Part shown: one piece after another, positions 1-64,000 of the stretch
Layout: the number at the start of each line of letters is the position of its first letter
Position numbering within the stretch: position 1 is the stretch's first letter
Source of the DNA: Candidatus Sysuimicrobium tengchongense
GTDB taxonomy: Bacteria > Sysuimicrobiota > Sysuimicrobiia > Sysuimicrobiales > Sysuimicrobiaceae
DNA: 64,000 nucleotides
NCBI GenBank assembly: GCA_031460175.1
Contig: JAVKGW010000001.1
Location: 83,021 to 147,020 of the forward strand
Direction: 5' to 3'
Program-made: the position numbers and the translations under genes
Notes under the pieces: generated by a model
The model's database searches: none
The model's input: only the letters and a program-made list of their open reading frames with translations
What the model was told of the DNA's origin: nothing

Positions 1-888
1 GCACCGGTGGAAGTGGGACAGGCTCTCAAACCCGCACCGCTCCGCCACCTGCTGCACCGTGTGGTCCGTGGTACGCAGCAGATCCGCGGCCCGCTGCAGC
101 CGGCGCTGCAGAAGGTACTGCTTGGGGGACATGCCGAGGCCTGCACGGAAGAGCCGGCGGAGGTACGTGGGCGAGCACGCCGCGGCCTTCGCCAGTTCCT
201 CCACCCGCACCCGACCCTCCATAGCCTCCAGGAGTTGGAACGCGGGGCACAGTACCCGTAGGGCCCGTCCCTCCTGCATCTGCAGGGGCCGGAACTCCCC
301 GGGGTGTTCGTGCACCGTCCGCAGGAGCAGTTCCATCAACAGGGCCCGGCCCCGCGGCCGCCAGCCCGCGGGCCGGTGGATCGAAAGGCGCACGAGTTCC
401 CGCACAACGCCCGCATCTTCCCTCCCCTCGAGGATCGCGGGGAACCCCAGCACCAGGAGCAGGCACTGGGCCCCCAGGACCCGGGCGGTGAAGTGGACGG
501 AGAGAAAGCGGACAGGGATGGGCGCCTCCGCGGCGTGCGGAACCCCCTCCGGAATGAACAGGAGATCCCCCGGACCCGCGACCAGGGACCGGTTCCCGAT
601 CCGCCACCGGCTCCTGCCCTCCAGCACCAGGATGGCGAGGGCGTTGGGCACCGCACGGCGTTCCAGGGACCACCCGGCCTCCCCCGCGTACGCCCTCCCC
701 TCCAAGAACTCGACCTCCGCGTGTCCCCACACCCACTCCCACGCCCCGAGCTCCCCCGCGGGCGGGTAGGGCGGGAATCCGAGCCTCCGATCCGGGATCA
801 CCGCCTGCACACTCCCAGGATGCCCCAGGTGGGCCCGGAAGACGAGGGGGTGGATCGGTTCGGGCACGGTTTGGGTCGGCTTCGGCAT
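1..888 (-). CDS. AraC-family transcriptional regulator (N-terminal sensor/cupin-like region plus C-terminal AraC HTH). The 3' end runs off the window.
   Basis: Minus-strand frame absent from the ORF track because it is truncated at position 1. My own translation gives ...ELAKAAACSPTYLRRLFRAGLGMSPKQYLLQRRLQRAADLLRTTDHTVQQVAERCGFESLSHFHRC, a canonical AraC HTH signature. In-frame ATG at 888-886. Divergently oriented to the catalase gene. Confidence 0.72.
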   Translation of the reverse strand, partial: MPKPTQTVPEPIHPLVFRAHLGHPGSVQAVIPDRRLGFPPYPPAGELGAWEWVWGHAEVEFLEGRAYAGEAGWSLERRAVPNALAILVLEGRSRWRIGNRSLVAGPGDLLFIPEGVPHAAEAPIPVRFLSVHFTARVLGAQCLLLVLGFPAILEGREDAGVVRELVRLSIHRPAGWRPRGRALLMELLLRTVHEHPGEFRPLQMQEGRALRVLCPAFQLLEAMEGRVRVEELAKAAACSPTYLRRLFRAGLGMSPKQYLLQRRLQRAADLLRTTDHTVQQVAERCGFESLSHFHRC

Positions 889-953
889 TTGTCCCCGGAC
901 CCCCTTCCCGCACACTGGGGAGTGGACGCCAAGCCCGAAAGGAGGGATATACC

Positions 954-1841
954 GTGTATCTCCGGATTGACCGGTTGCAGATCGAGCTGCCGGCTCCCAA
1001 GGAGCCGGACCCCAACGCTGCAGCCGCGGTGCAGGACCTGTTGGGCGGCCGTTTCGGGGAGATGTCCACCCTCATGAACTACACCTACCAATCCTTCAAC
1101 TTCCGCGGGCACGATCAGCTCAAGCCCTACCGGGACCTCATCGCGAACATCGCCACGGAGGAGCTGGGCCACATCGAGCTCGTCTCCGCCACCATCAACC
1201 TCCTGCTCACGGGCGCCACCCAGGCCAGGGATCCGGTGGATGCGCCCCTCGAACCCGGCAAGGACGTGCGCTCCACCTACCACTTCATCAGCACAGCCCA
1301 GACCGCCTTCGTGGGCGGCTCCATGGGCGGGTTCTGGCACGGGGACTACGTGTTCAACAGCGGCAACCTCGTGCTGGATCTGCTCCACAACTTCTTCCTG
1401 GAGTGCGGGGCGCGGCTGCACAAGATCCGGGTCTACGAGATGACCCGCAACCCCGTGGCCCGGGAGATGATCGGCTACCTCCTGGTGCGGGGCGGGGTGC
1501 ACGCCACCGCCTACGGCAAGGCCCTGGAGACCCTCACGGGGGTGAACGTCACGAAGCTTTTGCCCATCCCCAACATCCCCAATTCCAAGTTCCCCGAGGC
1601 CCGGAAGTACGAGCAGGCGGGCGGGCACCGCACCCTGTACCGGTTCAGCCCCGAGGACTACCGGGACATCGCCCGCATCTGGCGCGGTCCCGCTCCCACG
1701 GGGGACGGAGACCTCGTGGTGGTGGACGGTCCGCCTCCGGGAGGACCCGTGCCGGTGCTGCCGCCGCTCCCGGAGGAGTTCGCCCCGGGTCTAAGCCCCG
1801 AGGAGATGGCGGAGCTGGCAAAGAAGCTCGCGGCAAGTTAG
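954..1841 (+). CDS. Manganese (non-heme) catalase
   Basis: 295 aa. MYLRIDRLQIELPAPKEPDPNAAAAVQDLLGGRFGEMSTLMNYTYQSFNFRG...ATEELGHIELV matches the Mn-catalase family throughout (recalled close similarity to Thermus Mn-catalase). GTG start with GGAGGG RBS 7-8 nt upstream. Confidence 0.9.
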   Translation: MYLRIDRLQIELPAPKEPDPNAAAAVQDLLGGRFGEMSTLMNYTYQSFNFRGHDQLKPYRDLIANIATEELGHIELVSATINLLLTGATQARDPVDAPLEPGKDVRSTYHFISTAQTAFVGGSMGGFWHGDYVFNSGNLVLDLLHNFFLECGARLHKIRVYEMTRNPVAREMIGYLLVRGGVHATAYGKALETLTGVNVTKLLPIPNIPNSKFPEARKYEQAGGHRTLYRFSPEDYRDIARIWRGPAPTGDGDLVVVDGPPPGGPVPVLPPLPEEFAPGLSPEEMAELAKKLAAS

Positions 1842-1842
1842 C

Positions 1843-1912
1843 ACGGTGCACTGGCAGGTGGCGTCACCCGAGGAATCCAGGGCCTGAACGCAGGGCCCGG
1901 GCGAAGGGACGC
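1843..1912. repeat. About 70-nt dispersed repeat, copy A (24-nt exact core ACGGTGCACTGGCAGGTGGCGTCA). It includes the last codons and stop of trpA.
   Basis: Second copy at 20487-20556 with a similar downstream pattern (..TCC.GGGCCTGA..CAGG.GCCCG.CGAAAGG). Both copies sit in convergent intergenic positions. Confidence 0.6.
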
Positions 1913-2670
1913 AGGAACTCCACCGCGGCCGCCACGGGATCCCGGGCCGCTTCCAGCACCTGGTAGAGGGCACTCGCCACGATCACCCCGTCGCTGAACC
2001 GGGCCGCCTCCTGTGCGTGCTCCGGACGGGCGATCCCGAACCCCACCACCGCGGGGAGGTCCGTGACCCTCCGCACCCGCCGCACGAGGTCCTCCGCCTC
2101 CTCGCTCAGCCGGTCACGGGCTCCCGTCACCCCGGTGACGGAGACGCAGTACAGGAACCCCGTGGTGGCCGAGGCGACCGTGCGCAGCCGCGCCTCGGTG
2201 CTCGTGGGGGCCACGAGGAAGATGGTATCGAGGCCCTCCGGCCGCGCGGCCCGGATGAGCGGTTCCCCTTCGTCCGCGGGGATGTCCGCGGCAATAATGC
2301 CGTCCACCCCCGCCTCCCGGGCCTCCCGGGCGAACCGCTCGATCCCGTACCGGAAAAGGGGGTTCGCGTAGGACATCACGGCGATGGGCACGTCCACCCT
2401 GCGGCGCACCTGGCGCACGAGGTCCAGAACGTCCTGGAGCCGCACCCCCCGCGTTAAAGCCCGGTAGGCGGCCCGCTGCATGGTTGGGCCGTCCGCGATG
2501 GGATCGGAGAACGGGACCCCGAGCTCCAGGGCGTCCGCGCCGGCCTCCACCACCGCGGGGATCAGACGTTCCAGGATCTTGAGATCCGGATCCCCAACTT
2601 CGAAGAACGGCATGAGGGCAGCCCGGCCCTCCGCCCGCAGCCTCTGGAAGAGCGCCCTAAACCGGCTCAT
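1864..2670 (-). CDS. trpA: Tryptophan synthase alpha subunit
   Basis: 268 aa. [23 protein letters not shown]...[14 protein letters not shown]...MSYANP are family hallmarks. Last gene of the co-directional trp array. Confidence 0.92.
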
Positions 2671-3859
2671 GGCCGCCGTGCCGCCGCACCGTGTCGATGT
2701 CCTTGTCTCCCCGGCCCGAGAGTCCCACCACGATCACCCCATCCCGGCCGAGCTGCGGGGCCAGGTGTCTGAGATACGCGATGGCGTGGGCGGGCTCCAG
2801 AGCCGGCAGGATCCCCTCCGTCCGGGCCAAGAGGTGGAAGGCCTCCAGGGCCTCCTCGTCCGTGACCGCCACGTACTGGGCCCGTCCCGTCTCCTTGAGG
2901 TACGCGTGCTCGGGGCCGACACCCGGGTAGTCCAGGCCCGCGGAGACGGAATGCGTGCCGAGCACCTGTCCGGCCTCGTCCTGGAGCACGTACGTGTAGG
3001 CCCCGTGCAGTACCCCGGGGCTTCCCGCCACGAGGCTCGCCGCGTGCCGGCCGCTTTGCACCCCGTGCCCGCCCGCCTCCACCCCCACGAGCCGCACGGC
3101 CTCGTCCGGAAGGAAGGCCCAGAACAGGCCCATGGCGTTGCTCCCGCCGCCCACGCAGGCCACCACCGCGTCCGGCAACCGCCCTTCCCGCTCCAGGACC
3201 TGTTGGCGTGCTTCGGTGCCGATCACGGACTGGAAGTCCCGGACGATGCGGGGATACGGGTGTGGCCCCACCACGGACCCGATGATGTAGAAGGTGGTAC
3301 GCACGTGGGTGACCCAGTCCCGCAGGGCTTCGTTGATGGCGTCCTTGAGGGTGCGGGTGCCGCTCTGGACGGGGATCACCCGGGCGCCCAGGAGCTGCAT
3401 CCGGTACACGTTGAGGGCCTGGCGCTCCACGTCCTCCTGCCCCATGTACACCTCGCACTGCAGGCCCAGCATGGCCGCAGCCGTGGCCACGGCCACCCCG
3501 TGCTGCCCCGCACCCGTCTCCGCGATCACCCGATGCTTGCCCATGCGTCTCGCGAGCAGGGCCTGCCCCAGGGCGTTGTTGATCTTGTGGGCTCCCGTGT
3601 GCAGCAGGTCCTCCCGCTTGAGGTAGATGCGGGCACCGCCCAGGTGCTCCGAAAGCCTCCGGGCGAAGTACAGGGGCGTGGGCCGGCCGCAGTACTCCCG
3701 CAGGAGCCCCTCAAGCTCCTGCCGGAACTCCGGATCCTCCCGCAGCGCCTCATAGGCGGCCTCCAGCTCCAGGAGGGCCGGCATCAGGGTCTCCGGGACG
3801 TAGCGGCCGCCGAAGGGGCCGAACCGTCCCCGGGCGTCCGGAAGCGTCACCACACCCAT
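2657..3859 (-). CDS. trpB: Tryptophan synthase beta subunit
   Basis: 400 aa. [16 protein letters not shown]...[17 protein letters not shown]...GAGQHGVA (PLP-binding lysine motif). Overlaps trpA by 14 nt. Confidence 0.95.
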
Positions 3860-4488
3860 GTTTCCTCCCTCCTGGCGTCCGCGCGCCGGACCGCGGCCAC
3901 GAACGCCCGGATCTTCTCGGGGTCCTTGCGTCCATGCGTCTCCACCCCGCTGCTCGTATCCACCCCGTGCGGCCGAACCCTCCGGATGGCCTCGGCCACG
4001 TTCTCCGGGGTGAGGCCGCCGGAGAGGATCAGGGGGAGCTCCAGATGCCGGATCGTTTCCACCAGGGACCAGTCAAAGGTCCGGCCCGTCCCGCCGTAGG
4101 TCTCGGGGACGTACGCGTCCAGGAGGAGGGCGCTCACCGGGTAGTCCGCCGCCGCCCGGAGGCTCTCCCCATCGCGGACCCGGATGGCCTTGATGACCCG
4201 CCGCCGGATCCGCGCGCACGCCTCCGGCGGCTCGTCTCCGTGGAGCTGCACCGCGTCCAACCCGACCCGGGCGGCCACCTCCTCCACCCGCTCCGGTGGC
4301 TCGTTCACGAACACCCCCACCCGCACCACGAAGGGCGGGAGGATCCGGGCGATCCGGGCCGCCTCCTCGGGTGCCACGTACCGGCGGCTTCGGGGCCAGA
4401 ACACGAACCCCACCGCGTCCGCCCCCGCCTCCGCGGCGGCGCGGGCTTCCTCCGGTGTGCGGATCCCGCAGATCTTCACCCGGGTCAT
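3847..4488 (-). CDS. trpF: N-(5'-phosphoribosyl)anthranilate isomerase
   Basis: 213 aa. [38 protein letters not shown] is the PRAI family signature. Start ATG 4488-4486 overlaps the trpS stop (ATGA). Confidence 0.9.
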
Positions 4489-5529
4489 CTGAGCCCCATC
4501 TTCCGGTAGACCTCTTCCATGGTGGCCTCGGCCACGGGACGGGCCCGCCGGGCACCCTCCACCAGGATCTCATAGAGATCCCCGGGCCGGCGCAGGAGCT
4601 CGTGGTAGCGCCGGCGGATGGGATCCAGCCGCTCGACGATGGCCTCCGCCAGGACCTGCTTGAGCTCGCTGTAGCGGATGGTGCCGGACTCGTACGCCTC
4701 CCGGAAACGCGGGAGGTGCTCGGGACCGAAGATCTCCAGCAGGGTGAAGAGGTTCTGGACCCCGGGGCTCGCGTCCTCCACCCGGGCGCCCGGCGCCGGG
4801 GGGCCCGGATCCGTCACCGCGGCCCGCACCTTGCGCCGGATCTCCTCCGGTTCGTCGGCAAGGGCGATGTAGCTCCCCGGGATGCTCTTGCTCATCTTCT
4901 TCGTGGGGTCGTTGAGGGCCATGATGCGGGCGCCCTTGGTGAGCCGGGCTTCCGGCAGCGGGAACGTCTCCCCGAACTGCTTGTTGAACCGCTCCGCGAG
5001 GTCCCGCATGAGCTCGATGTGCTGGAGCTGATCCTCCCCCACGGGCACGAGGCTGGCCTTGTACAGGAGCACGTCCGCGGCCTGGAGGACGGGGTAGTTC
5101 AGTAGCCCCGCCATCACTCCCTGCCGCGCCCGGCGCGCCTTCTCCTTGTACTGGGTCATCCGCTCCAGCTGCCCCACGGGGGTGAGGGTGGTGAGGAGCC
5201 ACATGAGCTCGCAGTGCTGGTGGACGTGGGACTGCACGAACAGCACGGACCGCTCCGGGTCAATCCCGGCTGCGATGTTGGCCGCGGCCGCCTCCAGGAT
5301 CCGCCGCTGCATCTCTTCCGGCTCGTAGGGCACGGTGATGGCGTGCAGGTCCACGATGCAGAAGTACGACTCGTACTGGGCCTGGAGCTCCACCCACTGC
5401 CGGATGGCTCCCACGTAGTTCCCGAGGTGCACGAGCCCCGTGGGCTGGATCCCGGAGAACACCCGCACCGCCTGACGCGGTGCCGCTCCCGACGCCGCAC
5501 GGTCCACCGTTCCCACCTTCTGCGCCATC
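4485..5529 (-). CDS. trpS: Tryptophanyl-tRNA synthetase
   Basis: Class I aaRS motifs: SGIQPTGLVHLGNY (HIGH-like) and KMSKS. The ORF track starts at GTG 5537, but ATG 5529 with an upstream AGGGAG is the preferred start. Embedded inside the trp biosynthesis operon. Confidence 0.9.
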
Positions 5530-5541
5530 TCCCTCACCTCC

Positions 5542-6324
5542 TCACACCTTCACCGGACGCAGCTGCCGGAGCTTCGCCGCGGGATCCGCCTCACCCGCCA
5601 GGGCCGTTCCCACCAGCACCGCGTCCACCCCCGCCTCCGCCAGGGCCTTCACCTGATCCGGATGCGCGATGCCGCTCTCGCTCACCACCAGGATTCCCTC
5701 CGGGATCCGGGGGCGGAGGCGGAAGGTGGTCGCCAGATCCACCCGGAAGGTGCGGAGATCCCGGTTGTTGATCCCGATGATGCGGGCCCCGCTGCGCAGG
5801 GCGCGCTCCACCTCCTCCTCCGTGTGCACCTCCACCACCGCCGCCATCCCCAGCGCCTCCGCGAGCTCCCGAAGAGCCCGGAGCTGCGCGTCGTCCAGGA
5901 TGGCGGCGATGAGCAGCACCGCATCCGCCCCCAGGGCCCGCGCCTCGTACACGTGGTAGGCCGCCAGGGTGAAGTCCTTGCGGAGGACCGGAAGCCGGGT
6001 GGCTTCCCGGGCGGCCTGCAGGTGTTCCGGGCTTCCCTGGAAGAACGGGCGATCCGTAAGGACGGAGAGCGCCTCCGCCCCGCCGGCTTCGTAGGCCCGG
6101 GCGAGGGCGGCGGGGTTCAGATCCTGTCGGATCACTCCCGCGCTGGGCGAGGCGGCCTTCAGCTCCGCGATCACCGCGATCCCTTCCCCCCGGAGGGCCG
6201 CGGCGAAATCCCGGGGAGAGGGGGCCGTGAGGGCCCGCCTCTTTACCTCGTGCTCCGGGCACGCGGCCCGGGCCTGCGCGAGCTCCCGCCACTTGTGCTG
6301 GACGATCCGTTCGAGGACACTCAT
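5542..6324 (-). CDS. trpC: Indole-3-glycerol phosphate synthase
   Basis: The C-terminal 263 aa of track ORF 5542..7674 ([12 protein letters not shown]...[10 protein letters not shown]...[11 protein letters not shown]...SESGI) is IGPS. True ATG at 6324-6322 overlaps the trpD stop (ATGA). The upstream extension of the track ORF is a GC-rich artefact that overlaps trpD. Confidence 0.9.
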
Positions 6325-7346
6325 CCCCCGGCGCCGGTCTGAGCCCCGAAGTAGGCCCGCAGGGCCGCGAGCTTCGCCGCGGCCGCCCCGGAGTCCACCG
6401 CCTCCGCGGCCCGCACGATCCCCTCCCGGAAGTCCTCCGCCGCTCCCGCGGCCACCAGCGCCGCGGCCGCGTTCAGCAGGACCACATCCCGGCAGGGTCC
6501 CCGCTCCCCGTTCAAGACGCGTTCTACGCGCTGCGCGTTGTAGCGGGCATCGCCTCCCCGGAGGGCTTCCGGGGACGCCCGCGGAAGGCCCACCTGTTCG
6601 GGCTCCAGCGCAAAGGTGCGCACCCGCCCCTCCCGCACCTCCGCCACCCGTGTGGGACCCGTGGTGGTGAGCTCGTCGAGGCCGTCTCCGTGTACCACGT
6701 ACGCGTGCTCGGCCCCGAGCTCCCGGGCCACGAGGGCGAGTGGCTCCACGAGTCGCGGGTCGTACACCCCGATCACCTGCCGCCGGGCGCCCGCGGGATT
6801 GGTGAGGGGTCCCAGGACGTTGAAGACGGTGCGGATGCCGATCTCCCGCCGCGGTCCCACCGCGTGCCGCATGGCGGGGTGGAACCGAGGGGCGAAGAGA
6901 AAGCCCAATCCGATCCGCTCGATGGCCTCCTGCACCCGTGCGGGCTCCGCGTCCGCGGGAAGGCCCAGGGCCTCCAGGACGTCCGCGCTCCCGCAGGCGC
7001 TGCTCACCGCCCGGTTGCCGTGCTTGGCCACCGACACGCCCGCCCCGGCCACCACGAAGGCCGCCGCGGTGGAGATGTTGAAGGTGTGGGCTCCGTCCCC
7101 GCCCGTGCCGCAGGTGTCCACCAGGACCGGAACCCGGGGCGTGATGCGGTAGGCCCGCGCCCGCATGGCCCGGGCGAACCCGCTCATCTCCTCCACCGTC
7201 TCGCCCTTCATGCGCAGGGCCACCACCAGGGCCGCGATCTGGGCCGGGGTGGCCTCCCCGTCCATGATCTCGCCCATGACCCGCTCCGCCTCCTCCGCGG
7301 AGAGGGAGATGCCCTCCACCGTCTTCCGGATCGCCTCCCGGATCAT
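6321..7346 (-). CDS. trpD: Anthranilate phosphoribosyltransferase
   Basis: [12 protein letters not shown]...[24 protein letters not shown]...KHGNRAVSS are family motifs. Start moved from the track's 7370 to ATG 7346, which overlaps the trpG stop. Confidence 0.92.
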
Positions 7347-7957
7347 GATCCTCCCTCCTGCCCACCCCATCTGCCCGTGCGGTGCCAGTCACGCACGAGG
7401 TCCAGGAAGTTGCGCAGCAGTGCCTTGCCGTGCTCCGTGAGGATGGACTCCGGGTGGAACTGCACGCCCTCCACCGGTCGGTGCCGGTGCCGCAGCCCCA
7501 TAATGAGGCCCTCCTCGTTGCGGGCGGAGACCTCCAGCACCTCCGGAAGACCCTCCTCCTGGACCACCAGGGAGTGATAGCGGGTGGCCACGAAGGGCGA
7601 GGGGAGGCCCCGGAAGATGGTGCGGCCGTCGTGCAGGATGCGGGAGGTCTTGCCGTGAACGGGCCGCGGCGCAAGCCCCACCCGCCCGCCGAAGCACTGC
7701 CCGATGCACTGGTGCCCGAGGCAAACCCCCAGGACCGGGATCCGGTCGGAGAGCTCCCGCAGCACCTCGTTGCTGACCCCTGCCTCGTTGGGCGTGCAGG
7801 GCCCGGGGGAGATCACCACCGCTTCGGGCCCCAGGCGGGCGATGGCCTCCACGGTGATGGCGTCGTTCCGGTAGACCATCACCTCCGCCCCGAGTTCGCC
7901 CAAATACTGCACGAGGTTGTACGCGAAGGAGTCGTAGTTGTCCACCACCAGGATCAT
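7343..7957 (-). CDS. trpG: Anthranilate synthase component II (glutamine amidotransferase)
   Basis: [23 protein letters not shown]...GVCLGHQ (catalytic Cys)...HPES (His-Glu). ATG 7957 overlaps the trpE stop 7954-7956. Confidence 0.88.
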
Positions 7958-9426
7958 CCCATCCCCCCCGTGCACGCGAGTTCCACGGCCCGCACCAGGG
8001 CCTCCGCCTTGCTCACGCACTCCCGGTACTCGGATTCCGGATCGGAATCCGCCACAATGCCCGCGCCCGCCTGCACGTACGCCCGTCCGCTTCGCACCAC
8101 CAGGGTGCGGATGGTGATGCAGGTGTCCATGGCGCCCGAATAGCCTACGTAGCCCACCGCGCCCGCATACGGCCCCCGGGCCACGGGCTCCAGCTCGTCG
8201 ATGATCTCCATGGCCCGCACCTTCGGGGCCCCGGACACCGTGCCGTGCGGGAAAACCGCCTGCAGCACGTCGAAGGCGTCCCGATCCGGCTGGAGGATCC
8301 CCTGGACGGTGCTCACCAGGTGCATCACGTGGGAGTACCGCTCCACCACCATGAGCTCCGTGGTACGTACCGTGCCGTAGCGGCTGATGCGGCCCAGGTC
8401 GTTGCGGGTGAGGTCCACCAGCATCACGTGCTCCGCCCGTTCCTTCTCGCTCCCCCGCAGATCCGCCTCCAGGGCCGCGTCCTCCTCCGGGGTCCTGCCC
8501 CGGGGCCGGGTCCCCGCGATGGGTCGCATCATCACCTGATCTCCCTCCAGCCGCACCAGCAGCTCCGGGGAGGAGCCCGCGAGCTGCCCCTCTGGGAAGT
8601 CCAGGTAGAACAGGAAGGGTGAGGGGTTGATGGCCCGGGCGGCCCGGTACAGGAGGAAGGGATCCAGGCCTGGAACGGGAAGCGCGAAGCGCTGGGAGAG
8701 GATGACCTGGAAGATGTCGCCCGCGCGGATGTACGCGAGACAGCGCTCGACCTTCTCGAGGAAGGACTCCCGGGTCATGTTGGACTGGGCCTGCGGGACC
8801 GGCCGCACCTCCGGCGAGGATCCCGGGACCGGCCGGCGCAGCCGCTCCAGGACCTCCTCCATGCGCTCCCGGGCGGAACGGTAGGCAGCCTCCGCGCCTT
8901 CCTCCGCGAAGGCGTTCGCGAGGACCCGGATGCGCCGCCGCACGTGGTCGAAGACCACCACGGTGTCAAACAGCCCCATGCGGCAGACGGGAAGGCCGAG
9001 GTCGTCCGGAGGCCGGTCGGGGAGCCGTTCCCAGTCCCGCACCAGGTCGTAGCCGAGGTAGCCCACGAGCCCCCCCGTGAACCGGGGAAGCCCGGGGACG
9101 GGGACCTGGCGGTACGGACGGAGGACGGCGCGGGCCGCGGGGAGGAAGGGTCCGGGGAAGGTGCGACCGTCCGAGCACCGGACCACCCGGCCGTCGTAGG
9201 TGAGTACGAGCTTCGGGCGGGCGCCCAAAAAGGAATAGCGTCCCAACCGTTCCCCGCCCTCCACGCTCTCCAGCAGGAAGGCGTCCGGCAGGTCCCGCAA
9301 CTTGAGGAAGGCGGAGATGGGCGTCTCCAGGTCTGCCAGGAGCTCGCACGAGACCGGCACGAGATTCCCCTCGCGCAGCATTGCCTCGAATCCCACGGGT
9401 CCAGGGGTGATCTCCAGGGTCCTCAT
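7954..9426 (-). CDS. trpE: Anthranilate synthase component I
   Basis: The 490-aa C-terminal portion of track ORF 7954..10188, starting [14 protein letters not shown]... with LLESVEGG and the chorismate-binding domain motifs. ATG 9426-9424 overlaps the tyrA stop. Confidence 0.93.
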
Positions 9427-10277
9427 GGCCTCCGCTCCCGCGCACGCATGGCCGCGTTTTGAGCCTGTTCCAGCAGCTCCTCCAGCTCGCCCTCCACGAG
9501 GCGGCGTTCCACCTGGTCCAGGATCCCCCGCAGATCGCGTAGGGCCCGTCCAACCTCCTCCCGGTTCAGGCGGAGGATCTGAGCCCACAGGGCCGGCGGA
9601 CTGCTGGCCACCCGGGCAAGTTCTCCGAATGCGGGCCCCCCTACCCCGAGGGACTCGGGTTCTGCCGCGGCGGCCAGGATCACCGCGCATGCCACCAGGT
9701 ACGGGAGGTGGCTGATGAGGGCCACGAGCCGGTCGTGGACCTCCGGCTGCATCACCACGGGCCGCATCCCGATCGCCCGCGCGAGAGCCACCAGGCGATG
9801 CACCGCCTCCCGATCCGTGAACCCCGTGGGCGTCACGATGTACGGCCGATCCCGGAGAAAGCCGGGCTCCGCGGCCTCGATCCCCTGCCCCTCGGTCCCC
9901 GCCATGGGGTGTCCTCCCACGAACCGGACCGGCGGCGCGATGCGTTCCAGGGCGGAGACGATGGGAGCCTTCACGCTCGCGGTGTCCGTGAGGATGGTCT
10001 GGGGACGCAGGTAGCCGAGGGCCGCGCGGGCCACCCCCACCACCTGCTCCGGGGGAACCGCCAGGAAGACGATCTCCGCCTCCGCGAGGCGACCGAGATC
10101 CGTACTCGCCACGTCCGCGGCTCCCCGCTCCACGGCCCGCTCGGCAGCCCGCGGATCCCGGTCGATCCCGATCACGGTCTGCGCGCACCCCCGCTGGCGC
10201 AGGGCCATGCCCAGGGCCCCGCCGATGAGGCCGGTCCCCACAATGGCCGCCACCTGGAACCGCACGATTTCCCGCAC
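9423..10277 (-). CDS. tyrA: Prephenate (or arogenate) dehydrogenase
   Basis: VREIVRFQVAAIVGTGLIGGALGMAL is a Rossmann GxGxxG fold, followed by the TyrA core. GTG 10277 is the preferred start, lying directly after the leader terminator. The track's N-terminal extension (MGGGGDRP...) runs through the T-box leader and is rejected. Confidence 0.8.
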   Translation of the reverse strand: MREIVRFQVAAIVGTGLIGGALGMALRQRGCAQTVIGIDRDPRAAERAVERGAADVASTDLGRLAEAEIVFLAVPPEQVVGVARAALGYLRPQTILTDTASVKAPIVSALERIAPPVRFVGGHPMAGTEGQGIEAAEPGFLRDRPYIVTPTGFTDREAVHRLVALARAIGMRPVVMQPEVHDRLVALISHLPYLVACAVILAAAAEPESLGVGGPAFGELARVASSPPALWAQILRLNREEVGRALRDLRGILDQVERRLVEGELEELLEQAQNAAMRARERRP

Positions 10278-10570
10278 CCCGGTCCGAGCCCCAAACAAAA
10301 CCCCTCCCGTCCGCTGGGACGGGAGGGGTTCTCCCGCGGTGCCACCCGCCTTCCGTCGGGTTTCCCCGACGGCCCTCTCGGGACAGGCAACTCCGCCGAT
10401 CCCGCCTGCCGGGTTCACGGGGCAGGAATCCCGTCGGCGCCTACTGGACCCCTCAGGTCGTTCGGGCCGCCCCTCACGGGCCCATTCCGCCGGCCGGTCG
10501 CCGCCGCCTCCCACCTTCCGCGGCTCTCTTGGGGCACCTGGGCCGGCTTACTCGTCCCGGTCCTCGGGTT
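10278..10570 (-). ncRNA. T-box riboswitch leader controlling the tyrA-trp operon (Trp specifier inferred)
   Basis: The minus-strand RNA contains GGCGGGUGGCACCGCGGGAG (reverse complement of 10331-10350), matching the T-box consensus AGGGUGGNACCGCG at 13 of 14 positions. It lies 2 nt upstream of the terminator 5' arm. An AGAGAG (AG-bar-like) element is at the reverse complement of 10524-10529. UGG triplets are present (GGAAUGGGC, GGUGGGAGG) and there is no UAC anywhere in the leader. Confidence 0.7.
10291..10328 (-). terminator. Intrinsic terminator / attenuator hairpin of the T-box leader
   Basis: Perfect 12-bp stem CCCCUCCCGUCC / GGACGGGAGGGG (10301-10312 / 10317-10328) with a 4-nt loop. On the minus-strand RNA it is followed by UUUUGUUUGG and ends about 14 nt before the tyrA GTG. 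Confidence 0.75.
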
Positions 10571-10593
10571 TGCCCCTAGCATAGCACAGGCCG

Positions 10594-11112
10594 TCAACCA
10601 GGTGGGAGCCGGGGCCTGCGGAGGCGCCTTCGGGTTGCCGCCCGCCAAGCGAGCTCCACCGCCTCCACGGGATCGTCCGCCCGCACGATGGGATCCCCTT
10701 CCAGCCCCGGCCGCTCGATCCGCCACGTCCGGAGTCCGACCACGGGAACCTGCAGGGCCAGGGCGTACGCGATCTCCACCAGGGTCCCGTACCACCCCCC
10801 GATGGCGATGAGGGCCTGGGAGGCCCGCACCACGAGCACGTTGCGTCCCTCCCCCATGCCGGTGGGGATGGGGATGGTGAGGTAGGGATTCCCCGCCCGC
10901 TCCGAGTCCGTGGGCAGGATCCCCACCACCTCCCCTCCCGCCTCCCGGGCGCCTTTGGACGCGGCCTCCATCACCCCGCCCATGCCCCCGCAGATCAGGA
11001 TCCCGCCCCGCCGCGCGATCTCCCGCCCCACGGTCTGGGCCGCCTCCCAGAGCTGCGGTGTGGTCTGTCGCTCTCCCACGACCCCGATGCGCAGCCGGAT
11101 GCTCCCTCCCAC
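10594..11112 (-). CDS. LOG / TIGR00725-family Rossmann-fold nucleotide-binding protein (putative lysine-decarboxylase-like)
   Basis: IRLRIGVVGERQ...GGILICGGMGGVMEAASKGAREAGGEVVGILP...ALIAIGGWYGTLVEIAYA matches the LOG/TIGR00725 family. Preferred start is GTG 11112 with GGAGG upstream; the track start is 11133. Confidence 0.7.
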   Translation of the reverse strand: MGGSIRLRIGVVGERQTTPQLWEAAQTVGREIARRGGILICGGMGGVMEAASKGAREAGGEVVGILPTDSERAGNPYLTIPIPTGMGEGRNVLVVRASQALIAIGGWYGTLVEIAYALALQVPVVGLRTWRIERPGLEGDPIVRADDPVEAVELAWRAATRRRLRRPRLPPG

Positions 11113-11177
11113 CGTGCACCTCCGAGATCCCATTCTGCCGCAGGAGGACGCGGAAGGGATCGTGTATCCTGCTCTTG

Positions 11178-12359
11178 ATGCGGCCGCTGGACGGGATCCT
11201 CGTGGTGGACCTCACCCGGGCGCTCGCGGGACCGTATTGCACCATGATGCTGGCGGACCTCGGTGCCCGGGTGGTGAAGATCGAATCCCCGGAGGGCGGA
11301 GACGACACCCGCGGGTGGGGACCGCCGTTTCTCGGCGGGGAGAGCGCCTACTTCCTCAGCGTGAACCGCAACAAGGAGTCCGTGACCCTCAACCTCAAGC
11401 ATCCGAAGGGGATGGAGGTCCTGCACCGGCTTCTCGCCCGGGCAGACGTCCTCGTGGAGAACTTCCGGCCCGGGGTGATGGACCGGTTGGGTCTCGGATA
11501 CCGCGCCCTGCACGAACGCTACCCCCGCCTGGTGTACTGCTCCATCTCGGGGTTCGGTCAGGACGGCCCGTACCGGGCCAGACCCGCCTATGACCTCATC
11601 CTCCAGGGGATGGGCGGGATCATGGGGATCACGGGCGAGGAGGAGGGACCGCCGGTAAAGGTGGGCGTGGCCGTGGCGGACATCGCGGCGGGGATGTTCG
11701 CCGCCTACGGCATCCTCGCGGCCCTTTGGGCACGGGAACGCACGGGGCGGGGGCAACACGTGGACGCGGCGCTGCTCGACGGACAGGTGGCCTGGCTCAC
11801 CTACGCCGCGGCCAACTACTTCGCCACGGGCCGGAATCCCCGGCGCATGGGCTCCGCCCACCCCAACCTGGTCCCCTACCAGGCCTTCCGCACCCGGGAC
11901 GGGTACCTGAACGTGGCGGTGGGGAGCGAGGGCATCTGGCAGCGGTTCTGTGAGGCGGTGGCTCCCGAACTCCGGGACGATCCCCGGTTTTCCACCAATG
12001 CGGATCGGGTCCGCCATCGTTCCGAGCTCATCCCGATCCTGGAGGCCCGGTTCCGACAGCGGACCACCGCGGAGTGGCGGGAGATCCTGGACCGGGCCGG
12101 TGTCCCAAACGGCCCCATCTACCTGATCTCCGAGGTCTTCGAGGATCCCCAGACCCTCCACCGCGGGATGAAGGTGACCCTGCCGCACCCCACCGCGGGG
12201 GAGGTCACGGTGACCGGGATCCCGGTGAAGCTCTCCGAAACACCCGGGGAAGTCCGCACCCCACCGCCGCTCCTGGGTCAGCACACGGAGGCGGTGCTCC
12301 AGGAACTGGGGTACGCCCCAGAGGAGATCGCGCGCCTCCGGGCGGAGGGCGCCGTCTAG
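11178..12359 (+). CDS. CoA-transferase family III (CaiB/BaiF-like)
   Basis: MRPLDGILVVDLTRALAGPYCTMMLADLGARVVKIE...GDDTRGWGPPF is a diagnostic N-terminus. Start trimmed to ATG 11178. Confidence 0.85.
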   Translation: MRPLDGILVVDLTRALAGPYCTMMLADLGARVVKIESPEGGDDTRGWGPPFLGGESAYFLSVNRNKESVTLNLKHPKGMEVLHRLLARADVLVENFRPGVMDRLGLGYRALHERYPRLVYCSISGFGQDGPYRARPAYDLILQGMGGIMGITGEEEGPPVKVGVAVADIAAGMFAAYGILAALWARERTGRGQHVDAALLDGQVAWLTYAAANYFATGRNPRRMGSAHPNLVPYQAFRTRDGYLNVAVGSEGIWQRFCEAVAPELRDDPRFSTNADRVRHRSELIPILEARFRQRTTAEWREILDRAGVPNGPIYLISEVFEDPQTLHRGMKVTLPHPTAGEVTVTGIPVKLSETPGEVRTPPPLLGQHTEAVLQELGYAPEEIARLRAEGAV

Positions 12360-12953
12360 GTGCTCCTGCGCCGGCTCCTCCCGCTCTCCCTCTTCGCCCG
12401 GTACGAGCGGTGGTGGGCCCGGCGCCACGGCCTCGTGGATCTCGCGCCCCACAGCTTCGTGCGCCTGGAGCTGCGCCAACACCGGGGTGATGTGGTCCGG
12501 CTGCAGGACGGGACCGTGGTCCGGCCGGGGGACCTGGTCGGGGAGATCCACGTGGACAGCCTGAAGCTGATCGCGTACCACGAGACCACCCAGGATCCCC
12601 GGCGCATGGGGTTGCTGTTCGGCCGGGGGATGTCCGAAGGCCTGCGCCTGGTGGCCCGGTACCTGCGGAGCCACCCGGAGTTCCCCGTGGTGGCGGTCCG
12701 GGCGGTCACCCTGTACTGGAAGGGAAGCGAGCGGCTGGGCTTCGAGGTCCACCGCATCCGCAACCCCCTCACCCGCTTCGGCGTGAATTTCTGGCTGAAG
12801 TTCCTCCTCTGGTATTCCCACCCGGAGGGGTTCCGCCGCAGCTTAGGCCGCGAGCGGCTCCGGGAGCCTCGGGAGGCTTGGATGTCCGCCCGGACCCTCT
12901 TCGCCCGCTACGACACCTCACCCGAGGAGGTCCGCGAGCGTCACGGGCCGTAG
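12360..12953 (+). CDS. Hypothetical protein (possibly YkoP-like domain; associated with the adjacent deacetylase)
   Basis: 197-aa ORF with codon-biased composition. Its 3' end overlaps the convergent deacetylase gene. No confident family assignment. Confidence 0.4.
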   Translation: MLLRRLLPLSLFARYERWWARRHGLVDLAPHSFVRLELRQHRGDVVRLQDGTVVRPGDLVGEIHVDSLKLIAYHETTQDPRRMGLLFGRGMSEGLRLVARYLRSHPEFPVVAVRAVTLYWKGSERLGFEVHRIRNPLTRFGVNFWLKFLLWYSHPEGFRRSLGRERLREPREAWMSARTLFARYDTSPEEVRERHGP

Positions 12954-13610
12954 ACCCCGCGCCCGCAGTCCTACAAGGATCCGGGGAAGCGCCCGCAGCA
13001 CCCGCTCGGGGGTATCCGGGAACCCACCGCGATCGTGCAGGTTCACGATGGCACCCGGGTGGGCGCTTCGGACCACCACCCGCGCCATCTCCTCCCACGA
13101 GGGGCGCCACCGGTAGCCCTCTCCCCGCACGCTCCACAGTACGGGTACCAGGCCCTCCTTCCGGCAGACCGCGAGCGCCGCGAGGTTCACCGCCCCCCAG
13201 GGCGGCCGGAAGAAGCGCAGGGACCGCCCCAAGATCGCCTCCACCACCCGGTGTCCCCGCAGGATCTCCTCCCGGGTGGCCCGGGGACCCAGAGACCAGA
13301 GGTGGCGGTGCGCGTAGGTGTGGCTTCCCAGGGTGTGCCCTTCCGCGAGGATCCGGCGTACGAGCTCGGGGTGCTCTTCCGCGTGGCGCCCCACGAGGAA
13401 GAAGGTGGCCCCGGCTCCGTGCTCCGCCAGGACCTCCAGGATCCGGGGGGTGTAGACTGGATGGGGGCCGTCGTCGAAGGTGAGGGCCACCTGGGGCACG
13501 GGCGGGCCCGTGCGGACCGCTCCCCGCAGTCGGGTGAGGGCCTGAGCCCCCAGGGTATACGCGGCCCCGAGGCTGAGACCTCCCAACACCAGGGCGCGCG
13601 CGACCGCCAT
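12918..13610 (-). CDS. Polysaccharide deacetylase (NodB-homology domain)
   Basis: VALTFDDGPHPVYTPRILEVL...ATFFLVG...GHTLGSHTYAH gives the NodB motifs TFDDGP and HxxxH. Confidence 0.85.
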   Translation of the reverse strand: MAVARALVLGGLSLGAAYTLGAQALTRLRGAVRTGPPVPQVALTFDDGPHPVYTPRILEVLAEHGAGATFFLVGRHAEEHPELVRRILAEGHTLGSHTYAHRHLWSLGPRATREEILRGHRVVEAILGRSLRFFRPPWGAVNLAALAVCRKEGLVPVLWSVRGEGYRWRPSWEEMARVVVRSAHPGAIVNLHDRGGFPDTPERVLRALPRILVGLRARGLRPVTLADLLG

Positions 13611-13616
13611 GGGTGC

Positions 13617-14798
13617 CTAGGCCCGGTGGCCCAGGGGAGTCCCCAGGGAACGGGGGAGGAGAAGGAGGTAGCCGACGGCCACGCATGCCAGGACGCCCGA
13701 CGCCACCCGGAAGGGCTGCGCCGGACCGTACGCGTCCCACAGGATCCCTCCCACCGCCGTGCCGATCGCCACCCCGAGTCCTTCCAGGGCCATGGCAAGC
13801 CCTAGCATGGTGGCCCGGCGGTGCGGGGGTAGGAGATCCATCACGAGGGTGTTCCAGGCGGGCAGGAGGGTGGCGTACGCGAGTCCGAGGAGGGCCACCA
13901 TGGGGACGAGGGCCCAGAGGGAACGGAGATAGGGCAGGATGAAGAGCACCGCGGCCCCGGCTCCGAGGCTGATGGAAAGGACTTCCACCCGGCCCACGTG
14001 ATCCACCACCCGCCCCAAGGGCACCAAGAGGAGCACGGTGAGCCCGGGCCCCGCGGCCAGGAGGGCGCCGATGCGCAGGGGGGTCAGGTGGAGCACCTCC
14101 CGCGCGTAGGGCGAGAGGATGGGAAGGAGCATCCCGCCTCCCACGGTCTGCAGGACCATCCCCGCAAACAGCGGCCACAGCCACCGCACCTCGGACGTGC
14201 CGTTTTGCTGCGGCGGCCGCTCCCGGGCCGCCGCCTCCGGACGGGGGAACCCTCTTGTGGCGGGGAGCACCAGGAAAAAGGTGGCCCCCAGGCAACCGAG
14301 CACGAACCCGAACGCCACCGCCCCATGAATCTCCAGAAGGAAGTTCGTGACCACAAACCCGATCCCGATCCCCAGCATCCAGCTGGTGAGCAGGGCTCCG
14401 ACCGCCTCTCCCCGCCGGCCGTCGTCCGTGGCCTCCACGAGCCCGGAGACCACGGAGGGCCAGACCGGGGATGCTCCAAGACCTCCCAGGGCCGCGGCCG
14501 CGAGGACGGCCCAGGTCTGTCGGGCCTCCGCCAGAAGGAGCACGGAGAGGATGGACAACCCCAATCCCCCCACCAGGGGAGCGCGTCGGCCCACCCGGTC
14601 GATGACCCACCCCGAGGGGACCTTCGTGGCGAGCTCCGTGAAGGAATACGCGGAGAGGGCCAGACCCACCACGGACATCTGGTGTCCCACGCCGAACCGC
14701 AGGTGGTTGGGGAGGAGGGTGAAGAGGAGGGCACCCCGGGCACACTCGAAAAGCCCGATGAGGAGCGCGTGCGGACCGATCCGCCGGGAGACCCTCAC
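13617..14798 (-). CDS. MFS transporter
   Basis: About 12 predicted TM segments with MFS-like loops (VIDRVGRR). GTG 14798 is chosen because it overlaps the stop of the upstream gene (GTGA). The track's 456-aa form overlaps the glycosyltransferase gene. Confidence 0.78.
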   Translation of the reverse strand: MRVSRRIGPHALLIGLFECARGALLFTLLPNHLRFGVGHQMSVVGLALSAYSFTELATKVPSGWVIDRVGRRAPLVGGLGLSILSVLLLAEARQTWAVLAAAALGGLGASPVWPSVVSGLVEATDDGRRGEAVGALLTSWMLGIGIGFVVTNFLLEIHGAVAFGFVLGCLGATFFLVLPATRGFPRPEAAARERPPQQNGTSEVRWLWPLFAGMVLQTVGGGMLLPILSPYAREVLHLTPLRIGALLAAGPGLTVLLLVPLGRVVDHVGRVEVLSISLGAGAAVLFILPYLRSLWALVPMVALLGLAYATLLPAWNTLVMDLLPPHRRATMLGLAMALEGLGVAIGTAVGGILWDAYGPAQPFRVASGVLACVAVGYLLLLPRSLGTPLGHRA

Positions 14799-15925
14799 GC
14801 CAGGAGCTCCAGGATCCGTTGAGCCGCCTCCCGGGCCGCGTCCGGACGGGCCGCCCTCTGCGCGGCGTGCCGCATGCGGTCCAGCTCCCCGGGATCCCGC
14901 AGAAGCCCGTCCAGCACCTGGCTCAGCTCCTCCGGGTTCCGGGCGACCCGGGCGGCGCCGGCCGCGGTGAGCATCTGGGTGTTCCACTCCTCCTGTCCCG
15001 GGATCGGCCGGTAGATCACCATGGGGAGCGCCTTCACGAGGGCCTCGGACACCGTCGCCCCGCCCGCCTTAGTGACCAGGAGGTCCGCGCACGTCATCCA
15101 CTCCGCCACGTTCGTCACGTACCCCTCTACCCGAACCTCCGGCCGCCGGCGGCTTCGGCGCCGCAGCCGCTCCACGAGCCCCGCATCCCGTCCACAGAGG
15201 AAGACCGCCTGCACCCGGTGCGGAAGGCTCAGGATCACCCGGTGCACGTCGAGGATCCCGCCCAGCATCGCGTAGGCTCCCGCCATGACGAGGATCGTGG
15301 TCCGGTGCGGGTCCAGCCCCAGACGCGGGGCGACCTCCCGCCGATCCAGGGGGCGGGTGAACTCCGGGAGAACCGGGATCCCCGTGACGAAGATGCGGTC
15401 TGCGGGGATCCCGCGGTCCACCAGGCCCGCCCGGACCGCCTCCGAGGGGACGCAGTAGCGGTCCACGTGCGGGTGGATCCACTGGGAGTGGATGGCGTAG
15501 TCCGTGAGCACCACCGCGGAGGGGTGGCGCACCTCCCCCTCGGCCTTGAGGTCGGAGACCACCCCGGCGGGCGTGGGATGCACGTGCACCAGGAGGTCGA
15601 AGGGGGTGCTGCGGAGGTACGCGGTCAGACGCCGCTTCCCGAGCCGGTTGATGAGCCGCTGGGTGGGGGAGTCCGGTCGGATGTTGCCCGTGGCGTAGTA
15701 AAAGGCGCCCCACATCGCGGGCGCGTGCCGCACGCTGGTGACGTACAGGGAGCGCACCATGCGGTTGAGGGCCGGATTCACGAAGGTCTCGAAGAAGTCC
15801 ACGATCTCCACCCGGATGGCGGGAGAGTGCTCCGCCCAAGCGGCCTGGAGGGCTTCCGCCACCCGCTGATGTCCTCCGCCGTACGTGGCGGAGAGCACGA
15901 GGATCCGGGGACCTTCCGGCCTCAT
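14795..15925 (-). CDS. Monogalactosyl/diglucosyl-diacylglycerol synthase-like glycosyltransferase (GT28, UgtP/MGDG-synthase family)
   Basis: MRPEGPRILVLSATYGGGHQRVAEAL...N-terminal MGDG-synthase domain, plus C-terminal GT-B motifs (KAGGATVSEAL). Confidence 0.8.
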   Translation of the reverse strand: MRPEGPRILVLSATYGGGHQRVAEALQAAWAEHSPAIRVEIVDFFETFVNPALNRMVRSLYVTSVRHAPAMWGAFYYATGNIRPDSPTQRLINRLGKRRLTAYLRSTPFDLLVHVHPTPAGVVSDLKAEGEVRHPSAVVLTDYAIHSQWIHPHVDRYCVPSEAVRAGLVDRGIPADRIFVTGIPVLPEFTRPLDRREVAPRLGLDPHRTTILVMAGAYAMLGGILDVHRVILSLPHRVQAVFLCGRDAGLVERLRRRSRRRPEVRVEGYVTNVAEWMTCADLLVTKAGGATVSEALVKALPMVIYRPIPGQEEWNTQMLTAAGAARVARNPEELSQVLDGLLRDPGELDRMRHAAQRAARPDAAREAAQRILELLA

Positions 15926-16869
15926 CCCCGGCGCATGAGCGCCTCCCGGGCCTCCGACCCCGTCCCCTGCCAGGGGAGGGCGTCCGGGGGGAGCAGGACC
16001 CGGATGCCCCGCGGCACCACCCGGGCGTGCACCCGGGTGAAGGTGCCCAGGAGGTTCCCGTCCACGTGGGCCTCCACGGGCCGCTCCGCCACGAGGGTGA
16101 CCTCCCGGGCCCGCTGGATGAGGATCTCCGGGATGGGAGTCCGCCGGATCATCTTCACCGCCACGTTGAAGGACCGGACCCGCCGCATGTCCCGCACCAC
16201 GTACAGGTCCAGCAGGCCATCCCGGAGGCTCGGGGAGGGCAAGGACGGCACCCGCTCCCCGTACATCCGGCCGTTCACCCCCGCCACGAACAGGACCCGG
16301 CCCCGAAAGGCATCCTGTTCCGTGAACACCTCCACCTCCAGGGGGTCTCGGCTTGAGGCGATCTCCAGCAGGGTGGCCAGGTAGTACACCGCGCGTCCTC
16401 GCAGGAGCACCCGGTCCCGGAGGCGGTGCGCGCCCGCGGCGACCCGGGCATCGAACCCGAACCCGAAGAGGTTCAGGAAGTACCGGTCGTTCACCCGCGC
16501 GATGTCCACCTCGCCCGCTATCCCTTCCGCCAGCACCGCGGCTACCTTGCTCGCGCTCCGCGGGATGGGTAGGGCCCGGGCGAACTCGTTCGCGGTCCCC
16601 GCGGGGACGATCCCCATGGGGATGCGGGATCCGCCCTGCATGATGCCGTTCGCGACCCCGTTCACGGTCCCGTCCCCGCCCACCGCCACCACCGCCCGGA
16701 AGCCCGCGTCCGCGGCATCCGCCGCGAGGGCCACGAACCCCTCAAAGCCCGTGGCGTACCGCACCTCGTGGGCCACCCCCCGGGCCCGCAGGGCGCGCAC
16801 CACCGCCGGCAGCAGGTCCGAAGCGCGACCCGCGTACGGATTCACGACCAGCAAGAGCGGCTCGTTCAA
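15922..16869 (-). CDS. Diacylglycerol-kinase catalytic-domain lipid kinase (YegS/DagK family)
   Basis: LLVVNPYAGR...AVGGDGTVNGVANG...GIVPAGTANEFAR is the DAGK_cat signature. Overlaps the glycosyltransferase stop. Confidence 0.82.
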   Translation of the reverse strand: MNEPLLLVVNPYAGRASDLLPAVVRALRARGVAHEVRYATGFEGFVALAADAADAGFRAVVAVGGDGTVNGVANGIMQGGSRIPMGIVPAGTANEFARALPIPRSASKVAAVLAEGIAGEVDIARVNDRYFLNLFGFGFDARVAAGAHRLRDRVLLRGRAVYYLATLLEIASSRDPLEVEVFTEQDAFRGRVLFVAGVNGRMYGERVPSLPSPSLRDGLLDLYVVRDMRRVRSFNVAVKMIRRTPIPEILIQRAREVTLVAERPVEAHVDGNLLGTFTRVHARVVPRGIRVLLPPDALPWQGTGSEAREALMRRG

Positions 16870-16918
16870 GTCGCTCCCATTCTACGTCCCGCCTCCTCCC
16901 CGTGCCACCGCCGGGCTC

Positions 16919-17356
16919 TCATCCGGAAGCGAGCCTTCGGTCCAGGCACTCGAAGAACTGGGCCGCGAGCATGCGGGCGATGCCGGGGATCATGCGGCTC
17001 CCGATGGTGAGAGCCCCCCCCACTTGCACGTCTCCCGACCAGCGCACCTCGGTCTCCTTCCCTCGGTCCAGGAGCTCCAGCTGGCCCGTGGCGCGCACGA
17101 ACCCCGGAGCCCCGCTCCCCTCCACCTGGACCGCGTACCGATCCGGCGGGGTGCGCTCCGTGATGCGCAGCTTCCCCCGGTACGTCCCCCGCACCGCCGC
17201 GATGCCGATGGACAGGGTGGCCTCGAACTCGTCCGGGCCCAAGGGCCGCAGCTCCTGGAGTCCCGGCGTACAGGACGCCAGGGCCTGCGGGTCGTCCAAA
17301 AGCTTCCACACCTGCTCCCGGGGCGCGTGCAGGATCTGCGTTCCCTCCACTTTCAT
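16919..17356 (-). CDS. SRPBCC-fold protein, CoxG family
   Basis: MKVEGTQILHAPREQVWKLLDDPQALASCTPG... is the CoxG-like pattern. Start trimmed to the internal ATG 17356. Confidence 0.68.
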   Translation of the reverse strand: MKVEGTQILHAPREQVWKLLDDPQALASCTPGLQELRPLGPDEFEATLSIGIAAVRGTYRGKLRITERTPPDRYAVQVEGSGAPGFVRATGQLELLDRGKETEVRWSGDVQVGGALTIGSRMIPGIARMLAAQFFECLDRRLASG

Positions 17357-17538
17357 CGCTCCCTCCGAGCCTCGTGGATTGGCAGGGTCACCGGTTTCGG
17401 GATTTTCTCCGGATCCTCCCGTAAACCCTATCATACGGGGACGCCTCCATGGCCAGGGGCGTCGAAGGACGACACCGCGGAGCGGTGCTCGAGCGGGAGG
17501 TCGGCTGGAGGTCGCGTGGTATCATGAGCTGGGTGCGT

Positions 17539-17616
17539 GCCCCGGTCGTCTAGCCAGGCCTAGGACTCCGGTCTTTCAAGCCGGCAACACGGGTTCGAAT
17601 CCCGTCCGGGGCACCA
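17539..17616 (+). tRNA. tRNA-Glu (anticodon UUC)
   Basis: GCCCCGGTCGTCTAGCC...CCGGT-CTTTCAA-GCCGG...GGGTTCGAATCCCGTCCGGGGCACCA. Cloverleaf: 7-bp acceptor stem, anticodon loop CUUUCAA, T-loop TTCGAAT, encoded CCA. Confidence 0.9.
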
Positions 17617-17791
17617 GCCGCGACAGGTCGCAGACATCGTCGCTGCGCCGTCCTGGTCCACCCACCGCCCACACCCCCAGGGAGCGCACGGGGCACCGCG
17701 AAGGTGAGAATCCGGTGAGAACATGGCGGCCCTCCGGCGGGTGGTCTACCGCGGGCCGAGGGGTCCGGGCCGAGGGGTCTGACACCTGGGG

Positions 17792-18253
17792 TCAGACCCC
17801 CGAGGTGACTTCTCCGTTCACCCGCACCCGCACGTTCACGGGGATGCCCTGGCGGACGCTCGCGGTCACGACGCAGAAGTCCTCGAACAGCGCCAGGCAC
17901 CGGTCCACGGCGCCGCGTTGAGCGGGGTCCACCCCGGACAGGTCGAGGTGCGCCTCCACCCGGCTGATCCGCCACCGGCCCCGCTCGTTCCGCCGGACCT
18001 CGACGTCCACCGCCGCGGACACCTCGCCCGCGACCCGCGCCCGGTCCAGGCAGAACCTGAGGCTGCTGGCCAGGCAGTGTCCCAGGGCTGTGGCAACCAG
18101 CCGCGCGGGGTTGGGGCCTGCACCCTCGCCCAGCGGCGGGGGTTCGTCCACCACGAAGCTCCACTCCGGCCGGTCCATCTCCACCCGGAACCGGTAGCGG
18201 CCCTCGGGCCGCAGGGCCACATGGGCCCGCATGACGTCCGCCGCTTCCGCCAT
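17792..18253 (-). CDS. OsmC/Ohr-family peroxiredoxin-like protein
   Basis: 153 aa with the OsmC fold pattern (GPNPARLVATALGHCLAS...two-Cys region). Confidence 0.78.
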   Translation of the reverse strand: MAEAADVMRAHVALRPEGRYRFRVEMDRPEWSFVVDEPPPLGEGAGPNPARLVATALGHCLASSLRFCLDRARVAGEVSAAVDVEVRRNERGRWRISRVEAHLDLSGVDPAQRGAVDRCLALFEDFCVVTASVRQGIPVNVRVRVNGEVTSGV

Positions 18254-18285
18254 GGCCGAGCTCCGTCAGATCCGTCCAGGAAAGC

Positions 18286-18495
18286 TCACGCGCGCGGCCT
18301 CGCGCACGTGTTGACGCCCAGCAGCGCCCACAGGGGGCACCACCCGACGACCCCCGTCACCAGACCCACGGCCGCCACCGCGTACAGCACGTACGCCAGG
18401 GCCGAGGCACCCTGCCGCAGCCCCAGCCACAGAGCCACGAGCCCCACCACGATCCGGATCGCCCGGTCTACCGTTCCTGCGTTGCACGCCCGCAT
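18286..18495 (-). CDS. DUF2892 (YgaP-like) small membrane protein
   Basis: 69 aa, two hydrophobic helices plus a conserved GWCPLW-type motif. Confidence 0.55.
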   Translation of the reverse strand: MRACNAGTVDRAIRIVVGLVALWLGLRQGASALAYVLYAVAAVGLVTGVVGWCPLWALLGVNTCARPRA

Positions 18496-18722
18496 GACCT
18501 TCCACCTCCTCGTAGGCCTTATACCATACCCTGTAGGGTATTATCAAGGCCACCCCTGCGACCTCCGGGCCCACCGACTCCTCAGACAGGCCTCCCAGCC
18601 TCATTGTGCGCCACCCCGTCCATCTCCCCGTTGACTTCCAAACCGCCGGGCTGCAGCGTTCAATCTTTTCGGGCAACACCCTCGGCGCGGTGTACTGGAG
18701 CGACGGCAAACGGGAGGCTCCC

Positions 18723-19256
18723 ATGCTGCCTGACCTGCCCGCGTTGACCCGCTGCCACGGCTGCGGCCAGCTCTACTGGCTGGAGGACGCCGAGCAGCTG
18801 GGGGAGCTCGACGTGCCGGGCCCGGGACGGCAGCTCCCAGAGGAGTGGTATCGGGCGCCGTTGGCACAGGCACCGGGCATCGAGGGCTACGCGGAAGCTT
18901 TGAGGGGCGGTCTTGCGTCCGGCCGCGACAGAGAGCAGTACCTGCGGGTCCGCCTGTGGTGGGCCATCAACGACCTGGTCCGCGGCCGGCCCGGCGCGCA
19001 GATCCCCGCGGAGTACCGTGACCTCTTCTACGAGAACCTGCGCGGGCTGTTCGCTCTGTTGGACGAGGACAACCCCAACGAGAGGGTGCCCAAGGCGGAG
19101 GTGGCCCGCCAGGCCGGGGACTTCGCGGAGGCCCTCCGCCTGCTGGAAGAAGTACCGCCGGGATTCCAATGGGCCGCAAACGTGATCCGGGAGCTGGCGA
19201 GGCGCGGTGACGCGAACGTAGCGCTCCTGAACCCAGACGGCTCCTACTCGAGGTGA
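18723..19256 (+). CDS. Hypothetical protein
   Basis: Track ORF 18606..19256. Internal ATG 18723 has a GGGAGG RBS. CxxC pair (CHGCGQ). No family assigned. Confidence 0.4.
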   Translation: MLPDLPALTRCHGCGQLYWLEDAEQLGELDVPGPGRQLPEEWYRAPLAQAPGIEGYAEALRGGLASGRDREQYLRVRLWWAINDLVRGRPGAQIPAEYRDLFYENLRGLFALLDEDNPNERVPKAEVARQAGDFAEALRLLEEVPPGFQWAANVIRELARRGDANVALLNPDGSYSR

Positions 19257-19372
19257 ACCCGGGGTACACGCATAGGGATCCCTTGAAGCCGCCGCAGGCG
19301 GCCGCACCTGGGTTGCAAACGTTCGGCGTCCACGAAACCATCATCCCGGCGAGGGAGGCCGGGGTGCAGCGA

Positions 19373-19873
19373 CTACGGCCGCCTTGCGCGCAGCCGCTGC
19401 CCGGCCCACCGGACCAAAGCCTCCTGCTGTCCCCTTTCCGGACAGGAACCGGCCTGCTTCACCCGCTGGGTGGCCTGCTCCACGTCCAACCCCAGGGCCA
19501 GCAGCACGCACGTCGCGAACATCCCCGTCCTGCCGACGCCCGCCGCGCAGTGGACCAGAACCCGCTCGCCCCGCTTCAGCCGGTCCGCCACGTGGGTCAC
19601 CAGCCGCAGGAACCCCTCCCGGTCCTCCGGCACGCCGTGGTCCGGCACCTCCAGGGCCTCCTCGCGCCACGGCAGCCTGCCCGAGCGGAGCAGCCACGCG
19701 TACTGCGGGGAGTTCGCCGCGACCTCGTGCAGCGGCGTCAGCCGCACGACGGTCGTGATGCCCAGGCGCCGGGCTTCCGCCACGGCCTCCTCGAACGGCT
19801 CGCACCGTCCGGGCATGGAGTGCAGGTACAGCCGCCCCTTGGTCCCCTCGGGGAGCCGGACCTCGCGGAACAC
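19373..19873 (-). CDS. Dual-specificity / tyrosine protein phosphatase (Cys-based)
   Basis: VLVHCAAGVGRTGMFATCV is the CX5R(S/T) P-loop. GTG 19873 with AGGAGG upstream; the track's longer N-terminus is GC-rich noise. Confidence 0.72.
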   Translation of the reverse strand: MFREVRLPEGTKGRLYLHSMPGRCEPFEEAVAEARRLGITTVVRLTPLHEVAANSPQYAWLLRSGRLPWREEALEVPDHGVPEDREGFLRLVTHVADRLKRGERVLVHCAAGVGRTGMFATCVLLALGLDVEQATQRVKQAGSCPERGQQEALVRWAGQRLRARRP

Positions 19874-20069
19874 GACCCCTCCTGACCCGGCAGGACCGTC
19901 GCCCGCCGACCGTCTCGGACCTGAAATTTGCCAGAGGCAGCGGAGCCCGAGCAACGGGTGGCCCGGCGCCCAGGAATTCGCCCGGGACCAGGCGAAAGGA
20001 CTCCTTCGGCGCACCACTTGAATCGATTCCCGGTTCCGGGCGCATGCCCGGGCCGGCGAGGAGGCGGAG

Positions 20070-20447
20070 ATGGCACAGGAGGTGCGGGTCTACGAAGCCC
20101 ACGCCCGGTCTTCCGGGACCTTCGGCCGGGTGATGGGCTCCATACGGAACCACCACCTGGTGGTGGACGGGCCCGTCCAGAACGGGTGTCCCGGGGAGGA
20201 GGTCACGCCCGGGGAGCTGTTCCTCGCGGGGGTGGCGAGCTGTGCGGTGGAGCTCGTGGAAGTCCTGGCCCGGGAGTTCGGCTTTCCCGTGCCCCGGGTG
20301 GAAGCCCACATCGCGGGCACCGTGGACCGCTCCGCGCCCGTGCGGCCGGACCTCACGGTGTTCAACGCGGTGCGGCTGGACCTCGTGCTTTCAGGGGTCT
20401 CCGCGGCGCAGGCGGAGGCGCTGGTGGAGGCCTTCAAGCGCCGCTGA
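20070..20447 (+). CDS. OsmC-family protein
   Basis: 125 aa with the OsmC/Ohr fold pattern (GCPGEEVTPGELFLAGVASCAVE). Confidence 0.78.
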   Translation: MAQEVRVYEAHARSSGTFGRVMGSIRNHHLVVDGPVQNGCPGEEVTPGELFLAGVASCAVELVEVLAREFGFPVPRVEAHIAGTVDRSAPVRPDLTVFNAVRLDLVLSGVSAAQAEALVEAFKRR

Positions 20448-20486
20448 CCCCTCTACGGCACGGTCGCGGTCGCGACCCCCCAGGTT

Positions 20487-20556
20487 ACGGTGCACTGGCA
20501 GGTGGCGTCAGCCGGCGAGTCCGGAGCCTGAGGCCCAGGAGCCCGACGAAAGGCCC
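20487..20556. repeat. About 70-nt dispersed repeat, copy B
   Basis: Shares the 24-nt exact core ACGGTGCACTGGCAGGTGGCGTCA and patterned downstream similarity with 1843-1912. Confidence 0.6.
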
Positions 20557-20574
20557 CGACTTCAGCCGTGGGGT

Positions 20575-20778
20575 CTACGACTCCACCGTCTCATACTTTA
20601 TCCGTCGAGCCTCTGTCACCCGCCTGGACGCATCCAGGATCTCCAGAGAGACGAGATTCCCGTGGTCACCGTAGTCCACGATCACTCCGGGCTTGTTCTC
20701 GTCGCTCTCCGTCACGGAGACGTCCTCCCGGAGGATCACGGTCAGGGTATCCGTCCTCCGGTCGTAAATCACCTTCAT
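20575..20778 (-). CDS. DUF2283-family small protein (putative antitoxin-like partner)
   Basis: 67 aa, MKVIYDRRTDTLTVILRE...VIVDYGDHGNLVSLEILDAS is the DUF2283 pattern. Overlaps the upstream DUF4258 gene by 4 nt. Confidence 0.62.
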   Translation of the reverse strand: MKVIYDRRTDTLTVILREDVSVTESDENKPGVIVDYGDHGNLVSLEILDASRRVTEARRIKYETVES

Positions 20779-21068
20779 GCTCCTTGCCTCCAGTACTTCG
20801 AGATCTTGCTGGTGCGATAGACCGTTACCATCTCCGCCGGGGTGCGGTCTACGTCCACGATGACCCGCACGAGGTACACCTTTCCTCCCAGTTCCATCCG
20901 GGACTGGCGGACCGAACGGCCGGGCCGGAGATCGAAGGTCTGCTCTGGTCTGGCCATGAATTGCCTGGCAACGTCTTCGCCAGTGCGCCGGCGCTCCACT
21001 ACAACCGCCGCCGGCCCACCTGGGCTACCGAACCCGGGGCCGCCCGCCTGTCGAGCTGTTCTGGGCAA
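20775..21068 (-). CDS. DUF4258-family protein (putative toxin-like partner)
   Basis: C-terminus GKVYLVRVIVDVDRTPAEMVTVYRTSKISKYW matches DUF4258. The N-terminal boundary is uncertain. Confidence 0.5.
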   Translation of the reverse strand: MPRTARQAGGPGFGSPGGPAAVVVERRRTGEDVARQFMARPEQTFDLRPGRSVRQSRMELGGKVYLVRVIVDVDRTPAEMVTVYRTSKISKYWRQGA

Positions 21069-21228
21069 TCACGGGGAGGAGAGGTCATGATCAGGCCCCA
21101 AACCGGTGATCTGCGCCACCCTGTGGCCGTGGATCGCAGTACACAAGCCCGCGGTTCGGGGCCGGCTCGGGCTGGAAGCTCGCGGAGTGCGTTCTCCCCC
21201 TTGCACCGCGATCCCTACGTAATGCAAA

Positions 21229-22197
21229 ATGTGTGGCGACATGGACGCGGTCGACCTCGTTCGACTCAACCTTCTGTCTCCCATGGTACTGGCCTTCTTC
21301 CTCGGAGCGGCGGCTCGACTGCTCCAGAGCGACCTTGCATTCCCGGAGGCCCTCTACACCGCGTTGTCCATCTACCTTCTCTTCGCCATCGGCTTCAAGG
21401 GTGGCGTCGAGCTCTCCAAGACGACCGCGGCTGCTGTCCTCTGGCCTGTCCTGGCAACTTTGGCCCTCGGGCTCGGCCGTCCGCTCTTGAGTTACGTCTT
21501 CGCGCGACGGTTCCTTCGGGTGAACCGCATCGAAGCCGCTGCGCTCGCGGCTCACTACGGATCGGTTTCCGCGGTGACCTTCCTCGCCGCCCTCGGATTC
21601 GTACAGGCAGCCGGCGACCGGGTGGAAGGGTTCCTGCCGACCCTGGTGGCCGTTCTCGAGGTGCCGGGGATCGTCGTGGCCCTCCTGTTGGCGAAACGGA
21701 AGGGTGGCTCCCCGGGCGCAGCCCTGCGAGAAGTTCTCACCGGAAAGAGCGCGGTGCTCCTCGTCGGAGGGTTGCTCGTGGGCTTCCTGTCCGGGGAGCA
21801 GGGCATGAAGCAGGTGGCAGCCTTTTTCGTAGAGCCCTTCCAGGGAGCACTCACCCTGTTCCTCATGGACCTGGGTATGGTGGCAGCCGCGAGGCTCCGC
21901 AGCTTCCGCGATGTCGGCCTGCGGCTGGTGCCCTACGGAATCGTGTTGGCTCTCGTCCACGGAGTCGCGGGTGTGTACCTAGGGCACCTGGTGGGACTTT
22001 CCGTCGGCGGGAAAACCGTCTTCGGCGCGATGGCGGCGAGCGCGAGCTACATCGCCGCCCCAGCGGCGGTCCGTATCGCACTCCCGGAGGCCAACCCCAG
22101 CGTGTATCTGGCAGCGAGCCTGGCGGTCACGTTTCCATTTAACCTCACGTTGGGGATCCCCCTGTATCATGCCCTCGCCCGAGCGCTTGGAGGTTGA
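21229..22197 (+). CDS. sbtA: SbtA-family (DUF897) sodium-dependent bicarbonate transporter-like permease
   Basis: About 10 TM segments with an SbtA-like sequence (LAFFLGAAARLLQSDLAFPEALYTALSIYLLFAIGFKGG). Followed by, and overlapping, a PII-like gene. Confidence 0.72.
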   Translation: MCGDMDAVDLVRLNLLSPMVLAFFLGAAARLLQSDLAFPEALYTALSIYLLFAIGFKGGVELSKTTAAAVLWPVLATLALGLGRPLLSYVFARRFLRVNRIEAAALAAHYGSVSAVTFLAALGFVQAAGDRVEGFLPTLVAVLEVPGIVVALLLAKRKGGSPGAALREVLTGKSAVLLVGGLLVGFLSGEQGMKQVAAFFVEPFQGALTLFLMDLGMVAAARLRSFRDVGLRLVPYGIVLALVHGVAGVYLGHLVGLSVGGKTVFGAMAASASYIAAPAAVRIALPEANPSVYLAASLAVTFPFNLTLGIPLYHALARALGG

Positions 22198-22502
22198 AGG
22201 TGGAACTCGTCCGTCTAAAGCTCGTGACCATCGTGGCGGAAGCCGTCCTGGAGGAGCGCCTGGTAGACGATCTGAGGCGCCTGGGCGCGAAAGGCTACAC
22301 CGTGACAGACGCCCGAGGCGAGGGCTCCCGGGGACTGCGCACCATGGACTGGGAGGGGAAGAACATCCGACTGGAGACCATTGTGAGCGAGGAAGTGGCG
22401 GAACGAATTCTCGCCCATCTCCAGGAGGCCTACTTCCCTCACTACGCGATCATCGCCTACGTGGAGAACGTCGAGGTGATACGCGGGAAAAAGTACGTCT
22501 GA
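22194..22502 (+). CDS. sbtB: PII-like signalling protein SbtB
   Basis: 102 aa, MKVELVRLKLVTIVAEAVLEERLVDDLRRLGAKGYTVTDARGEG has the PII fold. The 4-nt overlap with sbtA gives the canonical sbtAB pairing. Confidence 0.7.
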   Translation: MKVELVRLKLVTIVAEAVLEERLVDDLRRLGAKGYTVTDARGEGSRGLRTMDWEGKNIRLETIVSEEVAERILAHLQEAYFPHYAIIAYVENVEVIRGKKYV

Positions 22503-22840
22503 AGACGGACAACTGAACACCCTACCGGCAGTACTGGCTTTTCGAGACGTCACGTCGTGGCCACCACCTGTCCTGGGCGAGAGCCCAGGAGGCAGCCGGC
22601 GGTTGCATCCGCCATCGAGAATCCGCCACGCTCGGCCCAGGAGGTCCAGCCGACCGCGCGGCGCGTAGCCACCCTGAAGCTGTGCGCGGCGGGGCGCACA
22701 ACAGGCGCAGAAATTCTTCCACGCTCAGCCCCGCGTACCGGAGGATGGCCCGGAGGGTACCGCGATCCAGCTCGTCGTGGTCCGGGACAACTTGCTCACA
22801 CGACCACCACCACGGGCTCGCACCGGAGAAGGCGCGCTTA

Positions 22841-23311
22841 TTACTCACTGCGCCCCTCAGAACATCTCCGAATCTCCTCGACATACTCCGCTGGTAGACC
22901 GTGCTCCTTCGCCCCCTTCAGGATATGGTCCAAATACTCTCGGGTCGGCCGTAGACCTGCGCTAACCTTTTCGCGATTGGCAATATAGGTCTGTGCATGG
23001 ATGATTTCACCTTCGCGAGTCATCACCTCCACTTGCCTTCGCTCGTAATGACCGGGTACCCCTTCACAACGATCCAGATAACTAAGTTCTGCGCTCGTCA
23101 GTCGATAGACGGCACCCCACACCTGACTGCCACCGCGCGGCACGATGTTAGCCTTACCAGACCCATCGTTACCCTTCTTATTGAAGGCAAACCTGTAGTC
23201 CCGCAGATAGCCGACCTTGGAGTCCACCCTATCACGACCTATGCGCTTGTGTAGGCGGTCTGAATCTAGGTTGGACCCGTACGCAAAGTACCACACAGTG
23301 TCATCTTGCAT
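22841..23311 (-). CDS. Gamma-glutamylcyclotransferase-like (AIG2/GGCT fold) protein
   Basis: WYFAYGSNLDSDRLHKRIG contains the YGSNL hallmark. AT-richer than its flanks. Last gene of the long minus-strand defense array. Confidence 0.78.
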   Translation of the reverse strand: MQDDTVWYFAYGSNLDSDRLHKRIGRDRVDSKVGYLRDYRFAFNKKGNDGSGKANIVPRGGSQVWGAVYRLTSAELSYLDRCEGVPGHYERRQVEVMTREGEIIHAQTYIANREKVSAGLRPTREYLDHILKGAKEHGLPAEYVEEIRRCSEGRSE

Positions 23312-23370
23312 TGCCCACCGACCCCCGCTTCACATGAGAGCCACTACTGCCCTCCCGTTCCCTACCTAAC

Positions 23371-26300
23371 CTACTCCCTCTCGAACCCGTGGCTGGTGAA
23401 CTTCAGCGTCCGGCAGTTCTCCGTCACCACCCGCACCACCCGCTCCGGCACCCCCTCCGGTACGGTGGCCTCGATCTCCAGCGTCACGCGCACCTGTGCG
23501 CCCGGCAGGCCCGCGAGGTGTGCGACCACCTCCTCCTGGACCCGCCCGGCCTCCGCCCCCGCCCGCAGTGGGTCCAGGACCACGCTCCCGTGGAACCGGC
23601 GGAAGACCACCCTGGGGCCTACCACCGTTTCCGTGCCGGTCTCGCCCCCGGCGGTGGCTTCCGTGGTCACCGCCTCGCCAGTGTCCCCTCCTGCCCTGGC
23701 CTCCCTGCGCGGCTCCTCCGACTTCCGCCGTGCCTCCTCGTCCAGTTCCCGGCGCGCCACCTCAGGGCGAACCACCAGCCCCGCGGGAGCATCCGCCGAC
23801 AGGGGTACGTGCTGCCCCGCCCGCAGGCCCCGGTACCGCCCCGCCCGCTCGTCATACGAGTCCGCGTACGCGAACCCGTCCTGCTCCCACGTGAGGAGCG
23901 CTACGCCGCTGGAAACCGCGGTTACCAAGACCGACGGGTCCCTCAGCCGGGGCAGGTATACGTACCGCGCGAAGTCCTCCACCAGCTGCCGCACCTCCAC
24001 GTGGTCGCCCCGCCACAGCGGGATCCGGTCGAGTTCCTGGCGGAGGCGCGGTCCGCCAAACACCGTCACCAGCAGCTCGTCCCGCAGCAACCGCTTGCTC
24101 GCCCGCTCCGCCAGACCCTCGTTCCCCTGCAGCCGGACTTCCTGCCAGGCGACCTCCGCCGTCGGGTCAGGCTGCACCGGCACCAGCAGCCAGCAGAAGG
24201 TCTCGGGCAACCGTGCTTTCACGGTCAGGTCGCTCGCCTGCTTCTGCTGCTCCGCCTGCCGGACCTGGTGAGGCGTGAGGTCCAGAGCCTCCCTGTCGTC
24301 CAGCACCGACTCCCACGCCAGGTAGCGCCGGACCGCCTCGTCCAGGTCCTGCACCCGGGCCCGGTCCGCGGCCAGGAACACCAGCGTGTTCCGGTACAGC
24401 CGAGGCCCTGCTCCCCGCGACTCCAGGATTTCCCGGGCCCGCCGCTGGGCAGGGCTTTCCTCGCCCCGCGCGTGCGGGAATTCCAGGCCCAGCACCACCA
24501 GGCGCGCGTCCAGGTCGTCGGGCACGTCCTGAGGGGACTGAGGGAAAGCGTGGACGCGGCTGAAGGCCCCGCTCTTCCTCACGTCCTCCCGCACCCGGCG
24601 CTCCACCTCCCGCGCCACCTTCTCGGGCTCGCGCCTCAGCTGCTCTGCCCGGCCCTCTGCCAGACTCGTGACGTTGGGCTGGGTCGAGTACCAGTAGCGC
24701 ACCCCGTCCTGGTACAGGAAGGTGGCGTCGCCCGTGAGCCTGCGGAGCGCGTCCCCGAAGATCTGGGGGGTCTCCCCGGGCGCCACGCACCCCAGCCGCA
24801 CCCGTCGGTCCTCGATCCCCCGGTGGGCGGCCTGCTGCGTGGGCGCGGACCCCAGGAAGATGGTCCGCGCCACGCGGCGGCAGGCGTGGTACTTCCCGAG
24901 GTTCGGCACCTCTCCGTCCAGACGCACGGGCAGCGAGTTGGGCCCGTCCACGTCCTTGTCGATCACCGGCACCCAGTTCTCGGACAGGTACCGGGTGAGC
25001 TCGAACTGCACCCGCGGGTCGTCCATGGGAATTGTGGAGGGCAGAATGAGTGGGCTCCTATCCCCCCGCTCCCACAGGCTGTGGATCACCGCGGCCATCA
25101 GCCGCAGGACGCCTCGGGTCCGCTGAAACCGCGGCAGGCTCCCCCAGTCCTCGTACAGGCGCGCGAACACCTCCGGGTGGATGGGGTAGGCGTCCTTAAG
25201 CTTGCGCTCGTAGTCCGGCTCGCTGCACTCCGGGGGGAACTCCGCCTTCTGTGTGCGGTAGAGGTCCGCGAACGCCCGGGCCACCACGTCCCGCGCCTTG
25301 AACTGCTCGGGATCCCTCATGGGCTCGAACAGCCGACGGCGGACGATCTCAAAGGTCTCCTCTTGCGTGGCGGGCCGCCAGGGCGCCTCCATCCGTCCGA
25401 TCACGTTGCGCAGCCGGTCGAGCGCCTCTCGGCCGCGGATCCCACCCACCTCGATGTCCTCCGCCTGGACGTACGGGGATACGGGGTCGCTGGCGGGGAG
25501 GGCAATCGCCACGAGGCACGCGCGGGCCGCCCGGGCGCACTCGGTCAGCGCCTGGGCGAAGGTGAACTGGGTGTCGAAGGTGCCGCCGGGCAGGTCGGGT
25601 GTGTCGTGGAGCTGTCGGGCGTAGGCCACCCACTCGTCGATCAACACCAGACACGGTCCGTAGGTGTCGAACAGCTCCCGCAGCGTGTCCCCGGGGCTCG
25701 TGGCCTTCTCGTCGTCCGCCGCCACCCGAGCGTACGCCCTGCGGGCCTCCTCCAGGCCCCCGGCGGCGAAGCCGAGCTGCCAGGCGAGCTCGCCCCACAG
25801 CGTGCGGACCACCGTCCCGTCGGGTTTCACCGTGGGGTTGCCCGGGGAGATACGGCTTCCGACCAGGGCCACCCGGCGCACCTGCGGTAGCCGGCTCACC
25901 CCCGCCTCCGCCATCACCGCGTCCGCACCCGGGAGCTCCGCGGGCGGCCTTCCGGAGAAGAGGTGGTACAGGGCGATCATGGCGTGGGTCTTACCGCCCC
26001 CGAAGTTCGTCTGCAGCTGCACAACGGGGTCGCCCTTGCCTTCGGACAGCCGAAGGACCGCATTCACCAACAGCCGCTTGAGGTTCTCCGTCAGGTACGT
26101 GCGCCGGAAGAACTCCACGGGGTCCTGATACTCCGAGGAGGCCTCGCCCCGGTACACCTGCCACAGGTCGGCCGCGAACTCCGCCTGCTGGTAGCGGCCG
26201 CTGGCCACATCCGGGTGCGGGCTGATGACCTCCCGCCACGGCTTCAGGGCCCCGGCTGTAGCGGCCTCCACCAAAGACCCGCCCACCTTTCGCCGCTCCG

Positions 26301-26742
26301 CCCGCACCTGCTCCTCGAACCGAACCCGGAGCAGCTCCATCTTCATCCGCTCAAGCTCCTCCACCTGGGGAGCGGAGACGGCCGAGAGCAACCGACTTGC
26401 GGAGTCCAACACGCGGTAGGCGTCATCTGTGCTGAACGCCTCCTGGTGAGCCCACTTGTTCCGCCAGTCCCGTAGCTCCGAGACGAGACTGCGCTCCGCC
26501 TGACCCAGGGGCCGCCGGAACACCTCGTCCCACCCGGCCCCCATGACTTTCAACAACGCTGCCACGTCCCAGTCCCGAATGGGCTTACTTGCCACGTTTC
26601 GGTCGTCCCCCACAAGGCGCAGAGCTTCCGCCATTGCTTGACCCCGGTACTGTCCCCGGAGCTCCCGCTCGACAAACGGCCCCAGGCCCGCCCGCAGCAG
26701 GTCCAGCGCCTTACCTACCCGCTCGTGGTTAGTCACCGCCAT
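23371..26742 (-). CDS. Large P-loop ATPase with N-terminal Swt1-like HEPN domain (DUF499-like)
   Basis: 1123 aa. N-terminal region ...LRDWRNKWAHQEAFSTDDAYRVLDSASRLL is HEPN-like. Deviant Walker A LQTNFGGGKTHAMIALYHLF, with a downstream Walker B (VLIDEW). Confidence 0.68.
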   Translation of the reverse strand: MAVTNHERVGKALDLLRAGLGPFVERELRGQYRGQAMAEALRLVGDDRNVASKPIRDWDVAALLKVMGAGWDEVFRRPLGQAERSLVSELRDWRNKWAHQEAFSTDDAYRVLDSASRLLSAVSAPQVEELERMKMELLRVRFEEQVRAERRKVGGSLVEAATAGALKPWREVISPHPDVASGRYQQAEFAADLWQVYRGEASSEYQDPVEFFRRTYLTENLKRLLVNAVLRLSEGKGDPVVQLQTNFGGGKTHAMIALYHLFSGRPPAELPGADAVMAEAGVSRLPQVRRVALVGSRISPGNPTVKPDGTVVRTLWGELAWQLGFAAGGLEEARRAYARVAADDEKATSPGDTLRELFDTYGPCLVLIDEWVAYARQLHDTPDLPGGTFDTQFTFAQALTECARAARACLVAIALPASDPVSPYVQAEDIEVGGIRGREALDRLRNVIGRMEAPWRPATQEETFEIVRRRLFEPMRDPEQFKARDVVARAFADLYRTQKAEFPPECSEPDYERKLKDAYPIHPEVFARLYEDWGSLPRFQRTRGVLRLMAAVIHSLWERGDRSPLILPSTIPMDDPRVQFELTRYLSENWVPVIDKDVDGPNSLPVRLDGEVPNLGKYHACRRVARTIFLGSAPTQQAAHRGIEDRRVRLGCVAPGETPQIFGDALRRLTGDATFLYQDGVRYWYSTQPNVTSLAEGRAEQLRREPEKVAREVERRVREDVRKSGAFSRVHAFPQSPQDVPDDLDARLVVLGLEFPHARGEESPAQRRAREILESRGAGPRLYRNTLVFLAADRARVQDLDEAVRRYLAWESVLDDREALDLTPHQVRQAEQQKQASDLTVKARLPETFCWLLVPVQPDPTAEVAWQEVRLQGNEGLAERASKRLLRDELLVTVFGGPRLRQELDRIPLWRGDHVEVRQLVEDFARYVYLPRLRDPSVLVTAVSSGVALLTWEQDGFAYADSYDERAGRYRGLRAGQHVPLSADAPAGLVVRPEVARRELDEEARRKSEEPRREARAGGDTGEAVTTEATAGGETGTETVVGPRVVFRRFHGSVVLDPLRAGAEAGRVQEEVVAHLAGLPGAQVRVTLEIEATVPEGVPERVVRVVTENCRTLKFTSHGFERE

Positions 26743-26759
26743 GGCTCACCCCCCAGCCC

Positions 26760-27065
26760 CTATATCTCCACACCGCGGCTGCGAAAGTCTACGATGATGG
26801 AGTCCAAGACCCCGCGGGCCTCAAGAACGGCACGATTCGCGTCCTCGCGGGTTGCTTCTGGCCAGTCCCCAGGGTAGCGGGCTTCAATAGCCCAGACCGT
26901 CAGTTCGGAAAGATCCGGGTACTGGTCCTTCACCCGCCAGCCGGCAGGCAGCAAGTCGCGCAACGCGTTCAGGTTATGCCGAAAAAGGGTCTCTGCCTGC
27001 CTCAAGTCCTCCATCGCAAACTTGAGCCAACGCAACGCCTCCTCCGTCCACTTAGCCGCGTTCAT
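26760..27065 (-). CDS. HEPN-domain protein (toxin of a HEPN/MNT pair)
   Basis: About 100-aa all-helical protein overlapping the upstream MNT gene by 14 nt. Start at internal ATG 27065. Confidence 0.65.
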   Translation of the reverse strand: MNAAKWTEEALRWLKFAMEDLRQAETLFRHNLNALRDLLPAGWRVKDQYPDLSELTVWAIEARYPGDWPEATREDANRAVLEARGVLDSIIVDFRSRGVEI

Positions 27066-27411
27066 ACACCACCCTGCCCTCACGCAACGCTGATCTGAGG
27101 ACGCTTCCCGGCACGTCCCCGCGACGGTCAATTTCGGCCGGGCTCGTGACGATCACATCTACGGCGACAGGCATCCCCTGGGGATCACGCAGACCGTTCA
27201 GGGCACGAAGCGCCTCCACCATAGCAGTGCGTTTGTCTCGAACTTCCGGCAAAACGACGAGGAAATCAAAGTCACTCCATCTTCCCGCCTCTCCCCTCGC
27301 CCGCGAGCCAAAGAGAATGATGCGCAGAGGCTGGAGCCGCTCGACGATCCGCCGCACCGCAGAGTCCAGGACCGGGTCGCGGAGACCCGCTGTACTCTCG
27401 TCCCTATTCAC
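27052..27411 (-). CDS. Minimal nucleotidyltransferase (MNT antitoxin partner)
   Basis: LRIILFGSRARGEAGRWSDFDFLVVL is the GS-x9-13-DxD NTase motif. GTG 27411 with GGAGG upstream. Confidence 0.78.
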   Translation of the reverse strand: MNRDESTAGLRDPVLDSAVRRIVERLQPLRIILFGSRARGEAGRWSDFDFLVVLPEVRDKRTAMVEALRALNGLRDPQGMPVAVDVIVTSPAEIDRRGDVPGSVLRSALREGRVVYERG

Positions 27412-27822
27412 GTTCTCCTCCCTCCCCCGTATCCGCAAACAGCCGGACGCCGACGGGCAGCTCCTTGCGGGCGAGGCGAGCGACCTCCGGCCACCCCAGC
27501 ACCAAGGCGTTGTAGGCCTGCGCGTCCTGGGACCTGCCCTTCTTCTCCGCGATTGCGAACAGGCGGGAGGCGAGATCGCGGGCCAGCTCCCCCCGGGAAC
27601 TTGGCCTAACGAAATCACCCCACCACCTCATTCCCTCGAAAGTCAATCGACTTCACGGCAATCCGCCCGTGCTCTCCGGGCTGGAAGGGGAAGGAGCGGG
27701 TGTCCCGAAGCTTCTCAAACGCCTCCGGCTCGATCCAGGCCTTAAGCGCCCGCCGGAGCCCCTCCAGCTGTTGCGTGATTTGTAGGCAAGAAAACAGATA
27801 CGCTTGCCGAAAGCAAACATCC

Positions 27823-29028
27823 TCAAGTGTCCTCCTTCGTTTGCATCGCGCCGGGGTCCAGGCCGAGCTCCCGCAGAGCGGCCTGGATCTCCTCCAGCCG
27901 ATTGGGCGGGATGCCCCCTTCCGGGGCCACTTCAACGCGCACACGCAGGCGCAGGCTGGGGTCGGTGGCGAAGTGGGTGAGCACCTTCATGTAGAACTGC
28001 GACCACTTGTGCGGCGGAAGTTCGCCTTCCCAGAAGAGGCGGCGCGGCGGGGGTGGCGGTGGCGGCGGGGGTGGGGGCGGAACTGCGTCTTTCCGAACAC
28101 GGACTACAGCCCTTGCCGTTAAGGCCCCGCCTCGAGCTTCGACTTCAAACTCTCCCTCTTCAATCCCGGCCACAAAGTTCCCGTTGCTGTCAATTTCGCC
28201 CCCTCGGGCTGACCAGACCACGCTTTCGATGCGCCGGCCATCCTGGTCAAGTGCCTGAAATTGAACGCTCCCGCCCGGACGAAGTATCACCTCCCCAGGC
28301 TCGATTCTGAGCTGAGCAGGAGGGGGAGCCTTCTTTGTTGTAATAAAGACATCTTCTGCAAACTCCACACTTTCCGGGGTGAAGGTGGGGTCGTTCCAGA
28401 TGATGGGGCCGCCCATCGAGAAATACCCGAACTTGCCTTCCCGCACGCCCCGGGCGATGGTGTTTTTGAGGACATCAGGATGGAGAAGCCGCGGGAGCCG
28501 CGGCGAGGCGAAGAAGGCGTCCCGCACCGCCCTGGTGCTCCACTCCTCCAAAGCGGGCGGCCAGTGGCGGACCAGGAAGTCCGGGCTGATGGCCTCTTCC
28601 AGCAGGCCCTCCTGCTTGAGGCGGGAGAGGATGAGGCTCGTCAGGGACTCCGAGGCGCTCGGGTGCAAAAGCCCCAGGTCCACCTCCCGCATGTCGTTGT
28701 CCTCCCCTAGAAGGAGCACGCGCCGGTAGGCCCGCCACACGCCCTCCTTCAGGTTCCGCCCTGTTCGTTGCTTTTTCTCCCTGAGCTCCTGCAACTGGGA
28801 ATCGTCCAGCCTGAGCCGCTCCCGCTCGGCGGGGTCCTCCAGGCTTTCCAGGGCAAGCAGGGTCCTGGCCTCATCCAGAAGCTGGGCGTCGCCTTCGGCC
28901 ACGGCGAAGATAAGCCCGCTTTTGTAGGTCCGCCCCCGCCCGCCGCAGTTCTGGATCATGTCCATCACCAGCCGGCGGGTCTTCTCCCGCAGGGCGTTCT
29001 CATAGCTGTGCTCCGGCGCCAGCACCAC
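27823..29028 (-). CDS. Hypothetical protein with central Big_2-like Ig domain and poly-Pro linker
   Basis: 401 aa. ...IEPGEVILRPGGSVQFQALDQDGRRIESVVWSARGGEIDSNGNFVAGIEEGEFEVEARGGALTARAVV is Big_2-like, followed by PPPPPPPPPPPP. Downstream, two short overlapping ORFs in other frames (27615-27944 and 27404-27646) may be frameshifted continuations. Confidence 0.45.
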   Translation of the reverse strand: MVLAPEHSYENALREKTRRLVMDMIQNCGGRGRTYKSGLIFAVAEGDAQLLDEARTLLALESLEDPAERERLRLDDSQLQELREKKQRTGRNLKEGVWRAYRRVLLLGEDNDMREVDLGLLHPSASESLTSLILSRLKQEGLLEEAISPDFLVRHWPPALEEWSTRAVRDAFFASPRLPRLLHPDVLKNTIARGVREGKFGYFSMGGPIIWNDPTFTPESVEFAEDVFITTKKAPPPAQLRIEPGEVILRPGGSVQFQALDQDGRRIESVVWSARGGEIDSNGNFVAGIEEGEFEVEARGGALTARAVVRVRKDAVPPPPPPPPPPPPRRLFWEGELPPHKWSQFYMKVLTHFATDPSLRLRVRVEVAPEGGIPPNRLEEIQAALRELGLDPGAMQTKEDT

Positions 29029-29119
29029 CAGCCTCAGGGCGGGGACGAGGACGAGGGTAGCTGCCTCTACCCGGTCTTCCCCCGTACAGGCCTACGCAAC
29101 GCGCCCGGGCGCTATAGCG

Positions 29120-29998
29120 TCAGAAAAGACTCGGTTGCCTATCGCCGGTCTGGAGGGCAAGGGCAACCCGATTGTAAGGCTTGCCCTCCTTATCGGGGAA
29201 TGCCCAGAGGTTGAATCGGCGGTGAAGCCTGAATTGCTGCTTCCATGGCGGTTGCTGCAGATCCTGATACCAGTGAGCCACCATCCTTCCGAGGTCGCGT
29301 TTCACAGGTCGGGAAGAGCTCCCCACCATCGCTTGTTGCGTCGCGCCAAGAAGCAGGTCGCAGAATTGGAGGAGATCGTTGTTCGTGGAATCCTCCAACC
29401 TCAGGTGCAATTTTACTGCAGGATAGGGTTTGCCTTCCGACTTTCCTAAGAGTGCGTCCAATTCAGCTCGGAAGGGAAGATAATCCTCAAAGTTATCAAT
29501 CCATCCTTGATCAGGCCGGCTCATCCGATCTTTGGCGTCGGATATGAACGTGATTTCTACCCCATCCAGGTTTTCAGGCCCCAGGAACCATGCGATGCCT
29601 GCCTTGAGCGCCATAGCAGTGAAGCGGTTATAAGCGTGGTAATCTTTGGGGAAGCGTTTGGGGTCGTGAGCCGGGCTGTGGCGATCCACCGCCAGAACGG
29701 TGAAGCGGGCAAGGTCGGCAAGCCCGGATTGGAAAGCATTCATCCAGCGTCTGGCAATCCGCGCTTTAGCACCGTATGACCCATCGAAGCTCTTAGGAAG
29801 GTCGGAGAAATGCACTTCTCCCCAGTAGTCCTCTCTTTGTCTCCCATCCCGCAGGGTCGCCTGTACCTTCTCCAGGTCGGCATCCCGGACAAACAGAAGC
29901 CCCACAAGGAACCAGCGCTTGTTGGGGATGCTTTCATCGTGGAACAGGTGGTAGGTCTGGCGGCGGATGACTGGATTGCCCCAGAGGTCCCGCTGCAT
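29120..29998 (-). CDS. DUF3800-like protein
   Basis: 292 aa. N-terminal YHLFHDESIP... (D-E-S motif) and C-terminal LQFCDLLLGA resemble DUF3800 as I recall it. AT-richer composition. Lies 4 nt downstream of hsdS. Confidence 0.45.
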   Translation of the reverse strand: MQRDLWGNPVIRRQTYHLFHDESIPNKRWFLVGLLFVRDADLEKVQATLRDGRQREDYWGEVHFSDLPKSFDGSYGAKARIARRWMNAFQSGLADLARFTVLAVDRHSPAHDPKRFPKDYHAYNRFTAMALKAGIAWFLGPENLDGVEITFISDAKDRMSRPDQGWIDNFEDYLPFRAELDALLGKSEGKPYPAVKLHLRLEDSTNNDLLQFCDLLLGATQQAMVGSSSRPVKRDLGRMVAHWYQDLQQPPWKQQFRLHRRFNLWAFPDKEGKPYNRVALALQTGDRQPSLF

Positions 29999-30001
29999 GC
30001 C

Positions 30002-31261
30002 TCATAGCTCTCCGCGGAAGGCTTTGTCCAGGATGGCCTGCTCCAGGCGCTGAAGTTCCGCTTCGGTTGCCGCTTGCGCCTCCTTGAGCGCCCGGACCCT
30101 CTCCTGCACTGCCTCCAGGTGCGCCACGATGCGGCGTTGTTCCTCGAGGGGTGGGAGGGGGACGAGGTATTGTTCGAGGAATTCTTGGGGGACCCTTTGT
30201 TGCCCCACACCACCCCGGAAGGCCTTTTTGGCATCTTTCCGAAAACGCTCCTGCCTTATGAAAAGCCATATCCATTCTGGAATAACGTTTTTCCCTGGCC
30301 GCAGCACATGGAACTCGGTGGACCCAAATCCAATGCTGTTTATCAACCCGCGCGCGATCGCTGCTTTGCCGTTTTCCATGCAGGGTGTTATCTTGGCAAA
30401 AAGGATGTCGTTTTCTTCAAAGTAGGTGTAGCCCTTCCTAACCTCTTCATAAGGGCGCTCTTGAGCGGCAACAATCGTTCCAGTTTCATCATCAACTGCC
30501 GACATTGGGACAAAGGTCGTAGAAGCATTGGGTGCCCGTTGCATGCGAGGTCGGCGGGGATTAATCTCGCACACCTCCCCCAACCTCACCCACCGCCAGC
30601 CTTCAGGCAGGGGCGCACAGCCGTGCGCCCCTACGTCGGGGCGGGGAAAGGTTTCGGCAAGGGTGGCCTGCCAAAGGCGTTCGGCGTCTTCCAGGGCTTC
30701 TTCGCGAAGGCGGCGCGCCTCCCGCACCCGCGCCATCAGCTCTTCGATCCGCGCCACGATGCGCCGCTGTTCGGGAAGGGGCGGGAGGGGGATGGGATGT
30801 TGTTCGAGGAATTCTTGTGGCACCCTTTGTTGCCCCACGCCACCTCGAAACGCTTTCTTAGCCTCTTCCCGAAAGCACTCCTGCCTTACAAAGAGCCATA
30901 TCCACTCGGAAATGATGCTTTCCCCCGGGCGCAGGACGTGGAATTCGGTCGACCCAAACCCAATACCATCGCGCAGGCAACGGGCAATCGCAGCCTTCCC
31001 ATTTTCCATGCAAGGCGTAATCTTCGCAAAAAGCACGTCGTTTTCTTCGAAGTAAGTGTAGCCCTTCCTGACCTCTGCAAAAGGGCGCTCCTCAGCAGCA
31101 ACAATTTCGCCGGTTGCATCATCAACGGCGGACATCGGAACGAATGTAGTTGGTTCACTTTCCTCGCGCTGAATGCGAGGACGCCGAGGATTGATTGTGC
31201 ACACCTCCCCCAGCCGCACCCACTGCCAGCCTTCGGGGAGTTTGTAGGGTCCTTCAGTCAT
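30002..31261 (-). CDS. hsdS: Type I restriction-modification specificity subunit HsdS
   Basis: 419 aa with two target-recognition domains plus conserved central and distal helices (PLPPLPEQRRIVARIEEL / PLPPLEEQRRIVAHLEAV). The two halves are about 85% identical to each other. Confidence 0.9.
   Translation of the reverse strand: MTEGPYKLPEGWQWVRLGEVCTINPRRPRIQREESEPTTFVPMSAVDDATGEIVAAEERPFAEVRKGYTYFEENDVLFAKITPCMENGKAAIARCLRDGIGFGSTEFHVLRPGESIISEWIWLFVRQECFREEAKKAFRGGVGQQRVPQEFLEQHPIPLPPLPEQRRIVARIEELMARVREARRLREEALEDAERLWQATLAETFPRPDVGAHGCAPLPEGWRWVRLGEVCEINPRRPRMQRAPNASTTFVPMSAVDDETGTIVAAQERPYEEVRKGYTYFEENDILFAKITPCMENGKAAIARGLINSIGFGSTEFHVLRPGKNVIPEWIWLFIRQERFRKDAKKAFRGGVGQQRVPQEFLEQYLVPLPPLEEQRRIVAHLEAVQERVRALKEAQAATEAELQRLEQAILDKAFRGEL
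30020..31250. repeat. Internal tandem duplication within hsdS (two roughly 600-nt half-gene copies)
   Basis: Protein halves LPEGWQWVRLGEVCTINPRRPR...FLEQHPIPLPPLPEQRRIV and LPEGWRWVRLGEVCEINPRRPR...FLEQYLVPLPPLEEQRRIV are near-identical, and the nucleotide similarity is visible. Confidence 0.8.
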
Positions 31262-31649
31262 GGTTTTGTGCCTCCCTCTCCAGGTAAGCCCGCACCTTTA
31301 CGACAAATTCATGGGCCGCTCTGAGCAAGTCTTCTGCTTCCTCGCGGCTTACCGTGATCCCAACGGCATAATCCCCGGTCAAACGAACATCATAAGCCCT
31401 CCGGAGCGCCCGCCCCAGTTCAGGATCAAATATCCCAGTCTGAACAAAATGCTTGCCGAAAAGGCCGATCACGCCGCGATGGGAGGAGGCGGAAAGGCCT
31501 TTGAGCATGAGGGCGGCTTCGGCCATGAAGAACATGGCATAGTAACAGCGAGAGGCACAGGAATCATAGTCCCCCACCTTGAAAAGATGTTCGGCACTTT
31601 GGAGGAAACGCTCCGCTTTGGCAACGAAATCCCTGAGCTCTTTCTTCAT
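31254..31649 (-). CDS. HEPN-domain protein (toxin of a HEPN/MNT pair embedded in the Type I RM operon)
   Basis: 131 aa helical protein (...CASRCYYAMFFMAEAALMLKG...). Overlaps hsdS by 8 nt and the MNT gene by 4 nt. Confidence 0.72.
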   Translation of the reverse strand: MKKELRDFVAKAERFLQSAEHLFKVGDYDSCASRCYYAMFFMAEAALMLKGLSASSHRGVIGLFGKHFVQTGIFDPELGRALRRAYDVRLTGDYAVGITVSREEAEDLLRAAHEFVVKVRAYLEREAQNHD

Positions 31650-31966
31650 ATGTGCACCCCTTCGCGGCGCACATTCGCCAGGAAAGGCGAGGCATACGCT
31701 TCGTAATACCCCTCAGGGACAACGACCACAGAAATGAGTTCCCCCGTCTCAAGCAGAATATCGAAGAGCAGCGCATCCAGGGAACGCCGCACCTGCCAGG
31801 GGTCCAGGGAATCCTCAACGACCACCAGGAGATCCACATCCGAATCCTCGGTGGCCGTCCCCAGCGCATAAGATCCGTAAAGGATCACCGCTTTGATTCC
31901 GGAGCCGTACCTTCCTGCAAGGAAGTCCTTCACTCTGCGAACAATCGCGCGGACATCCTCAGCCAT
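31646..31966 (-). CDS. Minimal nucleotidyltransferase (MNT antitoxin)
   Basis: AVILYGSYALGTATEDSDVDLLVVV is the NTase GS...DxD motif. Overlaps the hsdM stop by 8 nt. Confidence 0.8.
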   Translation of the reverse strand: MAEDVRAIVRRVKDFLAGRYGSGIKAVILYGSYALGTATEDSDVDLLVVVEDSLDPWQVRRSLDALLFDILLETGELISVVVVPEGYYEAYASPFLANVRREGVHI

Positions 31967-33458
31967 TCTCGTCCTCCCGGTTGTTCCCGAGGATCTCGCT
32001 CAGTTCTTCCACAATGCTCAGGACCTCCCGCTCCTTCTCCAGTAGCCCCGCCACGATCTCCACCGGCGAGGGGAGGGCCTCCGTTTCCTTGCGGTTCGGA
32101 TTGCGGGCCGTGAGGTCGTAGCCCCGCTTTTTGATATCCTCCACCGGCACGATCCAGGAGCGCTCCGAGAGACAGGTCTCACGGGGACCCTGCCCCCTAC
32201 GGTAGGCATCCCATGCTTTCCAGAGGCGTCGCGCTTCTTCGAAGTGTTCGTCCTGAATAGGGCTTCCCTTGCTGAATTTCTTCAGCCCCTCGGGTAAGGG
32301 CAGTTCGTAATACCATATCTCCCGAGTGCGTCCCGGCCACTCAAAGAAAATGAGGGCGGTCTTTACATCTACAGGAGCAAACGTACCGGGCGGCAGGCTC
32401 ACGATGGTGTGCAGGTTGAACTCTTCCAAAAGCGCCTTCTTCACCTCGGCGAAAGCCCCGCCGCGAAAGAGGGTTCCCTCCGGCACCACCATCCCGCAGC
32501 GGGCGCCGTCCCGGGGCTTGAGCTTGCGCATGATGTGCTGGAGGAAGAGGAGTTCCGTGGCGGAGGACTTGATGGGAAAGTTGGCCTGGATGTGCCGGCC
32601 CTCAACACCGCCGAAGGGCGGATTGGTCATGATGACATCAAAGCGCTCGGTGACCTGGCGGATGTTCTCTTCCAGCGTATTCCGGCGGTAAATGCGGGGC
32701 GCGGCCACGCCGTGAAGGACCATGTTCATCAGCCCCAGAAGGGCCGGGATGGGCTTCTTCTCCTGACCATAGAACGTGCGCTCCTGGAGCATGCGGTGGT
32801 CCTCCAGGGTCCTCTCCTGTCGTTTCATCCAGAGATACGCTTCTACAAGGAAGCCACAGGTGCCGCAGGCGGGATCGTAAACGGTCTCGCCGATCTGAGG
32901 GTTCACCACCTCCACGATGAATCGTATTACAGGTCGTGGTGTATATACCTCGCCTGCAATACCGACTTCGTTTCCCGTTCGATAAAGTAGAGACTCGTAT
33001 ACCTCTGAAACTGTGAAGATATCGTCCTGGCTATGAAAGTCAATCCCGTTGATGATCGTGATGACATCCTTGAGATTGTAACCGGAAGCGCAGACGATGA
33101 CGTTGCGCTCGGCGAAGACGCTGCGGATGGTTTCTCGCAACGGATCACCGCCCAGGTTCTGGAGATAGGGGATAAGCTTCCCATGCACAAAGGCAAGCAG
33201 GTCATCTGCAGGCCAGTCCTTCAAAGCCCAGTCCCGCCAGCGGTAGGGAGGTTCAATGATAGGCCGGTAGGGGCGGCCGGCGAGGGTCGCCTGGGTCTCC
33301 CACTCCTCTTCTTGAGCGTCCAGAAAGCGCAGGAAGAGGAGCCAGGACAGGTGCTCCACATACTCCATGATGCCGCCGCAGTTGTTGTCACGACGGAGGA
33401 TGTCACAAGCTCGCCAGATTTCGTTAGCCAAGGTCTCTCGGGTTTGAGGACGGTTCAT
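31959..33458 (-). CDS. hsdM: Type I restriction-modification DNA methyltransferase subunit HsdM (N6-adenine)
   Basis: HsdM N-terminal domain plus MTase motifs: VYDPACGTCGFLV (motif I) and VIMTNPPFGG (motif IV, NPPF). Confidence 0.92.
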   Translation of the reverse strand: MNRPQTRETLANEIWRACDILRRDNNCGGIMEYVEHLSWLLFLRFLDAQEEEWETQATLAGRPYRPIIEPPYRWRDWALKDWPADDLLAFVHGKLIPYLQNLGGDPLRETIRSVFAERNVIVCASGYNLKDVITIINGIDFHSQDDIFTVSEVYESLLYRTGNEVGIAGEVYTPRPVIRFIVEVVNPQIGETVYDPACGTCGFLVEAYLWMKRQERTLEDHRMLQERTFYGQEKKPIPALLGLMNMVLHGVAAPRIYRRNTLEENIRQVTERFDVIMTNPPFGGVEGRHIQANFPIKSSATELLFLQHIMRKLKPRDGARCGMVVPEGTLFRGGAFAEVKKALLEEFNLHTIVSLPPGTFAPVDVKTALIFFEWPGRTREIWYYELPLPEGLKKFSKGSPIQDEHFEEARRLWKAWDAYRRGQGPRETCLSERSWIVPVEDIKKRGYDLTARNPNRKETEALPSPVEIVAGLLEKEREVLSIVEELSEILGNNREDENG

Positions 33459-36133
33459 GCCGCTACCTCCTCACGGAGATAGAGCCGTTCTCGGACACTT
33501 TTCAATGCTTGACCGAGTTGGGCAGGGCCGCCAAACCAATCCTTGATCTTCACCGCTCCGCCCCATTCCCGGAAAGGTGACACCCCAAAGATCTCGGGCT
33601 CCAGTTGTTCAATTCCACCCACCCGGTATTTATCGAGCAACTCCAGAATGACCCGGCGGGCTTCCTCCCGGTGCTTGAGCAGAAAAGCCTGTTCCCGATT
33701 CAGGAAGGCCTCCGCCCGCTGGCGGCGGGTGCGAATGGGAGCCCCGAAGGCCAGATGGGCGAGGAGGTCGTAGGTGTCGGCTTCGGGCTGTCCCTCGATC
33801 TCGGCCAGGAGTTCGGGATGAACGCTGGCGCGGCGCAGCTCCTCCATAAAACGCCTGCGCTTCTCCGAATCCACCCAGATCTCCCGTAATGTTTTCTGCG
33901 TGGGTGCCGCCTCGATGACCCGGCTCCGGATGTAATCTCGATACTCCCTCAGAGTCAACTGCTGGCCGGTGGCGTCGATCGTGAAGATGATCTCGTCCTG
34001 AATAGCCACCTCCAGCCCCTCTACGCGGATCTTTTGGGGCTTGCCCTTTTGCTGCTTAAGCGGCACCTCCACCCATTGGACCGCGTCCGCAACGGTGTCC
34101 ACGCGCAGCTCTTTCCGCACATAGCCGGGTGCACTGACGATGAGGGTCAGCGTTCCCTCCGGAAGGCTCCGGAATGCGAACCTTCCGTTCTCGTCGGTGC
34201 GGATAGGCCCCTGCTGGGTGTTGGGTCCGGTGCGGATGGAAACAGAGGCGCCGACGATAACATCTCCAGTCTCGGCATCGCAAACAACCCCATCCACGCC
34301 CGCCGTCAGAGGACCCGCCGGCGGTTCAGGTGGCGGAACGGGCGGCCGATCCCACTGGTCGAATAGTCGGGTGGCACCAGTATAGTCGATGATGCGGAAC
34401 CAGTATTTGTCCGTAGCGGGATCCAGACGGCTCCCACGCCCGATGATCTGCTTAAAGAGCACAGGGGAGGAGATGGTCTTCATAAAAACGATGTTCCGGC
34501 AAGGAGGAACGTCCACGCCGGTCGTAAGCAATTCGGCAGTGGTGGCCACCACAGGCGCTTTCTTATTGGAGTCGGCGAAATCCTCCAGCCAGCGGCGGGC
34601 TTCTTCTCCTTCTTCGGAGATGATGGGCACAGCGTAGTTGTCCAGTCCGGTCTCGGGACCCAATTCGTCCCGGAGCAATCGGGCCACCAGGCGGGCATGC
34701 TCCATATCCACGCAGAAGACCATAGTCTTTTCCATCGGCCCGAAGCGGCGGAGCAACCCCGCCAGGTGTCGCACCATCTCCCTTGTGCGGTCCGGCAGGG
34801 TGATCTCCCGCTCAAACTGGGGCGTGTGGTAAACGGGGCGGGGCTCCACGTCCTCAGGAATGAAGACCTCTGCGCCCTGCTCCATGGCATCCTCCAGCCT
34901 GAGCCCCTGAGCATCTACGCTGGTGCGCACCACGTGCACCTTATAGGTGGCCAGAAACCCGTCCTCAATGCCCTGGCCGAGGCTATATTGGTATGCCGGA
35001 GGCCGCCAGGTGCCCCGCTCGGGGTGTTCCGGGTCTATGGAGACTTCGGGTTCTTCGCTGCAGAAGTAGGCATAGGTGTCAATGTTCTCATCCTGCTTGG
35101 GGGTAGCGGTCATCCCCAGGTGGATGGCTGAGGAGAAGTGGTCCAGGATCTCCCGCCAGGTTCCCCAGCCCGAGCGATGGCACTCATCAATGATGACCAG
35201 ATCAAAGAAATCAGGTGGAAAGCACTCAAAGAGCCGCTTCCCTTCCTCGTTGGGGCTCCAGAGGGTTTGATAGATGCCAAAGTAAAGGTCCCGGTTCAGG
35301 TTGGGCGGATGGCCTTCAATGAGGAAGCGGGGCTCGCTGGTCCCGGTAGCGAAGGGCGAGAACGTGTTGTAGGCCTGGTCGCGCAGGACGATCCGATCGG
35401 CGAGGAAGAGCACTCGCGCCGGCCGTCCGGGATGGCGGTTCTCCAGCCACCGGGACTTCAAGAGTTTCCAGACGATCTGGAAGGCCACGAAGGTCTTCCC
35501 CGTGCCCGTGGCCATCGTGAGGAGGATCCGCCGCTGGCCCCGCATAATGCGGAGGATCACCTCCCGGATGGCCACTTCCTGGAAGTAATAAGGGCGCTTG
35601 CCGCAGAGGCTCTCGGGGCAATAAGGACACAATAGGGGGTTGGTTTGCCTCTCTGGAAGCCCGTATATACTGGGGGCCTCTTTGAGCTGGCCTGGAACCG
35701 GCTGGGTCAGGCCTGTGTTTACCTGCCACCGCTGCCACAGATCATCCGGCGATGGGAATCGATCCAAATCCCGGGTGGTGTGCGTGAAGAAGTCATACTC
35801 TACGATCCTGTGTCCATTGGTGGAATAAGCGAAAGCCAGCCCCAGGTCCCGAGCATAGCCCTTGGCCTGTTCCAGGCCGGCATCAGGCGGGCTGTCCTCG
35901 GGTTCAGCCTCCACCACGGCGATGGGGAAGCCATCGGTGTAGCGCAATAGGTAATCTACCCGCCTGGGCTTGCCTCGCCGGATGCGATCTCCAACTAAAA
36001 TAATTTTCCCGGGCGTGTATTGATGGTCTCGGTTGTAATAAAACTCCCTCCCAAGGTGTTGATCCGTCCAGCCTGCAGCCTTAAGTTTGAGCTCAACAAG
36101 CCTTGCCCGGGTTTCCGCTTCATTCATCCCCAT
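33455..36133 (-). CDS. hsdR: Type I restriction enzyme R subunit HsdR with an inserted carboxypeptidase-regulatory-like beta-sandwich domain
   Basis: MNEAETRARLVE N-terminal nuclease region. SF2 motifs LLTMATGTGKT, VIIDECHR and QIIGRGSR. EcoEI_R_C-like tail. Start moved to ATG 36133; the track's upstream extension is a repeat-encoded remnant (see findings). Confidence 0.9.
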   Translation of the reverse strand: MGMNEAETRARLVELKLKAAGWTDQHLGREFYYNRDHQYTPGKIILVGDRIRRGKPRRVDYLLRYTDGFPIAVVEAEPEDSPPDAGLEQAKGYARDLGLAFAYSTNGHRIVEYDFFTHTTRDLDRFPSPDDLWQRWQVNTGLTQPVPGQLKEAPSIYGLPERQTNPLLCPYCPESLCGKRPYYFQEVAIREVILRIMRGQRRILLTMATGTGKTFVAFQIVWKLLKSRWLENRHPGRPARVLFLADRIVLRDQAYNTFSPFATGTSEPRFLIEGHPPNLNRDLYFGIYQTLWSPNEEGKRLFECFPPDFFDLVIIDECHRSGWGTWREILDHFSSAIHLGMTATPKQDENIDTYAYFCSEEPEVSIDPEHPERGTWRPPAYQYSLGQGIEDGFLATYKVHVVRTSVDAQGLRLEDAMEQGAEVFIPEDVEPRPVYHTPQFEREITLPDRTREMVRHLAGLLRRFGPMEKTMVFCVDMEHARLVARLLRDELGPETGLDNYAVPIISEEGEEARRWLEDFADSNKKAPVVATTAELLTTGVDVPPCRNIVFMKTISSPVLFKQIIGRGSRLDPATDKYWFRIIDYTGATRLFDQWDRPPVPPPEPPAGPLTAGVDGVVCDAETGDVIVGASVSIRTGPNTQQGPIRTDENGRFAFRSLPEGTLTLIVSAPGYVRKELRVDTVADAVQWVEVPLKQQKGKPQKIRVEGLEVAIQDEIIFTIDATGQQLTLREYRDYIRSRVIEAAPTQKTLREIWVDSEKRRRFMEELRRASVHPELLAEIEGQPEADTYDLLAHLAFGAPIRTRRQRAEAFLNREQAFLLKHREEARRVILELLDKYRVGGIEQLEPEIFGVSPFREWGGAVKIKDWFGGPAQLGQALKSVRERLYLREEVAA

Positions 36134-36160
36134 CGGAGCTCCTCCCGAACGCCGTGGTCT

Positions 36161-36240
36161 TTGGATGGGTGCGCCGAGATCTGCCCGATGGGGGGGCTCG
36201 TCGGCCTCAATCAGGCGGTGCACGCCATCAGACATCCCTG
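36161..36240 (-). repeat. Roughly 75-nt diverged repeat encoding a DUF1156-like N-terminal peptide remnant, copy 1 (upstream of the hsdR start)
   Basis: Contains TGCGCCGAGATCTGCCCGATGGG...CTCGTCGG...TCAAT.AGGCGG. On the coding strand it translates as MSDGVHRLIEADEPPHRADLGAP. The second copy is at 38055-38130. Confidence 0.55.
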
Positions 36241-36280
36241 TTCCTCCCTGCCTAAATGTATCAGTCCCCAAATGCATCGT

Positions 36281-37961
36281 TCAAGAAGAGATGATTGCAT
36301 TTCCCCGTGAGATTGATGTATTTTGAATCGCTACATAGCAAGCACCTCGGCCTTTCCCCTGCTTCCTCAAAAAACCCATCTCCACAAGGTGCTGAAGAAG
36401 CCGAAAGGCCTGAATCCGTGAAACGCCGAAAACGCGCCGGACATCCTCATTTTTGACATAGCCTTTCTCATGTAGGATCGGCTCCAGGGCAAGGAGTTCC
36501 GGCGGCTTTTCCTGGGGCGCTTTCTCAGGTTCCGGGATGATCTCATACACTCGCCCTCGAGGCTGGTTGAGCCGCACGATTCTCCGGCGGAGGAGGTCCT
36601 TGATGTCACGACTGGCCGTGTAGGGGTCCACACCGACCAGTTTCTGATAAGCCCGGCTGGTGAACCGGCCTCCGTGCTCGTAGGCGTAAGCCAGAAGCCG
36701 CAGTTGATTGCGGGTGAGCCCCTGCCCTTCGTATCGCCGGAGCCAGTACATCGTCTCCGGTCGGTAGATCGGCGTGCTGTGGAGGGTGACGACAAAGCAG
36801 CCACCTTCCATGGCAAGCTCGGGTGGGCGTAGCCCCTCACGCTCCATCACCTCGAACATGCGTGGGATGCCCTCGCCACGCTCCCGCATGTAGCCCAGGT
36901 CCGTCAGCACCCGCACGATCCGCGGGTTCCGCGAGGCATGGACTTTTTCGCGACGGCGCAACCGTTCCAGGGTCACCGGCGGCACCGGCTCGCCAGGGCT
37001 ACGCACTTCCAGGCGGTCATCGAACAGATCCACTTCGATACCGATCCCTTCCAGAGCGTAATCCCGGTGCGCGATGGCGTTGACAATGGCTTCCTGCCAG
37101 GCGAAGGTGGGATAGACCAGGCGCTCTTCAAAGAAGAGGTCCACCAGGGTCTGCCGCTCAGGCAGATACGGCTGGATGGTCCTGTAGGCTTCCTCCACCA
37201 GCCGCACCAGCGGGATGCCTTCGATCCGAAGCCGCTTGCGGATGTTGAATTCCGGGCCGGTGCGTCGCTCGGTTCCCTGCCAGACGGCGAAATCAATCCC
37301 ACAGCGGGGATGCCAGCGAGAAGGATCTCGGCCGAAGAGCAACAGGGCAGCCCGGCGCAGGAAGAGACGCCCATTTCGCTTCTCGGCCAGATGGTAATGC
37401 AGGAGCGCTTCCTCGACCGACAGGTCCAGTCCTACGCGCTCGACGACTTCTTTCACCAGATCGGTGTTTATATCCGCCAGGGTGGCTTCGGGGACGATCT
37501 GATCTTCCCAGATCAGTTTACGACGTGCGTTCTTGATGGCTTCAATGTCCGTGGCGGGGAAGGGCAGGTTCTGGTCATTGTGACGGTAAAGGTAGCGTCC
37601 ATCGCTGAGCTGATGCACCTGCGGGCTCCAGTCGGTCTCGAAGACCCACACGCGCTTCCCTTCCAGGGTGATTTCATGAACACGAAAGCTCAGAGGGGGG
37701 GCGGATGAGGCTCCTGATCTGCGTCCTGACTTGCGCAAGGTTATAGCGCTCCGGAACGCCCGAAACAGTGCCGTCATCCTCAATACCGAGCACGACCGTG
37801 CCACCGTCGGCATTGGCCATAGCCGCCAGCGTTTCCGCCACATCCCGGATCACGTCTTTGACCGGTCGGGGACGGGGCACGTCGTCCCTCCGGTCATAGC
37901 AACTTTTGCGCTCCAAGAATTGCCCCTCGGATTGCTCTTTCACCCATGTCCAATCGGTCAT
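36281..37961 (-). pseudogene. AlbA_2 (Schlafen-like AAA_4) / HATPase_c_4 putative regulator, frameshifted at a C7 homopolymer
   Basis: N-terminal AlbA_2 domain is encoded in the frame of ORF 37674..37961 (...VVLGIEDDGTVSGV...). The rest is in the frame of ORF 36281..37843. Removing one C from the C7 run at 37695-37701 (coding strand) fuses them into ...IRSLIRPPLSFRVHEITLEG... Confidence 0.7.
37695..37701 (-). other. Homopolymeric C7 (G7 on plus strand) tract at the frameshift site
   Basis: Sequence ...cagagggggggcgg... read directly. Located exactly where the two reading frames of the AlbA_2/HATPase_c_4 gene switch. Confidence 0.8.
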
Positions 37962-38054
37962 GGTGCTTCCCCGAAAGTTGCCGCCGCGTGGGACGGGTCG
38001 ACGCCGGTATCGTTGCCTCGTGCATGACCAGAGGTGGGGGCGCCCTTGCGCACA

Positions 38055-38130
38055 TTCTGGCCCTTCCGGGCATGCGCCGAGATCTGCCCGATGGGCATCT
38101 CGTCGGTTTCAATGAGGCGGCGGATGGGGT
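38055..38130 (-). repeat. Roughly 75-nt diverged repeat encoding a DUF1156-like N-terminal peptide remnant, copy 2 (upstream of the AlbA_2 gene start)
   Basis: 23-nt exact match to copy 1. Translates as MPNPIRRLIETDEMPIGQISAHARKGQ (track ORF 37958..38173). Confidence 0.55.
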
Positions 38131-39335
38131 TAGGCATCCGTTTCTCCCTCCATATATGCAGATGCATTTTCAATGCGCCACAACAGGTAATTTATCACAA
38201 TCAATTGATGAAGAACCTCATACGGGTCCAAACGCACCAGTTCATGGTTCTCCGGCAAATGCCCCTTCGGATTCCTGAAGGCTTTAAAAACCCCTTCACA
38301 AATCAAAGCCAGTCCGGCTTGTTCATTTTTACCTGATTCCTTATCAAGATGAGCGTTAAAGCGAATCCTCAATTTCGCAGGCTCTCCTATTTGTTTCATT
38401 GTTGCCTGAACTAATTCGGCCTCATTTTTGTCCCATATACCGGAACGCTTTTGAATCTCTTCGTTGAGGACCTTGGTTGCCTCAAACACAGCTCCCACGA
38501 ATTTCCCAGCACGGAAGTAGCCTTCTGCCGCTTGCTTGACTCGTCTGTGAAGGGGAAAGTAATCAAAGAGTAGTTGTGGATCCGGATGCTCAGTCTCCCT
38601 TACGATTGCCTCATATAGAAGAGCTTTTTCAGTAGGAGATAACACGCGTTGTGATAGTAGTACTCCTTCATCAAAAACAATCCGTTCTTGAACACTACCA
38701 AAACGTTCCCAATCTTCTCGCTTGTTCCCTCCATAACGCTCGGCCCACCACACTCGCGCAATAATGTCCGCTTCGTCCTGCGGCTCGCCTTGTGGGCGGG
38801 AAACATCATCCCCCAGCTCTCTCAGAGCCGCAGCATAGAGAATCCGCCTATACAAAGGGCCACGCCCCATTTCCCTTTTAGAAATCTCCTTAGTTTTCAA
38901 TATCGCCTGGAGACATTCCCCTCCACGGTCGCTGCCCATTGCCTGGAAACCCAACGATAGGAGAAACACCTGCTCCGGATCACGCAGAGGCGACCATCTG
39001 TCGTCCGCGCCGAGTTGCTGCACCTTGTCACTCAACCGTGCGAACCACTCAGGTTCAAGTTCAAGGGAGCGGCCTGCTTTTCGGTTTAACCAGAAAGCCG
39101 CTGCTATTGGTCCTACATTCCGGTGCACATCCCAGACCTGTTCTTCTTCTACCCATTTTCGTATTTTCAAAACAAGCTCCTCAAAAGGTTGGTTATTCTC
39201 GGTCCCCTCAACGCTCAATGCATAGCCCAACCAGGCCGCCGCGAATGGATCCCAGCGGTCTTTCAGAACCTCCAGCTCCCTCAACAGGGCCTGACGCAGC
39301 TCACGTCTGTAGTGGTAAAAATCTACAGGAACCAT
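38130..39335 (-). CDS. Ymh-family (TIGR02391 / Hypoth_Ymh) HEPN-superfamily protein with an about 250-aa N-terminal extension. Candidate effector.
   Basis: C-terminal ...FVGAVFEATKVLNEEIQKRSG...GLALICEGVFKAFRNPKGH... matches the Ymh domain with an intact R-x4-H motif (RNPKGH). AT-rich codon usage. Start overlaps the 3' end of the pAgo gene by 13 nt. Confidence 0.65.
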   Translation of the reverse strand: MVPVDFYHYRRELRQALLRELEVLKDRWDPFAAAWLGYALSVEGTENNQPFEELVLKIRKWVEEEQVWDVHRNVGPIAAAFWLNRKAGRSLELEPEWFARLSDKVQQLGADDRWSPLRDPEQVFLLSLGFQAMGSDRGGECLQAILKTKEISKREMGRGPLYRRILYAAALRELGDDVSRPQGEPQDEADIIARVWWAERYGGNKREDWERFGSVQERIVFDEGVLLSQRVLSPTEKALLYEAIVRETEHPDPQLLFDYFPLHRRVKQAAEGYFRAGKFVGAVFEATKVLNEEIQKRSGIWDKNEAELVQATMKQIGEPAKLRIRFNAHLDKESGKNEQAGLALICEGVFKAFRNPKGHLPENHELVRLDPYEVLHQLIVINYLLWRIENASAYMEGETDA

Positions 39336-40612
39336 GCCTTATCCCTCAATTTGCCCGCACTGGCTATGGGACTCCAATTGTCCGCCCCGATTTCAGACAC
39401 GAGCCGAGCTACCAGATACGAATAGTTCAGTGTAGCTGGCTTGAGTTGGGCGTTGAATCCCCTCCAGTTAACTCGGGCGAAGGCAAAAACTTGCTGAACC
39501 AGGCGGGGGAACTCATTTGACGACATTGTGGATCGTGCGTCCATGTAGATTTCCAATACATTTGGCACACCCCGCTTTCTGCGCAGTTCCTGACCTGTTC
39601 GATCAGGTACGCGGCCGTCCAAGAACAGTAGCGCCGTGTAACGATTGACCTCAACCCTAATGCCGGGCTTAGGAACATAGGTCGGGTGTGCTGTGTCAAA
39701 CAACCGGTAATTAGTATCATCGTTTAAGTGCAGAATGGCATATGGTATATCAGTGCCGATTCTCTGAAGCGCTTGTTCTACAGCCGCGATCTCCCTAAAC
39801 TTACCCGGACGTTTGCAAAGATGAATTATAATTGAAGAAGGTTTCCCTTGTCGCCGCTCGTACTCCTTGTAAGCCTCAACAACTAAATCGGCAAGCGCAT
39901 TCCTATACTCGTCCAGTTTTTCCCATGCCACCGGTTTGGGCGCAAGCGAATACAGAAATTGGTAATCCCCGTCCTGCATGAAAAGCGTTATAAACCCCAC
40001 AACGTAATTCCTTTGTCGATCCATCGCTCGGCTTACCCCGATAACAAGCTCTTTTTGTTGTGAAGGAGACATAACCGTCCACGGTGTGCCGCCAATCTTG
40101 GCATATATCTGCAGGGCTATATTTTCAAGGGTCCACGGAAGCCCTCTCGTATTTCTAAGTACCTCCGCCGTAACAACCTGGCTTGGAATTCCATTGCCTA
40201 AAAGAAGCGATTTGACCTCAGCATATAGGGTCAGATTTTTCGTTGGCATAATGACAAGAACCAAATCAGGATTATCGTTGACCAGAACAGTCGTTATCGT
40301 TTCCCTCGGAGCTTCAATGTCAAGCGGTCTCTCAGCGACGAATTCAAGAGGAATGCGGAATAGACTCTGGAACCCTGCAAACGCCCCATTGCCGTTAGTA
40401 AGACCTGACACCAAGATATTGTGCTCATCCAAGAGTTCCCTGGGGTACACCAAAACGCAACGAACCCTATCCAGGCCAAGATGTTGTGCATCATACGGGC
40501 CATACCGCCTCAGCCCTTGCCTTGCGTCTTCATGTTGCGCCGACCACGATGAAAGACTAAAACGCAAGGGGGGCAATGTAAATTGTTCTCCTGTTAGATA
40601 GAAATCGTTCAT
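39323..40612 (-). CDS. Short prokaryotic Argonaute (MID-PIWI), predicted catalytically inactive
   Basis: MID motif LVIMPTKNLTLYAEVK...GIPSQVV...QIYAKIGGTPW gives the Y/K/Q/K 5'-end-binding residues. PIWI blocks VIGVSRAMD (Ser replaces the first catalytic Asp), SIIIHLCKRPGKF (RDG-like strand) and PYAILHLNDDTNYRLF. 429 aa. ATGA overlap with the upstream partner gene. Confidence 0.68.
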   Translation of the reverse strand: MNDFYLTGEQFTLPPLRFSLSSWSAQHEDARQGLRRYGPYDAQHLGLDRVRCVLVYPRELLDEHNILVSGLTNGNGAFAGFQSLFRIPLEFVAERPLDIEAPRETITTVLVNDNPDLVLVIMPTKNLTLYAEVKSLLLGNGIPSQVVTAEVLRNTRGLPWTLENIALQIYAKIGGTPWTVMSPSQQKELVIGVSRAMDRQRNYVVGFITLFMQDGDYQFLYSLAPKPVAWEKLDEYRNALADLVVEAYKEYERRQGKPSSIIIHLCKRPGKFREIAAVEQALQRIGTDIPYAILHLNDDTNYRLFDTAHPTYVPKPGIRVEVNRYTALLFLDGRVPDRTGQELRRKRGVPNVLEIYMDARSTMSSNEFPRLVQQVFAFARVNWRGFNAQLKPATLNYSYLVARLVSEIGADNWSPIASAGKLRDKAWFL

Positions 40613-41346
40613 GGAACCACCCCCAGGATAACGCGCAACGGTGTTTCCTCCAAACTTGCCTTTATGCTTTCAGCAAGAGGCAATGAGAACTCTTTGTTTG
40701 CCTGCACAAAAGGTAGAATGTGATTGTGCAGTCTAAGCCGAGAGACTTCCGGATTTATCCGATTATCTGGGAGAAATTCGTCTTGAATTTGTGCAATTTC
40801 TGCCATTGCATTATATCGTTGAATTTCACGAGTATCGAGGCATTGTCCGTGTTCGTTTTGTATTTCCCAGCAGATGTCCACAATCAAGCCCAAAATGGGA
40901 AGATTTCCTTGCCATATATAGATAGTTCTCAAATCGTAACCACGGAAGATTTTCAATCGCCCTGCGACAGCAGTGCGGTAAGGCTTCGGCTCATAAAGCG
41001 TGGTGCGACCTTTCCCGCGCCGTTTGCGATACCCTTGAGTTTTCAGATGGTTGCTAATGCCTTCATTGATCAGGCGAACGCACCATTGAGGATGTTCCAG
41101 CAGCCGAACCTGTTGCTGTTGAAAGCCCTTGGAAGCGAGTCGTTTCATATCTCGGCCATATCCGAAAATCTGATCTCGATATCGATAAACATGAATAGTC
41201 CATCCCAACTGCTCAATCTCAGTGCGCAATTCTTGTAATGAGGCGAAGTTTTTTGATGGTGCTAGCATCAAGCTAACGCGCTCATCTGGCAAGTTCACTC
41301 TGAAGACATTTACATAGAGCCCTGGCTCCAGCAAGATCGTGTTCAT
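40609..41346 (-). CDS. Putative pAgo partner protein (APAZ/N-domain-like; no recognisable SIR2/TIR/nuclease effector domain)
   Basis: 245-aa ORF, AT-rich, with an AGGAGG RBS. It sits immediately upstream of, and is translationally coupled to, the short pAgo, which is the position the APAZ-containing partner takes in short-pAgo operons. Fold assignment is inferential. Confidence 0.4.
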   Translation of the reverse strand: MNTILLEPGLYVNVFRVNLPDERVSLMLAPSKNFASLQELRTEIEQLGWTIHVYRYRDQIFGYGRDMKRLASKGFQQQQVRLLEHPQWCVRLINEGISNHLKTQGYRKRRGKGRTTLYEPKPYRTAVAGRLKIFRGYDLRTIYIWQGNLPILGLIVDICWEIQNEHGQCLDTREIQRYNAMAEIAQIQDEFLPDNRINPEVSRLRLHNHILPFVQANKEFSLPLAESIKASLEETPLRVILGVVP

Positions 41347-41405
41347 TTAGTCAGCCTCCTGATAGCCTAATACTCAAGCTGTATTCTCCCTGCTTACTCC
41401 CTCGT

Positions 41406-44400
41406 TCATTCTATTCTTTTCAGCTTCTCTAGATCGATCTGGTAATGCTCAATCCTCACGATGGGCTCCCAATTCAGGCGGACGGGGTCCTGGACGGCGA
41501 TGAGGCGCGGGCGGGTGGCGCAGTCGAAGACCACGTAGAGCCAGTAGTCCGCCCTCAGCCGTTCGGCCGTTTTGTATTCGTTGGGCGTGAGGGCCACCGG
41601 CCCCACGCCGGCCCGGCCCTTGACCTCGATGAAGCGGACGTGGCCGCTTTCCGGGTGCCGGGACAGGATGTCAAAACCGCGATCCTCGGCGGAGACGTCC
41701 TCGGGCTCCCAGCCCCGCTCCCGCTCATAGCGCATGGCTTCCTCCATCGCAATGCGCTCGATTTCCTCGTCCCGCACCATGGGCGCGAACTCTTCGCGCT
41801 CGGGATGGGGCAGGACCAGGGCCGAGCCGATATGGGTGAGGTCGGCGATGGCCAGCTCCCGCTCCCGCCGGAGCTCCTCCCGCCGCCGCTCCAGCCGCGC
41901 GTTCAGCTCCTCCAGCCGCCGCTCCGCCTCGCTCAAGGCCAGCGTCACGTCCTCCCCATGCTGCTGCCGCTCCAGAAGCTCGGCGATCTGCCGCTGCTGC
42001 CGGTCGATGAGGGTGAGCAGGCTCACCTCCACGTGGCGGGCGATGGTCTCCAGCTCCTTCTGTCGCTCCTGCTGGACCTTCCCCAGGAAAGACTGAAGCC
42101 CGCTCTCCAGCAGGAAGCGCTCCACTTCGTTCCGGTCGACCGGGAAGATGGGCGGCGGATCCGCCGTTCCCGGCATTACCGGAATGAGGTCCAGAAAGAG
42201 CGTCGGCTGACGCAGGCGCATCTCCCCCGAAGGCCCCACCTCCACTACGAAGAGCTGGCGGTGCAGGATGTTGCCCCGTCCGTCTGCGACGGAGGCCGCA
42301 TACACCTCCAGCCGGGCCGGCGCCGTCCGATGCAGGTCATAGAACACGGCGCCCCGTCTCAGGTCTGTCTGCGCCTTCTCCCACACCTCCTCCCGAACGG
42401 CCTCGAAGAGCGGATGCCCGGGGGTCACCCACTCCAGCGTGGGGTCCTCGGTCAGGCGCTGTTTGTTGAAGGTGATCCGCCGGTACTCCCGCCCCAGGGG
42501 ACCGAAGCGGGGCTCCAGACGCTCCCCTACGAGCTGCAGGTGGCGGGGGATGCGCCCTACGGTGTAAACGCCGTTGCGGCCCTTCGGCGTGGGAAGGCCG
42601 GCGATGGGAGCCGCCTGCAGGAAGAAGGTCTCCACCACCTCCGGCACCAGCCGCCGCTCCTTGGCCTCGGCCGTCCGTCCCAGGATCGCCGACAGGTTCA
42701 GCTCTCTCTTGGCCAGCCCTTCCAGCGTGGACTGGCAGATGCGAGCGAAGCGTTCCCGGTCCAGGTCCTGGACGAGGCGCTCGAGGGCCGCCTGCGGAGT
42801 GAGGCGCCCGGCGTAGAGGTCCCGGAACAGCCGCTCCAAGTAGTTGGCCGGGATGACCTCGCCGACCACGTCGAAGACCTGGTCGCTGCCCAGCTCCCGA
42901 CGGATCTCCCGAAGCCGCTCCAGGAGGCGCTCCAGGACCTGCCCCTCCCGGGTGTTGGCGGCCACGAAGTTGAAGATCAGGCAGTCCCGCTCCTGGCCGT
43001 AGCGGTGGATGCGCCCCATGCGTTGCTCCAGTCGCATGGGGTTCCAGGGGATGTCGTAGTTGATCATCAGCCAGCAGAACTGGAGGTTGATACCTTCCCC
43101 GGCGGCCTCCGTGGCCACCATGATCTGGGCCTCTTCCCGGAACTCCCGCTCGGCGTAGAGCCGGGTGCCCGGCGTGTCCCGGTCGCCGATCTTCATGCCG
43201 CCGTGGATCTGGGTAACCCGGAAGCCCCACCGGCGGAGGGTGACCACCAGGTAGTCCAGGGTTTCCTTGAACTCCGTGAAGATGAGGAGCTTGGTGCGGG
43301 GGTCCTCAAAGAGCCCCTGTTCGGTGAGCACCTGGCGCAGCTTGGCCAGCTTGGAGGAAACTTCCCGCTCCTCCAGAGCCCGGGCCTGCTGCACCAGCGC
43401 CCGCAGGGCCTGGCTTTCCTGTCGGATCTCCCAGGATTCGGAGGGGAGAGAGGCCTCTTCCACCTCCTCCTCGACCCGGATCGCTTCCTCCTCAGGCAGC
43501 TCATCCAGATCCTCCAGACGGGAGAGGTCCACGGCGACCTCTGGCCGGGGGCGGCGCAGGCGGTCTTCCAGCTTCTCCAGGCGCCGCTCCAGGCTCCGGC
43601 GGACGGCGTGGAGGCTGGAGGCGAAGCGCCGCTGATACATGGCCATGGTGAACCCGAGGGCCCGCCCACGGGCGGAAGGGTCGGCGGCGGCGCGGATGGA
43701 CTGCTCCTGCACATAGCGGGTCAGGGCCTCGTAGAAGGCGAACTCCGGGCCGTCCAGCTCGAAGCGGACGGTGCGTACCTCCCGGTTCGTGAACAGCCGG
43801 CGGACCTTCCCCGTTTCGGGGTCGGGGAAGGTGATGAGCGCCTCTTTGGTCCGGCGGAGATAGAACGGCGCGTGGTTGCGCCGGATGGCCTCCTCCAGGC
43901 TGCGGACGTCTGCGTATACATCCCTATCCAGAAGCTGGAGGAAGAGGCAGAAGTTCACCGGATCGCCCTTATGGGGCGTACCGGTGAGGAGAAGGAAATG
44001 ATGCGTCCGCTGGGAGAGCAGCTCGCCGAGCTTATAGCGCTCCGTCTTATGCTCCGGGTCGCTGGCGCTCATCCGGTGGGCTTCGTCGACGATGACCAGG
44101 TCCCAGGTGGTGCGCTGGAGGCTCCCGAGCACGTCCTCGCGCTTGGCGAAGTCAACGGAGGTGATGACCTGGGGCCTGTCCTGCCAGGGGTTGACCCCGT
44201 AGGCATATTTCAGGTCCACGCCGCGGACGATATCAAACCGCTCCCGGAAGCGGTCGCGCAGCTCCCGCTGCCACTGGAACATCAGGTTGGCAGGCGTGAC
44301 GATCAGGGTGCGGGAGACCAGCCCGCGCAGCTTGAGCTCCTTGAGGAGCAGGCCGGCCATGATGGTCTTTCCGGCGCCGGCATCGTCGGCCAGCAGGAAG

Positions 44401-44759
44401 CGAATGCGGGGCAGCGGCAGGATGTAGTGATAGACCGCCTCCAGCTGATGAGGCAGCGGGTCCACGCGGGCGATGGAGAGGGAAAAATACGGGTCGTAGT
44501 CGTAGGCCAGCCCCAGGCGGGCCGCTTCCACCCCCAGTCGGAAGCGGTGGGCGTCGCCGTCGAACGGCGCTTCGGCAGGGATGATCCGCAGCCGACCGAC
44601 CTGCTCCGGGGTCAGGAGACGCTCGTGGTATTGCCGGGTGCGAAGCCCCTGCCCGCCCACCCGGAGATTCGGGCCGAAGGGCTGCACGAGCAGAATCCGG
44701 ATAGGTTCTGGGAAAACTTCCCCTTCCACGATGGCGCCGGATTGAAGATCGTTTTCCAT
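41406..44759 (-). CDS. SNF2-family helicase with C-terminal DUF3883 (restriction-endonuclease-like) domain
   Basis: SNF2 motifs LADDAGAGKT, DLVIVDEAHR, LLLTGTPHKG and QRMGRIHRYGQ. C-terminal ...RFIEVKGR...YWLYVVFD is DUF3883-like. 1117 aa. 57-nt gap to the partner gene. Confidence 0.85.
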   Translation of the reverse strand: MENDLQSGAIVEGEVFPEPIRILLVQPFGPNLRVGGQGLRTRQYHERLLTPEQVGRLRIIPAEAPFDGDAHRFRLGVEAARLGLAYDYDPYFSLSIARVDPLPHQLEAVYHYILPLPRIRFLLADDAGAGKTIMAGLLLKELKLRGLVSRTLIVTPANLMFQWQRELRDRFRERFDIVRGVDLKYAYGVNPWQDRPQVITSVDFAKREDVLGSLQRTTWDLVIVDEAHRMSASDPEHKTERYKLGELLSQRTHHFLLLTGTPHKGDPVNFCLFLQLLDRDVYADVRSLEEAIRRNHAPFYLRRTKEALITFPDPETGKVRRLFTNREVRTVRFELDGPEFAFYEALTRYVQEQSIRAAADPSARGRALGFTMAMYQRRFASSLHAVRRSLERRLEKLEDRLRRPRPEVAVDLSRLEDLDELPEEEAIRVEEEVEEASLPSESWEIRQESQALRALVQQARALEEREVSSKLAKLRQVLTEQGLFEDPRTKLLIFTEFKETLDYLVVTLRRWGFRVTQIHGGMKIGDRDTPGTRLYAEREFREEAQIMVATEAAGEGINLQFCWLMINYDIPWNPMRLEQRMGRIHRYGQERDCLIFNFVAANTREGQVLERLLERLREIRRELGSDQVFDVVGEVIPANYLERLFRDLYAGRLTPQAALERLVQDLDRERFARICQSTLEGLAKRELNLSAILGRTAEAKERRLVPEVVETFFLQAAPIAGLPTPKGRNGVYTVGRIPRHLQLVGERLEPRFGPLGREYRRITFNKQRLTEDPTLEWVTPGHPLFEAVREEVWEKAQTDLRRGAVFYDLHRTAPARLEVYAASVADGRGNILHRQLFVVEVGPSGEMRLRQPTLFLDLIPVMPGTADPPPIFPVDRNEVERFLLESGLQSFLGKVQQERQKELETIARHVEVSLLTLIDRQQRQIAELLERQQHGEDVTLALSEAERRLEELNARLERRREELRRERELAIADLTHIGSALVLPHPEREEFAPMVRDEEIERIAMEEAMRYERERGWEPEDVSAEDRGFDILSRHPESGHVRFIEVKGRAGVGPVALTPNEYKTAERLRADYWLYVVFDCATRPRLIAVQDPVRLNWEPIVRIEHYQIDLEKLKRIE

Positions 44760-44990
44760 CGGCCTCGCCTCACGAAATGAACTTTACTCTTTCAATTTCC
44801 CGGCTCCTCGAAAAAGGGCCCCGGTAGAGACCCTGATCTGCTCGGATTCGTGAGCGACATCCTCGTCCCTTTCCTTTACGTCTGCGTCGCGGTCGAGGCG
44901 GGGCTGGAAGTTTCCCGAACACTTGATACATACGGTCAGTCCACGTAAATCATCTGAACCCTGCCTGCCAAGTCGCGCCCGTGGTTCGGA

Positions 44991-45416
44991 TCAGGGTGGT
45001 GATGCTTCCTTCCTCTCGGCATCTGGGCCACCCCTCGAGTCAAGGAACAGCAAGGCCCCGTGGCCGTCGAAGCTCCAGGGGCGGCCGGCTTCGACCACCT
45101 CCAGGCGCGGTTCGTCGTCCCGGTACAGGAGGACGTTGCCCACCCGGCCCGCGGGATCCTTGTAGGTGAGCTCCAGGGCGTCGGTGCCGAACCACTGGAC
45201 GTTCACCACGGTGACCGCGGTGCCCGGGAGGACGCCGCGGACCGTCGCTTGCGGCCTGAGGTCTTCCAGCCTCACACCCACCCCGCTGGAGACGGAGGCA
45301 TGCGGAATGCCCCGTCTCACCGTGCCCCGAGCTCCCCCACGGAGCCCGGGCACTCCCGGACCGGCTTTGGTGCTAAAATAGGCGAACATGTGCACGCGGT
45401 CAAGGCGCGGGCACAT
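44991..45416 (-). CDS. Hypothetical small protein (possible Tudor-like, RapA-N-terminal-like beta domain)
   Basis: ...GTAVTVVNVQWFGTDALELTYKDPAGRVGNVLLYRDDEPRLEVV resembles the N-terminal beta-barrel domains of SNF2/RapA helicases. ATG 45416 with GGAGG upstream. The track ORF's N-terminal extension runs into the att repeat. Confidence 0.3.
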   Translation of the reverse strand: MCPRLDRVHMFAYFSTKAGPGVPGLRGGARGTVRRGIPHASVSSGVGVRLEDLRPQATVRGVLPGTAVTVVNVQWFGTDALELTYKDPAGRVGNVLLYRDDEPRLEVVEAGRPWSFDGHGALLFLDSRGGPDAERKEASPP

Positions 45417-45527
45417 GCCTCGCCTCCTGCTGGCGCCCCAAACCCTCCGCAGGTGCCGCGGACTCACGACCCCGTAGGGGTACTCAGGTGGTGCCGGGAA
45501 GGTATACCCGCTTCCTGCGCGGTTCTC

Positions 45528-45575
45528 CGCTGGTGCCTGGGGAGGGAGTCGAACCCCCGACACGGGGATTTTCAG
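45528..45575. repeat. attL-type direct repeat: 48-nt exact copy of the 3' part of tRNA-Phe
   Basis: CGCTGGTGCCTGGGGAGGGAGTCGAACCCCCGACACGGGGATTTTCAG is identical to 52331-52378 (the tRNA-Phe 3' half, from CCA end to anticodon stem). Confidence 0.85.
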
Positions 45576-45858
45576 CCCTACCAGAGACGTTGCACACCGT
45601 CCCCTTGTATCTCATACGCTACATTAACGCGCACCAAGATGTATACCACATCTCGCGGAGTTGCACGAATGATCATCCAATGGCTGCACGTTTGGCTGCA
45701 CGCCTCCAGGGTGGTCCGCCCCGTGGTCCCGCCTGTGCGCGCAGGTGTAGGTGCGCGTGTGCGGCCCTGCGGCGCGTGAAAAAGACCGCGCCCCGGGGTC
45801 GCGCGCGCACCCTCCTGATTTGCCGAGATAAAAAGAACCGCCGCGGGTTACTCTAAAG

Positions 45859-46581
45859 GTGATGGACGGGAGCGTGACCACCGGGCAGATCGCGTGGCAT
45901 CTAGGCGTCAGCCGCAGGACCGCACTGAAGTGGGTCAAGATGCTTGCCGGGTTGTTTCCGGATCTCGTGACTGTGGATCGCGGGGCCTACAGGTTGAAAG
46001 AGGACCCGGGGATTGCACTGCTGTGTGCCCTGCGGGACCACCCCCGGGAGTGTGCGTCCGCGCTCCGTGCTGCTCGGCTCGTGGGGCTGACCCCGACACC
46101 ACATGACCTGATCCTCGCGGCCGTGTGGGGACACTACCTGCATGGCCTATACCACCGCCTCCGCGCAACCTATCCGGGGCGCCCCGTCACGTGCCGGGTC
46201 CTCGACCTGCACGCACGTCGCGAGTACATCGTCCACCTCGGAGCCAGCCGCCCACCCCGAAGGCCCCCGACGAGGGCTCTCATCGAGAAGTTGACGCAGA
46301 TGTGCACCCGCTGGTCCCACAGAACCCGCCCCTACCACCGACTCGCAGGAATCTATGCGATCGCGGAGCGCCTTGAGATGGGCAAGTTGAAGCGCGCCAG
46401 GGTCTTGTTTGGGTGGAAGTTCACCCAGCGGGGCAGCCGGTGGTCCAAAAGGGAGAGGTGGTTGTACCGCCACGGGCTGCTCCCCCCGAACTTCCGCTCC
46501 CATCCCCACTCTCCATCTCCCGGCCACCCGCTGTGGGGGAGCAGAAAGAGACGGGATTACTTCGGGGCGCGCCGAACTTAA
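45859..46581 (+). CDS. HTH-containing putative regulator / replication-associated protein of the element
   Basis: N-terminal TTGQIAWHLGVSRRTALKWV has an HTH-like pattern. First gene inside attL. Confidence 0.45.
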   Translation: MMDGSVTTGQIAWHLGVSRRTALKWVKMLAGLFPDLVTVDRGAYRLKEDPGIALLCALRDHPRECASALRAARLVGLTPTPHDLILAAVWGHYLHGLYHRLRATYPGRPVTCRVLDLHARREYIVHLGASRPPRRPPTRALIEKLTQMCTRWSHRTRPYHRLAGIYAIAERLEMGKLKRARVLFGWKFTQRGSRWSKRERWLYRHGLLPPNFRSHPHSPSPGHPLWGSRKRRDYFGARRT

Positions 46582-47108
46582 GAACCTCTCCCCTTGCTAT
46601 CCAACAAGACCCCCCGGAATTTCTCATGCAACGCATGCGGCATGCAGGGGCACAGGTTCCCGCGGAAGGCAGCCACCTTTCCTTCCCTCTTCCCCAGGAC
46701 AACCCCGATCCAGGGGCGCGGGTTGTGGGGGTCCAGACGTAGTTGGACTGCGCACAGGGGGGATGGGCACGCCAGAAAGTACCACGAAGCGCCTTTCCAC
46801 TGTCCGGGGATGAACAGGCGCGGCTGAGCCTCAACAAGATCTGACAGGACCCGGCCGATCTCCATGGGCAACGGGTACCACTCCCGCGGGACCTCCGCCG
46901 GGGCACCGACGATCACCTCACGCTCTCCGAGGCAACTACCGCCGAGTTCCCACGGTTCAAACACCGGCTCGAGGGTCAGCACCGGGACCGTGATGTTGAT
47001 GAACCTGGGGGGCGGAGGGGTGAGGGCCTTCTCACTGCCGGACGCCCCTGCTGCCCTGCGTCGCCGTGGTTGCACCCGGAGAGAAGCGACAATGATGCGT
47101 TTGTTCAC
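46578..47108 (-). CDS. Hypothetical protein (element-encoded)
   Basis: 176-aa ORF convergent with the preceding gene. No family assigned. Confidence 0.3.
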   Translation of the reverse strand: MNKRIIVASLRVQPRRRRAAGASGSEKALTPPPPRFINITVPVLTLEPVFEPWELGGSCLGEREVIVGAPAEVPREWYPLPMEIGRVLSDLVEAQPRLFIPGQWKGASWYFLACPSPLCAVQLRLDPHNPRPWIGVVLGKREGKVAAFRGNLCPCMPHALHEKFRGVLLDSKGRGS

Positions 47109-47208
47109 ATTTGAAGGTTAACACGGGTGCCCGGACCCGCAACGGAGCCTGCCCCTCCTTGCCTACGATGTGGCCCCCACGAGACGCTGTGGAACGGAGG
47201 TGAGCAAA

Positions 47209-47424
47209 ATGCGAGAGCAGCCCCGGCCGGTGGAGCTGTTGACTGTCGAGCAGCTTGCGTCTGCCCTACGGATCAGCAAGGCGACCGCGTACCGTCTGAT
47301 CGCGCGGGGCTTGGTGCGCGGTGTGCGCCTCAGCCCGCGGTGCCTGCGGATCCCGGCGTCCGAGGTTTTGAGGTTGATCCGGGAGGCCACGGGCGGTCTC
47401 GAGGGGGATGACGGGGATGATTGA
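47209..47424 (+). CDS. Excisionase-family DNA-binding protein (Xis/MerR-like HTH)
   Basis: LLTVEQLASALRISKATAYRLIARGLVRGVRL. Start trimmed to ATG 47209. Its stop overlaps the prim-pol start. Confidence 0.6.
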   Translation: MREQPRPVELLTVEQLASALRISKATAYRLIARGLVRGVRLSPRCLRIPASEVLRLIREATGGLEGDDGDD

Positions 47425-50197
47425 CCGCGATGAGGTCCTCCGTGGCCTGAGCACCCTTCATCCGGACGGAGGTGCGGTTGAGGTTCGGGCGTTGGGACCA
47501 TGGCGCGGGGTTGTTGCGGGCTATTTCAACAACCGCACCGCACTCGTGGCCGCGGTTGAAGAACTTGACCGCCGTGGTGCGCATGGGATCTACATCACGT
47601 TGAACCAGATCAATCCGGCTCTGCTCGCACGTTGCGCGAACCGGCTGAATTGGGGCGGAGGCGAAGTGCCACTCACATCCGATGCCGACGTTCTGCGCCG
47701 TCGGTGGATCCTCTTTGACTTGGACCCTGCGCGACCGGGCGGTGTTGCTGCAACAGGCTTCGAGCACGATGCGGCCCTGCACCGGGCCGAGGAGGTCCGG
47801 GAGTGGCTCCGCGAGCAGGGCTGGCCCGAGCCCGTGGTGGTGGATAGCGGCAATGGCGCCTACCTGCTGTACCGGGTTGACCTCCCGAACGACGCGGCCT
47901 CCACCGAGTTGGTGCGCGCGGTCCTGGCCGCAGTTGACCTCCACTTTACGGACGGGGCGACCCTCGTGGACACGAAGACGTTCAACGCGGGCCGCATCGT
48001 CCGCCTGCCGGGAACCACGAACCGCAAGGGCGATCCTACTCCGGACCGGCCACACCGTATGTGCAGGATCCTGCACGTACCAGAGCCGGTGCAGGTGGTG
48101 CCCGAGGAGGCCCTGCGTGCGGTTGCGGCTCTAGCACCTGCGGAGCCTCGTGTGGAGGACCGCAGGCAGAACCGTGGAGATCCGAAGGAGCGGGTGGAGC
48201 GGGTCATTGCTGCGCTCAACCTGGAGGTGGCTCGCAGCGGGCCGTGGGGTGGCGGTGGTTGGAAATGGGTGTTTCGCAACTGCCCGTGGGAGCCGGAGTT
48301 GCACCGGGATCGGGCCGCCTACATCGTCGTCCTCCCGAGCGGCGCGATCACGGCGGGTTGTCACCACCTCGGGTGTTCGAGCCGAGGGTGGAAGGACCTC
48401 TTGGCGTTGCTGCCCGAGGGGGATCGTCCGCGGGAATCGGTGGAGCCGGAATCCACGGGGCCGGCGAAGGTCAAGCCGGTCTTCCGGCCGGTCACGGAAC
48501 TCGAAGCCCCGCCCGTTCAATGGGTTTGTGAGCCTCTCGTGCCCGCTGGTGCGTTGACACTGCTGGGGGGGAAGGACAAGAGAGGAAAGACACTGTTGGC
48601 CCTTGAACTCGCACGTTCGGTGCTCTCCGGAGAGCCGTTCCTCGGGGTGTTCCCGGTACAGACCGGGGCGGTGGTGGCCGTCCTCCTAGACGACCCGCTC
48701 AATATTACGCTTGACCGCCTCGAGGAGATGGGTATTCGTAGGCACCCCCACCTTTTCCTTCTCGACCTGCGAGACAATCCTGATCCACGCGACGCCCTGG
48801 GCGCGATGGAGGAAGCCGTGCTCTCCATGAAGCCAGCCCTGGCAATCTGGGATGCGTTGTTCCACTTGCTCCCGCCCCGGGAGAACGCGTTGAACGACGC
48901 AGCGTTGATGGGCCCGGTCGCCCTCCGCCTCGACCGGATCGCCCGCTCGGGGGAGTGCGGGCTGATCACGATCCTGCACGACAACAAGGTGGGTAGCGAC
49001 TTGGCCGGGTCATTCGTGCTCCGAGCCGCGGCGAAGTCCATCCTCCGGCTGTGGCTCCCTCGGGGGGCCGAGACGGAGGAGGACGAGCCGGTCGGTCCCC
49101 GCCGCGTCTTGGGCCTGGAGACGAAACTGGCAGCCCCGCAGACCTGGGCACTCGAGCTTTGGGGCCCGGGTAGGTGGAGGTTCCTGGGGACCCTGCGGGA
49201 GGCCCGGGAGGCAGACATCCGGGCCAGGATCCTGGAGTTCGTCCGGGATCACCCCGGGGCGACCACCCGGGAGATCCTGGAGGGGGTCCAGGGCGCCACG
49301 ACCCGGGTGCTCGGGGTCCTCGAGCGACTCTGCGGGGAGGGGGTGGTCCAGCGTGAGGGGTCGGGTAGGAGAGGGGACCCCTTCCGGCACCGGGTTGGAG
49401 GGGCCGGGCAAGATTTCGTTTCTGAATCCCCTTTTAGGGGAACGAAACGAGAAACGAATCGGCCGGAAGCCGCGTCAGATCTGGATTTATTCGTTTCTGC
49501 CGGGTTCCGAAACGAAACTGAGGTCAGAAACGAATTTCTGCCCGACCAAGGGGAGGGAGGGGTGCCACCCCAGGGAAAGGACCCCGGGTCTGGGGAGTCC
49601 AGCCCTGGCGAGGGAGGACCACGGGGTGAGGACCCCCGGACCCCAGGTGGGAAGGAGGGCCTCAAGGAGGTCAAGCAGGAAGGGACCCAGGCTGAGGGGG
49701 ACCCAGCCCCGGGGGGAGACCAGGGTGGTGGGGGGAGCATCCCGGACTGGGCCATGGGCCTGGCGGAAGCCCTCCCCCGGCGGCCCGGGACAGACCCCAA
49801 GCGGGTGGCCGAGGCCATCGCGAACCTGCTCGAGCCCCCGATCCCCCGGGACACCATCCCACAGGAGGCGCAGGCGCCCACCTGCAGGACCTGCGGGGGG
49901 CGGAGGTGGTGGAGGCGACCCGACCACCTGGGCGGGGGTTGGGTCTGCGCCCGCTGCCACCCCCCGGGGCCGGTCCAGCCCGTGGCCTGGCACGGTCCGG
50001 AGGAGCCCGAGACTCCCACAGCGCCCCGGGGGCGAGTCCGCGTTGAGATGTTCAGGGTCGTCTACCTGTGCTCGACGCACGGCGTGCTCCCCCATAATGG
50101 GGTGTTTCGCGGGGACGGTCCGCCACGGTGTGGGGCGTGCCTGCGTGTCGCGGAGGTGCATGAGGAGCCGATCCCGGTGGAGGATGAGGGGAGGTGA
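47408..50197 (+). CDS. Bifunctional primase-polymerase (prim-pol) N-domain fused to an AAA_25/RepA-like helicase-type ATPase
   Basis: Prim-pol: IYITLNQ...ILFDLD...VVDSGNGAYLLYRV...RLPGTTNRKG. Walker A: LLGGKDKRGKTLLALELARS. The single 929-aa ORF includes a low-complexity segment that overlies the iteron cluster. Confidence 0.8.
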   Translation: MTGMIDRDEVLRGLSTLHPDGGAVEVRALGPWRGVVAGYFNNRTALVAAVEELDRRGAHGIYITLNQINPALLARCANRLNWGGGEVPLTSDADVLRRRWILFDLDPARPGGVAATGFEHDAALHRAEEVREWLREQGWPEPVVVDSGNGAYLLYRVDLPNDAASTELVRAVLAAVDLHFTDGATLVDTKTFNAGRIVRLPGTTNRKGDPTPDRPHRMCRILHVPEPVQVVPEEALRAVAALAPAEPRVEDRRQNRGDPKERVERVIAALNLEVARSGPWGGGGWKWVFRNCPWEPELHRDRAAYIVVLPSGAITAGCHHLGCSSRGWKDLLALLPEGDRPRESVEPESTGPAKVKPVFRPVTELEAPPVQWVCEPLVPAGALTLLGGKDKRGKTLLALELARSVLSGEPFLGVFPVQTGAVVAVLLDDPLNITLDRLEEMGIRRHPHLFLLDLRDNPDPRDALGAMEEAVLSMKPALAIWDALFHLLPPRENALNDAALMGPVALRLDRIARSGECGLITILHDNKVGSDLAGSFVLRAAAKSILRLWLPRGAETEEDEPVGPRRVLGLETKLAAPQTWALELWGPGRWRFLGTLREAREADIRARILEFVRDHPGATTREILEGVQGATTRVLGVLERLCGEGVVQREGSGRRGDPFRHRVGGAGQDFVSESPFRGTKRETNRPEAASDLDLFVSAGFRNETEVRNEFLPDQGEGGVPPQGKDPGSGESSPGEGGPRGEDPRTPGGKEGLKEVKQEGTQAEGDPAPGGDQGGGGSIPDWAMGLAEALPRRPGTDPKRVAEAIANLLEPPIPRDTIPQEAQAPTCRTCGGRRWWRRPDHLGGGWVCARCHPPGPVQPVAWHGPEEPETPTAPRGRVRVEMFRVVYLCSTHGVLPHNGVFRGDGPPRCGACLRVAEVHEEPIPVEDEGR
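49412..49540. repeat. Iteron-like cluster: six copies of GAAACGA(A) in both orientations
   Basis: ttcgtttc (49415-49422), cgaaacga/gaaacgaa (49443-49458), ttcgtttc (49490-49497), gaaacgaa (49509-49516), gaaacgaa (49527-49534). AT-richer than the surrounding sequence. Lies inside the prim-pol reading frame. Confidence 0.65.
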
Positions 50198-50550
50198 CGA
50201 GCGTGGGGTGGTGGAGGTGGGAGGAGGCGAATGGCCACCTAATCGCGGTGCTTGTGCCCTTGGCGCGCGTGGTCGTGCTCAGGGATGGCGGCCCGGAGAC
50301 CGTGGGGTACGTGCCACTGGCCTACCTGTCCCGGCTTCGAGAACGCACTCCTGGTATCGCCCTGAACTGCGGATGCTGGGCTTCCGTGTGTCCGGATTGC
50401 GAGAGGGTCATCGCGACATACGTCCTCCACGGGTGCGCACACGGCGATTTATGGGGTCGCCACGCGGAGGTTGCGGTCCAGGGCTCGGATTGGTGGAGGG
50501 TGGCGGAGCGTCGCCTGCTGAAGGTGAACCCGGGGACGAGGAGGCGATGA
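50194..50550 (+). CDS. Hypothetical Cys-rich protein (element-encoded)
   Basis: 118-aa ORF overlapping the prim-pol stop. CGCW...CPDC motifs. Confidence 0.35.
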   Translation: MTSVGWWRWEEANGHLIAVLVPLARVVVLRDGGPETVGYVPLAYLSRLRERTPGIALNCGCWASVCPDCERVIATYVLHGCAHGDLWGRHAEVAVQGSDWWRVAERRLLKVNPGTRRR

Positions 50551-50737
50551 TGGTCCGGGTCCCCGGGGCCGCGCCGAGGAGAGATAATCTCCAGGTCGGG
50601 CTGAAACCCGCGCCACAGCGGCCTCCTGGAGGGGTTGCAGCCATTGTGCAGCCAACGGAGAGGGGGGGCTGATGGTGGGGTCCGGGGCACGAGCCTAACG
50701 CTGCGCGTTAACGGTCCCCTCGGTGCCCGCGGCTGGC

Positions 50738-51967
50738 TCATGCCCCGGACTCCCGTACTACGCGGTCCAGCCTTTCCGCCGCCTCCCGCCCCAGGCCCGG
50801 CAGCACGTGGCTGTAGGTCTCCATGGTGGTCGTGACGGTGGAGTGCCCGAGCTGCTGCTGGACCACCCGTGGGTGGACACCGGCCTTCAGGCTGAGGGTC
50901 GCGTAGCTGTGCCGGAGGTCATGCAACCGCATCCGCGGGAGGCCTGCGGCGCGCAGCACGCGGGCGAAGTTGCGCCGTCTCAGGTTCTCGGGCCGCACGG
51001 GGCCTCCGGCCTCATCGGTGAAGACCAGGAGCTGGTCGTTCAGCAACCACCCCTCAGCCCGCTGCCGCTCCTGATGCCCCCGCAGGGCCTCCACCACGAA
51101 CCTGGGCATGTCCACCACCCGCCGCCCGGCGGTGGTCTTCGGCTCCGTCCACACAGGCCTTCCCTTAACCCATGTGACCTGCCGGCGGACCGTGATCTTG
51201 CCTCCCTCGAGGTCCACGTCCGGCCAGGTCAGGGCCAGGGCCTCGCCTAGGCGCAAGCCGCACCCCAGCAGCACGGCGAACAGTGCGTAGTATCGGTCCT
51301 GGCGCGCGGCCTGTAGGAAGCGGGCAGCCTGCTCCGGTGTAAGGGCGCACATCTCCCTCTGGGTTGCCTTGGGTTTAGGCACTAGATCACAGGGATTCCG
51401 TGGCAGGAAGCCCCAAGTCACCGCCTGCTCCAGCATCCGGTGCAGGGTGCGCAGGACACCGCGCTGATGGCTGCGGCTCGCACCGCGCCGCTCCATCTCC
51501 GCCAGCACCGCTTGCACGTGGATCGGGGAGAGTTTTGCGATCTGTACTCCTCCGATGACCGGGACGATGTGGTTGCGGACGCGCGACTCGTAGAACGCCA
51601 AGGTGCTCGGCCTGGTGCTGACCGACACCACGTCGGACAACCACTGCTGTGCGAACTTGGCCACGCTGAGCCTGCCAGGCTCAGGAAGGGGACCGGACGC
51701 CATCTGGAGCCGTACGCGGGCAGCCTTCTCCATCGCCTCCCTAGCGCTGCGGCCGTACAAGTAGACCCGCCTCCGCTTGCCGCTCGGTGTCCACCCGGCG
51801 CTCAGGGCCGCGACCCACACAGTCCGCCCCCCGACGCGCCGCCTGTAGAGAGCGCCCTCTCCCCGCCGCCTGCGCCTCGGACGTCCCGCAGCGGCACCGT
51901 TGGTGCCGGACAGATCAGCAGCGCGCTCCACGTCTCCCACCCCTCGTTCATCTGCTCCATGCCTCAT
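50738..51967 (-). CDS. int: Tyrosine-type site-specific integrase
   Basis: C-terminal catalytic region ...LHDLRHSYATL...LGHSTVTTTMETYSHV carries the R...HxxR...Y signature. Adjacent to the tRNA-Phe attachment site. Confidence 0.9.
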   Translation of the reverse strand: MRHGADERGVGDVERAADLSGTNGAAAGRPRRRRRGEGALYRRRVGGRTVWVAALSAGWTPSGKRRRVYLYGRSAREAMEKAARVRLQMASGPLPEPGRLSVAKFAQQWLSDVVSVSTRPSTLAFYESRVRNHIVPVIGGVQIAKLSPIHVQAVLAEMERRGASRSHQRGVLRTLHRMLEQAVTWGFLPRNPCDLVPKPKATQREMCALTPEQAARFLQAARQDRYYALFAVLLGCGLRLGEALALTWPDVDLEGGKITVRRQVTWVKGRPVWTEPKTTAGRRVVDMPRFVVEALRGHQERQRAEGWLLNDQLLVFTDEAGGPVRPENLRRRNFARVLRAAGLPRMRLHDLRHSYATLSLKAGVHPRVVQQQLGHSTVTTTMETYSHVLPGLGREAAERLDRVVRESGA

Positions 51968-52043
51968 AGTACGCCACAGTGCGTCACGAAGTCAATAGTT
52001 GCGACAATGCCCACCTGGGCACTACCATTGGGGTGTGGACCGG

Positions 52044-52226
52044 ATGCTGACCGTGCGCGAGGTAGCCCGCAGGCTCCGGGTGACCGAGGAGTCGGTCCGC
52101 CGGTGGTTGCGCGGCGGCCTGCTCCGGGGCGTGCCCCTCCGGGGCCGGGCGGGCTGGCGGATCCCGGAAGCAGAATTGCTCAGGTTCATTGAGGAGCGGG
52201 CTAGGGGCAGGCAGCCTGCCGGGTAG
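52044..52226 (+). CDS. Excisionase-family HTH protein (second Xis-like paralog)
   Basis: MLTVREVARRLRVTEESVRRWLRGGLLRGVPLRG. Start trimmed to ATG 52044. Lies between int and the att site. Confidence 0.55.
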   Translation: MLTVREVARRLRVTEESVRRWLRGGLLRGVPLRGRAGWRIPEAELLRFIEERARGRQPAG

Positions 52227-52333
52227 GGGTGCCACCCCGCAATTGGCTGCATATTGGCTGCACAGCCCAACCTTGCCCCTTCCTGCATCACCTCCCGCGC
52301 GGGCTGAAACCCCTGTGCTGCCTGGGTTCCCGC

Positions 52334-52409
52334 TGGTGCCTGGGGAGGGAGTCGAACCCCCGACACGGGGATTTTCAGTCCCCTGCTCTACCACCTGAGC
52401 TACCCAGGC
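52334..52409 (-). tRNA. tRNA-Phe (anticodon GAA)
   Basis: Reverse complement GCCTGGGTAGCTCAGGTGGTAGAGCAGGGGACTGAAAATCCCCGTGTCGGGGGTTCGACTCCCTCCCCAGGCACCA. Anticodon loop CUGAAAA, encoded CCA. Its 3' half is the att core. Confidence 0.92.
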
Positions 52410-52412
52410 ATA

Positions 52413-52490
52413 TGGCGGGGACGACGGGATTTGAACCCGCGATCTCCGGCGTGACAGGCCGGTGTGTTGACCAGGCTACACCACGCCCCC
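52413..52490 (-). tRNA. tRNA-Asp (anticodon GUC)
   Basis: Reverse complement GGGGGCGTGGTGTAGCCTGGTCAACACACCGGCCTGTCACGCCGG...GGGTTCAAATCCCGTCGTCCCCGCCA. Anticodon loop CUGUCAC. 3 nt from tRNA-Phe. Confidence 0.88.
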
Positions 52491-52525
52491 GCCATTCCGT
52501 AGTCTACGAACTCCGCCCGGAGAAG

Positions 52526-54781
52526 TCAAAGGCTCCGCAGGGCCCGTAGCACCCGCTCCGGGGTGATGGGGAGCTCCGTCACGCGCGATCCCACCGCGTC
52601 CCGGATCGCGTTCGCCACGGCTCCGGCGCCGGGCACCACGGGCGGCTCGCCCACGCCCCGGGCCCCGAACGGTCCGTTTGGGCTGGGAACCTCCACCAGC
52701 ACCCCCTGCATCGGAGGAACCTTGGTCGCCCTGGGAAGCGCGTAGTCCAGGAACGAGGTCGTGCGGGGAATCCCGCTGCGGTCGTAGGAGAGGGCCTCCC
52801 ACAGCCCCCACCCCAGGCCCTGCGCCATCCCGCCGTAGACCTGACCCTCCACGAGCAGCGGGTTGATGGCGCGGCCCACGTCCTGTGCGAGCACGGCATC
52901 CAAGACCTGCACCTCCCCCGTCTCCCGATCCACCCGCACCCGAAGGAGCTCCGCGGCGAACGCGGGGGCCTGCTCCGTCTGCGCGGAGCTCCCCACCGCC
53001 CAGATGGGCTCGAACCGCCCGCCGAACCGCTGCGAGAGTCCCGCCAGCTCCGCGAGGCTTATCCGCGCCTCGGGAACGCCCCGTACGAAGACGTACCCGT
53101 CCTGCAGTTCGAGATCCTCCATCGCAGCTTCCAGGACCTGAGCGGCCATGCGCAGGATTTGGGCCCGGGCCTCCTCCGCGGCACGGTGCACCGCCCGCCC
53201 CACGGTGTAGATCACCTTGCTGCCCGCGCTCGCGCCCGCGTACGGCGCGTGGTCCGTGTCTCCCTGGATGATCCGGACCCGCTCCGGCGGAACCCCCAGG
53301 ACCTCGGCCACCACCTGGCCCAGGGCCGTGTGGGTTCCCTGCAGGTCCACCGCGCCCACGTGCACCCGCACGGTCCCGTCCCGGTCCACGGAGCACGCGG
53401 CGGCCGCGGGTTCCAACCCTCCGGGCCACCCGCCCACCGCGAGCCCCAGGCCCTCCCCCGGGCCCCTCCGTCCCTCCCCCCAGAGGGGATGTTCCCGGAT
53501 CGCCTCCAGGCACGCGTGAAGCCCGATTCGGGGATAGCGCCGGCCGTCGGGGAGCGGGTCTCCTTCCCGCAGGATGTTTCGCAGGCGGAACTCGAGGGGA
53601 TCCAGCCCGAGCCGCCGCCTCAACTCGTCCATCTGGGATTCCAGGGCGAAGGCCGCCTGGGGCGACCCGGGCGCCCGGTATGCCCCACTTCCCGGCTTGT
53701 GGGTGAGGACTTCAAGCGCCTCGATCTCCAGGTTCGGGAACCGGTACACGCTGCCCAGCAGGAAGGCCGCGATCCGGGCGGGAGAACCCGGGAAGGCACC
53801 CGCGTCGAACACGAGCCGGGCCCTTAAGGCCGTGAGGGTCCCATCCCGGCGCACCCCCGTCCTCAGGGTGAGGACCGCCCCGTGCACCGGGTTGCTCAGG
53901 AGGAACTCCTCCTGGCGGGTGAGCACGATCCGCACGGGCCTCCGGGTATGGAGCGCCAGGGCCGCCGCCAGGGGCTCCAGGAGGAGGAACTTCCCGCCGA
54001 ACCCGCCGCCCACGGGCATGGGCACCACCCGCACCCGGTGCTCGGGCCAACCCAGAAACCGCGCCACCTCCTGTCGGACCCCGAAGGGGCTCTGGGTTCC
54101 GGTCCAGAGGACGAGGGTCTCCCCGGAGGGGTCCAGGGCCGCCACCGTGGCGTGGGGCTCCAGGTACCCCTGGTGGACGGAGGAGGTGCGGTACGTGAAC
54201 TCCAGGACCAGATCCGCCTCCGCAAACCCGCTTGCCACATCGCCCCGGGCGAATCGGACCCGGGCGGCCACGTTGGGGGAAGACCTCTGGGCTTCCGCCG
54301 CGGCTTCCTCCGCCCCCGCCGCGTGGGCTCCCGCGTCCGTCCGCAGCCCCGGGATTCCCTCCGGCCAGACCGGGGGCGCATCCTCCGCCAGAGCTTCCAG
54401 CGGATCCACCACCGCGGGAAGTGGTTCCACCTCCACACCCACCCGGGCCGCGGCGTCCACCGCCGCGGATTCCCGCTCCGCGAGGACCACGGCCACGGGC
54501 TGCCCTGCGTACACCACCCGCTCCCGGGCCAGCAGGCCCGCGGCGTGGTTGTCCGGGAGTTGCCGGAACCAGGGAAGATCCCGGGCGGTGAGCACCGCCA
54601 CCACGCCCGGGAGCGCCAGGGCCCGGTCCGCGTCAATGCCCCGGATGCGGCCATGGGCCACCGGGCTCGGCACCAGCCGGGCGTGCAGGAGACCCGGAAT
54701 CGCTAGGTCCGCGGCAAACCGGAGGCGTCCGGAAACCTTTTCCCGTCCGTCCAGAAGCGGGATCCGACGTCCCACCCACAT
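52526..54781 (-). CDS. Xanthine-dehydrogenase-family molybdopterin-binding large subunit (CoxL/aldehyde-oxidoreductase-like)
   Basis: 751 aa, a/b-hammerhead plus Mo-cofactor-binding domains (…GGGFGGK…). No FAD or 2Fe-2S small-subunit genes are adjacent. Confidence 0.82.
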   Translation of the reverse strand: MWVGRRIPLLDGREKVSGRLRFAADLAIPGLLHARLVPSPVAHGRIRGIDADRALALPGVVAVLTARDLPWFRQLPDNHAAGLLARERVVYAGQPVAVVLAERESAAVDAAARVGVEVEPLPAVVDPLEALAEDAPPVWPEGIPGLRTDAGAHAAGAEEAAAEAQRSSPNVAARVRFARGDVASGFAEADLVLEFTYRTSSVHQGYLEPHATVAALDPSGETLVLWTGTQSPFGVRQEVARFLGWPEHRVRVVPMPVGGGFGGKFLLLEPLAAALALHTRRPVRIVLTRQEEFLLSNPVHGAVLTLRTGVRRDGTLTALRARLVFDAGAFPGSPARIAAFLLGSVYRFPNLEIEALEVLTHKPGSGAYRAPGSPQAAFALESQMDELRRRLGLDPLEFRLRNILREGDPLPDGRRYPRIGLHACLEAIREHPLWGEGRRGPGEGLGLAVGGWPGGLEPAAAACSVDRDGTVRVHVGAVDLQGTHTALGQVVAEVLGVPPERVRIIQGDTDHAPYAGASAGSKVIYTVGRAVHRAAEEARAQILRMAAQVLEAAMEDLELQDGYVFVRGVPEARISLAELAGLSQRFGGRFEPIWAVGSSAQTEQAPAFAAELLRVRVDRETGEVQVLDAVLAQDVGRAINPLLVEGQVYGGMAQGLGWGLWEALSYDRSGIPRTTSFLDYALPRATKVPPMQGVLVEVPSPNGPFGARGVGEPPVVPGAGAVANAIRDAVGSRVTELPITPERVLRALRSL

Positions 54782-54915
54782 CTCCGTCCTCCTCGCAGGA
54801 TTGCCCTACTAGGGTACCGCTTCCTGATCAGGAACGGGGAGGCTCCGCTCGGTCTGGGAGCGCGTATCCTAGTGGACGGGGAGCGGACCCGGAGGGCGGG
54901 ATGGAGGACCAGGCG

Positions 54916-56259
54916 ATGGAATTCGTCACCGAGCAGAACATGGCGCTGCTGGTGGACCTCTACGAGCTCACCATGGCCCAGAGCTACTTCCGGGAGGGCC
55001 GCAACGAGCCCGCCACCTTCGACCTCTTCGTGCGCAACCTCCCGCCCCGCCGGGGGTTCCTGGTGAGCGCGGGACTGGACACCGCGCTGGATTACCTGGA
55101 ACGGCTGCGGTTCCCGGAGGAGGGAATTGCTTACCTGCGCGGTCTTGGGCTCTTCGACGAGGGCTTCCTCCGTTACCTGCGGGACTTCCGGTTCACGGGA
55201 GACGTGCGGGCCATCCCCGAGGGCGAGGTCTTCTTCCCGCCGGAGCCCGTGCTGCAGATCACCGCGCCCCGCATCGAGGGGCAGATCGTGGAGACCTTCC
55301 TCCTCAACCAGATCAACCTCCAGTCCCTGATCGCCACGAAGGCCGCCCGGGTGGTGCTGGCGGCCCGGGGCCGTCCCGTCATCGACTTCTCTCCCCGTCG
55401 GGACCACGGGACGGACGCGGCCCTGAAGGTGGCCCGCAGCAGCTACCTCGCGGGCTGCGCCGGCACCAGCAACGTGCTGGCCGGCATGCTCTACGGCATC
55501 CCCGTGTACGGGACCATGGCCCACAGCTACGTCATGTCCTTCGAGGACGAGCTGGAAGCCTTCCGCGCCTACGCCCGACAGTTCCCGGACCGGTGCATCC
55601 TGCTCATCGACACCTACGACACCCTGCAGGGAGCCCGCAACGCGGTGGTGGTGGCCCGGGAGCTGCGGGAGCGGGGATACCGGCTGCGGGGCGTGCGGAT
55701 CGACAGCGGGGACCTGGCGACGCTGAGCCGGGAGGTACGGGCCATCCTGGACAGTGCCGGGTTCCCGGAGGTGCAGATCCTCGCGAGCGGCGACCTCAAC
55801 GAGGACAAGATCGCGGCCCTGCTGGAGGCGGGAGCCCCCATCGATGCCTTTGGGGTGGGGACGGAGATGGGGGTCTCCTACGACGCGCCGGCCCTGGGCG
55901 GGGTCTACAAGCTGGTGGAAGACACCGCGGGATACCGCATCAAGCGCAGCACGGGCAAGGTCACGCTCCCGGGCCGCAAGCAGGTGTGGCGGGTGTACCG
56001 GGAAGGGCGGATGCAGGAGGACATCATCGCCCTCGCGGACGATCCCCCGCCGCCCGGGGCGGAGCCGCTCCTCGTGGAGGTCATGCGGGGGGGCCGCCGG
56101 ATCCACCGGGAGAGCCTGGAGGACGCCCGCCGACGCTGCGGCGAGCGTTTCCGGATGCTCCCCGACGAGCTCCGCCGGTTGGACGGCGGGCGCTATCCCG
56201 TCCGTCTCAGCCCGCAGCTGGAGGCCGTGCTCCAGGCGATGGCGGGTGCCGCCTTCTAG
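54916..56259 (+). CDS. pncB: Nicotinate phosphoribosyltransferase
   Basis: MEFVTEQNMALLVDLYELTMAQSYF...GTMAHSYVMSF... is the NAPRTase family pattern. Confidence 0.85.
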   Translation: MEFVTEQNMALLVDLYELTMAQSYFREGRNEPATFDLFVRNLPPRRGFLVSAGLDTALDYLERLRFPEEGIAYLRGLGLFDEGFLRYLRDFRFTGDVRAIPEGEVFFPPEPVLQITAPRIEGQIVETFLLNQINLQSLIATKAARVVLAARGRPVIDFSPRRDHGTDAALKVARSSYLAGCAGTSNVLAGMLYGIPVYGTMAHSYVMSFEDELEAFRAYARQFPDRCILLIDTYDTLQGARNAVVVARELRERGYRLRGVRIDSGDLATLSREVRAILDSAGFPEVQILASGDLNEDKIAALLEAGAPIDAFGVGTEMGVSYDAPALGGVYKLVEDTAGYRIKRSTGKVTLPGRKQVWRVYREGRMQEDIIALADDPPPPGAEPLLVEVMRGGRRIHRESLEDARRRCGERFRMLPDELRRLDGGRYPVRLSPQLEAVLQAMAGAAF

Positions 56260-56781
56260 TTACTCCGGCCCGAACACGAATCGGATCCGGTCTCCGTCCT
56301 GGGGGTAGTACTCCTGCCAGCCCTCCAGCCGCCTGCCGTTCACGAGCACGGACCACCGCCCCGGCCTGCCATCCGGGCACCGGTCACCGTCCCGGTAGGT
56401 CCGGCCGTCCGGGAGCGTGAGGGCGTGTTCCCGCACCAGAACCCCCACGGAGAGGAGGAAGGTGCGCAGGGTGGCCTGCCGCCCCTCCTCGTTGCTTTCC
56501 GGGTGCACGTGGATGACCCCGTCCCCGTGGGTGTGGGTGTTGCCGGGGCTGGGGGGGAACGGCGGGAGCCGTCTCCCGCAGATCTCCACCGCGTAGGGCG
56601 CGTGCCAGTGGGCCCCGGCCCGGGGATAGTTGGGCCGGGACCGGATCCCGTACGCCACCACCGCCACGCCCAGGACCACCACGCCTCCGAACACCCAGGG
56701 CCACAGCCGGTCGAACGCCCTCCGCGAAGCGGGACGCGGGGCCGCCTTCCGGGTCGCCTGCTTTCCGTCGCGTGCCGGCAT
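56260..56781 (-). CDS. Hypothetical membrane-anchored His-rich protein
   Basis: N-terminal TM helix plus HWHAPYAVEICGR...HTHGDGVIHVHPE. Possibly metal-binding. No family assigned. Confidence 0.4.
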   Translation of the reverse strand: MPARDGKQATRKAAPRPASRRAFDRLWPWVFGGVVVLGVAVVAYGIRSRPNYPRAGAHWHAPYAVEICGRRLPPFPPSPGNTHTHGDGVIHVHPESNEEGRQATLRTFLLSVGVLVREHALTLPDGRTYRDGDRCPDGRPGRWSVLVNGRRLEGWQEYYPQDGDRIRFVFGPE

Positions 56782-56787
56782 ACGGAC

Positions 56788-57105
56788 CTATACGGGGAAG
56801 CCCATGCTCTGCAGCACGAGTCGCCCTTCCTCCGTGAGACGTTCGGGCGTCCACGGGGGCGAGAAGACGATCTCCACCTCCACGTCCTCCACCCCCGGGA
56901 GCTCCAGCAGCTTCGCGCGGATCTCCTCCGCCAGGATGGGCCCGATGGGGCAGCCCAGGGCCGTGAGGGTCATCTGGATGTAGATCCGGCCGTCCTGCTG
57001 CTGGATGTCGTAGATGAGCCCCAGATCCCAGATGTTCACCGGGATCTCCGGGTCGTAGCAGGTCTTGAGGACCTCGATGATCTCCTCCCGACTCGGCATG
57101 GTCAT
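56788..57105 (-). CDS. DUF59 / MIP18-family Fe-S cluster assembly-associated protein (SufT-like)
   Basis: IIEVLKTCYDPEIPVNIWDLGLIY...TLTALGCPIG is the DUF59 pattern. Confidence 0.6.
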   Translation of the reverse strand: MTMPSREEIIEVLKTCYDPEIPVNIWDLGLIYDIQQQDGRIYIQMTLTALGCPIGPILAEEIRAKLLELPGVEDVEVEIVFSPPWTPERLTEEGRLVLQSMGFPV

Positions 57106-57293
57106 CTCCCCGGTCCCAGAACTGGGGTCCATCGCCCCCGCCCATCATACACAAACCCGACAGGCCCTGGGTGGGGAGATGCTAGGATGGAGGGGACGTG
57201 GAGGAAGAGCATGCCGTGCGGGGATCGCCCTCCTCACGCTGAGCTGGCCTTGGCCCCGAAGGCGAAGCCCTCAGGGACCGCGGGAGGCGCCCG

Positions 57294-59990
57294 GTGAGCA
57301 TCCTCCCGCGGCTGCTGCTCGCGCTCCTGCTCCTCCTGGGCGTCGTCCTGTGGCCGGCCCTGGCCTACTGGTACACGGAGTGGCTGTGGTTTTTGGAGCT
57401 CGGATATCCCCGGGTGTTCTGGATCCCCTTCCTGTCCAGACTCCTGGTGGGAGGGTTCGTTTTCGCCTTCGTGTTCGCCCTCCTCTCCCTCAACGCGCGG
57501 CCCTTCCTGCGCCGGTGGACCCGCCCGGAGATCCTCGAGCTGTACCGGGACGGCGGCCGTTTCCGCCCCCGGGCGCCCTCCCCGTGGCCCCGGCGCGCCC
57601 TCCTCGGGACGTGCGCGGGGATCGCCTTCCTCGCGGCCCTGGCGAACACGGGCCAGTGGTTGGCCCTCCAGCAGTTCCTGCACGCGCAGCCTGCGGGCGC
57701 GCGGGACCCCATCTTCGGGCTCGACCTCTCCACCTACCTCTTGCGGCTGCCCTTCTGGCGGTTCCTGGTGGACCTGACGTGGGGATGGCTGCTCTTCACC
57801 CTGGTGGGGGTGACCGCAGGGTACCTGCTGGACACCGCGACCCTCGCGATCCGCGGGGTCTGGGCCCTCCCGCCCGGAGCCCGGGCCCACCTCTCCGTGC
57901 TTCTGGCGCTGCTTTTCCTGGTCCGGGCCGTGGGCTTCCGGCTCGATGCCCTGGAGTTGCTGACCTCTCAGCGGGGCCTGTTCTTCGGGATGACGTACGC
58001 GGACCTGCACGCGCGCCTCCCCGCCCTGAACGCCCTCTTCTACCTCTCCCTGGTGGCCTCAGGGCTGCTGTTCGCGAACGCGTGGCTGCGCACGGTGCGG
58101 TTCGCCGCGGGCGTGGTGGCCGTCCAGATCCTGGCGTGGTTCGTGGGCGTGGGGCTGTTGCCCGGGCTCGTGCAGCAGCTGGTGGTGGCCCCGAGCGAGC
58201 TCACCCGCGAGACCCCCTACCTCGCCCACCACATCCGGGCCACCCGGGCCGCCTTCGGGCTGGAGGGGGTGCGGACGCAGGTCTTTCCCGCCGCGGGGCA
58301 ACTCCCCCCGGAGGCCCTTGGGCGGAACCGGGACACCCTGGAGAACGTGCGGCTCTGGGACTACCGGCCCCTCCTGGAGACCTACCGGCAGCTGCAGGCC
58401 CTGCGGGCCTACTACACCTTCCACGACGTGGACATCGACCGCTACCGGATCGGGGGTCGAGCGCGCCAGCTCATGCTGGCGGCCCGGGAGCTGGACCTCT
58501 CCCGCCTCCCGCCGCAGGCCCGGACCTGGGTGAACGAGCACCTGGTCTACACCCACGGGTACGGGGCGGTGGCAAGCCCCGTGAACCGGGCTTCCGCGGA
58601 GGGGCTGCCGGAGTTCTGGATCCGGGACCTCCCCCCGCAGGCGCAGTTTGAGGAGCTCCGCATCACCCGGCCCGAGATCTACTTCGGGGAGCTCACCCAC
58701 CAGTACGTGATTGTGCGGACCCGGGTCCCGGAGTTCGACTACCCCCGAGGGGAGGAGAACGTCACCACCCGGTACCAGGGGCGGGGCGGGATTCCCCTCT
58801 CGCACCCCCTGCGGCGGCTGGCCTTCGCCACCCGGTTCGGGAACCTCCGCATCCTCCTCTCCACGGACATCACCTCAGAGAGCCGGGTGCTGTTCGCCCG
58901 CACGGTCCTGGAGCGGGCGCGGCGGCTCGCACCCTTCCTCCGATACGACAGGGACCCCTACCTCGTGATCGCCAACGGGCGCCTGTTCTGGATTCTGGAC
59001 GCCTACACCACCAGCAACCGGTACCCGTACGCGCAGCCCGTGGAGGGCATCAACTACATCCGCAACGCGGTGAAGGTGGTGGTGGACGCGTACCACGGCA
59101 CCACGGACTTCTACATGGTGGATCCCGCGGATCCCCTCATCCGCACGTGGGCCCGCATCTTTCCGGGCCTCTTCCAGCCCGCAGACCGCCTCCCTCCGGA
59201 GCTCCGGGAGCACCTCCGGTATCCCGTGGACCTCTTCGCGCTGCAAGCCCAGGTGTACGCGACCTACCACATGCGGGATCCCCGGGTGTTCTACAACCGG
59301 GAGGACGCGTGGTCCTGGCCCACGGAGATCTTCGCGGGGCAGCAGCAGCCCATGGAGCCGTACTACGTGACCCTGCGGCTTCAGGGAGAGCCCGGACCCG
59401 AGTTCGCCCTCATCCTCCCCATGACCGCCCAGCGTCGGGAGAACATGGTGGCCTGGCTCGCGGCCCGAAACGATCCTCCCCATCGGGGGGAGCTGCGAGT
59501 GTTCCTCTTCCCCAAGGAGCGGGTGGTGTTCGGGCCCATGCAGGTGGAATCCCGCATCGACCAGGACCCGCAGATCAGCGCCCAGCTCACCCTGTGGAAC
59601 CAGCAGGGCTCCCGGGTGATCCGGGGGAATCTCCTGGTGATCCCCATCGAGGACTCCATCCTGTACGTGGAGCCCATCTTCTTGCGGTCGGAGACGAGCC
59701 AGCTTCCCGAGCTCAAGCGGGTGATCGTGGCCCACGGGCCCCGCATCGCCATGGAGGAGACCCTGGAGGCGGCCCTGAGCCGGATATTCGGGACCCGGGC
59801 CGCGGCAGAGCGCCCCGCGGGATCCCCGGCGGACCTGGACGCCCGATCCGCGGAGCTGGTCGGGCAGGCGCTGGAGCACTACGAGCGGGCCCAGCGGCTG
59901 CTGCGGTCGGGGGATCTCGGGGGATACCAGCGGGAGATGGAGGCCGTGGGCCGTCTCCTGCGGGAGCTCCACCGGCGGCTACGGCCTTAG
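57294..59990 (+). CDS. UPF0182-family large membrane protein
   Basis: 898 aa. N-terminal multi-TM region WYTEWLWFLELGY...; the overall architecture matches UPF0182. Confidence 0.78.
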   Translation: MSILPRLLLALLLLLGVVLWPALAYWYTEWLWFLELGYPRVFWIPFLSRLLVGGFVFAFVFALLSLNARPFLRRWTRPEILELYRDGGRFRPRAPSPWPRRALLGTCAGIAFLAALANTGQWLALQQFLHAQPAGARDPIFGLDLSTYLLRLPFWRFLVDLTWGWLLFTLVGVTAGYLLDTATLAIRGVWALPPGARAHLSVLLALLFLVRAVGFRLDALELLTSQRGLFFGMTYADLHARLPALNALFYLSLVASGLLFANAWLRTVRFAAGVVAVQILAWFVGVGLLPGLVQQLVVAPSELTRETPYLAHHIRATRAAFGLEGVRTQVFPAAGQLPPEALGRNRDTLENVRLWDYRPLLETYRQLQALRAYYTFHDVDIDRYRIGGRARQLMLAARELDLSRLPPQARTWVNEHLVYTHGYGAVASPVNRASAEGLPEFWIRDLPPQAQFEELRITRPEIYFGELTHQYVIVRTRVPEFDYPRGEENVTTRYQGRGGIPLSHPLRRLAFATRFGNLRILLSTDITSESRVLFARTVLERARRLAPFLRYDRDPYLVIANGRLFWILDAYTTSNRYPYAQPVEGINYIRNAVKVVVDAYHGTTDFYMVDPADPLIRTWARIFPGLFQPADRLPPELREHLRYPVDLFALQAQVYATYHMRDPRVFYNREDAWSWPTEIFAGQQQPMEPYYVTLRLQGEPGPEFALILPMTAQRRENMVAWLAARNDPPHRGELRVFLFPKERVVFGPMQVESRIDQDPQISAQLTLWNQQGSRVIRGNLLVIPIEDSILYVEPIFLRSETSQLPELKRVIVAHGPRIAMEETLEAALSRIFGTRAAAERPAGSPADLDARSAELVGQALEHYERAQRLLRSGDLGGYQREMEAVGRLLRELHRRLRP

Positions 59991-61273
59991 GAAGTCCTCA
60001 GACGCACCAGCAGCTTGTCAATGCGCCGGCCGTCCAGGTCCACCACCTCGATCTCGTACGCCCCGAAACGCACCTTCTCCCCCACGGAGGGGATGCGGCC
60101 CATGAGGTGCAGGACGAGCCCCGCCGCAGTGGTGGCCTCTCCGGTGTCCACGGCTTCCTCTTCCAGACCCAGACGGGAGAGGAGCTGGTGGAGGGGCGTG
60201 CGGCCGTCCACCAAAAGCGACCCGTCCTCCCGCACCACGATCTCCGGCTCCTCCTCCCCGTACTCCGAGGGGATCTCCCCCACGATCTCCTCGAGGATGT
60301 CCTCCAGGGTCACCCACCCCGCCGTCCCCCCGTACTCGTCCAGCACCACCGCCGCGTGGGCCCGGTGCTCCTGGAGCACCCGGAGGGCGTCCAGGACCCG
60401 CACGGTCTCCGGGAGGCTCGGCACGCTCCGGACCATCTTCCGCCAGTCCTCCGTCCCGGAACACCCCACGAGATCCCGGGCGTACAGGACCCCCACGATG
60501 TGGTCGAGATCCCGGTCGTAGACGGGGAAGCGGGAGTAGGTGGAAGCGCGGATGGTGCGCAGCACCTCCTCCAAGGTCGCGTGCGTGGGGAGGCCCACCA
60601 GTTCCGTACGGGGGGTCATGATCTCTACGAGCCTCCGGTTCGTCACCCGGACCACCCCTGAGAGGACCTTGGCCGCGCTCTCCCGGAGGAGGCCCGTGCG
60701 CGCGCTCTCTTCCACCAGGGCGCCGAAGTCCTCCAGGGTCATGCGGGGGGCGCTTTCCCGGGTCTGCCGCAGGAGCCACAGCACCGCGTTCGTGGCCGCG
60801 GTCAGCAGCCCCACCGCGGGCGCCACGAGGCGCGTGAAGCCCTGCATGGCGGGCGCGAGGGCCACGGCCACCTCCTCCGCCCGCGCCAGGCTCACCCGCT
60901 TGGGTGCGAGCTCCCCCACCACCAGGAACAGGAAGGTGAGGAGCACCACCACGAGGCCCAGGGCCAGCGGATCCGCGTAGGGGGCGAGGGGGGACCAGCG
61001 CCGGAGGCCTGCGGCGAGGGGCTCCGCGATGCGGGCGCCCGAGTACGCGGAGGCCAAGGTTCCCACCAGGGTGATCCCGACCTGGACCGCGGCCAGGAAC
61101 CGGTCCCGGTGGCGGATCAGGTACAGGGCCGCCTCCGCCCGCGGATCCCCCGCCCTCCGTCGACGCTCCAGGCGGGCGGTGCGGGCCGTGATCACCGCCG
61201 TCTCCAACGCGGCGAAGGCCGCGTTGGCCAGAAGCAGCAGGAGGACGACGAGGGCTTCCTCCAGCCACGCCAT
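59987..61273 (-). CDS. CNNM/CorC-family transporter (DUF21-CBS pair-CorC_HlyC), hemolysin-like
   Basis: N-terminal DUF21 TM domain, CBS pair, and C-terminal transporter-associated domain. Confidence 0.85.
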   Translation of the reverse strand: MAWLEEALVVLLLLLANAAFAALETAVITARTARLERRRRAGDPRAEAALYLIRHRDRFLAAVQVGITLVGTLASAYSGARIAEPLAAGLRRWSPLAPYADPLALGLVVVLLTFLFLVVGELAPKRVSLARAEEVAVALAPAMQGFTRLVAPAVGLLTAATNAVLWLLRQTRESAPRMTLEDFGALVEESARTGLLRESAAKVLSGVVRVTNRRLVEIMTPRTELVGLPTHATLEEVLRTIRASTYSRFPVYDRDLDHIVGVLYARDLVGCSGTEDWRKMVRSVPSLPETVRVLDALRVLQEHRAHAAVVLDEYGGTAGWVTLEDILEEIVGEIPSEYGEEEPEIVVREDGSLLVDGRTPLHQLLSRLGLEEEAVDTGEATTAAGLVLHLMGRIPSVGEKVRFGAYEIEVVDLDGRRIDKLLVRLRTS

Positions 61274-61357
61274 CCGGGGTTGAGGTTCGCCCCCTTCCGG
61301 ATTCCTCCCTGCTGCACGGGCAGGACCGGCAGGGCAGAGCCCTCTTGGACCGGGCGG

Positions 61358-61927
61358 TTACCGGGGCGGGCGGCGCTCTGAGATCAGGGCGTCGGAGTCC
61401 AGGATGGCCTGGGCCACCTCCCGCATGGTCCTGCGCTGGTTGCGGGCCCGCCGCTGCAGGAGGCGGTACGCTTCCTCCTCGTCAAGGCCCAGCCGCTTCA
61501 TCAGGATGCCCTTCGCCCGCTCCACCAGCTTCCGGGTCTCCAGGGCCTCCCGGGCCTTCCGCACCTCCTGGAACCGCTGGTAACTCAGGGCCACCGCCGC
61601 CCGCAGCTCCGACTCCACCAGGGGCTTGGTGATGTACGCGTAGGCGCCGACCGCCTCGGCCGCCGCCAGCAGCTCCCGGTCACCGTAAGCGGTGAGGAAG
61701 ACCACCGGCACCCGGTCCCGAACCTGTCGGGCCACCTCGATGCCGTCCGTGGGCTCCATGCGGATGTCGAGCACCAGGAGGTCAGGCCGCAGCCGGTCCA
61801 CCAGCTCCAGGACCTCGCGGCCCGAAGCCGCCTCCCCCACCACCTCGTGTCCCGCGTCCAGCAGGATGCGCCGCACGCCCATCCGGATGAGGGGTTCGTC
61901 GTCCGCGATGAGGATCCGCATACGCAC
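61358..61927 (-). CDS. ANTAR-domain response regulator (REC-ANTAR, AmiR/NasT-like)
   Basis: MRILIADDEPLIRMGVRR...DIRMEP receiver domain plus C-terminal ANTAR (...AKGILMKRLGLDEEEAYRLLQRRARNQRRTMREVA). Confidence 0.85.
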   Translation of the reverse strand: MRMRILIADDEPLIRMGVRRILLDAGHEVVGEAASGREVLELVDRLRPDLLVLDIRMEPTDGIEVARQVRDRVPVVFLTAYGDRELLAAAEAVGAYAYITKPLVESELRAAVALSYQRFQEVRKAREALETRKLVERAKGILMKRLGLDEEEAYRLLQRRARNQRRTMREVAQAILDSDALISERRPPR

Positions 61928-61930
61928 CTC

Positions 61931-61968
61931 CCGAACGAAAGACGCCCCCGGCGTTGGCCGGGGGCGTC
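61931..61968 (-). terminator. Intrinsic terminator downstream of glnA
   Basis: 12-bp perfect stem GACGCCCCCGGC / GCCGGGGGCGTC with loop CAAC, followed on the minus-strand RNA by UUUCGUUCGG. It ends 4 nt before the ANTAR-regulator start codon. Confidence 0.6.
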
Positions 61969-61994
61969 CTGGCCCGTGTGCGCGGGCGCCGCGG

Positions 61995-63434
61995 TTACAC
62001 GTCGAAGTACAGGTAGAACTCGTACGGATGCGGCCGGATGCTCACCTCGTGGAGCTCCTTCTCCCGCTTGTAGCCGATCCAGGTCTCGATGAGGTCCCGG
62101 GTGAACACGTCCCCCTCCAGGAGGAACTCGTGGTCCGCCTCCAGGGCGCTGAGGACCTCTCCGAGGGAACCGGGCACGCTCTTCACCCGGGCCGCCTCCT
62201 CCGGCGGGAGCTCGTAGGTGTTCACGTCCAGGGGACCGAAGGGGGAGGCATCGAGCTTGCGCCGGATCCCGTCCACCCCCGCCATGAGCATGGCCGCGAA
62301 CGCCAGGTAGGGATTGCAGCTGGGGTCCGGAGGCCGGAACTCGATGCGCTTGCTCGCCGCGGCCTCCGGGCCCGTGTAGTACATGGGGATGCGCACGCAG
62401 GCGCTGCGGTTCCGCTTGCTGAAGGCCACGTTCACGGGCGCCTCGTAGTGGGGCACCAGGCGCTTGTAGGAGTTCGTGGTGGGGCTCGTGAAGGCCAGGA
62501 TGGCGTCCACGTGCGTGAGCAGCCCGGCGATGTAGTGGAGGGCGAGGTCGCTCAGCTCCGCGTATTTTCCTTCTGCGTAGAAGAGGTTGCGGCCGTCCTT
62601 CCACAGGCTCTGGTGGGTGTGCATGCCGCTGCCGTTGTCGCCGAAGAGGGGTTTGGGCATAAAGGTGACGGTGCATCCGTGTCGGCGGGCCACGTTGCGC
62701 ATCACGTACTTGTAGATCATCACCTTGTCGGCCATCCGGACCAGGGTGTCCCGCTCCATGTCGATCTCCGCCTGGCCCGCGGTGGCCACCTCGTGGTGGT
62801 GCATCTCCACCGGGATCCCGATCTGCTCCAGGATCAGGGCCGCCTCGCTGCGGATGTCCTGGAAGGTGTCGCTGGGCGGGGCCGGGAAGTAGCCCTCCTT
62901 CGGACGGATCTTGTAGCCCAGGTTCTTCCCGTTGTCGTTCCCCGTGTTCCAGATCCCTTCCCGGCTGTCGATGCAGTAGCCCATGCGATGGGGCAGCACC
63001 TCATACGTGACGTGGTCGAAGATGAAGAACTCGATCTCGGGTCCCCAGTAGCTCACATCCGCGATGCCCGTCTCCTTGAGGTAGGCCTCCGCCTTCTTGG
63101 CCACGTACCGGGGGTCGCGGCTGTAGGGAGCCCGGGTCTCCGGATCCACCACGTCACAGATCATCACCAGGGTCGGGACTTCCAGGAAGGGATCCACGAA
63201 GGCGGTCGCCGGATCCGGAAGGAGCAGCATGTCGCTCTCCTGGATGGCCTGGAAGCCCCGGATGCTGCTGCCGTCAAACCCGATCCCCTTCTTGAAGGTG
63301 GACTCGTCCAGGGCGGAGGCGGGGATGGTGGCGTGCTGCCACACCCCGGGCACGTCCGTGAACCGGAGATCCACCATCTGGATGTTCTTCTCCTTGACCA
63401 GCCTCAGCACATCCTGCGCCGTCTTTCCCGTCAT
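61995..63434 (-). CDS. glnA: Glutamine synthetase type I
   Basis: 479 aa with canonical GS-I motifs, including the adenylylation-region and ATP-binding signatures (KPLFGDNGSGMHTHQS). Confidence 0.95.
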   Translation of the reverse strand: MTGKTAQDVLRLVKEKNIQMVDLRFTDVPGVWQHATIPASALDESTFKKGIGFDGSSIRGFQAIQESDMLLLPDPATAFVDPFLEVPTLVMICDVVDPETRAPYSRDPRYVAKKAEAYLKETGIADVSYWGPEIEFFIFDHVTYEVLPHRMGYCIDSREGIWNTGNDNGKNLGYKIRPKEGYFPAPPSDTFQDIRSEAALILEQIGIPVEMHHHEVATAGQAEIDMERDTLVRMADKVMIYKYVMRNVARRHGCTVTFMPKPLFGDNGSGMHTHQSLWKDGRNLFYAEGKYAELSDLALHYIAGLLTHVDAILAFTSPTTNSYKRLVPHYEAPVNVAFSKRNRSACVRIPMYYTGPEAAASKRIEFRPPDPSCNPYLAFAAMLMAGVDGIRRKLDASPFGPLDVNTYELPPEEAARVKSVPGSLGEVLSALEADHEFLLEGDVFTRDLIETWIGYKREKELHEVSIRPHPYEFYLYFDV

Positions 63435-63473
63435 GTTGCCTCCCTCCTTCCGTGGCCTGCTGGGGTTCGGATG

Positions 63474-63591
63474 CTAACCGTCCTCCTCCGTGGATCGGCG
63501 GCCCCGGAGGATGCGGCTGGGGAAAACCACCCAGGCGCAGAACAGGGCGATGAAGGTTCCCAGGGCGAGCCATGCTTCCATCGCGTTCCCT
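63474..63591 (-). CDS. Small hydrophobic ORF (38 aa) between amt and glnA
   Basis: My own translation: MEAWLALGTFIALFCAWVVFPSRILRGRRSTEEDG. A GGGAGG RBS lies 7-8 nt upstream. It occupies the slot where glnK normally sits, but it is not a PII protein. Confidence 0.3.
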
Positions 63592-63606
63592 CCCGTTCCT
63601 TGGATT

Positions 63607-64000
63607 TCACGCTCCGCCCGCGGGCACCGGGGTAGGCTCGAGGACGTATGCGGGCGTGCCGTGCTCCGGCAGGTCCAGCCCCTGGAGCTCCTCCTCCCGC
63701 GAGGCCCTCAGGCCAATGGTGCTGCGGATCAGAGCGAACATGATGTATCCCGTGATCAGCGACCAGGCGGTCACCACCCCCATGCTGATGAGCTGGGCCA
63801 CGAGCTGCCCTACCTCCCCCACGATGAGGCCCCGTACGCCCCCGTACGTGCCGTCCGCGAAGATCCCCACGGCCAACAGTCCCCACAGCCCTCCGGCCGC
63901 GTGCACGGAAACCGCGCCCACGGGATCGTCCACCTTCAGGGTCCGCTCCACGAACCCCAGACTCCACATCATCACGAGGGCCGCGATGGCTCCGATCACC
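63607..64000 (-). CDS. amt: Ammonium transporter Amt (C-terminal part; continues beyond window end)
   Basis: ...GLWGLLAVGIFADG...TM helices of the Amt family. The ORF is open to the window edge. Confidence 0.85.
   Translation of the reverse strand, partial: VIGAIAALVMMWSLGFVERTLKVDDPVGAVSVHAAGGLWGLLAVGIFADGTYGGVRGLIVGEVGQLVAQLISMGVVTAWSLITGYIMFALIRSTIGLRASREEELQGLDLPEHGTPAYVLEPTPVPAGGA

Follow-up and report, generated by a model that had tools for sequence, protein, structure and literature searches.

A probable mosaic of a degenerate Hma operon and pieces of other defence modules in Candidatus Sysuimicrobium tengchongense

Positions 22841-29998 of the window, the 64,000-nucleotide stretch of Candidatus Sysuimicrobium tengchongense DNA analysed here, carry a series of minus-strand genes that includes a large ATPase gene of the hmaC type. 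The original prediction presented this series as a second candidate defence system encoded by one tight minus-strand array, and all the open reading frames that it listed are present where it placed them. These genes, and the upstream features that bear on their history, are the following:

22841-23311, minus strand: GGCT/AIG2_2 gamma-glutamyl cyclotransferase, 156 aa (Pfam, profile against 2pn7)
23371-26742, minus strand: hmaC, Swt1-HEPN + DUF499 (BrxC-like AAA+) ATPase, 1123 aa, full length (PADLOC HmaC, Pfam)
26760-27065, minus strand: HEPN protein (Pfam HEPN PF05168, 5.3e-6)
27052-27411, minus strand: MNT, minimal nucleotidyltransferase (Pfam NTP_transf_2, 6.5e-11)
27434-27607, minus strand: hmaB 3' remnant, last ~55 codons, DUF1156 N6-adenine methyltransferase (PADLOC HmaB, tblastn)
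27621-27818, minus strand: debris from another large methyltransferase, its C-terminal tail (PADLOC MTase_III)
27823-29028, minus strand: 5'-truncated second DUF499 ATPase gene, 401 aa (PADLOC HmaC, BLASTP)
29120-29998, minus strand: DUF3800 protein, whose gene ends the type I R-M operon (Pfam DUF3800)
30002-36277, minus strand: type I R-M operon with hsdR, hsdM, MNT, HEPN and hsdS (PADLOC)
36281-37843, minus strand: HATPase_c_4 + wHTH protein (Pfam HATPase_c_4 9.5e-25, MarR_2)
38130-41346, minus strand: short pAgo system with pAgo N-terminal part, PIWI protein and Aga_HEPN (PADLOC)
41406-44759, minus strand: HmaA2, intact HmaA-type Swi2/Snf2 helicase with C-terminal NOV_C nuclease domain (PADLOC HmaA, Pfam)
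45030-45305, minus strand: cognate hmaA 5' remnant, ~first 100 codons (tblastn)
45527-45575, no strand assigned: perfect 49-nt direct repeat of the tRNA-Phe 3' end, the tRNA gene itself being at 52334-52409 (blastn 100% over 49 nt; ARAGORN)

The 1123-aa protein combines, as predicted, an N-terminal Swt1-type HEPN domain (Pfam HEPN_Swt1, residues 11-123, 1.2e-36) with a P-loop ATPase matched by the DUF499 profile (2.9e-23), and its residues 165-1121 align with positions 2-940 of the 941 in the PADLOC HmaC model (E=0, 1094 bits). The motifs RNKWAH (R-x4-H), GGGKTH and LIDEW lie at residues 94, 248 and 367, respectively. When 72 homologues are aligned, 191 of their 192 invariant columns are kept in the window's protein, the sole loss being S414A within the invariant motif CLLVIS-LPAS, at what is probably the AAA+ sensor-1 position judging from its place after Walker B; among columns conserved at ≥95%, 97.4% are retained. 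Systems of this type already carry names, Hma (PMC11232893) and type-1 BR (PMC12839542), and have been tested in part; their DUF499 ATPase, DUF1156 methylase and Snf2 helicase correspond by homology to BrxC, BrxXI and BrxHII (PMC12839542).

We compared the locus with 80 homologous hmaC loci from many phyla (HmaC 60-81% identical), counting partners only at loci with enough flank, that is, 58 for HmaB (kept where at least 80% of it is present) and 48 for HmaA. The conserved partners of hmaC are HmaB (50/58 loci) and HmaA (35/48), and the canonical order hmaA-hmaB-hmaC is seen in L022 and other loci; the closest locus (L001, 81% identity) reads hmaB-MNT-HEPN-hmaC. The proposed BREX/R-M-like affiliation, with a DUF1156 methylase as the usual partner, is borne out, and the linkage conserved across homologues is to HmaB and HmaA and not to the neighbours that the prediction had listed.

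Both partners are destroyed in the window. The open reading frame at 27404-27646 matches positions 910-955 of the 967 in PADLOC HmaB (6.4e-8), the hmaB tail has tblastn matches in 68 of the 80 loci, homology to L001 and L003 at the DNA level sets in at ~27600, and the GC3 of the tail (0.897) equals that of hmaC. Searching the six-frame translated window with a profile built from 44 HmaB proteins gives a single match, at 27407-27652 (model ~910-958). The remnant of the DUF1156 methylase is thus adjacent rather than about 9 kb away as had been supposed; that no intact methyltransferase accompanies the ATPase was correctly anticipated, hmaB being cut to its last ~55 codons. The cognate hmaA remnant is matched in tblastn by the HmaA proteins of 30 loci at 60-74% identity, every alignment stopping at 45030, and has the same GC3 (0.902) as hmaC. 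At neither breakpoint (~27600 and 45030) were repeats or ends of mobile elements found. The 49-nt repeat marks the ancestral tRNA-Phe site adjoining the Hma operon; it also bounds a separate ~6.8-kb integrative element. Among the components by which Hma/BR systems are recognised, the operon thus retains the DUF499 ATPase (HmaC) and its N-terminal Swt1-type HEPN domain, and lacks both an intact DUF1156 methyltransferase (HmaB) and a cognate Swi2/Snf2 helicase with C-terminal PD-(D/E)XK nuclease (HmaA).

Between the hmaB tail and hmaC lie the MNT and HEPN genes named in the prediction and supported by their Pfam matches, which gene calls in a near-identical record (L087) define as encoding 119 and 101 aa with a 14 nt overlap. 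Such overlapping NTP_transf_2 and HEPN genes constitute an HEPN-MNT pair, predicted here to be a self-contained toxin-antitoxin insert (HEPN as toxin) that recurs at the hmaB-hmaC junction: MNT occupies this interval in 11 of the 80 loci and HEPN in 3, homologues of both hold the same position in L001, and the hmaB-hmaC gap exceeds 250 nt in 44/69 loci, pointing to an insertion hotspot. HEPN-MNT pairs have been described as auxiliary or backup effectors (PMC12839542). As in the HEPN-MNT modules of R-M, BREX and BR operons, the overlapping genes sit between two core genes, an arrangement with nothing unusual about it; the neighbouring type I system has a second pair, placed between its hsdM and hsdS.

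The 17.4 kb separating the hmaB tail from the hmaA remnant (~27600-45030) contain, besides debris, a further HmaA-type helicase, a short pAgo system and a type I R-M operon. What the prediction called fragmentary ORFs are in fact methyltransferase C-terminal tails, namely that of HmaB and a second one in the open reading frame at 27615-27944, which matches positions 916-978 of the 983 in PADLOC MTase_III (2.2e-5), is unmatched by the HmaB profile and is missing from the otherwise syntenic L251. The supposed 401-aa Big_2/poly-Pro protein is a DUF499 pseudogene fragment. Its residues 1-200 match PADLOC HmaC 565-773 of 941 (3.5e-14), BLASTP aligns it with residues 749-947 of HmaC1, its homologues carry PF04465, and it comprises a C-terminal wHTH region, a plausible beta-sandwich, a poly-Pro stretch and a C-terminal domain with no ATPase domain; a copy in another contig, L251 (93.5% nt identity), extends 63 aa further into DUF499 and has a different truncation point. 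A free-standing Big_2/poly-Pro family is ruled out by the DUF499 match together with a Big_2 score (~residues 234-312, E=0.024) of 15 bits, below the Pfam cut-off of 22.8.

The adjoining DUF3800 gene has the family identity proposed for it (2.1e-5, 25.7 bits against a cut-off of 21; homologues carry precomputed PF12686) but not the proposed partnership with the ATPase, being found in 0/80 hmaC loci. In L251, L260 (Thermosynechococcus) and L261 (Bipolaricaulota) its homologues come immediately 3' of hsdS, its GC is that of the R-M genes, and it is the conserved gene after hsdS rather than a partner of hmaC. The type I R-M operon itself (PADLOC REase_I 4.9e-138, MTase_I 4.8e-143, Specificity_I 1.1e-156) belongs to a block common to L251 at 78-93% nt identity and makes up part of the replacement for hmaA and hmaB. 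The HATPase_c_4 protein has homologues between hmaA and hmaB in 13/80 loci, and its architecture is known as an auxiliary in BREX/BR loci (PMC12839542); the short pAgo system is matched by PADLOC Aga_HEPN (1.1e-150) and pAgo (7.4e-74). HmaA2 (PADLOC HmaA 5.3e-190; Pfam SNF2-rel_dom, Helicase_C and NOV_C) also matches BrxHI/HII models, and the DrmD/DrmA model matches are secondary matches of this same protein. With just 33-36% identity to the HmaA proteins found across the 80 loci, it belongs to a different lineage and is not the cognate partner of hmaC.

Spacing in the array is short, as described, yet it is not a single unit: per-gene GC3 spans 0.58 (GGCT) to 0.90 (hmaC). The hmaC gene, hmaB tail and hmaA remnant share a host-like GC/GC3 of 0.71/0.90, with GC values of ~0.61 in MNT/HEPN, 0.54-0.60 in DUF3800 and the R-M genes and 0.46-0.50 in the pAgo genes. 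A new, methylase-less defence system made up of the DUF3800, 401-aa, MNT and HEPN proteins together with GGCT and the HEPN-DUF499 ATPase is highly improbable despite their common strand, short gaps and location within a defence island: neither GGCT nor DUF3800 accompanies hmaC in any homologous locus and MNT and HEPN do so in few, the 401-aa frame is a truncated DUF499 gene, DUF3800 travels with hsdS, the GC3 of adjacent genes differs by up to 0.3, and methylase tails are interspersed among the genes. The comparative data already contradict such a system. The array is instead probably a mosaic of a broken Hma (type-1 BREX-related) remnant and pieces of other defence modules, in four parts: the Hma remnant, the truncated DUF499 gene, DUF3800 from the type I R-M operon, and the MNT-HEPN insert.

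A still-working split Hma, in which HmaA2 acts with hmaC or by itself and the other defence genes are mere insertions separating the two, like those of the Halomonas hma hotspot, seems unlikely. HmaA2 is full length and hmaC intact, and it has been reported that HmaA alone defends against T4, that insertions are common, and that 15-20% of hmaA loci are without hmaB or hmaC (PMC11232893), so that methylase-less configurations can persist. However, the 33-36% identity of HmaA2 to the HmaA partners of this clade, against 60-74% for the remnant at 45030-45305, indicates that the cognate pair was broken; moreover, hmaB is down to 55 codons though most homologous loci keep it, and S414A hits an invariant ATPase residue. 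With methylase and cognate helicase lost, the orphaned hmaC is incapable of modification-dependent restriction and is most likely a recent relic. Against this, it has hardly decayed at all, so that selection may still be maintaining it for some function. The HmaA-type helicase 14.6 kb upstream of hmaC is intact, and the two could in principle cooperate.

We read the locus, with good confidence, as one in which other defence DNA replaced hmaA and hmaB, hmaC was orphaned and GGCT was acquired separately. An ancestral operon hmaA-hmaB-[mnt-hepn]-hmaC of host-like composition would have stood next to tRNA-Phe, its surviving 3' end forming the core of the present array. Replacement through insertions and deletions over ~27600-45030 would then have taken hmaA past ~codon 100 and hmaB save its last ~55 codons, putting in the 17.4 kb with the non-cognate HmaA-type helicase-nuclease, short pAgo, HATPase_c_4 protein, type I R-M operon with DUF3800, truncated DUF499 gene and methylase tail. 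The GGCT gene would have arrived independently, from a clade that repeatedly attaches to methylation-based defence operons. [quoted passage not shown]

The system is thus of a known kind (Hma/type-1 BR) that is degenerate at this locus. The window's hmaC encodes a typical HEPN-fused DUF499 ATPase, the ancestral gene order can be reconstructed from the remnants, and foreign defence genes lie inside the operon, as insertions do in 66.5% of hma operons (PMC11232893); unlike in Hma, the methylase and cognate helicase-nuclease are destroyed and an HmaA of unrelated lineage stands at a distance, so the defining three-gene core is absent. Components homologous to those of type-3 BREX (BrxC, PglXI methylase, BrxHII) are present, but PglZ, BrxA, BrxB/F and BrxL are absent from the window and the best PADLOC matches are to Hma and not Brx. 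The beta-sandwich-like segment before the C-terminal domain of the 401-aa fragment recalls type-2 BR, where beta-sandwich domains precede a C-terminal RRM in 53% of DUF499 proteins (PMC12839542), but it belongs to a fragment only, and neither DUF3780 nor an HKD-helicase occurs in the window.

The GGCT/AIG2-like enzyme proposed from its YGSN motif is confirmed by Pfam (AIG2_2 2.2e-20, 73.3 bits, cut-off 27; GGACT 5.9e-16, 59.6 bits, cut-off 22.8) and by a full-length profile match to human GGCT (C7orf24; PDB 2pn7; 2e-36). Y11, S13 and N14 are invariant, G12 is present in at least 90% of sequences and the catalytic E83 is nearly invariant; the YGSN motif, catalytic Glu and scores above curated cut-offs place it in the GGCT fold. 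Its GC of 0.541 and GC3 of 0.580, against 0.706 and 0.897 in hmaC, and its absence from 80/80 homologous hmaC loci identify it as a separate acquisition of foreign base composition that is not part of Hma. It lies on the same strand as hmaC, 59 nt downstream by the coordinates, with no terminator-like site in the gap. The original suggestion that a GGCT among defence genes is notable holds for its clade, which recurs in DISARM and R-M operons, and not for a partnership with HmaC. Defence-linked loci number 13/46 in the window's clade and 0/44 in the two other clades (p ~9e-5), and in them the gene shares the strand of its neighbours and lies close to them. Five class-1 DISARM (drmD-drmMI-drmA-drmB-drmC) loci carry it at the junction of drmMI and drmA, where the overlaps in L132 and L097 are 4-8 nt; elsewhere it follows a type III Res gene, which it overlaps by 4 nt, a split type IIG R-M operon, or an HKD-Snf2 helicase. 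Members are also found near MzaA, Cas10 and HsdR. The window itself has no DISARM genes, DrmMI, DrmA and DrmB all being absent, and is not a class-1 DISARM locus, the link being the GGCT clade only.

Given these associations GGCT might, though this is less likely than not, serve the Hma remnant and methylation-based defence operons generally as a functional accessory, acting on a gamma-glutamyl-linked molecule during infection. The absence from hmaC loci and foreign composition stand against this, as do ~11 long-flank loci of the same clade with no PADLOC neighbour and sister clades that are housekeeping (syntenic with thiolase and acyl-CoA dehydrogenase). GGCT is, moreover, a common phage and plasmid cargo gene, and therefore hitch-hiking in mobile islands could explain part of the defence pattern. 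The window's gene belongs to the same PHROG family as the GGCT of a phage amidoligase-GATase-GGCT module (phrog_2520 with phrog_2443), but it and its defence-linked relatives stand alone beside methylase and helicase genes, without amidoligase or amidotransferase.

A literature search found no paper describing the GGCT clade in methylation-based defence operons, and its link with defence is the sole lead at this locus worth following and possibly the one new point. The stand-alone clade might, although we consider this rather doubtful, be an unrecognised accessory of class-1 DISARM (at the drmMI-drmA junction), type III/IIG R-M and BR/Hma operons that acts on a gamma-glutamyl-linked molecule; if so, its target could, speculatively, be the product of phage or plasmid amidoligase-amidotransferase-GGCT modules, whose processing would restore restriction or trigger a response.

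The 1123-aa ATPase that the original prediction placed at the centre of a second candidate defence system (22841-29998) is an ordinary member of a known family, as its homologues have already been named in the literature as Hma, or type-1 BREX-related (BR). Profile search assigns its residues 11-123 to Pfam HEPN_Swt1 (1.2e-36) and also recovers DUF499 (2.9e-23), and the PADLOC HmaC model is matched across the entire protein (E=0, 1094 bits). No solved structure is related to HmaC by sequence. Hma is the name under which the system was described, with T4 defence provided by HmaA alone and inserted genes in 66.5% of hma operons (PMC11232893), and a 2026 survey reporting the HEPN-fused ATPase from 1370 taxa renamed it the type-1 DUF499-centred BREX-related system (PMC12839542). 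For the intact system, the proposed division of labour gives marking of self DNA to the methylase, scanning to the BrxC-like ATPase, restriction to the helicase-nuclease and a backup role as suicide RNase to the HEPN domain (PMC12839542). We compared 80 genomic loci from many phyla carrying full-length ATPase relatives (60-81% identical), among which the nearest to the window is a Thermoflexus MAG. In homologous loci, hmaA (a Snf2 helicase bearing a nuclease at its C-terminus) canonically comes first, followed by hmaB (methylase) and then hmaC; a near-complete hmaB is present in 50 of the 58 loci with sufficient upstream sequence and none in only 3, and hmaA is found in 35 of the 48 that offer 8 kb or more of upstream sequence. 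The minus-strand ORFs originally listed are all present, and the Swt1-HEPN, DUF499, GGCT, HEPN, MNT and DUF3800 calls were largely borne out by profile search of the window. The proposal of a coherent second system was not: both the GGCT (gamma-glutamyl cyclotransferase) and DUF3800 genes are absent from all 80 hmaC loci, where the conserved partners are hmaA and hmaB. The features concerned, in window coordinates, are as follows.

20575-21068: DUF4258/DUF2283 pair
22841-23311, minus strand: 156-aa GGCT gene, 59 nt from hmaC
23371-26742: hmaC, HEPN-DUF499 ATPase
27404-27646: 80-aa ORF, C-terminal tail of HmaB (DUF1156 methylase)
27615-27944: tail of another large methylase
29120-29998: DUF3800 gene, directly 3' of hsdS
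36281-37843: HATPase_c_4 + wHTH protein
38130-41346: short pAgo system
41406-44759, minus strand: HmaA2, intact non-cognate HmaA-type helicase
45030-45305: remnant of hmaA
45527-45575 and 52330-52378: perfect 49-nt direct repeat of the tRNA-Phe 3' end

The Hma core of the window is a degenerate instance of this known, partly characterised system. DNA homology to the closest loci begins abruptly at about 27600, within the last ~55 codons of hmaB, and continues from the hmaB tail through MNT, HEPN and hmaC. At the other end, the hmaA remnant is matched by HmaA from 30 loci at 60-74% identity over only the first ~100 HmaA residues, and all of these alignments stop at 45030. What had been read as fragmentary ORFs are instead methylase C-terminal tails, one of them covering HmaB model positions 910-955 of 967 (PADLOC), and the DUF1156 remnants expected some 9 kb away did not materialise, as neither a profile of 44 HmaB proteins run over the six-frame window nor tblastn with the same 44 proteins found any HmaB beyond the adjacent tail. 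The hmaC gene, hmaB tail and hmaA remnant have a common composition (GC 0.71, GC3 0.90) that matches the flanking chromosome. From this composition, the two breakpoints and the lone HmaB tail, we infer that an ancestral hmaA-hmaB-mnt-hepn-hmaC operon formerly adjoined tRNA-Phe, and that about 6 kb of it was exchanged for 17.4 kb of other defence DNA. The replacement comprises the non-cognate helicase (HmaA model 5e-190; only 33-36% identity with the helicases that partner this hmaC clade), the low-GC short pAgo system with Aga_HEPN, the HATPase_c_4/wHTH protein, a type I R-M operon that contains a further MNT-HEPN pair, the DUF3800 gene, a truncated second DUF499 gene and a methylase tail. Neither repeats nor mobile-element ends were found at breakpoints 27600 and 45030, where only 12-nt chance matches occur.

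With the methylase and the cognate helicase-nuclease gone, the remaining ATPase would be incapable of modification-dependent restriction, though it may keep a HEPN-based or HmaA2-assisted role. Its gene appears intact or barely beginning to decay. Among 72 full-length homologues, 192 columns are invariant and it retains 191 of them; of the 391 columns with ≥95% conservation it retains 381. This puts it at rank 7 of 73, towards the lower limit of the normal range. The sole invariant column lost is S414A (codon 414 at 25501-25503; Ser in 72/72 homologues), in the motif CLLV(I/V)S-LPAS some 45 residues past Walker B. Judged by position alone, residue 414 is probably the AAA+ sensor-1, and its substitution may indicate that the orphaned ATPase is starting to decay.

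The MNT-HEPN pair next to hmaC is a recurrent insert at a known hotspot: the closest locus likewise has the pair flanked by hmaB and hmaC, MNT occupies this site in 11 of 80 loci, and in 44 of 69 loci more than 250 nt separate hmaB from hmaC. The 401-aa ORF, originally described as a Big_2/poly-Pro protein, proved to be a DUF499 fragment whose first 200 residues correspond to HmaC model positions 565-773 and to residues 749-947 of the intact ATPase, and whose relatives are C-terminal portions of DUF499 proteins; the Big_2 match was sub-threshold (E=0.024) and was rejected. A 93.5%-identical copy lies on another contig (L251) within the same hsdM-MNT-HEPN-hsdS-DUF3800-fragment block and extends 63 aa deeper into DUF499 sequence than the window copy, and both are truncated pseudogenes. 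Separately, relatives of this second DUF499 on two independent contigs (L253 7088-10034 and L254 1260-4206) consist of overlapping 314-aa (DUF499 ATPase) and 677-aa ORFs adjoining a HamA-helicase (Hachiman-like) pair, representing either a conserved split or a common frameshift. Homologues of the HATPase_c_4/wHTH protein, whose N-terminal domain is putative, are found between hmaA and hmaB in 13 of 80 hmaC loci (e.g. L011 5243-6796), a placement that fits the Schlafen/kinase/wHTH auxiliary reported for BREX/BR. The short pAgo system (split pAgo and Aga_HEPN, PADLOC 1e-150) has a GC content of 0.46-0.50 versus 0.70 for the genome and was probably acquired later than anything else in the island.

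The DUF3800 gene, by its genomic context, is part of the type I R-M block. Its homologues, from thermophiles belonging to several phyla, show 55-80% identity, and the gene directly follows hsdS of type I R-M in four independent genomes, namely the window, Thermosynechococcus (L260 7001-7885), Bipolaricaulota (L261 7001-7882) and L251 (7151-8026), while an archaeal copy has a non-R-M context. This highly conserved family may act in type I R-M operons as an accessory that has so far gone unrecognised.

The 156-aa protein encoded beside hmaC is predicted to be a canonical gamma-glutamyl cyclotransferase, matching AIG2_2/GGACT at 2.2e-20 and human GGCT (2pn7) at 2e-36 in profile searches and keeping the YGSN motif and catalytic Glu. 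It is not an Hma component, and its composition is foreign (GC3 0.58 versus 0.90 in hmaC). At the hmaC-GGCT junction, a promoter and terminator scan returned no terminator-like site, and the promoter-like sites it did return were weak and lay within the GGCT gene. In a neighbour-joining tree, 92 GGCT sequences fall into three groups: a housekeeping clade with conserved synteny to thiolase and acyl-CoA dehydrogenase, a small second group, and a third that includes the window gene. Members of the third group are found near defence genes (MzaA, Cas10 and HsdR among them) in the same orientation, and many of them overlap the stop codon of the gene upstream, as at the following comparison loci.

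L132 7992-8456: between drmMI and drmA of class-1 DISARM (drmD-x-drmMI-GGCT-drmA), 8-nt overlap
L097 1533-2003, L159 1408-1854, L124 605-1042 and L085 1-513: at drmMI/drmA of class-1 DISARM
L092 2998-3453: after a type III Res gene, 4-nt overlap; 53% identical to the window GGCT
L081 6001-6480: after a split type IIG R-M operon, with the same 59-nt gap as in the window; McrBC adjoining
L165 4017-4430: after an HKD-Snf2 helicase

Defence linkage was counted in 13 of 46 loci of the window's group and in 0 of 44 loci of the remaining two groups (Fisher p ~9e-5), the other clades having been screened less completely, and the DISARM-linked copies are mostly 50-80% identical to one another. The original view of the GGCT as notable in a defence context thus holds for the recurrence of its clade in DISARM and R-M loci and fails for the hmaC loci. 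A literature search found no paper tying GGCT/AIG2 to DISARM, BREX or R-M defence, its sole find for defence being a mobile GATase-GGCT module in a Pyrococcus island. Given this recurrence and the lack of a describing paper, a functional GGCT-defence link is a reasonable but unproven lead, and the main alternative is that a common mobile cargo gene has hitch-hiked. Within the window's group, about 11 loci with long flanks have no PADLOC neighbour, and on plasmids the surroundings are mixed, with a metabolic operon, transporters and, in one case, an orphan DNA methylase that GGCT follows. The family is also common on viral contigs (340 relatives, phrog_2520), where amidoligase (phrog_2443) is the usual neighbour (26 of 80 loci, L171-L250) and a ParB-like DNA methylase lies beside GGCT, near terminase genes, in 10 of 80 (e.g. 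L174 677-1945, with GGCT at 2023-2448). These viral contexts correspond to a mobile amidoligase-GATase-GGCT module that has been described from prophages and from archaeal islands.

At the island edges, the repeat copy at 45527-45575 marks the ancestral tRNA-Phe end, and the two 49-nt copies bound a separate integrative element of ~6.8 kb, which carries an integrase-like gene (~50756-51829) and a 929-aa AAA_25 protein (47408-50197). Near the GGCT gene, a minus-strand stretch at ~22700-22790, within ORF 22522-22884, shows similarity to the C-terminal end of 1whz, a HicA-like hypothetical protein from Thermus (E 0.044), and is probably a toxin-gene remnant at the island's edge. The DUF4258/DUF2283 pair lies at the island's low-coordinate edge, and in Thermosynechococcus the same pair immediately precedes the type I R-M operon (L260 1-350).

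Overall, the value of the flagged system is that of a clean negative, a member of the already described Hma / type-1 BR family in a decayed state. At least two DUF499 systems, together with a type I R-M operon and a pAgo system, are represented by nested remnants in one 23-kb stretch beside a tRNA gene, and the Hma remnant exemplifies defence operons as insertion hotspots overwritten by other defence modules. Novelty is limited to the side observations of a GGCT clade in methylation-based defence operons and a DUF3800 family as a fixed 3' gene in type I R-M operons, the latter, with its constant position right behind hsdS in thermophiles, being a second small testable association. If GGCT is indeed a DISARM/R-M accessory, it would hint at a small-molecule or peptide-conjugate layer in restriction-type immunity, and such a role could tie in with the unexplained amidoligase/GGCT modules of phages.

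Follow-up and report, generated by a model that had tools for sequence, protein, structure and literature searches.

Three adjacent genes on the minus strand, encoding proteins of 245, 429 and 401 aa, probably form a self-contained split long-B Argonaute system that acts by abortive infection, through the mechanism proposed below; we put the probability of this reading at about 0.6. The genes lie at 40609-41346, 39323-40612 and 38130-39335 of the window, by which we mean the whole 64-kb stretch of DNA that was analysed, and make up a cassette of ~1,075 aa. The initial annotation had seen here a defence module with a pAgo, which is supported overall, while its interpretation of the module is only partly supported. 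The locus is a further case of an already catalogued system type, and the window adds nothing beyond the databases and a 2024 paper (PMC10954474).

Gene layout and protein domains of the cassette

All four minus-strand open reading frames reported at the outset were confirmed in coordinates and length. They comprise the three cassette genes and the gene for a 1117-aa SNF2-DUF3883 protein upstream of them (hmaA, 41406-44759), which belongs to the context and lies outside the cassette. The 4-nt overlap between the 245-aa and 429-aa genes and the 13-nt overlap between the 429-aa and 401-aa genes are correct, and the HEPN gene is translationally coupled downstream of the pAgo, as first proposed. 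The 57-nt overlap claimed between the SNF2 gene and that of the partner is actually a 59-nt spacer (41347-41405, minus strand), which contains a ribosome-binding Shine-Dalgarno sequence, AGGAGG, 8 nt upstream of the ATG. This spacer is also a compositional boundary, at which GC falls from 0.70 to 0.49. Measured in the window, the three cassette genes have a GC of 0.46-0.50 and a GC3 of 0.46-0.50, against a GC of 0.67 and a GC3 of 0.87 in hmaA, and the remaining flanks show a GC of ~0.59-0.60 and a GC3 of 0.63-0.73. The earlier suggestion that the AT-rich downstream genes were acquired horizontally is supported, and the cassette is compositionally foreign in every GC-rich host surveyed. The genes are real and not chance open reading frames, as the three-gene order recurs in ~80 independent loci across bacteria and archaea. 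A promoter and terminator scan of the locus was uninformative.

The PIWI identity of the 429-aa protein (39323-40612) was borne out by profile searches (Pfam Piwi, 1.5e-18; PADLOC pAgo model, 7e-74). Among PDB sequences, phmmer aligned it end to end with AfAgo (6e-28) and also matched RsAgo (2e-22) and EcAgo (5e-21); lower scores were obtained for the more distant relative SiAgo (5.9e-6) and for the SPARDA (2e-4) and SPARSA (2.6e-3) Ago proteins. By these phmmer scores the MID-PIWI protein groups with the long-B pAgos and away from bona fide short pAgos, and the initial label of a short pAgo does not hold. The first PIWI catalytic Asp is lost, as had been noted: the window has S194 at this position, and 54 of the 56 family members have Ser. 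The position of the second Asp lies within IIIHLCK, and the catalytic tetrad is lost. No variation was seen in the 56 relatives at Y130, K134, Q145 and K172, which form the YKQK pocket, or in the C-terminal KAWFL. These residues indicate a catalytically dead PIWI domain next to a MID domain whose 5'-phosphate pocket is intact.

The 245-aa partner (40609-41346) gave no Pfam match and nothing in a sequence search against the PDB, and the answer came from its predicted structure. The model suggests an N-L1-L2 protein resembling AfAgo-N, equivalent to APAZ and PAZ-less, in line with the earlier supposition that the partner is related to Argonaute. The MID-PIWI protein is long-B-like and the predicted partner is N-L1-L2, and the two can therefore be read as a split long-B pAgo. 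The description of the partner as effector-less was right in that it is a separate upstream protein, N-L1-L2 only, with no fused effector; it was wrong in treating this as an anomaly, since the effector of split long-B pAgos is normally a separate downstream gene and a partner without one is the rule. The reading as a true short pAgo that has lost its effector was rejected, given the N-L1-L2 partner and the long-B-like pAgo. Membership in SPARTA, SPARSA or SPARDA was rejected on the lack of an APAZ-effector fusion (TIR, SIR2, DREN, HNH or Mrr) in the 245-aa partner.

The 401-aa protein (38130-39335) matches Pfam Hypoth_Ymh (PF09509) at 1.2e-18 over residues 262-387, and the Pfam domain calls for both this protein and the SNF2-DUF3883 protein hold. 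It also matches the Aga_HEPN model ('Class II', Argonaute-associated HEPN) of PADLOC-DB 2.0 (2023) over its full length (E=1.1e-150; residues 1-393 against positions 1-381 of a 382-position model), and with its gene adjoining that of a pAgo it belongs to this class. The claim that a link between a Ymh HEPN protein and a pAgo had not been described is thus incorrect. The Rx4H motif is intact, as first reported (R354-N-P-K-G-H359, codons 38259-38276, minus strand), and FRNPKGH is essentially constant across 104 effector homologues. In these, H359 is invariant, as are E338 and G341 upstream of the motif; R354, N355, P356 and K357, and Q339 upstream, are at least 90% conserved. This pattern argues for a HEPN RNase of the Ymh family, with Rx4H as its predicted catalytic motif, and the HEPN protein is the only plausible enzymatic output of the cassette. 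A sequence search of the 401-aa protein against the PDB found nothing, and its fold was again taken from a predicted structure, in which residues ~1-255 form an all-helical alpha/alpha-toroid domain. The N-domain was not found outside Ymh-HEPN fusions by phmmer among 1.84 billion representatives; the search returned 57 clusters, and 31 of the 33 scanned bear a Ymh HEPN domain. The effector thus joins a predicted helical toroid to a Ymh HEPN domain directly downstream of a pAgo, and kinship of its N-domain to Af1317 or SiAga2 was not seen by phmmer.

Conservation of the cassette and its operon setting

Related loci were collected by a homologue search with the pAgo, in which the best 120 matches listed were all at least 54% identical, so that any relatives carrying other effectors would lie beyond, and by a scan of a genome collection, which gave 6 loci. 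The material surveyed consists mostly of metagenome contigs, many of them short. The order N-part, pAgo, HEPN is kept in practically all loci that extend far enough upstream (86 loci from 64 dereplicated lineages of bacteria and archaea), and the 13-nt overlap between the pAgo and HEPN genes is retained in 44 of 53 loci. The Ymh HEPN linkage to the pAgo, which the initial annotation had proposed to survey, is thus conserved across the 64 dereplicated relatives, and conservation of the cassette family among thermophilic bacteria and archaea is extremely high.

Flanks were counted in 54 informative lineages, the other 10 of the 64 being uninformative in this respect. In 35 of the 54, the cassette sits in the same orientation within a type I R-M, Hma or DISARM/Druantia-like (DrmMI/DruE-like) operon, usually overlapping the flanking genes or almost abutting them. 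It occupies slots between hmaA and hmaB, or among hsdM, hsdS and hsdR, with two slots in type I operons. At locus L018, it lies between plain housekeeping genes. Flanks that vary to this extent indicate that the cassette is autonomous, although its frequent nesting in R-M-type operons could mean that it is perhaps not fully so. A SLFN-like gene was considered as an obligatory regulator and rejected, being adjacent in only 4 lineages and split by a frameshift in this window.

The 1117-aa protein contains the Pfam domains SNF2-rel_dom, Helicase_C and NOV_C/DUF3883 and matches PADLOC HmaA at 5.3e-190. At the opposite end of the Hma frame, the protein encoded at 23371-26742 (minus strand) matches PADLOC HmaC (E=0, 1094 bits) and has Pfam HEPN_Swt1 and DUF499 (ATPase) domains. 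The 64-kb window yielded no gene for HmaB, the DUF1156 methylase, and the three-gene Hma set is thus not complete there. Fragments of HmaA and HmaC are likewise present in the window. The SNF2-DUF3883 gene is the hmaA of a Hma system distinct from the cassette, which is embedded in it. The initial annotation had allowed this gene to be either a further component or a separate system, and the second option is the one that stands: HmaA flanks the cassette in only ~8 of the 54 informative lineages, and in other lineages type I R-M or DrmMI-like genes fill that slot.

Proposed mechanism and competing explanations

We propose that the 245-aa N-L1-L2 and 429-aa MID-PIWI subunits would pair up as a heterodimeric Argonaute, PAZ-less and nuclease-dead, that loads small 5'-phosphorylated guides, most likely transcript-derived RNA. 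Pairing of the guide with complementary invader DNA would change the conformation of the heterodimer, which in this activated state would bind the 401-aa effector at its helical N-domain, bring the HEPN domains together and switch on a metal-independent RNase. Degradation of cellular and invader RNA would then make the infected cell stop growing or die. Heterodimer formation, an RNA guide with a DNA target, effector recruitment and abortive infection are suggested by analogy with the AfAgo, SiAgo and BPAN systems. The AfAgo-N/AfAgo heterodimer carries out RNA-guided DNA binding (PMC10954474), SiAgo-Aga1 binds its effector only when bound to guide and target (PMC11788926), and BPAN, BPAS and BPAM cause abortive infection (PMC10620215). 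Within the cassette itself, the presumed guide and target chemistry is read solely from conservation of the YKQK pocket.

The HEPN protein might instead be a guide producer and no toxin, cutting transcripts into small RNAs as Agap-HEPN does for AmAgo, with the pAgo loading these RNAs and interfering by binding alone. There is precedent for a pAgo-co-encoded HEPN RNase that makes guide RNAs and is needed for defence even with a catalytically dead pAgo (PMC11162769). HEPN products, however, carry 5'-OH ends and AmAgo accordingly has no YKQK pocket (PMC11162769), whereas all four pocket residues are invariant here. Agap lies upstream of an active long-A pAgo, whereas the HEPN gene of the cassette follows that of an inactive long-B pAgo, which is where PMC10954474 places effectors, and its large conserved helical N-domain suits an adaptor or regulatory role. 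Guide production is thus unlikely in our view, and membership in the AmAgo/Agap-HEPN type was rejected on the inactive PIWI, the canonical pocket and the downstream position of the HEPN gene. We regard as highly improbable a four-gene module in which HmaA, a SNF2 helicase with a nuclease-like DUF3883 domain, serves as the effector or guide generator of the pAgo, much as DdmE recruits the helicase-nuclease DdmD, a precedent mentioned in PMC11788926. HmaA is indeed encoded by the next co-directional gene upstream in this window and at L029, L034, L031, L007 and L078, with a spacing of sometimes only 5-8 nt. Yet in related HmaA-flanked loci HmaB, and HmaC where sequenced, come after the cassette (HmaA-cassette-HmaB-HmaC at L034 and L078), which therefore sits inside a complete Hma system there, and most lineages have no HmaA nearby. 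Between cassette loci HmaA is ~40% identical, against 61-71% for the pAgos, and hmaA has a GC3 of 0.87-0.93 against ~0.5 for the cassette; both contrasts indicate separate histories. Hma is moreover a known host of many unrelated embedded systems, as described in 10.1101/2024.01.29.577857. The SNF2-DUF3883 protein was rejected as a fourth component on its varying occurrence in the flanks, the differing compositional histories and the placement of HmaB and HmaC beyond the cassette in related loci.

Another reading couples the cassette to the R-M-type system that hosts it, as PrrC is coupled to EcoprrI: the host complex would silence or trigger the HEPN RNase, and the cassette would serve as a fallback defence once restriction had been subverted. 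The same-strand flanking in 35 of 54 lineages is in its favour, and Ymh HEPN proteins embedded in R-M loci have been put forward as analogues of PrrC (PMC3710099). The three unrelated host systems and two type I operon slots speak against a specific protein-protein interface, and at least one locus (L018) lies among housekeeping genes. Embedding in Hma, type I R-M, BREX and DISARM is also a common habit of many autonomous systems (10.1101/2024.01.29.577857), and we give such coupling an outside chance. We are similarly doubtful of a combined scheme in which RNA-guided DNA sensing unleashes a collateral HEPN RNase (cf. Csm6, Cas13) and the nesting reflects real coupling beyond a passenger sharing transcription, that is, a PrrC-like back-up firing when host restriction is bypassed or inhibited. 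The self-contained three-gene system remains our preferred reading.

Relation to known systems

The downstream effectors of long-B pAgos combine a helical domain with a TM, TIR, HEPN or PD-(D/E)XK domain, and HEPN is listed among their C-terminal domains for split and single-chain long-B pAgos (PMC10954474). An RNase effector is absent from the classes studied in PMC10620215. We found no experimental study of a HEPN-type long-B pAgo system in the literature, and none of the pAgo systems characterised so far appears to use an RNase effector. Inactive pAgos are known to act through NADases, DNases and membrane proteins. The cassette family, which has a cultured host in Caldanaerobacter subterraneus, could reveal whether an Argonaute sensor can drive collateral cleavage of RNA. 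One cassette has been inserted repeatedly, at corresponding sites, into three types of R-M-type operon and is still compositionally foreign there, which is relevant to the mobility of embedded defence modules and to the reasons for their placement.

In its position between hmaA and hmaB or among hsdM, hsdS and hsdR, the cassette resembles the embedded systems of 10.1101/2024.01.29.577857, in the searched text of which we found no discussion of pAgo cassettes. PrrC in EcoprrI is likewise a HEPN RNase whose gene lies inside a type I R-M operon, and for PrrC a physical coupling is known. AmAgo and Agap-HEPN (PMC11162769) share with the cassette a pAgo that is co-encoded and translationally coupled with an Rx4H HEPN RNase. 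Unlike the pAgo here, AmAgo is a long-A pAgo with nuclease activity, whose non-canonical MID pocket takes 5'-OH guides, and Agap is encoded by the upstream gene, belongs to a different HEPN family and is a guide maker, not a toxin. SiAgo-Aga1-Aga2 of Sulfolobus islandicus (PMC11788926) has a membrane-protein effector and a gene order other than that of the cassette. BPAN, BPAS and BPAM (PMC10620215) have in common with it an inactive long-B pAgo, to which EcAgo connects as a homologue (5e-21), and a downstream effector, which is toxic and leads to abortive infection there; their pAgos are single-chain and their effectors a PD-(D/E)XK DNase, a Sir2 or a TM protein. The AfAgo system of Archaeoglobus fulgidus (AfAgo-N, AfAgo and Af1317; PMC10954474) is a split long-B system like the one described here, with an inactive PIWI, an intact 5'-phosphate pocket, no PAZ and an effector gene immediately downstream. 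Its effector Af1317 ends in a transmembrane domain, whereas that of the cassette ends in a predicted Ymh HEPN RNase domain.

Gene layout and domain content of the cassette

The four minus-strand open reading frames proposed by the initial annotation are all present with exact coordinates: a 1117-aa SNF2-DUF3883 protein (41406-44759), a 245-aa partner (40609-41346), a 429-aa MID-PIWI protein (39323-40612) and a 401-aa HEPN protein (38130-39335). A Pfam search bore out the assigned domains, with SNF2-rel_dom, Helicase_C and NOV_C (DUF3883) in the 1117-aa protein, Piwi in the 429-aa protein (1.5e-18) and Hypoth_Ymh in residues 262-387 of the 401-aa protein (1.2e-18), and gave no match for the 245-aa partner. 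The 4-nt partner/pAgo and 13-nt pAgo/HEPN overlaps stand, but the supposed 57-nt overlap of the SNF2 and partner genes does not, since a 59-nt spacer carrying an AGGAGG ribosome-binding site separates them. GC content drops from ~0.67-0.70 in the SNF2 gene to 0.46-0.53 over 38000-41500. Horizontal acquisition of the module, suggested earlier, is upheld by a GC3 of 0.46-0.50 in the three cassette genes versus 0.87 in the SNF2 gene; the downstream genes have 0.63-0.73.

The MID-PIWI protein aligns end to end with AfAgo (AF1318, 6e-28), followed by RsAgo (2e-22) and EcAgo (5e-21), all of which are long-B pAgos, whereas true short pAgos match only at 2.6e-3 (SPARSA) and 2e-4 (SPARDA). The module is thus a split long-B system rather than a short pAgo, as it had been classed. 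At the position of the first catalytic Asp of PIWI, already recognized as lost, 54 of 56 aligned, dereplicated relatives have Ser (S194 here). The MID 5'-phosphate pocket (Y130, K134, Q145 and K172, equivalent to AfAgo Y123, K127, Q137 and K163) and the C-terminal KAWFL are invariant. Conservation of the pAgo across phyla and domains is unusually high, with 54-75% identity among the best 120 matches listed. The partner, which has no sequence match in the PDB, is the N-L1-L2 portion of a split Argonaute that lacks PAZ, and it carries no other domain.

For the 401-aa protein, the PADLOC model Aga_HEPN gives a full-length match (E=1.1e-150). It has more than 120 full-length homologs in bacteria and archaea, and a database entry from an Armatimonadota MAG has the identical sequence. 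Among 104 homologs, H359 of the Rx4H site is invariant, as are E338 and G341, while R354, N355, P356, K357 and Q339 are at least 90% conserved. The proposal that this protein is the likely effector of the pAgo module holds as a reading. Its N-domain (residues 1-255, alpha/alpha-toroid) contains unusually many invariant or near-invariant aromatic residues (W35, Y38, W61, W68, W196, Y201, W209 and Y241), a pattern suggestive of a ligand pocket or docking surface.

Conservation of the module and its host operons

A survey of genome and metagenome collections yielded 86 loci, representing 64 lineages at 90% identity. The N-part, pAgo and HEPN genes follow in that order on one strand at every surveyed locus with room upstream, with the sole exception of Thermus tenuipuniceus. 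The pAgo/HEPN junction retains the 13-nt overlap in 44 of 53 lineages, and in another 8 the overlap is 4 nt; the N-part/pAgo junction is mostly a 4-nt overlap or a 1-3 nt gap. In T. tenuipuniceus (NZ_PRDA01000003.1, 7827-8726), a truncated HEPN gene covers just residues 164-393 and has neither pAgo nor N-part beside it. It lies between hsdM and hsdS, a usual slot of the cassette in type I R-M operons, and looks like a decayed cassette remnant.

The 1117-aa protein is HmaA (PADLOC, 5.3e-190). The closest relatives (loci L029, L031, L034 and L078) have the order HmaA, cassette, HmaB (DUF1156 methylase, 5e-131), followed by HmaC in L034 and L078, whose contigs reach further, which places the cassette inside an Hma system. 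Type I R-M hosts carry it as hsdM-cassette-hsdS-hsdR or hsdM-hsdS-cassette-hsdR, and the cultured Caldanaerobacter subterraneus as hsdR-hsdM-cassette-hsdS. A further slot has a DrmMI-like/type IIG methyltransferase on one side and a DruE-like helicase on the other. Flanks were informative in 54 lineages. In 35 of them an R-M-type gene directly adjoins the cassette on the same strand (18 type I, 8 Hma, 9 DrmMI/DruE-like); the remaining 19 lack one, including L018, where ribF and a TsaD-family (PF00814) gene flank the cassette. Between cassette-bearing loci, HmaA proteins share only ~40% identity, versus 61-71% for the pAgos, and where the host is GC-rich its Hma, Hsd and Drm genes have GC3 values like the host's (0.7-0.93), with the cassette near 0.5. 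The cassette has therefore been acquired independently by divergent host systems. The nesting of unrelated defence systems within Hma, type I R-M, BREX and DISARM has been described as a general phenomenon (10.1101/2024.01.29.577857).

Overall cassette GC is 0.47-0.51 versus 0.58-0.69 in the flanks in every GC-rich host (loci L007, L009, L029, L034, L041, L062-L066 and L078, and the window), 10-18 GC points lower even where the neighbors on both sides belong to a single operon; its composition in AT-rich hosts is that of the flanks. This pattern could reflect either recent repeated transfer or some constraint on cassette composition.

The defence island in the window

The Hma frame extends from HmaA to HmaC (23371-26742, minus strand; E=0). 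It encloses, in addition, genes for a Schlafen/GHKL/wHTH protein, a DUF3800 protein and a nucleotidyltransferase, together with a type I R-M system; no HmaB/DUF1156 gene was found within the window. HmaC has an N-terminal HEPN_Swt1 domain (1.2e-36) and is thus the island's second HEPN protein, and the minimal nucleotidyltransferase gene (NTP_transf_2, 27052-27618, minus strand) lies just upstream of it. An HmaA N-terminal fragment (~45051-45275, model positions 2-76, 6e-19) occurs within a minus-strand ORF (44991-45563) just upstream of intact hmaA, and an HmaC fragment (27823-29028, minus strand, positions 565-773, 3.5e-14) upstream of intact hmaC. These are remnants of a second Hma system, and suggest past recombination or replacement within the frame. 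The island starts just past the far end of a ~6.8-kb integrative element encoding a tyrosine integrase (50738-51967, minus strand) and a primase-like AAA_25 protein (47408-50197, plus strand), which is flanked by a 73-nt direct repeat (45506-45578 and 52309-52381, 86% identity) that includes the 3' half of tRNA-Phe (52334-52409).

Directly downstream of the HEPN gene is the Schlafen AlbA_2, GHKL (HATPase_c_4) and double wHTH gene (36281-37961, minus strand), split by a frameshift near 37690-37700. The same 95 aa plus 456 aa split recurs in three independent read-set assemblies and is therefore not an assembly error. Homologs adjoin the cassette in three other lineages (L019, L072 and L078), and a 2026 preprint reports that long-B pAgos and type I R-M operons have exchanged this 'Schlatpase' module. 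The gene is bracketed by a perfect 23-nt direct repeat (36170-36192 and 38073-38095) that sits within ~70 nt of similar sequence. The upstream copy forms the 5' end of a 59-aa ORF (37958-38137, minus strand; protein MPNPIRRLIETDEMPIGQISAH...), which shares 8 nt with the HEPN gene at its stop and 4 nt with the Schlafen gene at its start; the second copy immediately precedes what is probably the true start of hsdR. The repeat may represent a scar of recombination or else a shared leader.

Predicted mechanism and relation to known systems

The analysis itself shows the folds of the proteins, the loss of PIWI catalysis, the conservation of the 5'-phosphate pocket and of the Rx4H site, and the strict coupled synteny. 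In the best-supported reading, to which we assign a probability of roughly 0.6, the N-part and MID-PIWI protein would form a PAZ-less heterodimer that loads 5'-phosphorylated small RNA guides and recognizes invader DNA. A conformational change on recognition would license the effector's helical domain to bind, and binding would activate the HEPN RNase, leading to abortive infection. Analogy with AfAgo, SiAgo and BPAN is the basis for proposing that the two parts heterodimerize, that the guide is RNA and the target DNA, that the effector is recruited and that the outcome is cell suicide. HEPN RNases need dimerization for activity, as established for the family and also stated in PMC11162769.

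Alternatively, the HEPN protein might make guides for the pAgo; this is disfavored because HEPN products carry 5'-OH ends, whereas the pAgo has a canonical 5'-phosphate pocket; the gene order also speaks against it. The initial annotation had grouped the SNF2-DUF3883 helicase with the module, as a possible further component or else a separate system. A four-gene module is likewise disfavored because the cassette flanks vary between lineages; HmaA belongs to a separate Hma system and is not part of the cassette. Functional coupling to the host R-M-type system, as for PrrC in EcoprrI, is possible, though weakened by the use of three unrelated host systems and by a stand-alone instance.

The link between HEPN and pAgo, first taken to be novel, was already catalogued: the Aga_HEPN model is in PADLOC-DB 2.0 (2023). 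The module belongs to a kind catalogued computationally, with predicted activity; a literature search, with most subscription journals outside its coverage, turned up no experiments on a HEPN protein acting as the effector of an inactive pAgo. Ymh HEPN proteins were tied to R-M operons in 2013, without a link to pAgos (PMC3710099). AfAgo itself was shown to be a split long-B pAgo, with N-L1-L2 encoded by the gene upstream, such splits arose repeatedly (PMC10954474, NAR 2024), and a conserved downstream gene accompanies long-B pAgos, split or not (PMC10954474). Experiments exist for just one pAgo-HEPN pair, AmAgo with Agap, and it is unlike the cassette in every structural respect.

Follow-up and report, generated by a model that had tools for sequence, protein, structure and literature searches.

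The minus strand of the window, the stretch of 64,000 nucleotides analysed here, contains at positions 39323-40612 exactly one ORF, from ATG to TAG, which encodes a protein of 429 aa with a PIWI domain. The question raised by this locus is what such a protein does if its PIWI domain is inactive, and with which partners. A sequence-only reading had proposed a guide-dependent sensor prokaryotic Argonaute (pAgo) which activates a partner toxin, with SPARTA and SPARSA as the comparison family. The ORF probably encodes one subunit, MID-PIWI, of a long-B pAgo of the split ("pseudo-short", AfAgo-like) kind, in a three-gene operon composed of Ago-N, MID-PIWI and an adaptor-HEPN effector; for this reading, the full mechanism described below included, the estimated probability is about 0.7. 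All positions given are those of the window and all the features described are on the minus strand.

The 429-aa protein matches the Pfam Piwi profile (E 1.5e-18) and, in PADLOC, the pAgo profile PDLC02436 (E 7e-74) and the C-terminal halves of pAgo_II profiles, with scores of 1e-54 for pAgo_II versus 2e-18 for pAgo_I. A phmmer search of the PDB shows AfAgo (E 6e-28, full length), RsAgo (2e-22) and EcAgo (5e-21), and weaker matches to AaAgo (1e-7), SiAgo (6e-6), the SPARDA Ago (2e-4) and the SPARSA Ago (3e-3). The AF2 model (pLDDT 83.8) has RsAgo and fAfAgo 8ok9_A as best Foldseek matches (TM 0.81/0.81), and reaches TM values of 0.70-0.74 with the SPARSA, SPARDA and SPARTA Agos. By the PDB, PADLOC and Foldseek scores, the closest relatives of MID-PIWI are AfAgo, RsAgo and EcAgo, which belong to the long-B clade, and not the SPARTA and SPARSA Agos.

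The positions equivalent to the DEDX tetrad of TtAgo (D478, E512, D546 and D660) are located within 39407-40033 according to two independent alignments: one of the family profile to TtAgo by hhalign (probability 93.6), and the other by MAFFT L-INS-i with TtAgo, AfAgo and RsAgo. The TtAgo reference sequence was verified as 100% identical to pTT27. Both alignments place S194 (codon 40031-40033) at D478, P269 (39806-39808) at D546 and A402 (39407-39409) at D660; in the family set used for the column counts (29 members, 55-76% identity), the serine is present in 28 members and the proline and the alanine in all 29. The glutamate finger region is a variable loop, in which E231 (39920-39922) corresponds to the finger glutamate of RsAgo and only 9 of the 29 members show a glutamate. 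AfAgo carries the same proline and alanine at the D546 and D660 positions. In the AF2 model, S194 is within strand 188-198, P269 is right behind strand 260-265 and A402 is within helix 393-408, a placement which, in this predicted structure, is that of the RNase H topology. The sequence-only reading had pointed to GVS (aa 192) at the first Asp and to HLCKRPGKF (aa 264) in the RDG strand; both are present, with S and P at catalytic Asp positions, and the alignment and the mapping on the model bear this out. No complete DEDX tetrad was found elsewhere in the sequence, and neither was a substitute acidic tetrad: the family-invariant acidic residues (D198, D214, D216, E274, D306, D332, D358 and D424), compared with TtAgo, are all at non-catalytic positions, as D214 at D497 and E274 at E553. 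The PIWI domain does not contain the DEDX catalytic tetrad and, judged by its residues, is predicted to be catalytically dead.

The MID domain differs from the PIWI core in that its putative guide site is kept. The codons of the 5'-phosphate pocket, assigned by alignment to AfAgo and TtAgo and by family invariance, are within 40097-40225: Y130 (40223-40225), K134 (40211-40213), Q145 (40178-40180) and K172 (40097-40099), and the C-terminal L429 (39326-39328) is part of the same pocket. These five residues correspond to AfAgo Y123, K127, Q137, K163 and L427, and the first four to TtAgo R418, K422, Q433 and K457. The protein ends in WFL, as AfAgo and RsAgo do, and all 29 family members have the same four pocket residues and the same C-terminal Leu. 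The segments in which a conserved Y...K...Q...K had been read earlier (LYAEVK at aa 129, IPSQ at 142 and YAKIGG at 170) are all present. The residues are those of a YKQK-type 5'-phosphate pocket, the C-terminal carboxylate position included, and guide binding is predicted.

Upstream of MID-PIWI, positions 40609-41346 contain a gene encoding a protein of 245 aa, annotated as a hypothetical protein (MDR7415281.1). In PADLOC, this protein matches positions 3-148 of long-pAgo profiles (PDLC02395, E 6.5e-7; PDLC02379, E 1.7e-4). A plain phmmer search with the single sequence gave no matches to solved structures, and the family profile had AfAgo-N (8ok9_C) as its best PDB match, with a marginal E of 0.004. 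Since sequence searches gave nothing or a marginal match, the identity of the protein was settled by its AF2 model (pLDDT 91.5) and Foldseek, in which AfAgo-N 8pvv_C is first (TM 0.70/0.74, E 5.6e-9), followed by the N half of RsAgo and by APAZ domains (TM around 0.55); the TM value with SiAga1 is 0.45. No effector domain (TIR, SIR2 or nuclease) was found on this protein in Pfam, PADLOC or the AF2 model. As modelled, the gene encodes the PAZ-less N-L1-L2 half of a split long-B pAgo (Ago-N), separate from and upstream of MID-PIWI. The sequence-only reading had missed that MID-PIWI is one half of a split Argonaute.

Downstream of MID-PIWI, positions 38130-39335 contain a gene encoding an effector of 401 aa, named TIGR02391 family protein by NCBI, which matches the PADLOC profile Aga_HEPN (class II) along aa 1-393 (E 1e-150). 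Its C-terminal domain (aa 262-387; 38130-38552) matches Pfam PF09509, Hypoth_Ymh / TIGR02391 (E 1.2e-18; 67.5 bits, cutoff 25), and shows the R-x4-H motif R354-N-P-K-G-H359 (38259-38276), of which R354, P356 and H359 are invariant in 28 cluster representatives, with identities down to 26%, and in every full-length genome copy. By profile threshold and R-x4-6-H motif, the domain belongs to the HEPN superfamily, and RNase activity is predicted. The activity expected of the HEPN superfamily is that of a metal-independent RNase with a dimeric composite active site, and HEPN cleavage usually yields 5'-OH ends. HEPN domains may also cut specific substrates, such as tRNA, or process guides, and need not act as indiscriminate toxins, a point against the mechanism proposed below.

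The N-terminal domain of the effector (aa 1-255; 38571-39335), delimited by the Aga_HEPN match and hhalign, is a candidate pAgo-docking adaptor. A phmmer search of 1.84 billion proteins shows 56 cluster representatives with this domain, almost all of 380-409 aa. The same search was used to look for the adaptor joined to other toxin domains; it gave almost only HEPN-sized proteins, and the 27 full-length ones that were aligned all have the HEPN motif. In locus L024, a related PIWI gene is followed downstream by the gene of a non-HEPN protein, which by hhalign has only the N-terminal domain in common with the effector (probability 85, E 5.7e-6). The whole effector gave no meaningful match to solved structures, either as single sequence or as family profile. 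For its N-terminal domain, none of them, the EcBPAN entry included, could be matched by sequence, and sequence comparison did not show a likeness of the effector to SiAga2 either. Since this domain has no structure match, its homology to EcbAgaN rests on the statement of Manakova et al. (2024) and on the one hhalign match; that match and the literature are also what supports adaptor modularity. A docking role is suggested by analogy with EcbAgaN (PMC13535254) and by Manakova et al. (2024).

The three genes are intact, in the order Ago-N, MID-PIWI and effector, and form a cassette of around 3.2 kb (38130-41346). The TGA stop of Ago-N overlaps the ATG start of MID-PIWI (ATGA), the effector start overlaps the MID-PIWI stop by 13 nt, and the single Shine-Dalgarno sequence of the cassette, AGGAGG, is ahead of the Ago-N ATG; these overlaps and the single Shine-Dalgarno sequence indicate co-translation. 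A scan of the cassette for sigma-70-like promoters and terminators gave counts not above shuffle expectation. The N-PIWI-HEPN order is found in 23 of 37 related genome loci, from bacteria and archaea, with PIWI identities from 72% to 40%, and more distant split PIWI loci show Aga_SIR2 in place of the HEPN effector. The HEPN-type family is largely from thermophiles, and proteins identical to those of the cassette are present in three or four independent MAG assemblies. The GC content of the cassette is 48.7% (GC3 0.46-0.50) and that of the genome, which belongs to an Armatimonadota bacterium, is around 70%. The cassette is part of a defence island, in which a type I R-M system and Hma-like genes are also found, and the contrast in GC and GC3, together with this setting, indicates that the cassette was horizontally acquired. 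An adjoining SNF2/NOV_C helicase gene has a GC3 of 0.87 and clearly recurs in locus L002 only, and a nearby AlbA_2/HATPase gene looks frameshifted. A conserved fourth gene was sought among the ORFs flanking the 23 cassettes, which cluster into assorted, locus-dependent R-M, BREX-like and Hma-like genes; since the flanking genes differ between loci, they are read as defence-island context and not as part of the system.

Among known systems, fAfAgo of Archaeoglobus fulgidus, composed of AfAgo (AF1318), AfAgo-N and the downstream Af1317 (Manakova et al., 2024, PMC10954474; PDB 8ok9 and 8pvv), is also a split long-B pAgo, with an upstream PAZ-less N-L1-L2 protein of around 250 aa, overlapping genes, a MID-PIWI protein of around 427 aa with the YKQK pocket, the C-terminal WFL and P and A at the D546 and D660 positions, and a low-GC horizontally acquired cassette with the effector gene directly downstream. 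In contrast to fAfAgo, the cassette has a bacterial host, and its effector has a HEPN RNase domain at the C-terminus where fAfAgo has Af1317, a membrane protein with similarity to SiAga2; the identity of MID-PIWI to AfAgo is only 21% in the Foldseek structural alignment, and the Ago-N likeness is seen only by profile or structure. EcBPAN and the long-B BPAN, BPAS and BPAM systems (PMC10620215; PMC13535254) share a dead long-B-type PIWI and a separate effector with an N-terminal and a catalytic domain. However, EcAgo consists of one chain of 731 aa, and its tetrad positions read G, E, Q and D, whereas the Ago is split here; the EcBPAN effector is an octameric PD-(D/E)XK DNase, whereas that of the cassette is a HEPN protein, so its predicted substrate is RNA; and the N-terminal domains of both effectors show no detectable sequence similarity to each other. 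The system of Sulfolobus islandicus (SiAgo, SiAga1 and SiAga2; PMC11788926; PDB 8znj) also comprises three components, with the MID-PIWI protein, its N-L1-L2-like partner and the effector all separate, but its effector is a membrane protein and the similarity is weak (E 6e-6 for SiAgo and TM 0.45 for SiAga1). SPARTA, SPARSA and SPARDA share the dead PIWI and the conserved MID pocket, and in them target binding by the complex loaded with its guide activates the toxic partner through oligomerisation; their Agos belong to other clades, and their APAZ subunit carries the effector (TIR, SIR2 or DREN) as a fusion. Agap-HEPN is an HEPN RNase co-encoded with a pAgo, in that case the AmAgo/PgAgo-like long-A pAgos (PMC11162769); those pAgos are active nucleases with 5'-OH RNA guides made by the HEPN protein, whereas the residues of the pAgo described here predict an inactive protein with a 5'-phosphate pocket, neither an active pAgo nor one with 5'-OH guide specificity.

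The mechanism proposed for the cassette follows these analogies. Ago-N and MID-PIWI would form a PAZ-less heterodimer resembling a long Argonaute, as suggested by the gene overlap and by fAfAgo, which is heterodimeric and binds target DNA with the help of a guide RNA (PMC10954474). The YKQK pocket and the C-terminal carboxylate would hold the 5'-phosphate of a small guide, probably a transcriptome-derived RNA, and the guide-loaded complex would pair with complementary invader DNA, which would not be sliced since the catalytic Asp residues are replaced by S, P and A; this guide and target chemistry is extrapolated from AfAgo, RsAgo and EcAgo. [quoted passage not shown] EcAgo recruits its nuclease through the N-terminal alpha-helical domain of that nuclease (PMC13535254), RNA-guided DNA recognition by EcBPAN recruits and activates the effector and leads to abortive infection (Song et al., 2023, PMC10620215; Liu et al., 2026, PMC13535254), and the interaction of SiAgo with its effector is stable only with guide and target loaded (PMC11788926). 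The HEPN domains would thereby be brought together into an active R-x4-H RNase site, and non-specific RNA cleavage may cause arrest or death of the infected cell, that is, abortive infection, which is the outcome in long-B systems (PMC10620215). The more specific proposal, a pAgo system with collateral RNA degradation as output, in which a split RNA-guided DNA sensor switches on a HEPN RNase through a private N-terminal adaptor, has chances slightly better than even. Such a system would correspond in function, on the Argonaute side, to the HEPN outputs Cas13 and Csm6.

Two other assignments of the partner proteins have to be weighed against this operon reading. The HEPN protein could be a guide-biogenesis RNase and not a toxin, cutting transcripts into pAgo guides as Agap-HEPN does for AmAgo, with a pAgo that interferes by binding alone or through host nucleases. 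A guide-making HEPN RNase co-encoded with a pAgo is experimentally documented (PMC11162769), and RsAgo reportedly acts without its co-encoded nuclease, according to a statement quoted in the same paper. However, Agap serves catalytically active long-A pAgos with 5'-OH guides (PMC11162769). The MID domain here has the canonical 5'-phosphate pocket, whereas the ends produced by HEPN enzymes are, as mentioned above, typically 5'-OH; with a dead pAgo, a guide maker alone leaves the system without output. PADLOC places the effector among class II pAgo-associated effectors, and the same gene slot holds SIR2 in related loci and has been reported with TM, TIR or PD-(D/E)XK toxin-type domains (Manakova et al., 2024, PMC10954474), so that a guide-making role is unlikely. 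A genuine short pAgo system of the SPARTA, SPARSA or SPARDA type, with an APAZ-effector fusion as toxin, is less likely again: the size, the MID-PIWI-only architecture, the TM values of 0.70-0.74 and the APAZ-like model of Ago-N fit it, but the match to long-B Agos is far stronger (E 6e-28 to 5e-21 versus 2e-4 to 3e-3 for SPARDA and SPARSA), AfAgo-N and not APAZ is the best structural match of Ago-N, and the cassette contains no APAZ fused to TIR, SIR2 or nuclease. The core of the sequence-only reading, a sensor pAgo which does not slice but keeps its pocket for the guide 5'-end and which acts with a partner toxin, is upheld by sequence, structure prediction and gene context, but its comparison family is not, since the long-B Agos are closer by sequence, Ago-N is a bare protein of 245 aa with no fused effector, and the candidate toxin, a HEPN protein, is encoded downstream by a gene of its own.

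It is very improbable that the cassette has no present function and is only carried along in the island, silent or in decay. Its foreign composition (GC 49% versus 70%), the apparent frameshift in the adjoining AlbA_2/HATPase gene and the promoter and terminator counts would agree with such decay, but the three ORFs are full length compared with their homologues, every functional residue is kept, and the independent MAG assemblies show identical proteins. Least credible of all is a PIWI domain that still cleaves nucleic acid with a non-canonical residue set, for which the correspondence of E231 to the RsAgo glutamate finger and the several invariant acids could be cited; the latter are at non-catalytic TtAgo positions, S, P and A occupy three of the four metal-ligand positions in 28-29 of the 29 sequences, with the same P and A in AfAgo, the PIWI domain of AfAgo has been described as having no catalytic activity (PMC10954474), and EcAgo leaves its DNA target uncut (PMC13535254).

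To our knowledge, no Argonaute clade has been studied less than the long-B pAgos. Manakova et al. (2024, PMC10954474) include HEPN in one gene-context figure, as one of the downstream effectors of split long-B pAgos, and a HEPN accession was not found in the supplement of that paper; the HEPN-effector architecture is also modelled in PADLOC. The architecture is already catalogued and the cassette adds another member. The long-B effectors tested in the literature found are DNase, SIR2 and membrane proteins (Song et al., 2023, PMC10620215), and a structural mechanism is described there for the DNase system only (Liu et al., 2026, PMC13535254). In the literature searched, no experimental study of the HEPN-effector long-B subfamily was found, nor collateral RNA degradation as output of an experimentally studied pAgo system. 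The cassette is an intact and compact 3.2-kb example, to which the survey adds 23 orthologous cassettes, with the key residues pinpointed in the pocket (Y130 and K134) and in the HEPN site (R354 and H359), and the upstream hypothetical protein can now be annotated as an Argonaute N-L1-L2 subunit. If the coupling between pAgo and HEPN is true, RNA degradation would join the immune outputs of pAgos and a DNA-triggered RNase would be gained, which, since the family is largely thermophilic, might serve as a heat-stable reporter. If the coupling is false, for example because the HEPN protein makes guides, the view of how dead pAgos obtain their guides would change.

The MID-PIWI gene (39323-40612, minus strand) consists of one ORF, from ATG to TAG, encoding a protein of 429 aa. 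This protein matches Pfam Piwi (E 1.5e-18), and its top PADLOC pAgo profile is PDLC02436 (460 positions, E 7e-74), with the C-terminal halves of 'class II' pAgo profiles of 617-724 positions ranking next (E 1e-54 and 7e-49). By sequence, its closest solved relative is AfAgo (AF1318), aligned end-to-end (residues 31-429 against AfAgo 30-427, E 6e-28), followed by RsAgo (E 2e-22), EcAgo (E 5e-21), animal Piwi (E 5e-9), AaAgo (E 1e-7), SiAgo (E 6e-6), SPARDA Ago (E 2e-4) and SPARSA Ago (E 3e-3). By structure, the top matches are RsAgo (E 8e-26) and the AfAgo of fAfAgo, its complex with AfAgo-N (TM 0.81/0.81), and the SPARSA, SPARDA and SPARTA Agos rank lower (TM 0.70-0.74). The protein is of the long-B type in a MID-PIWI-only format, and such proteins have been named truncated, pseudo-short or split long-B pAgos (Manakova et al., 2024; PMC10954474).

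All the motifs quoted in a sequence-only reading, which had claimed a dead PIWI with a conserved MID pocket, are found: LYAEVK at residue 129, IPSQ at 142, YAKIGG at 170, GVS at 192 and HLCKRPGKF at 264. Y130, K134, Q145 and K172 align with AfAgo Y123, K127, Q137 and K163, in the sequence search alignment and in a separate MAFFT alignment, and with TtAgo R418, K422, Q433 and K457, which are the published 5'-phosphate ligands. Like AfAgo and RsAgo, the protein has WFL at its C-terminus, and in AfAgo the C-terminal carboxylate holds the pocket metal. Neither the four pocket residues nor the C-terminal Leu varies among the 29 members of the family set used for column counts (55-76% identity); the pocket is conserved as claimed, and is predicted to be intact for 5'-phosphate binding. 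The reference for the catalytic tetrad DEDX was a TtAgo sequence that agrees with the gene on Thermus thermophilus HB27 plasmid pTT27 (NC_005838.1) at 100% identity over 685 aa, and two mappings onto it, by hhalign with the family profile (probability 93.6) and by MAFFT L-INS-i with TtAgo, AfAgo and RsAgo, agree. TtAgo D478 corresponds to S194 (S in 28 of the 29 members, G in one; AfAgo G186), D546 to P269 (P in all 29; AfAgo P258) and D660 to A402 (A in all 29; AfAgo A398). The loop with the glutamate finger (TtAgo E512) is shorter in this protein, and the RsAgo finger glutamate corresponds to E231, in a variable column with E in only 9/29. In the AF2 model (pLDDT 83.8, pTM 0.84), S194 lies within strand 188-198, P269 directly after strand 260-265 and A402 within helix 393-408, which in this prediction is the expected RNase H topology. 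No complete DEDX tetrad is found elsewhere in the protein, and the family-invariant acidic residues (D198, D214, D216, E274 and others) fall at non-catalytic TtAgo positions with both methods. The mapping, the model topology and the placement of these acidic residues confirm the dead catalytic core, and the PIWI domain, as aligned, has no metal ligands.

The upstream gene, Ago-N (40609-41346, minus strand, 245 aa), is preceded by AGGAGG and ends in a TGA that overlaps the start codon of the PIWI gene (ATGA). It matches no Pfam family. Two PADLOC profiles of long pAgos match it through their positions 3-148 (E 6.5e-7 and 1.7e-4), the best PDB match of a profile built from 23 orthologues is AfAgo-N (8ok9_C), at collinear positions (E 0.004), and the AF2 model (pLDDT 91.5) best matches AfAgo-N (8pvv_C; TM 0.70/0.74, E 5.6e-9), with the N-terminal half of RsAgo second and the SPARTA and SPARSA APAZ domains after it. 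Therefore, Ago-N is an N-L1-L2 subunit, and since the match to the PAZ-less AfAgo-N spans the entire model, it lacks a PAZ domain. The two overlapping genes jointly encode a PAZ-less long-B Argonaute.

The downstream gene (38130-39335, minus strand, 401 aa), which shares 13 nt at its start with the end of the PIWI gene, is named 'TIGR02391 family protein' by NCBI. Residues 1-393 match PADLOC Aga_HEPN (class II; E 1e-150) and residues 262-387 match Pfam Hypoth_Ymh, a HEPN family (67.5 bits, cutoff 25). The HEPN signature R354-N-P-K-G-H359 is present in every full-length genome copy of the effector and invariant in 28 cluster representatives with identity down to 26%, which argues for a working RNase site. 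On sequence grounds, this is an effector with a conserved HEPN active-site motif, predicted to be co-transcribed with the Ago genes. Its N-terminal 255 aa show no match in the PDB, and among 1.84 billion proteins this domain matched only 56 cluster representatives, almost all of 380-409 aa, so the effector family is small. By hhalign (probability 85, E 5.7e-6), this domain, and no other part of the effector, recurs in a non-HEPN protein of 477 aa which, in the related locus L024, comes after a PIWI gene 34% identical to MID-PIWI.

The MID-PIWI protein has 277 database homologues, and 37 related loci emerged when one genome per species was scanned. Of these loci, 23 retain the order Ago-N, MID-PIWI and HEPN effector, at PIWI identities of 40-72%. 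The trio is found in archaea (Ca. Methanodesulfokora, Hadarchaeum, Archaeoglobaceae, Woesearchaeota and Bathyarchaeia) and in bacteria (Chloroflexota, Verrucomicrobiota, Armatimonadota and others), many of the named hosts being thermophiles; it is inherited and transferred as a unit. In loci L025-L034, the gene after a distant split MID-PIWI gene (24-30% identity) encodes a PADLOC Aga_SIR2 class II protein of 353-371 aa. An ORF of 305-324 aa lies ahead of most of these PIWI genes, and one such ORF matches a pAgo_II profile in its N-terminal part; these loci would represent the long-B SIR2 (BPAS-like) system in split form. In other genomes (L002-L019, L027) the cassette lies directly downstream of other defence genes on the same strand: HsdS in L011, L012, L013, L017 and L027, PglX/MmeI-like methylases, one with a kinase domain, in L003, L004 and L006-L008, DUF499 in L019 and a NOV_C helicase in L002. 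The cassette appears to nest within other defence operons, and the neighbouring genes are read here as island context, not as extra system components.

The cassette proteins (MDR7415279-MDR7415281) come from an Armatimonadota MAG, and their genes show 48.7% GC and GC3 of 0.46-0.50, compared with GC3 of 0.87 in the adjacent helicase gene and about 70% GC in the window flanks, which indicates horizontal acquisition. The cassette lies in a defence island (about 20000-45500) with GC of 0.51-0.67 against 0.70-0.72 in its flanks. The island also encodes a DUF499 protein (23371-26742) that carries HEPN_Swt1 at its N-terminus, one protein each of the NTP_transf_2 and DUF3800 families, a type I R-M system (HsdS 30002-31261, HsdM 31959-33458, HsdR 33455-36277) and an SNF2/NOV_C helicase (41406-44759; PADLOC HmaA, E 5e-190); no DUF1156-type methylase to complete an Hma-like set was seen in it. 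The HsdS gene shows an internal 300-nt direct repeat (30091-31020, 75% identical, spacing 630 nt), as is usual for type I specificity subunits with their two duplicated target-recognition domains. A 95-aa ORF (37674-37961, minus strand) covering the N-terminal portion of a Schlafen AlbA_2 domain and a 520-aa ORF (36281-37843, minus strand) with HATPase_c_4 and two winged-helix domains overlap in different frames (36281-37961). They probably represent a single AlbA_2-GHKL gene with a frameshift, or result from an assembly error; the longer ORF has a further match, to the N-terminal portion of a PADLOC pAgo profile of 1121 positions (E 3e-15). Right after the HEPN stop, the peptide RRLIETDEMPIGQIS (37958-38173, minus strand) resembles HRLIEADEPPHRADL (36130-36277, minus strand), located in a 5' extension of the HsdR ORF; neither region shows a Pfam match or a detectable DNA repeat, and they may be what is left of a disrupted gene or of recombination joints. 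A 73-nt direct repeat (45506-45578 and 52309-52381, 86% identical, 31-nt exact core), whose second copy makes up the 3' portion of tRNA-Phe, flanks a 929-aa AAA_25 protein (47408-50197, plus strand) and a tyrosine integrase (50738-51967, minus strand), and 45506-52409 looks like a 6.8-kb (approximately) integrated element at tRNA-Phe, abutting the island.

Membership among the true short pAgos, of SPARTA or SPARSA type, fails, as the APAZ-effector fusion that defines them is absent here and the sequence affinity is against it. Residual slicing through non-canonical residues is unlikely, because AfAgo has the same P and A substitutions and both AfAgo and EcAgo are reported as inactive slicers (PMC10954474, PMC13535254). 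A pseudogenised passenger is also unlikely, given intact ORFs and the retention of every functional residue. A less probable role for the HEPN protein is that of an RNase for guide biogenesis: the documented precedent, Agap-HEPN, serves active long-A pAgos with 5'-OH guides, whereas this cassette combines a dead Ago with a 5'-phosphate-type pocket.

The identity and architecture of the cassette as read here are very probable (about 0.9). This architecture had already been noted in a gene-context figure (6B) of Manakova et al. (2024) and is modelled in PADLOC-DB v2 (2023). A sensor-to-HEPN-toxin mechanism is, by analogy, moderately probable. Ago-N and MID-PIWI would form a heterodimer, as in fAfAgo (PMC10954474). 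This heterodimer would take up small 5'-phosphate RNAs and bind to DNA complementary to them, activities reported for RsAgo, EcAgo and fAfAgo (PMC10620215, PMC10954474, PMC13535254). The target-bound complex would contact the N-terminal domain of the effector, as target-bound EcAgo engages that of EcbAgaN (PMC13535254), and a beta-relay conformational switch like that detected in fAfAgo (bioRxiv 10.1101/2025.04.08.647717) may take part. The HEPN domains would then assemble a composite R-x4-H site, and the ensuing breakdown of RNA would lead to abortive infection. No experimental work on the HEPN variant was found in the literature searched. The interest is modest and rests on the predicted HEPN output and on annotation, where the upstream 'hypothetical protein' becomes an Argonaute N-terminal subunit.
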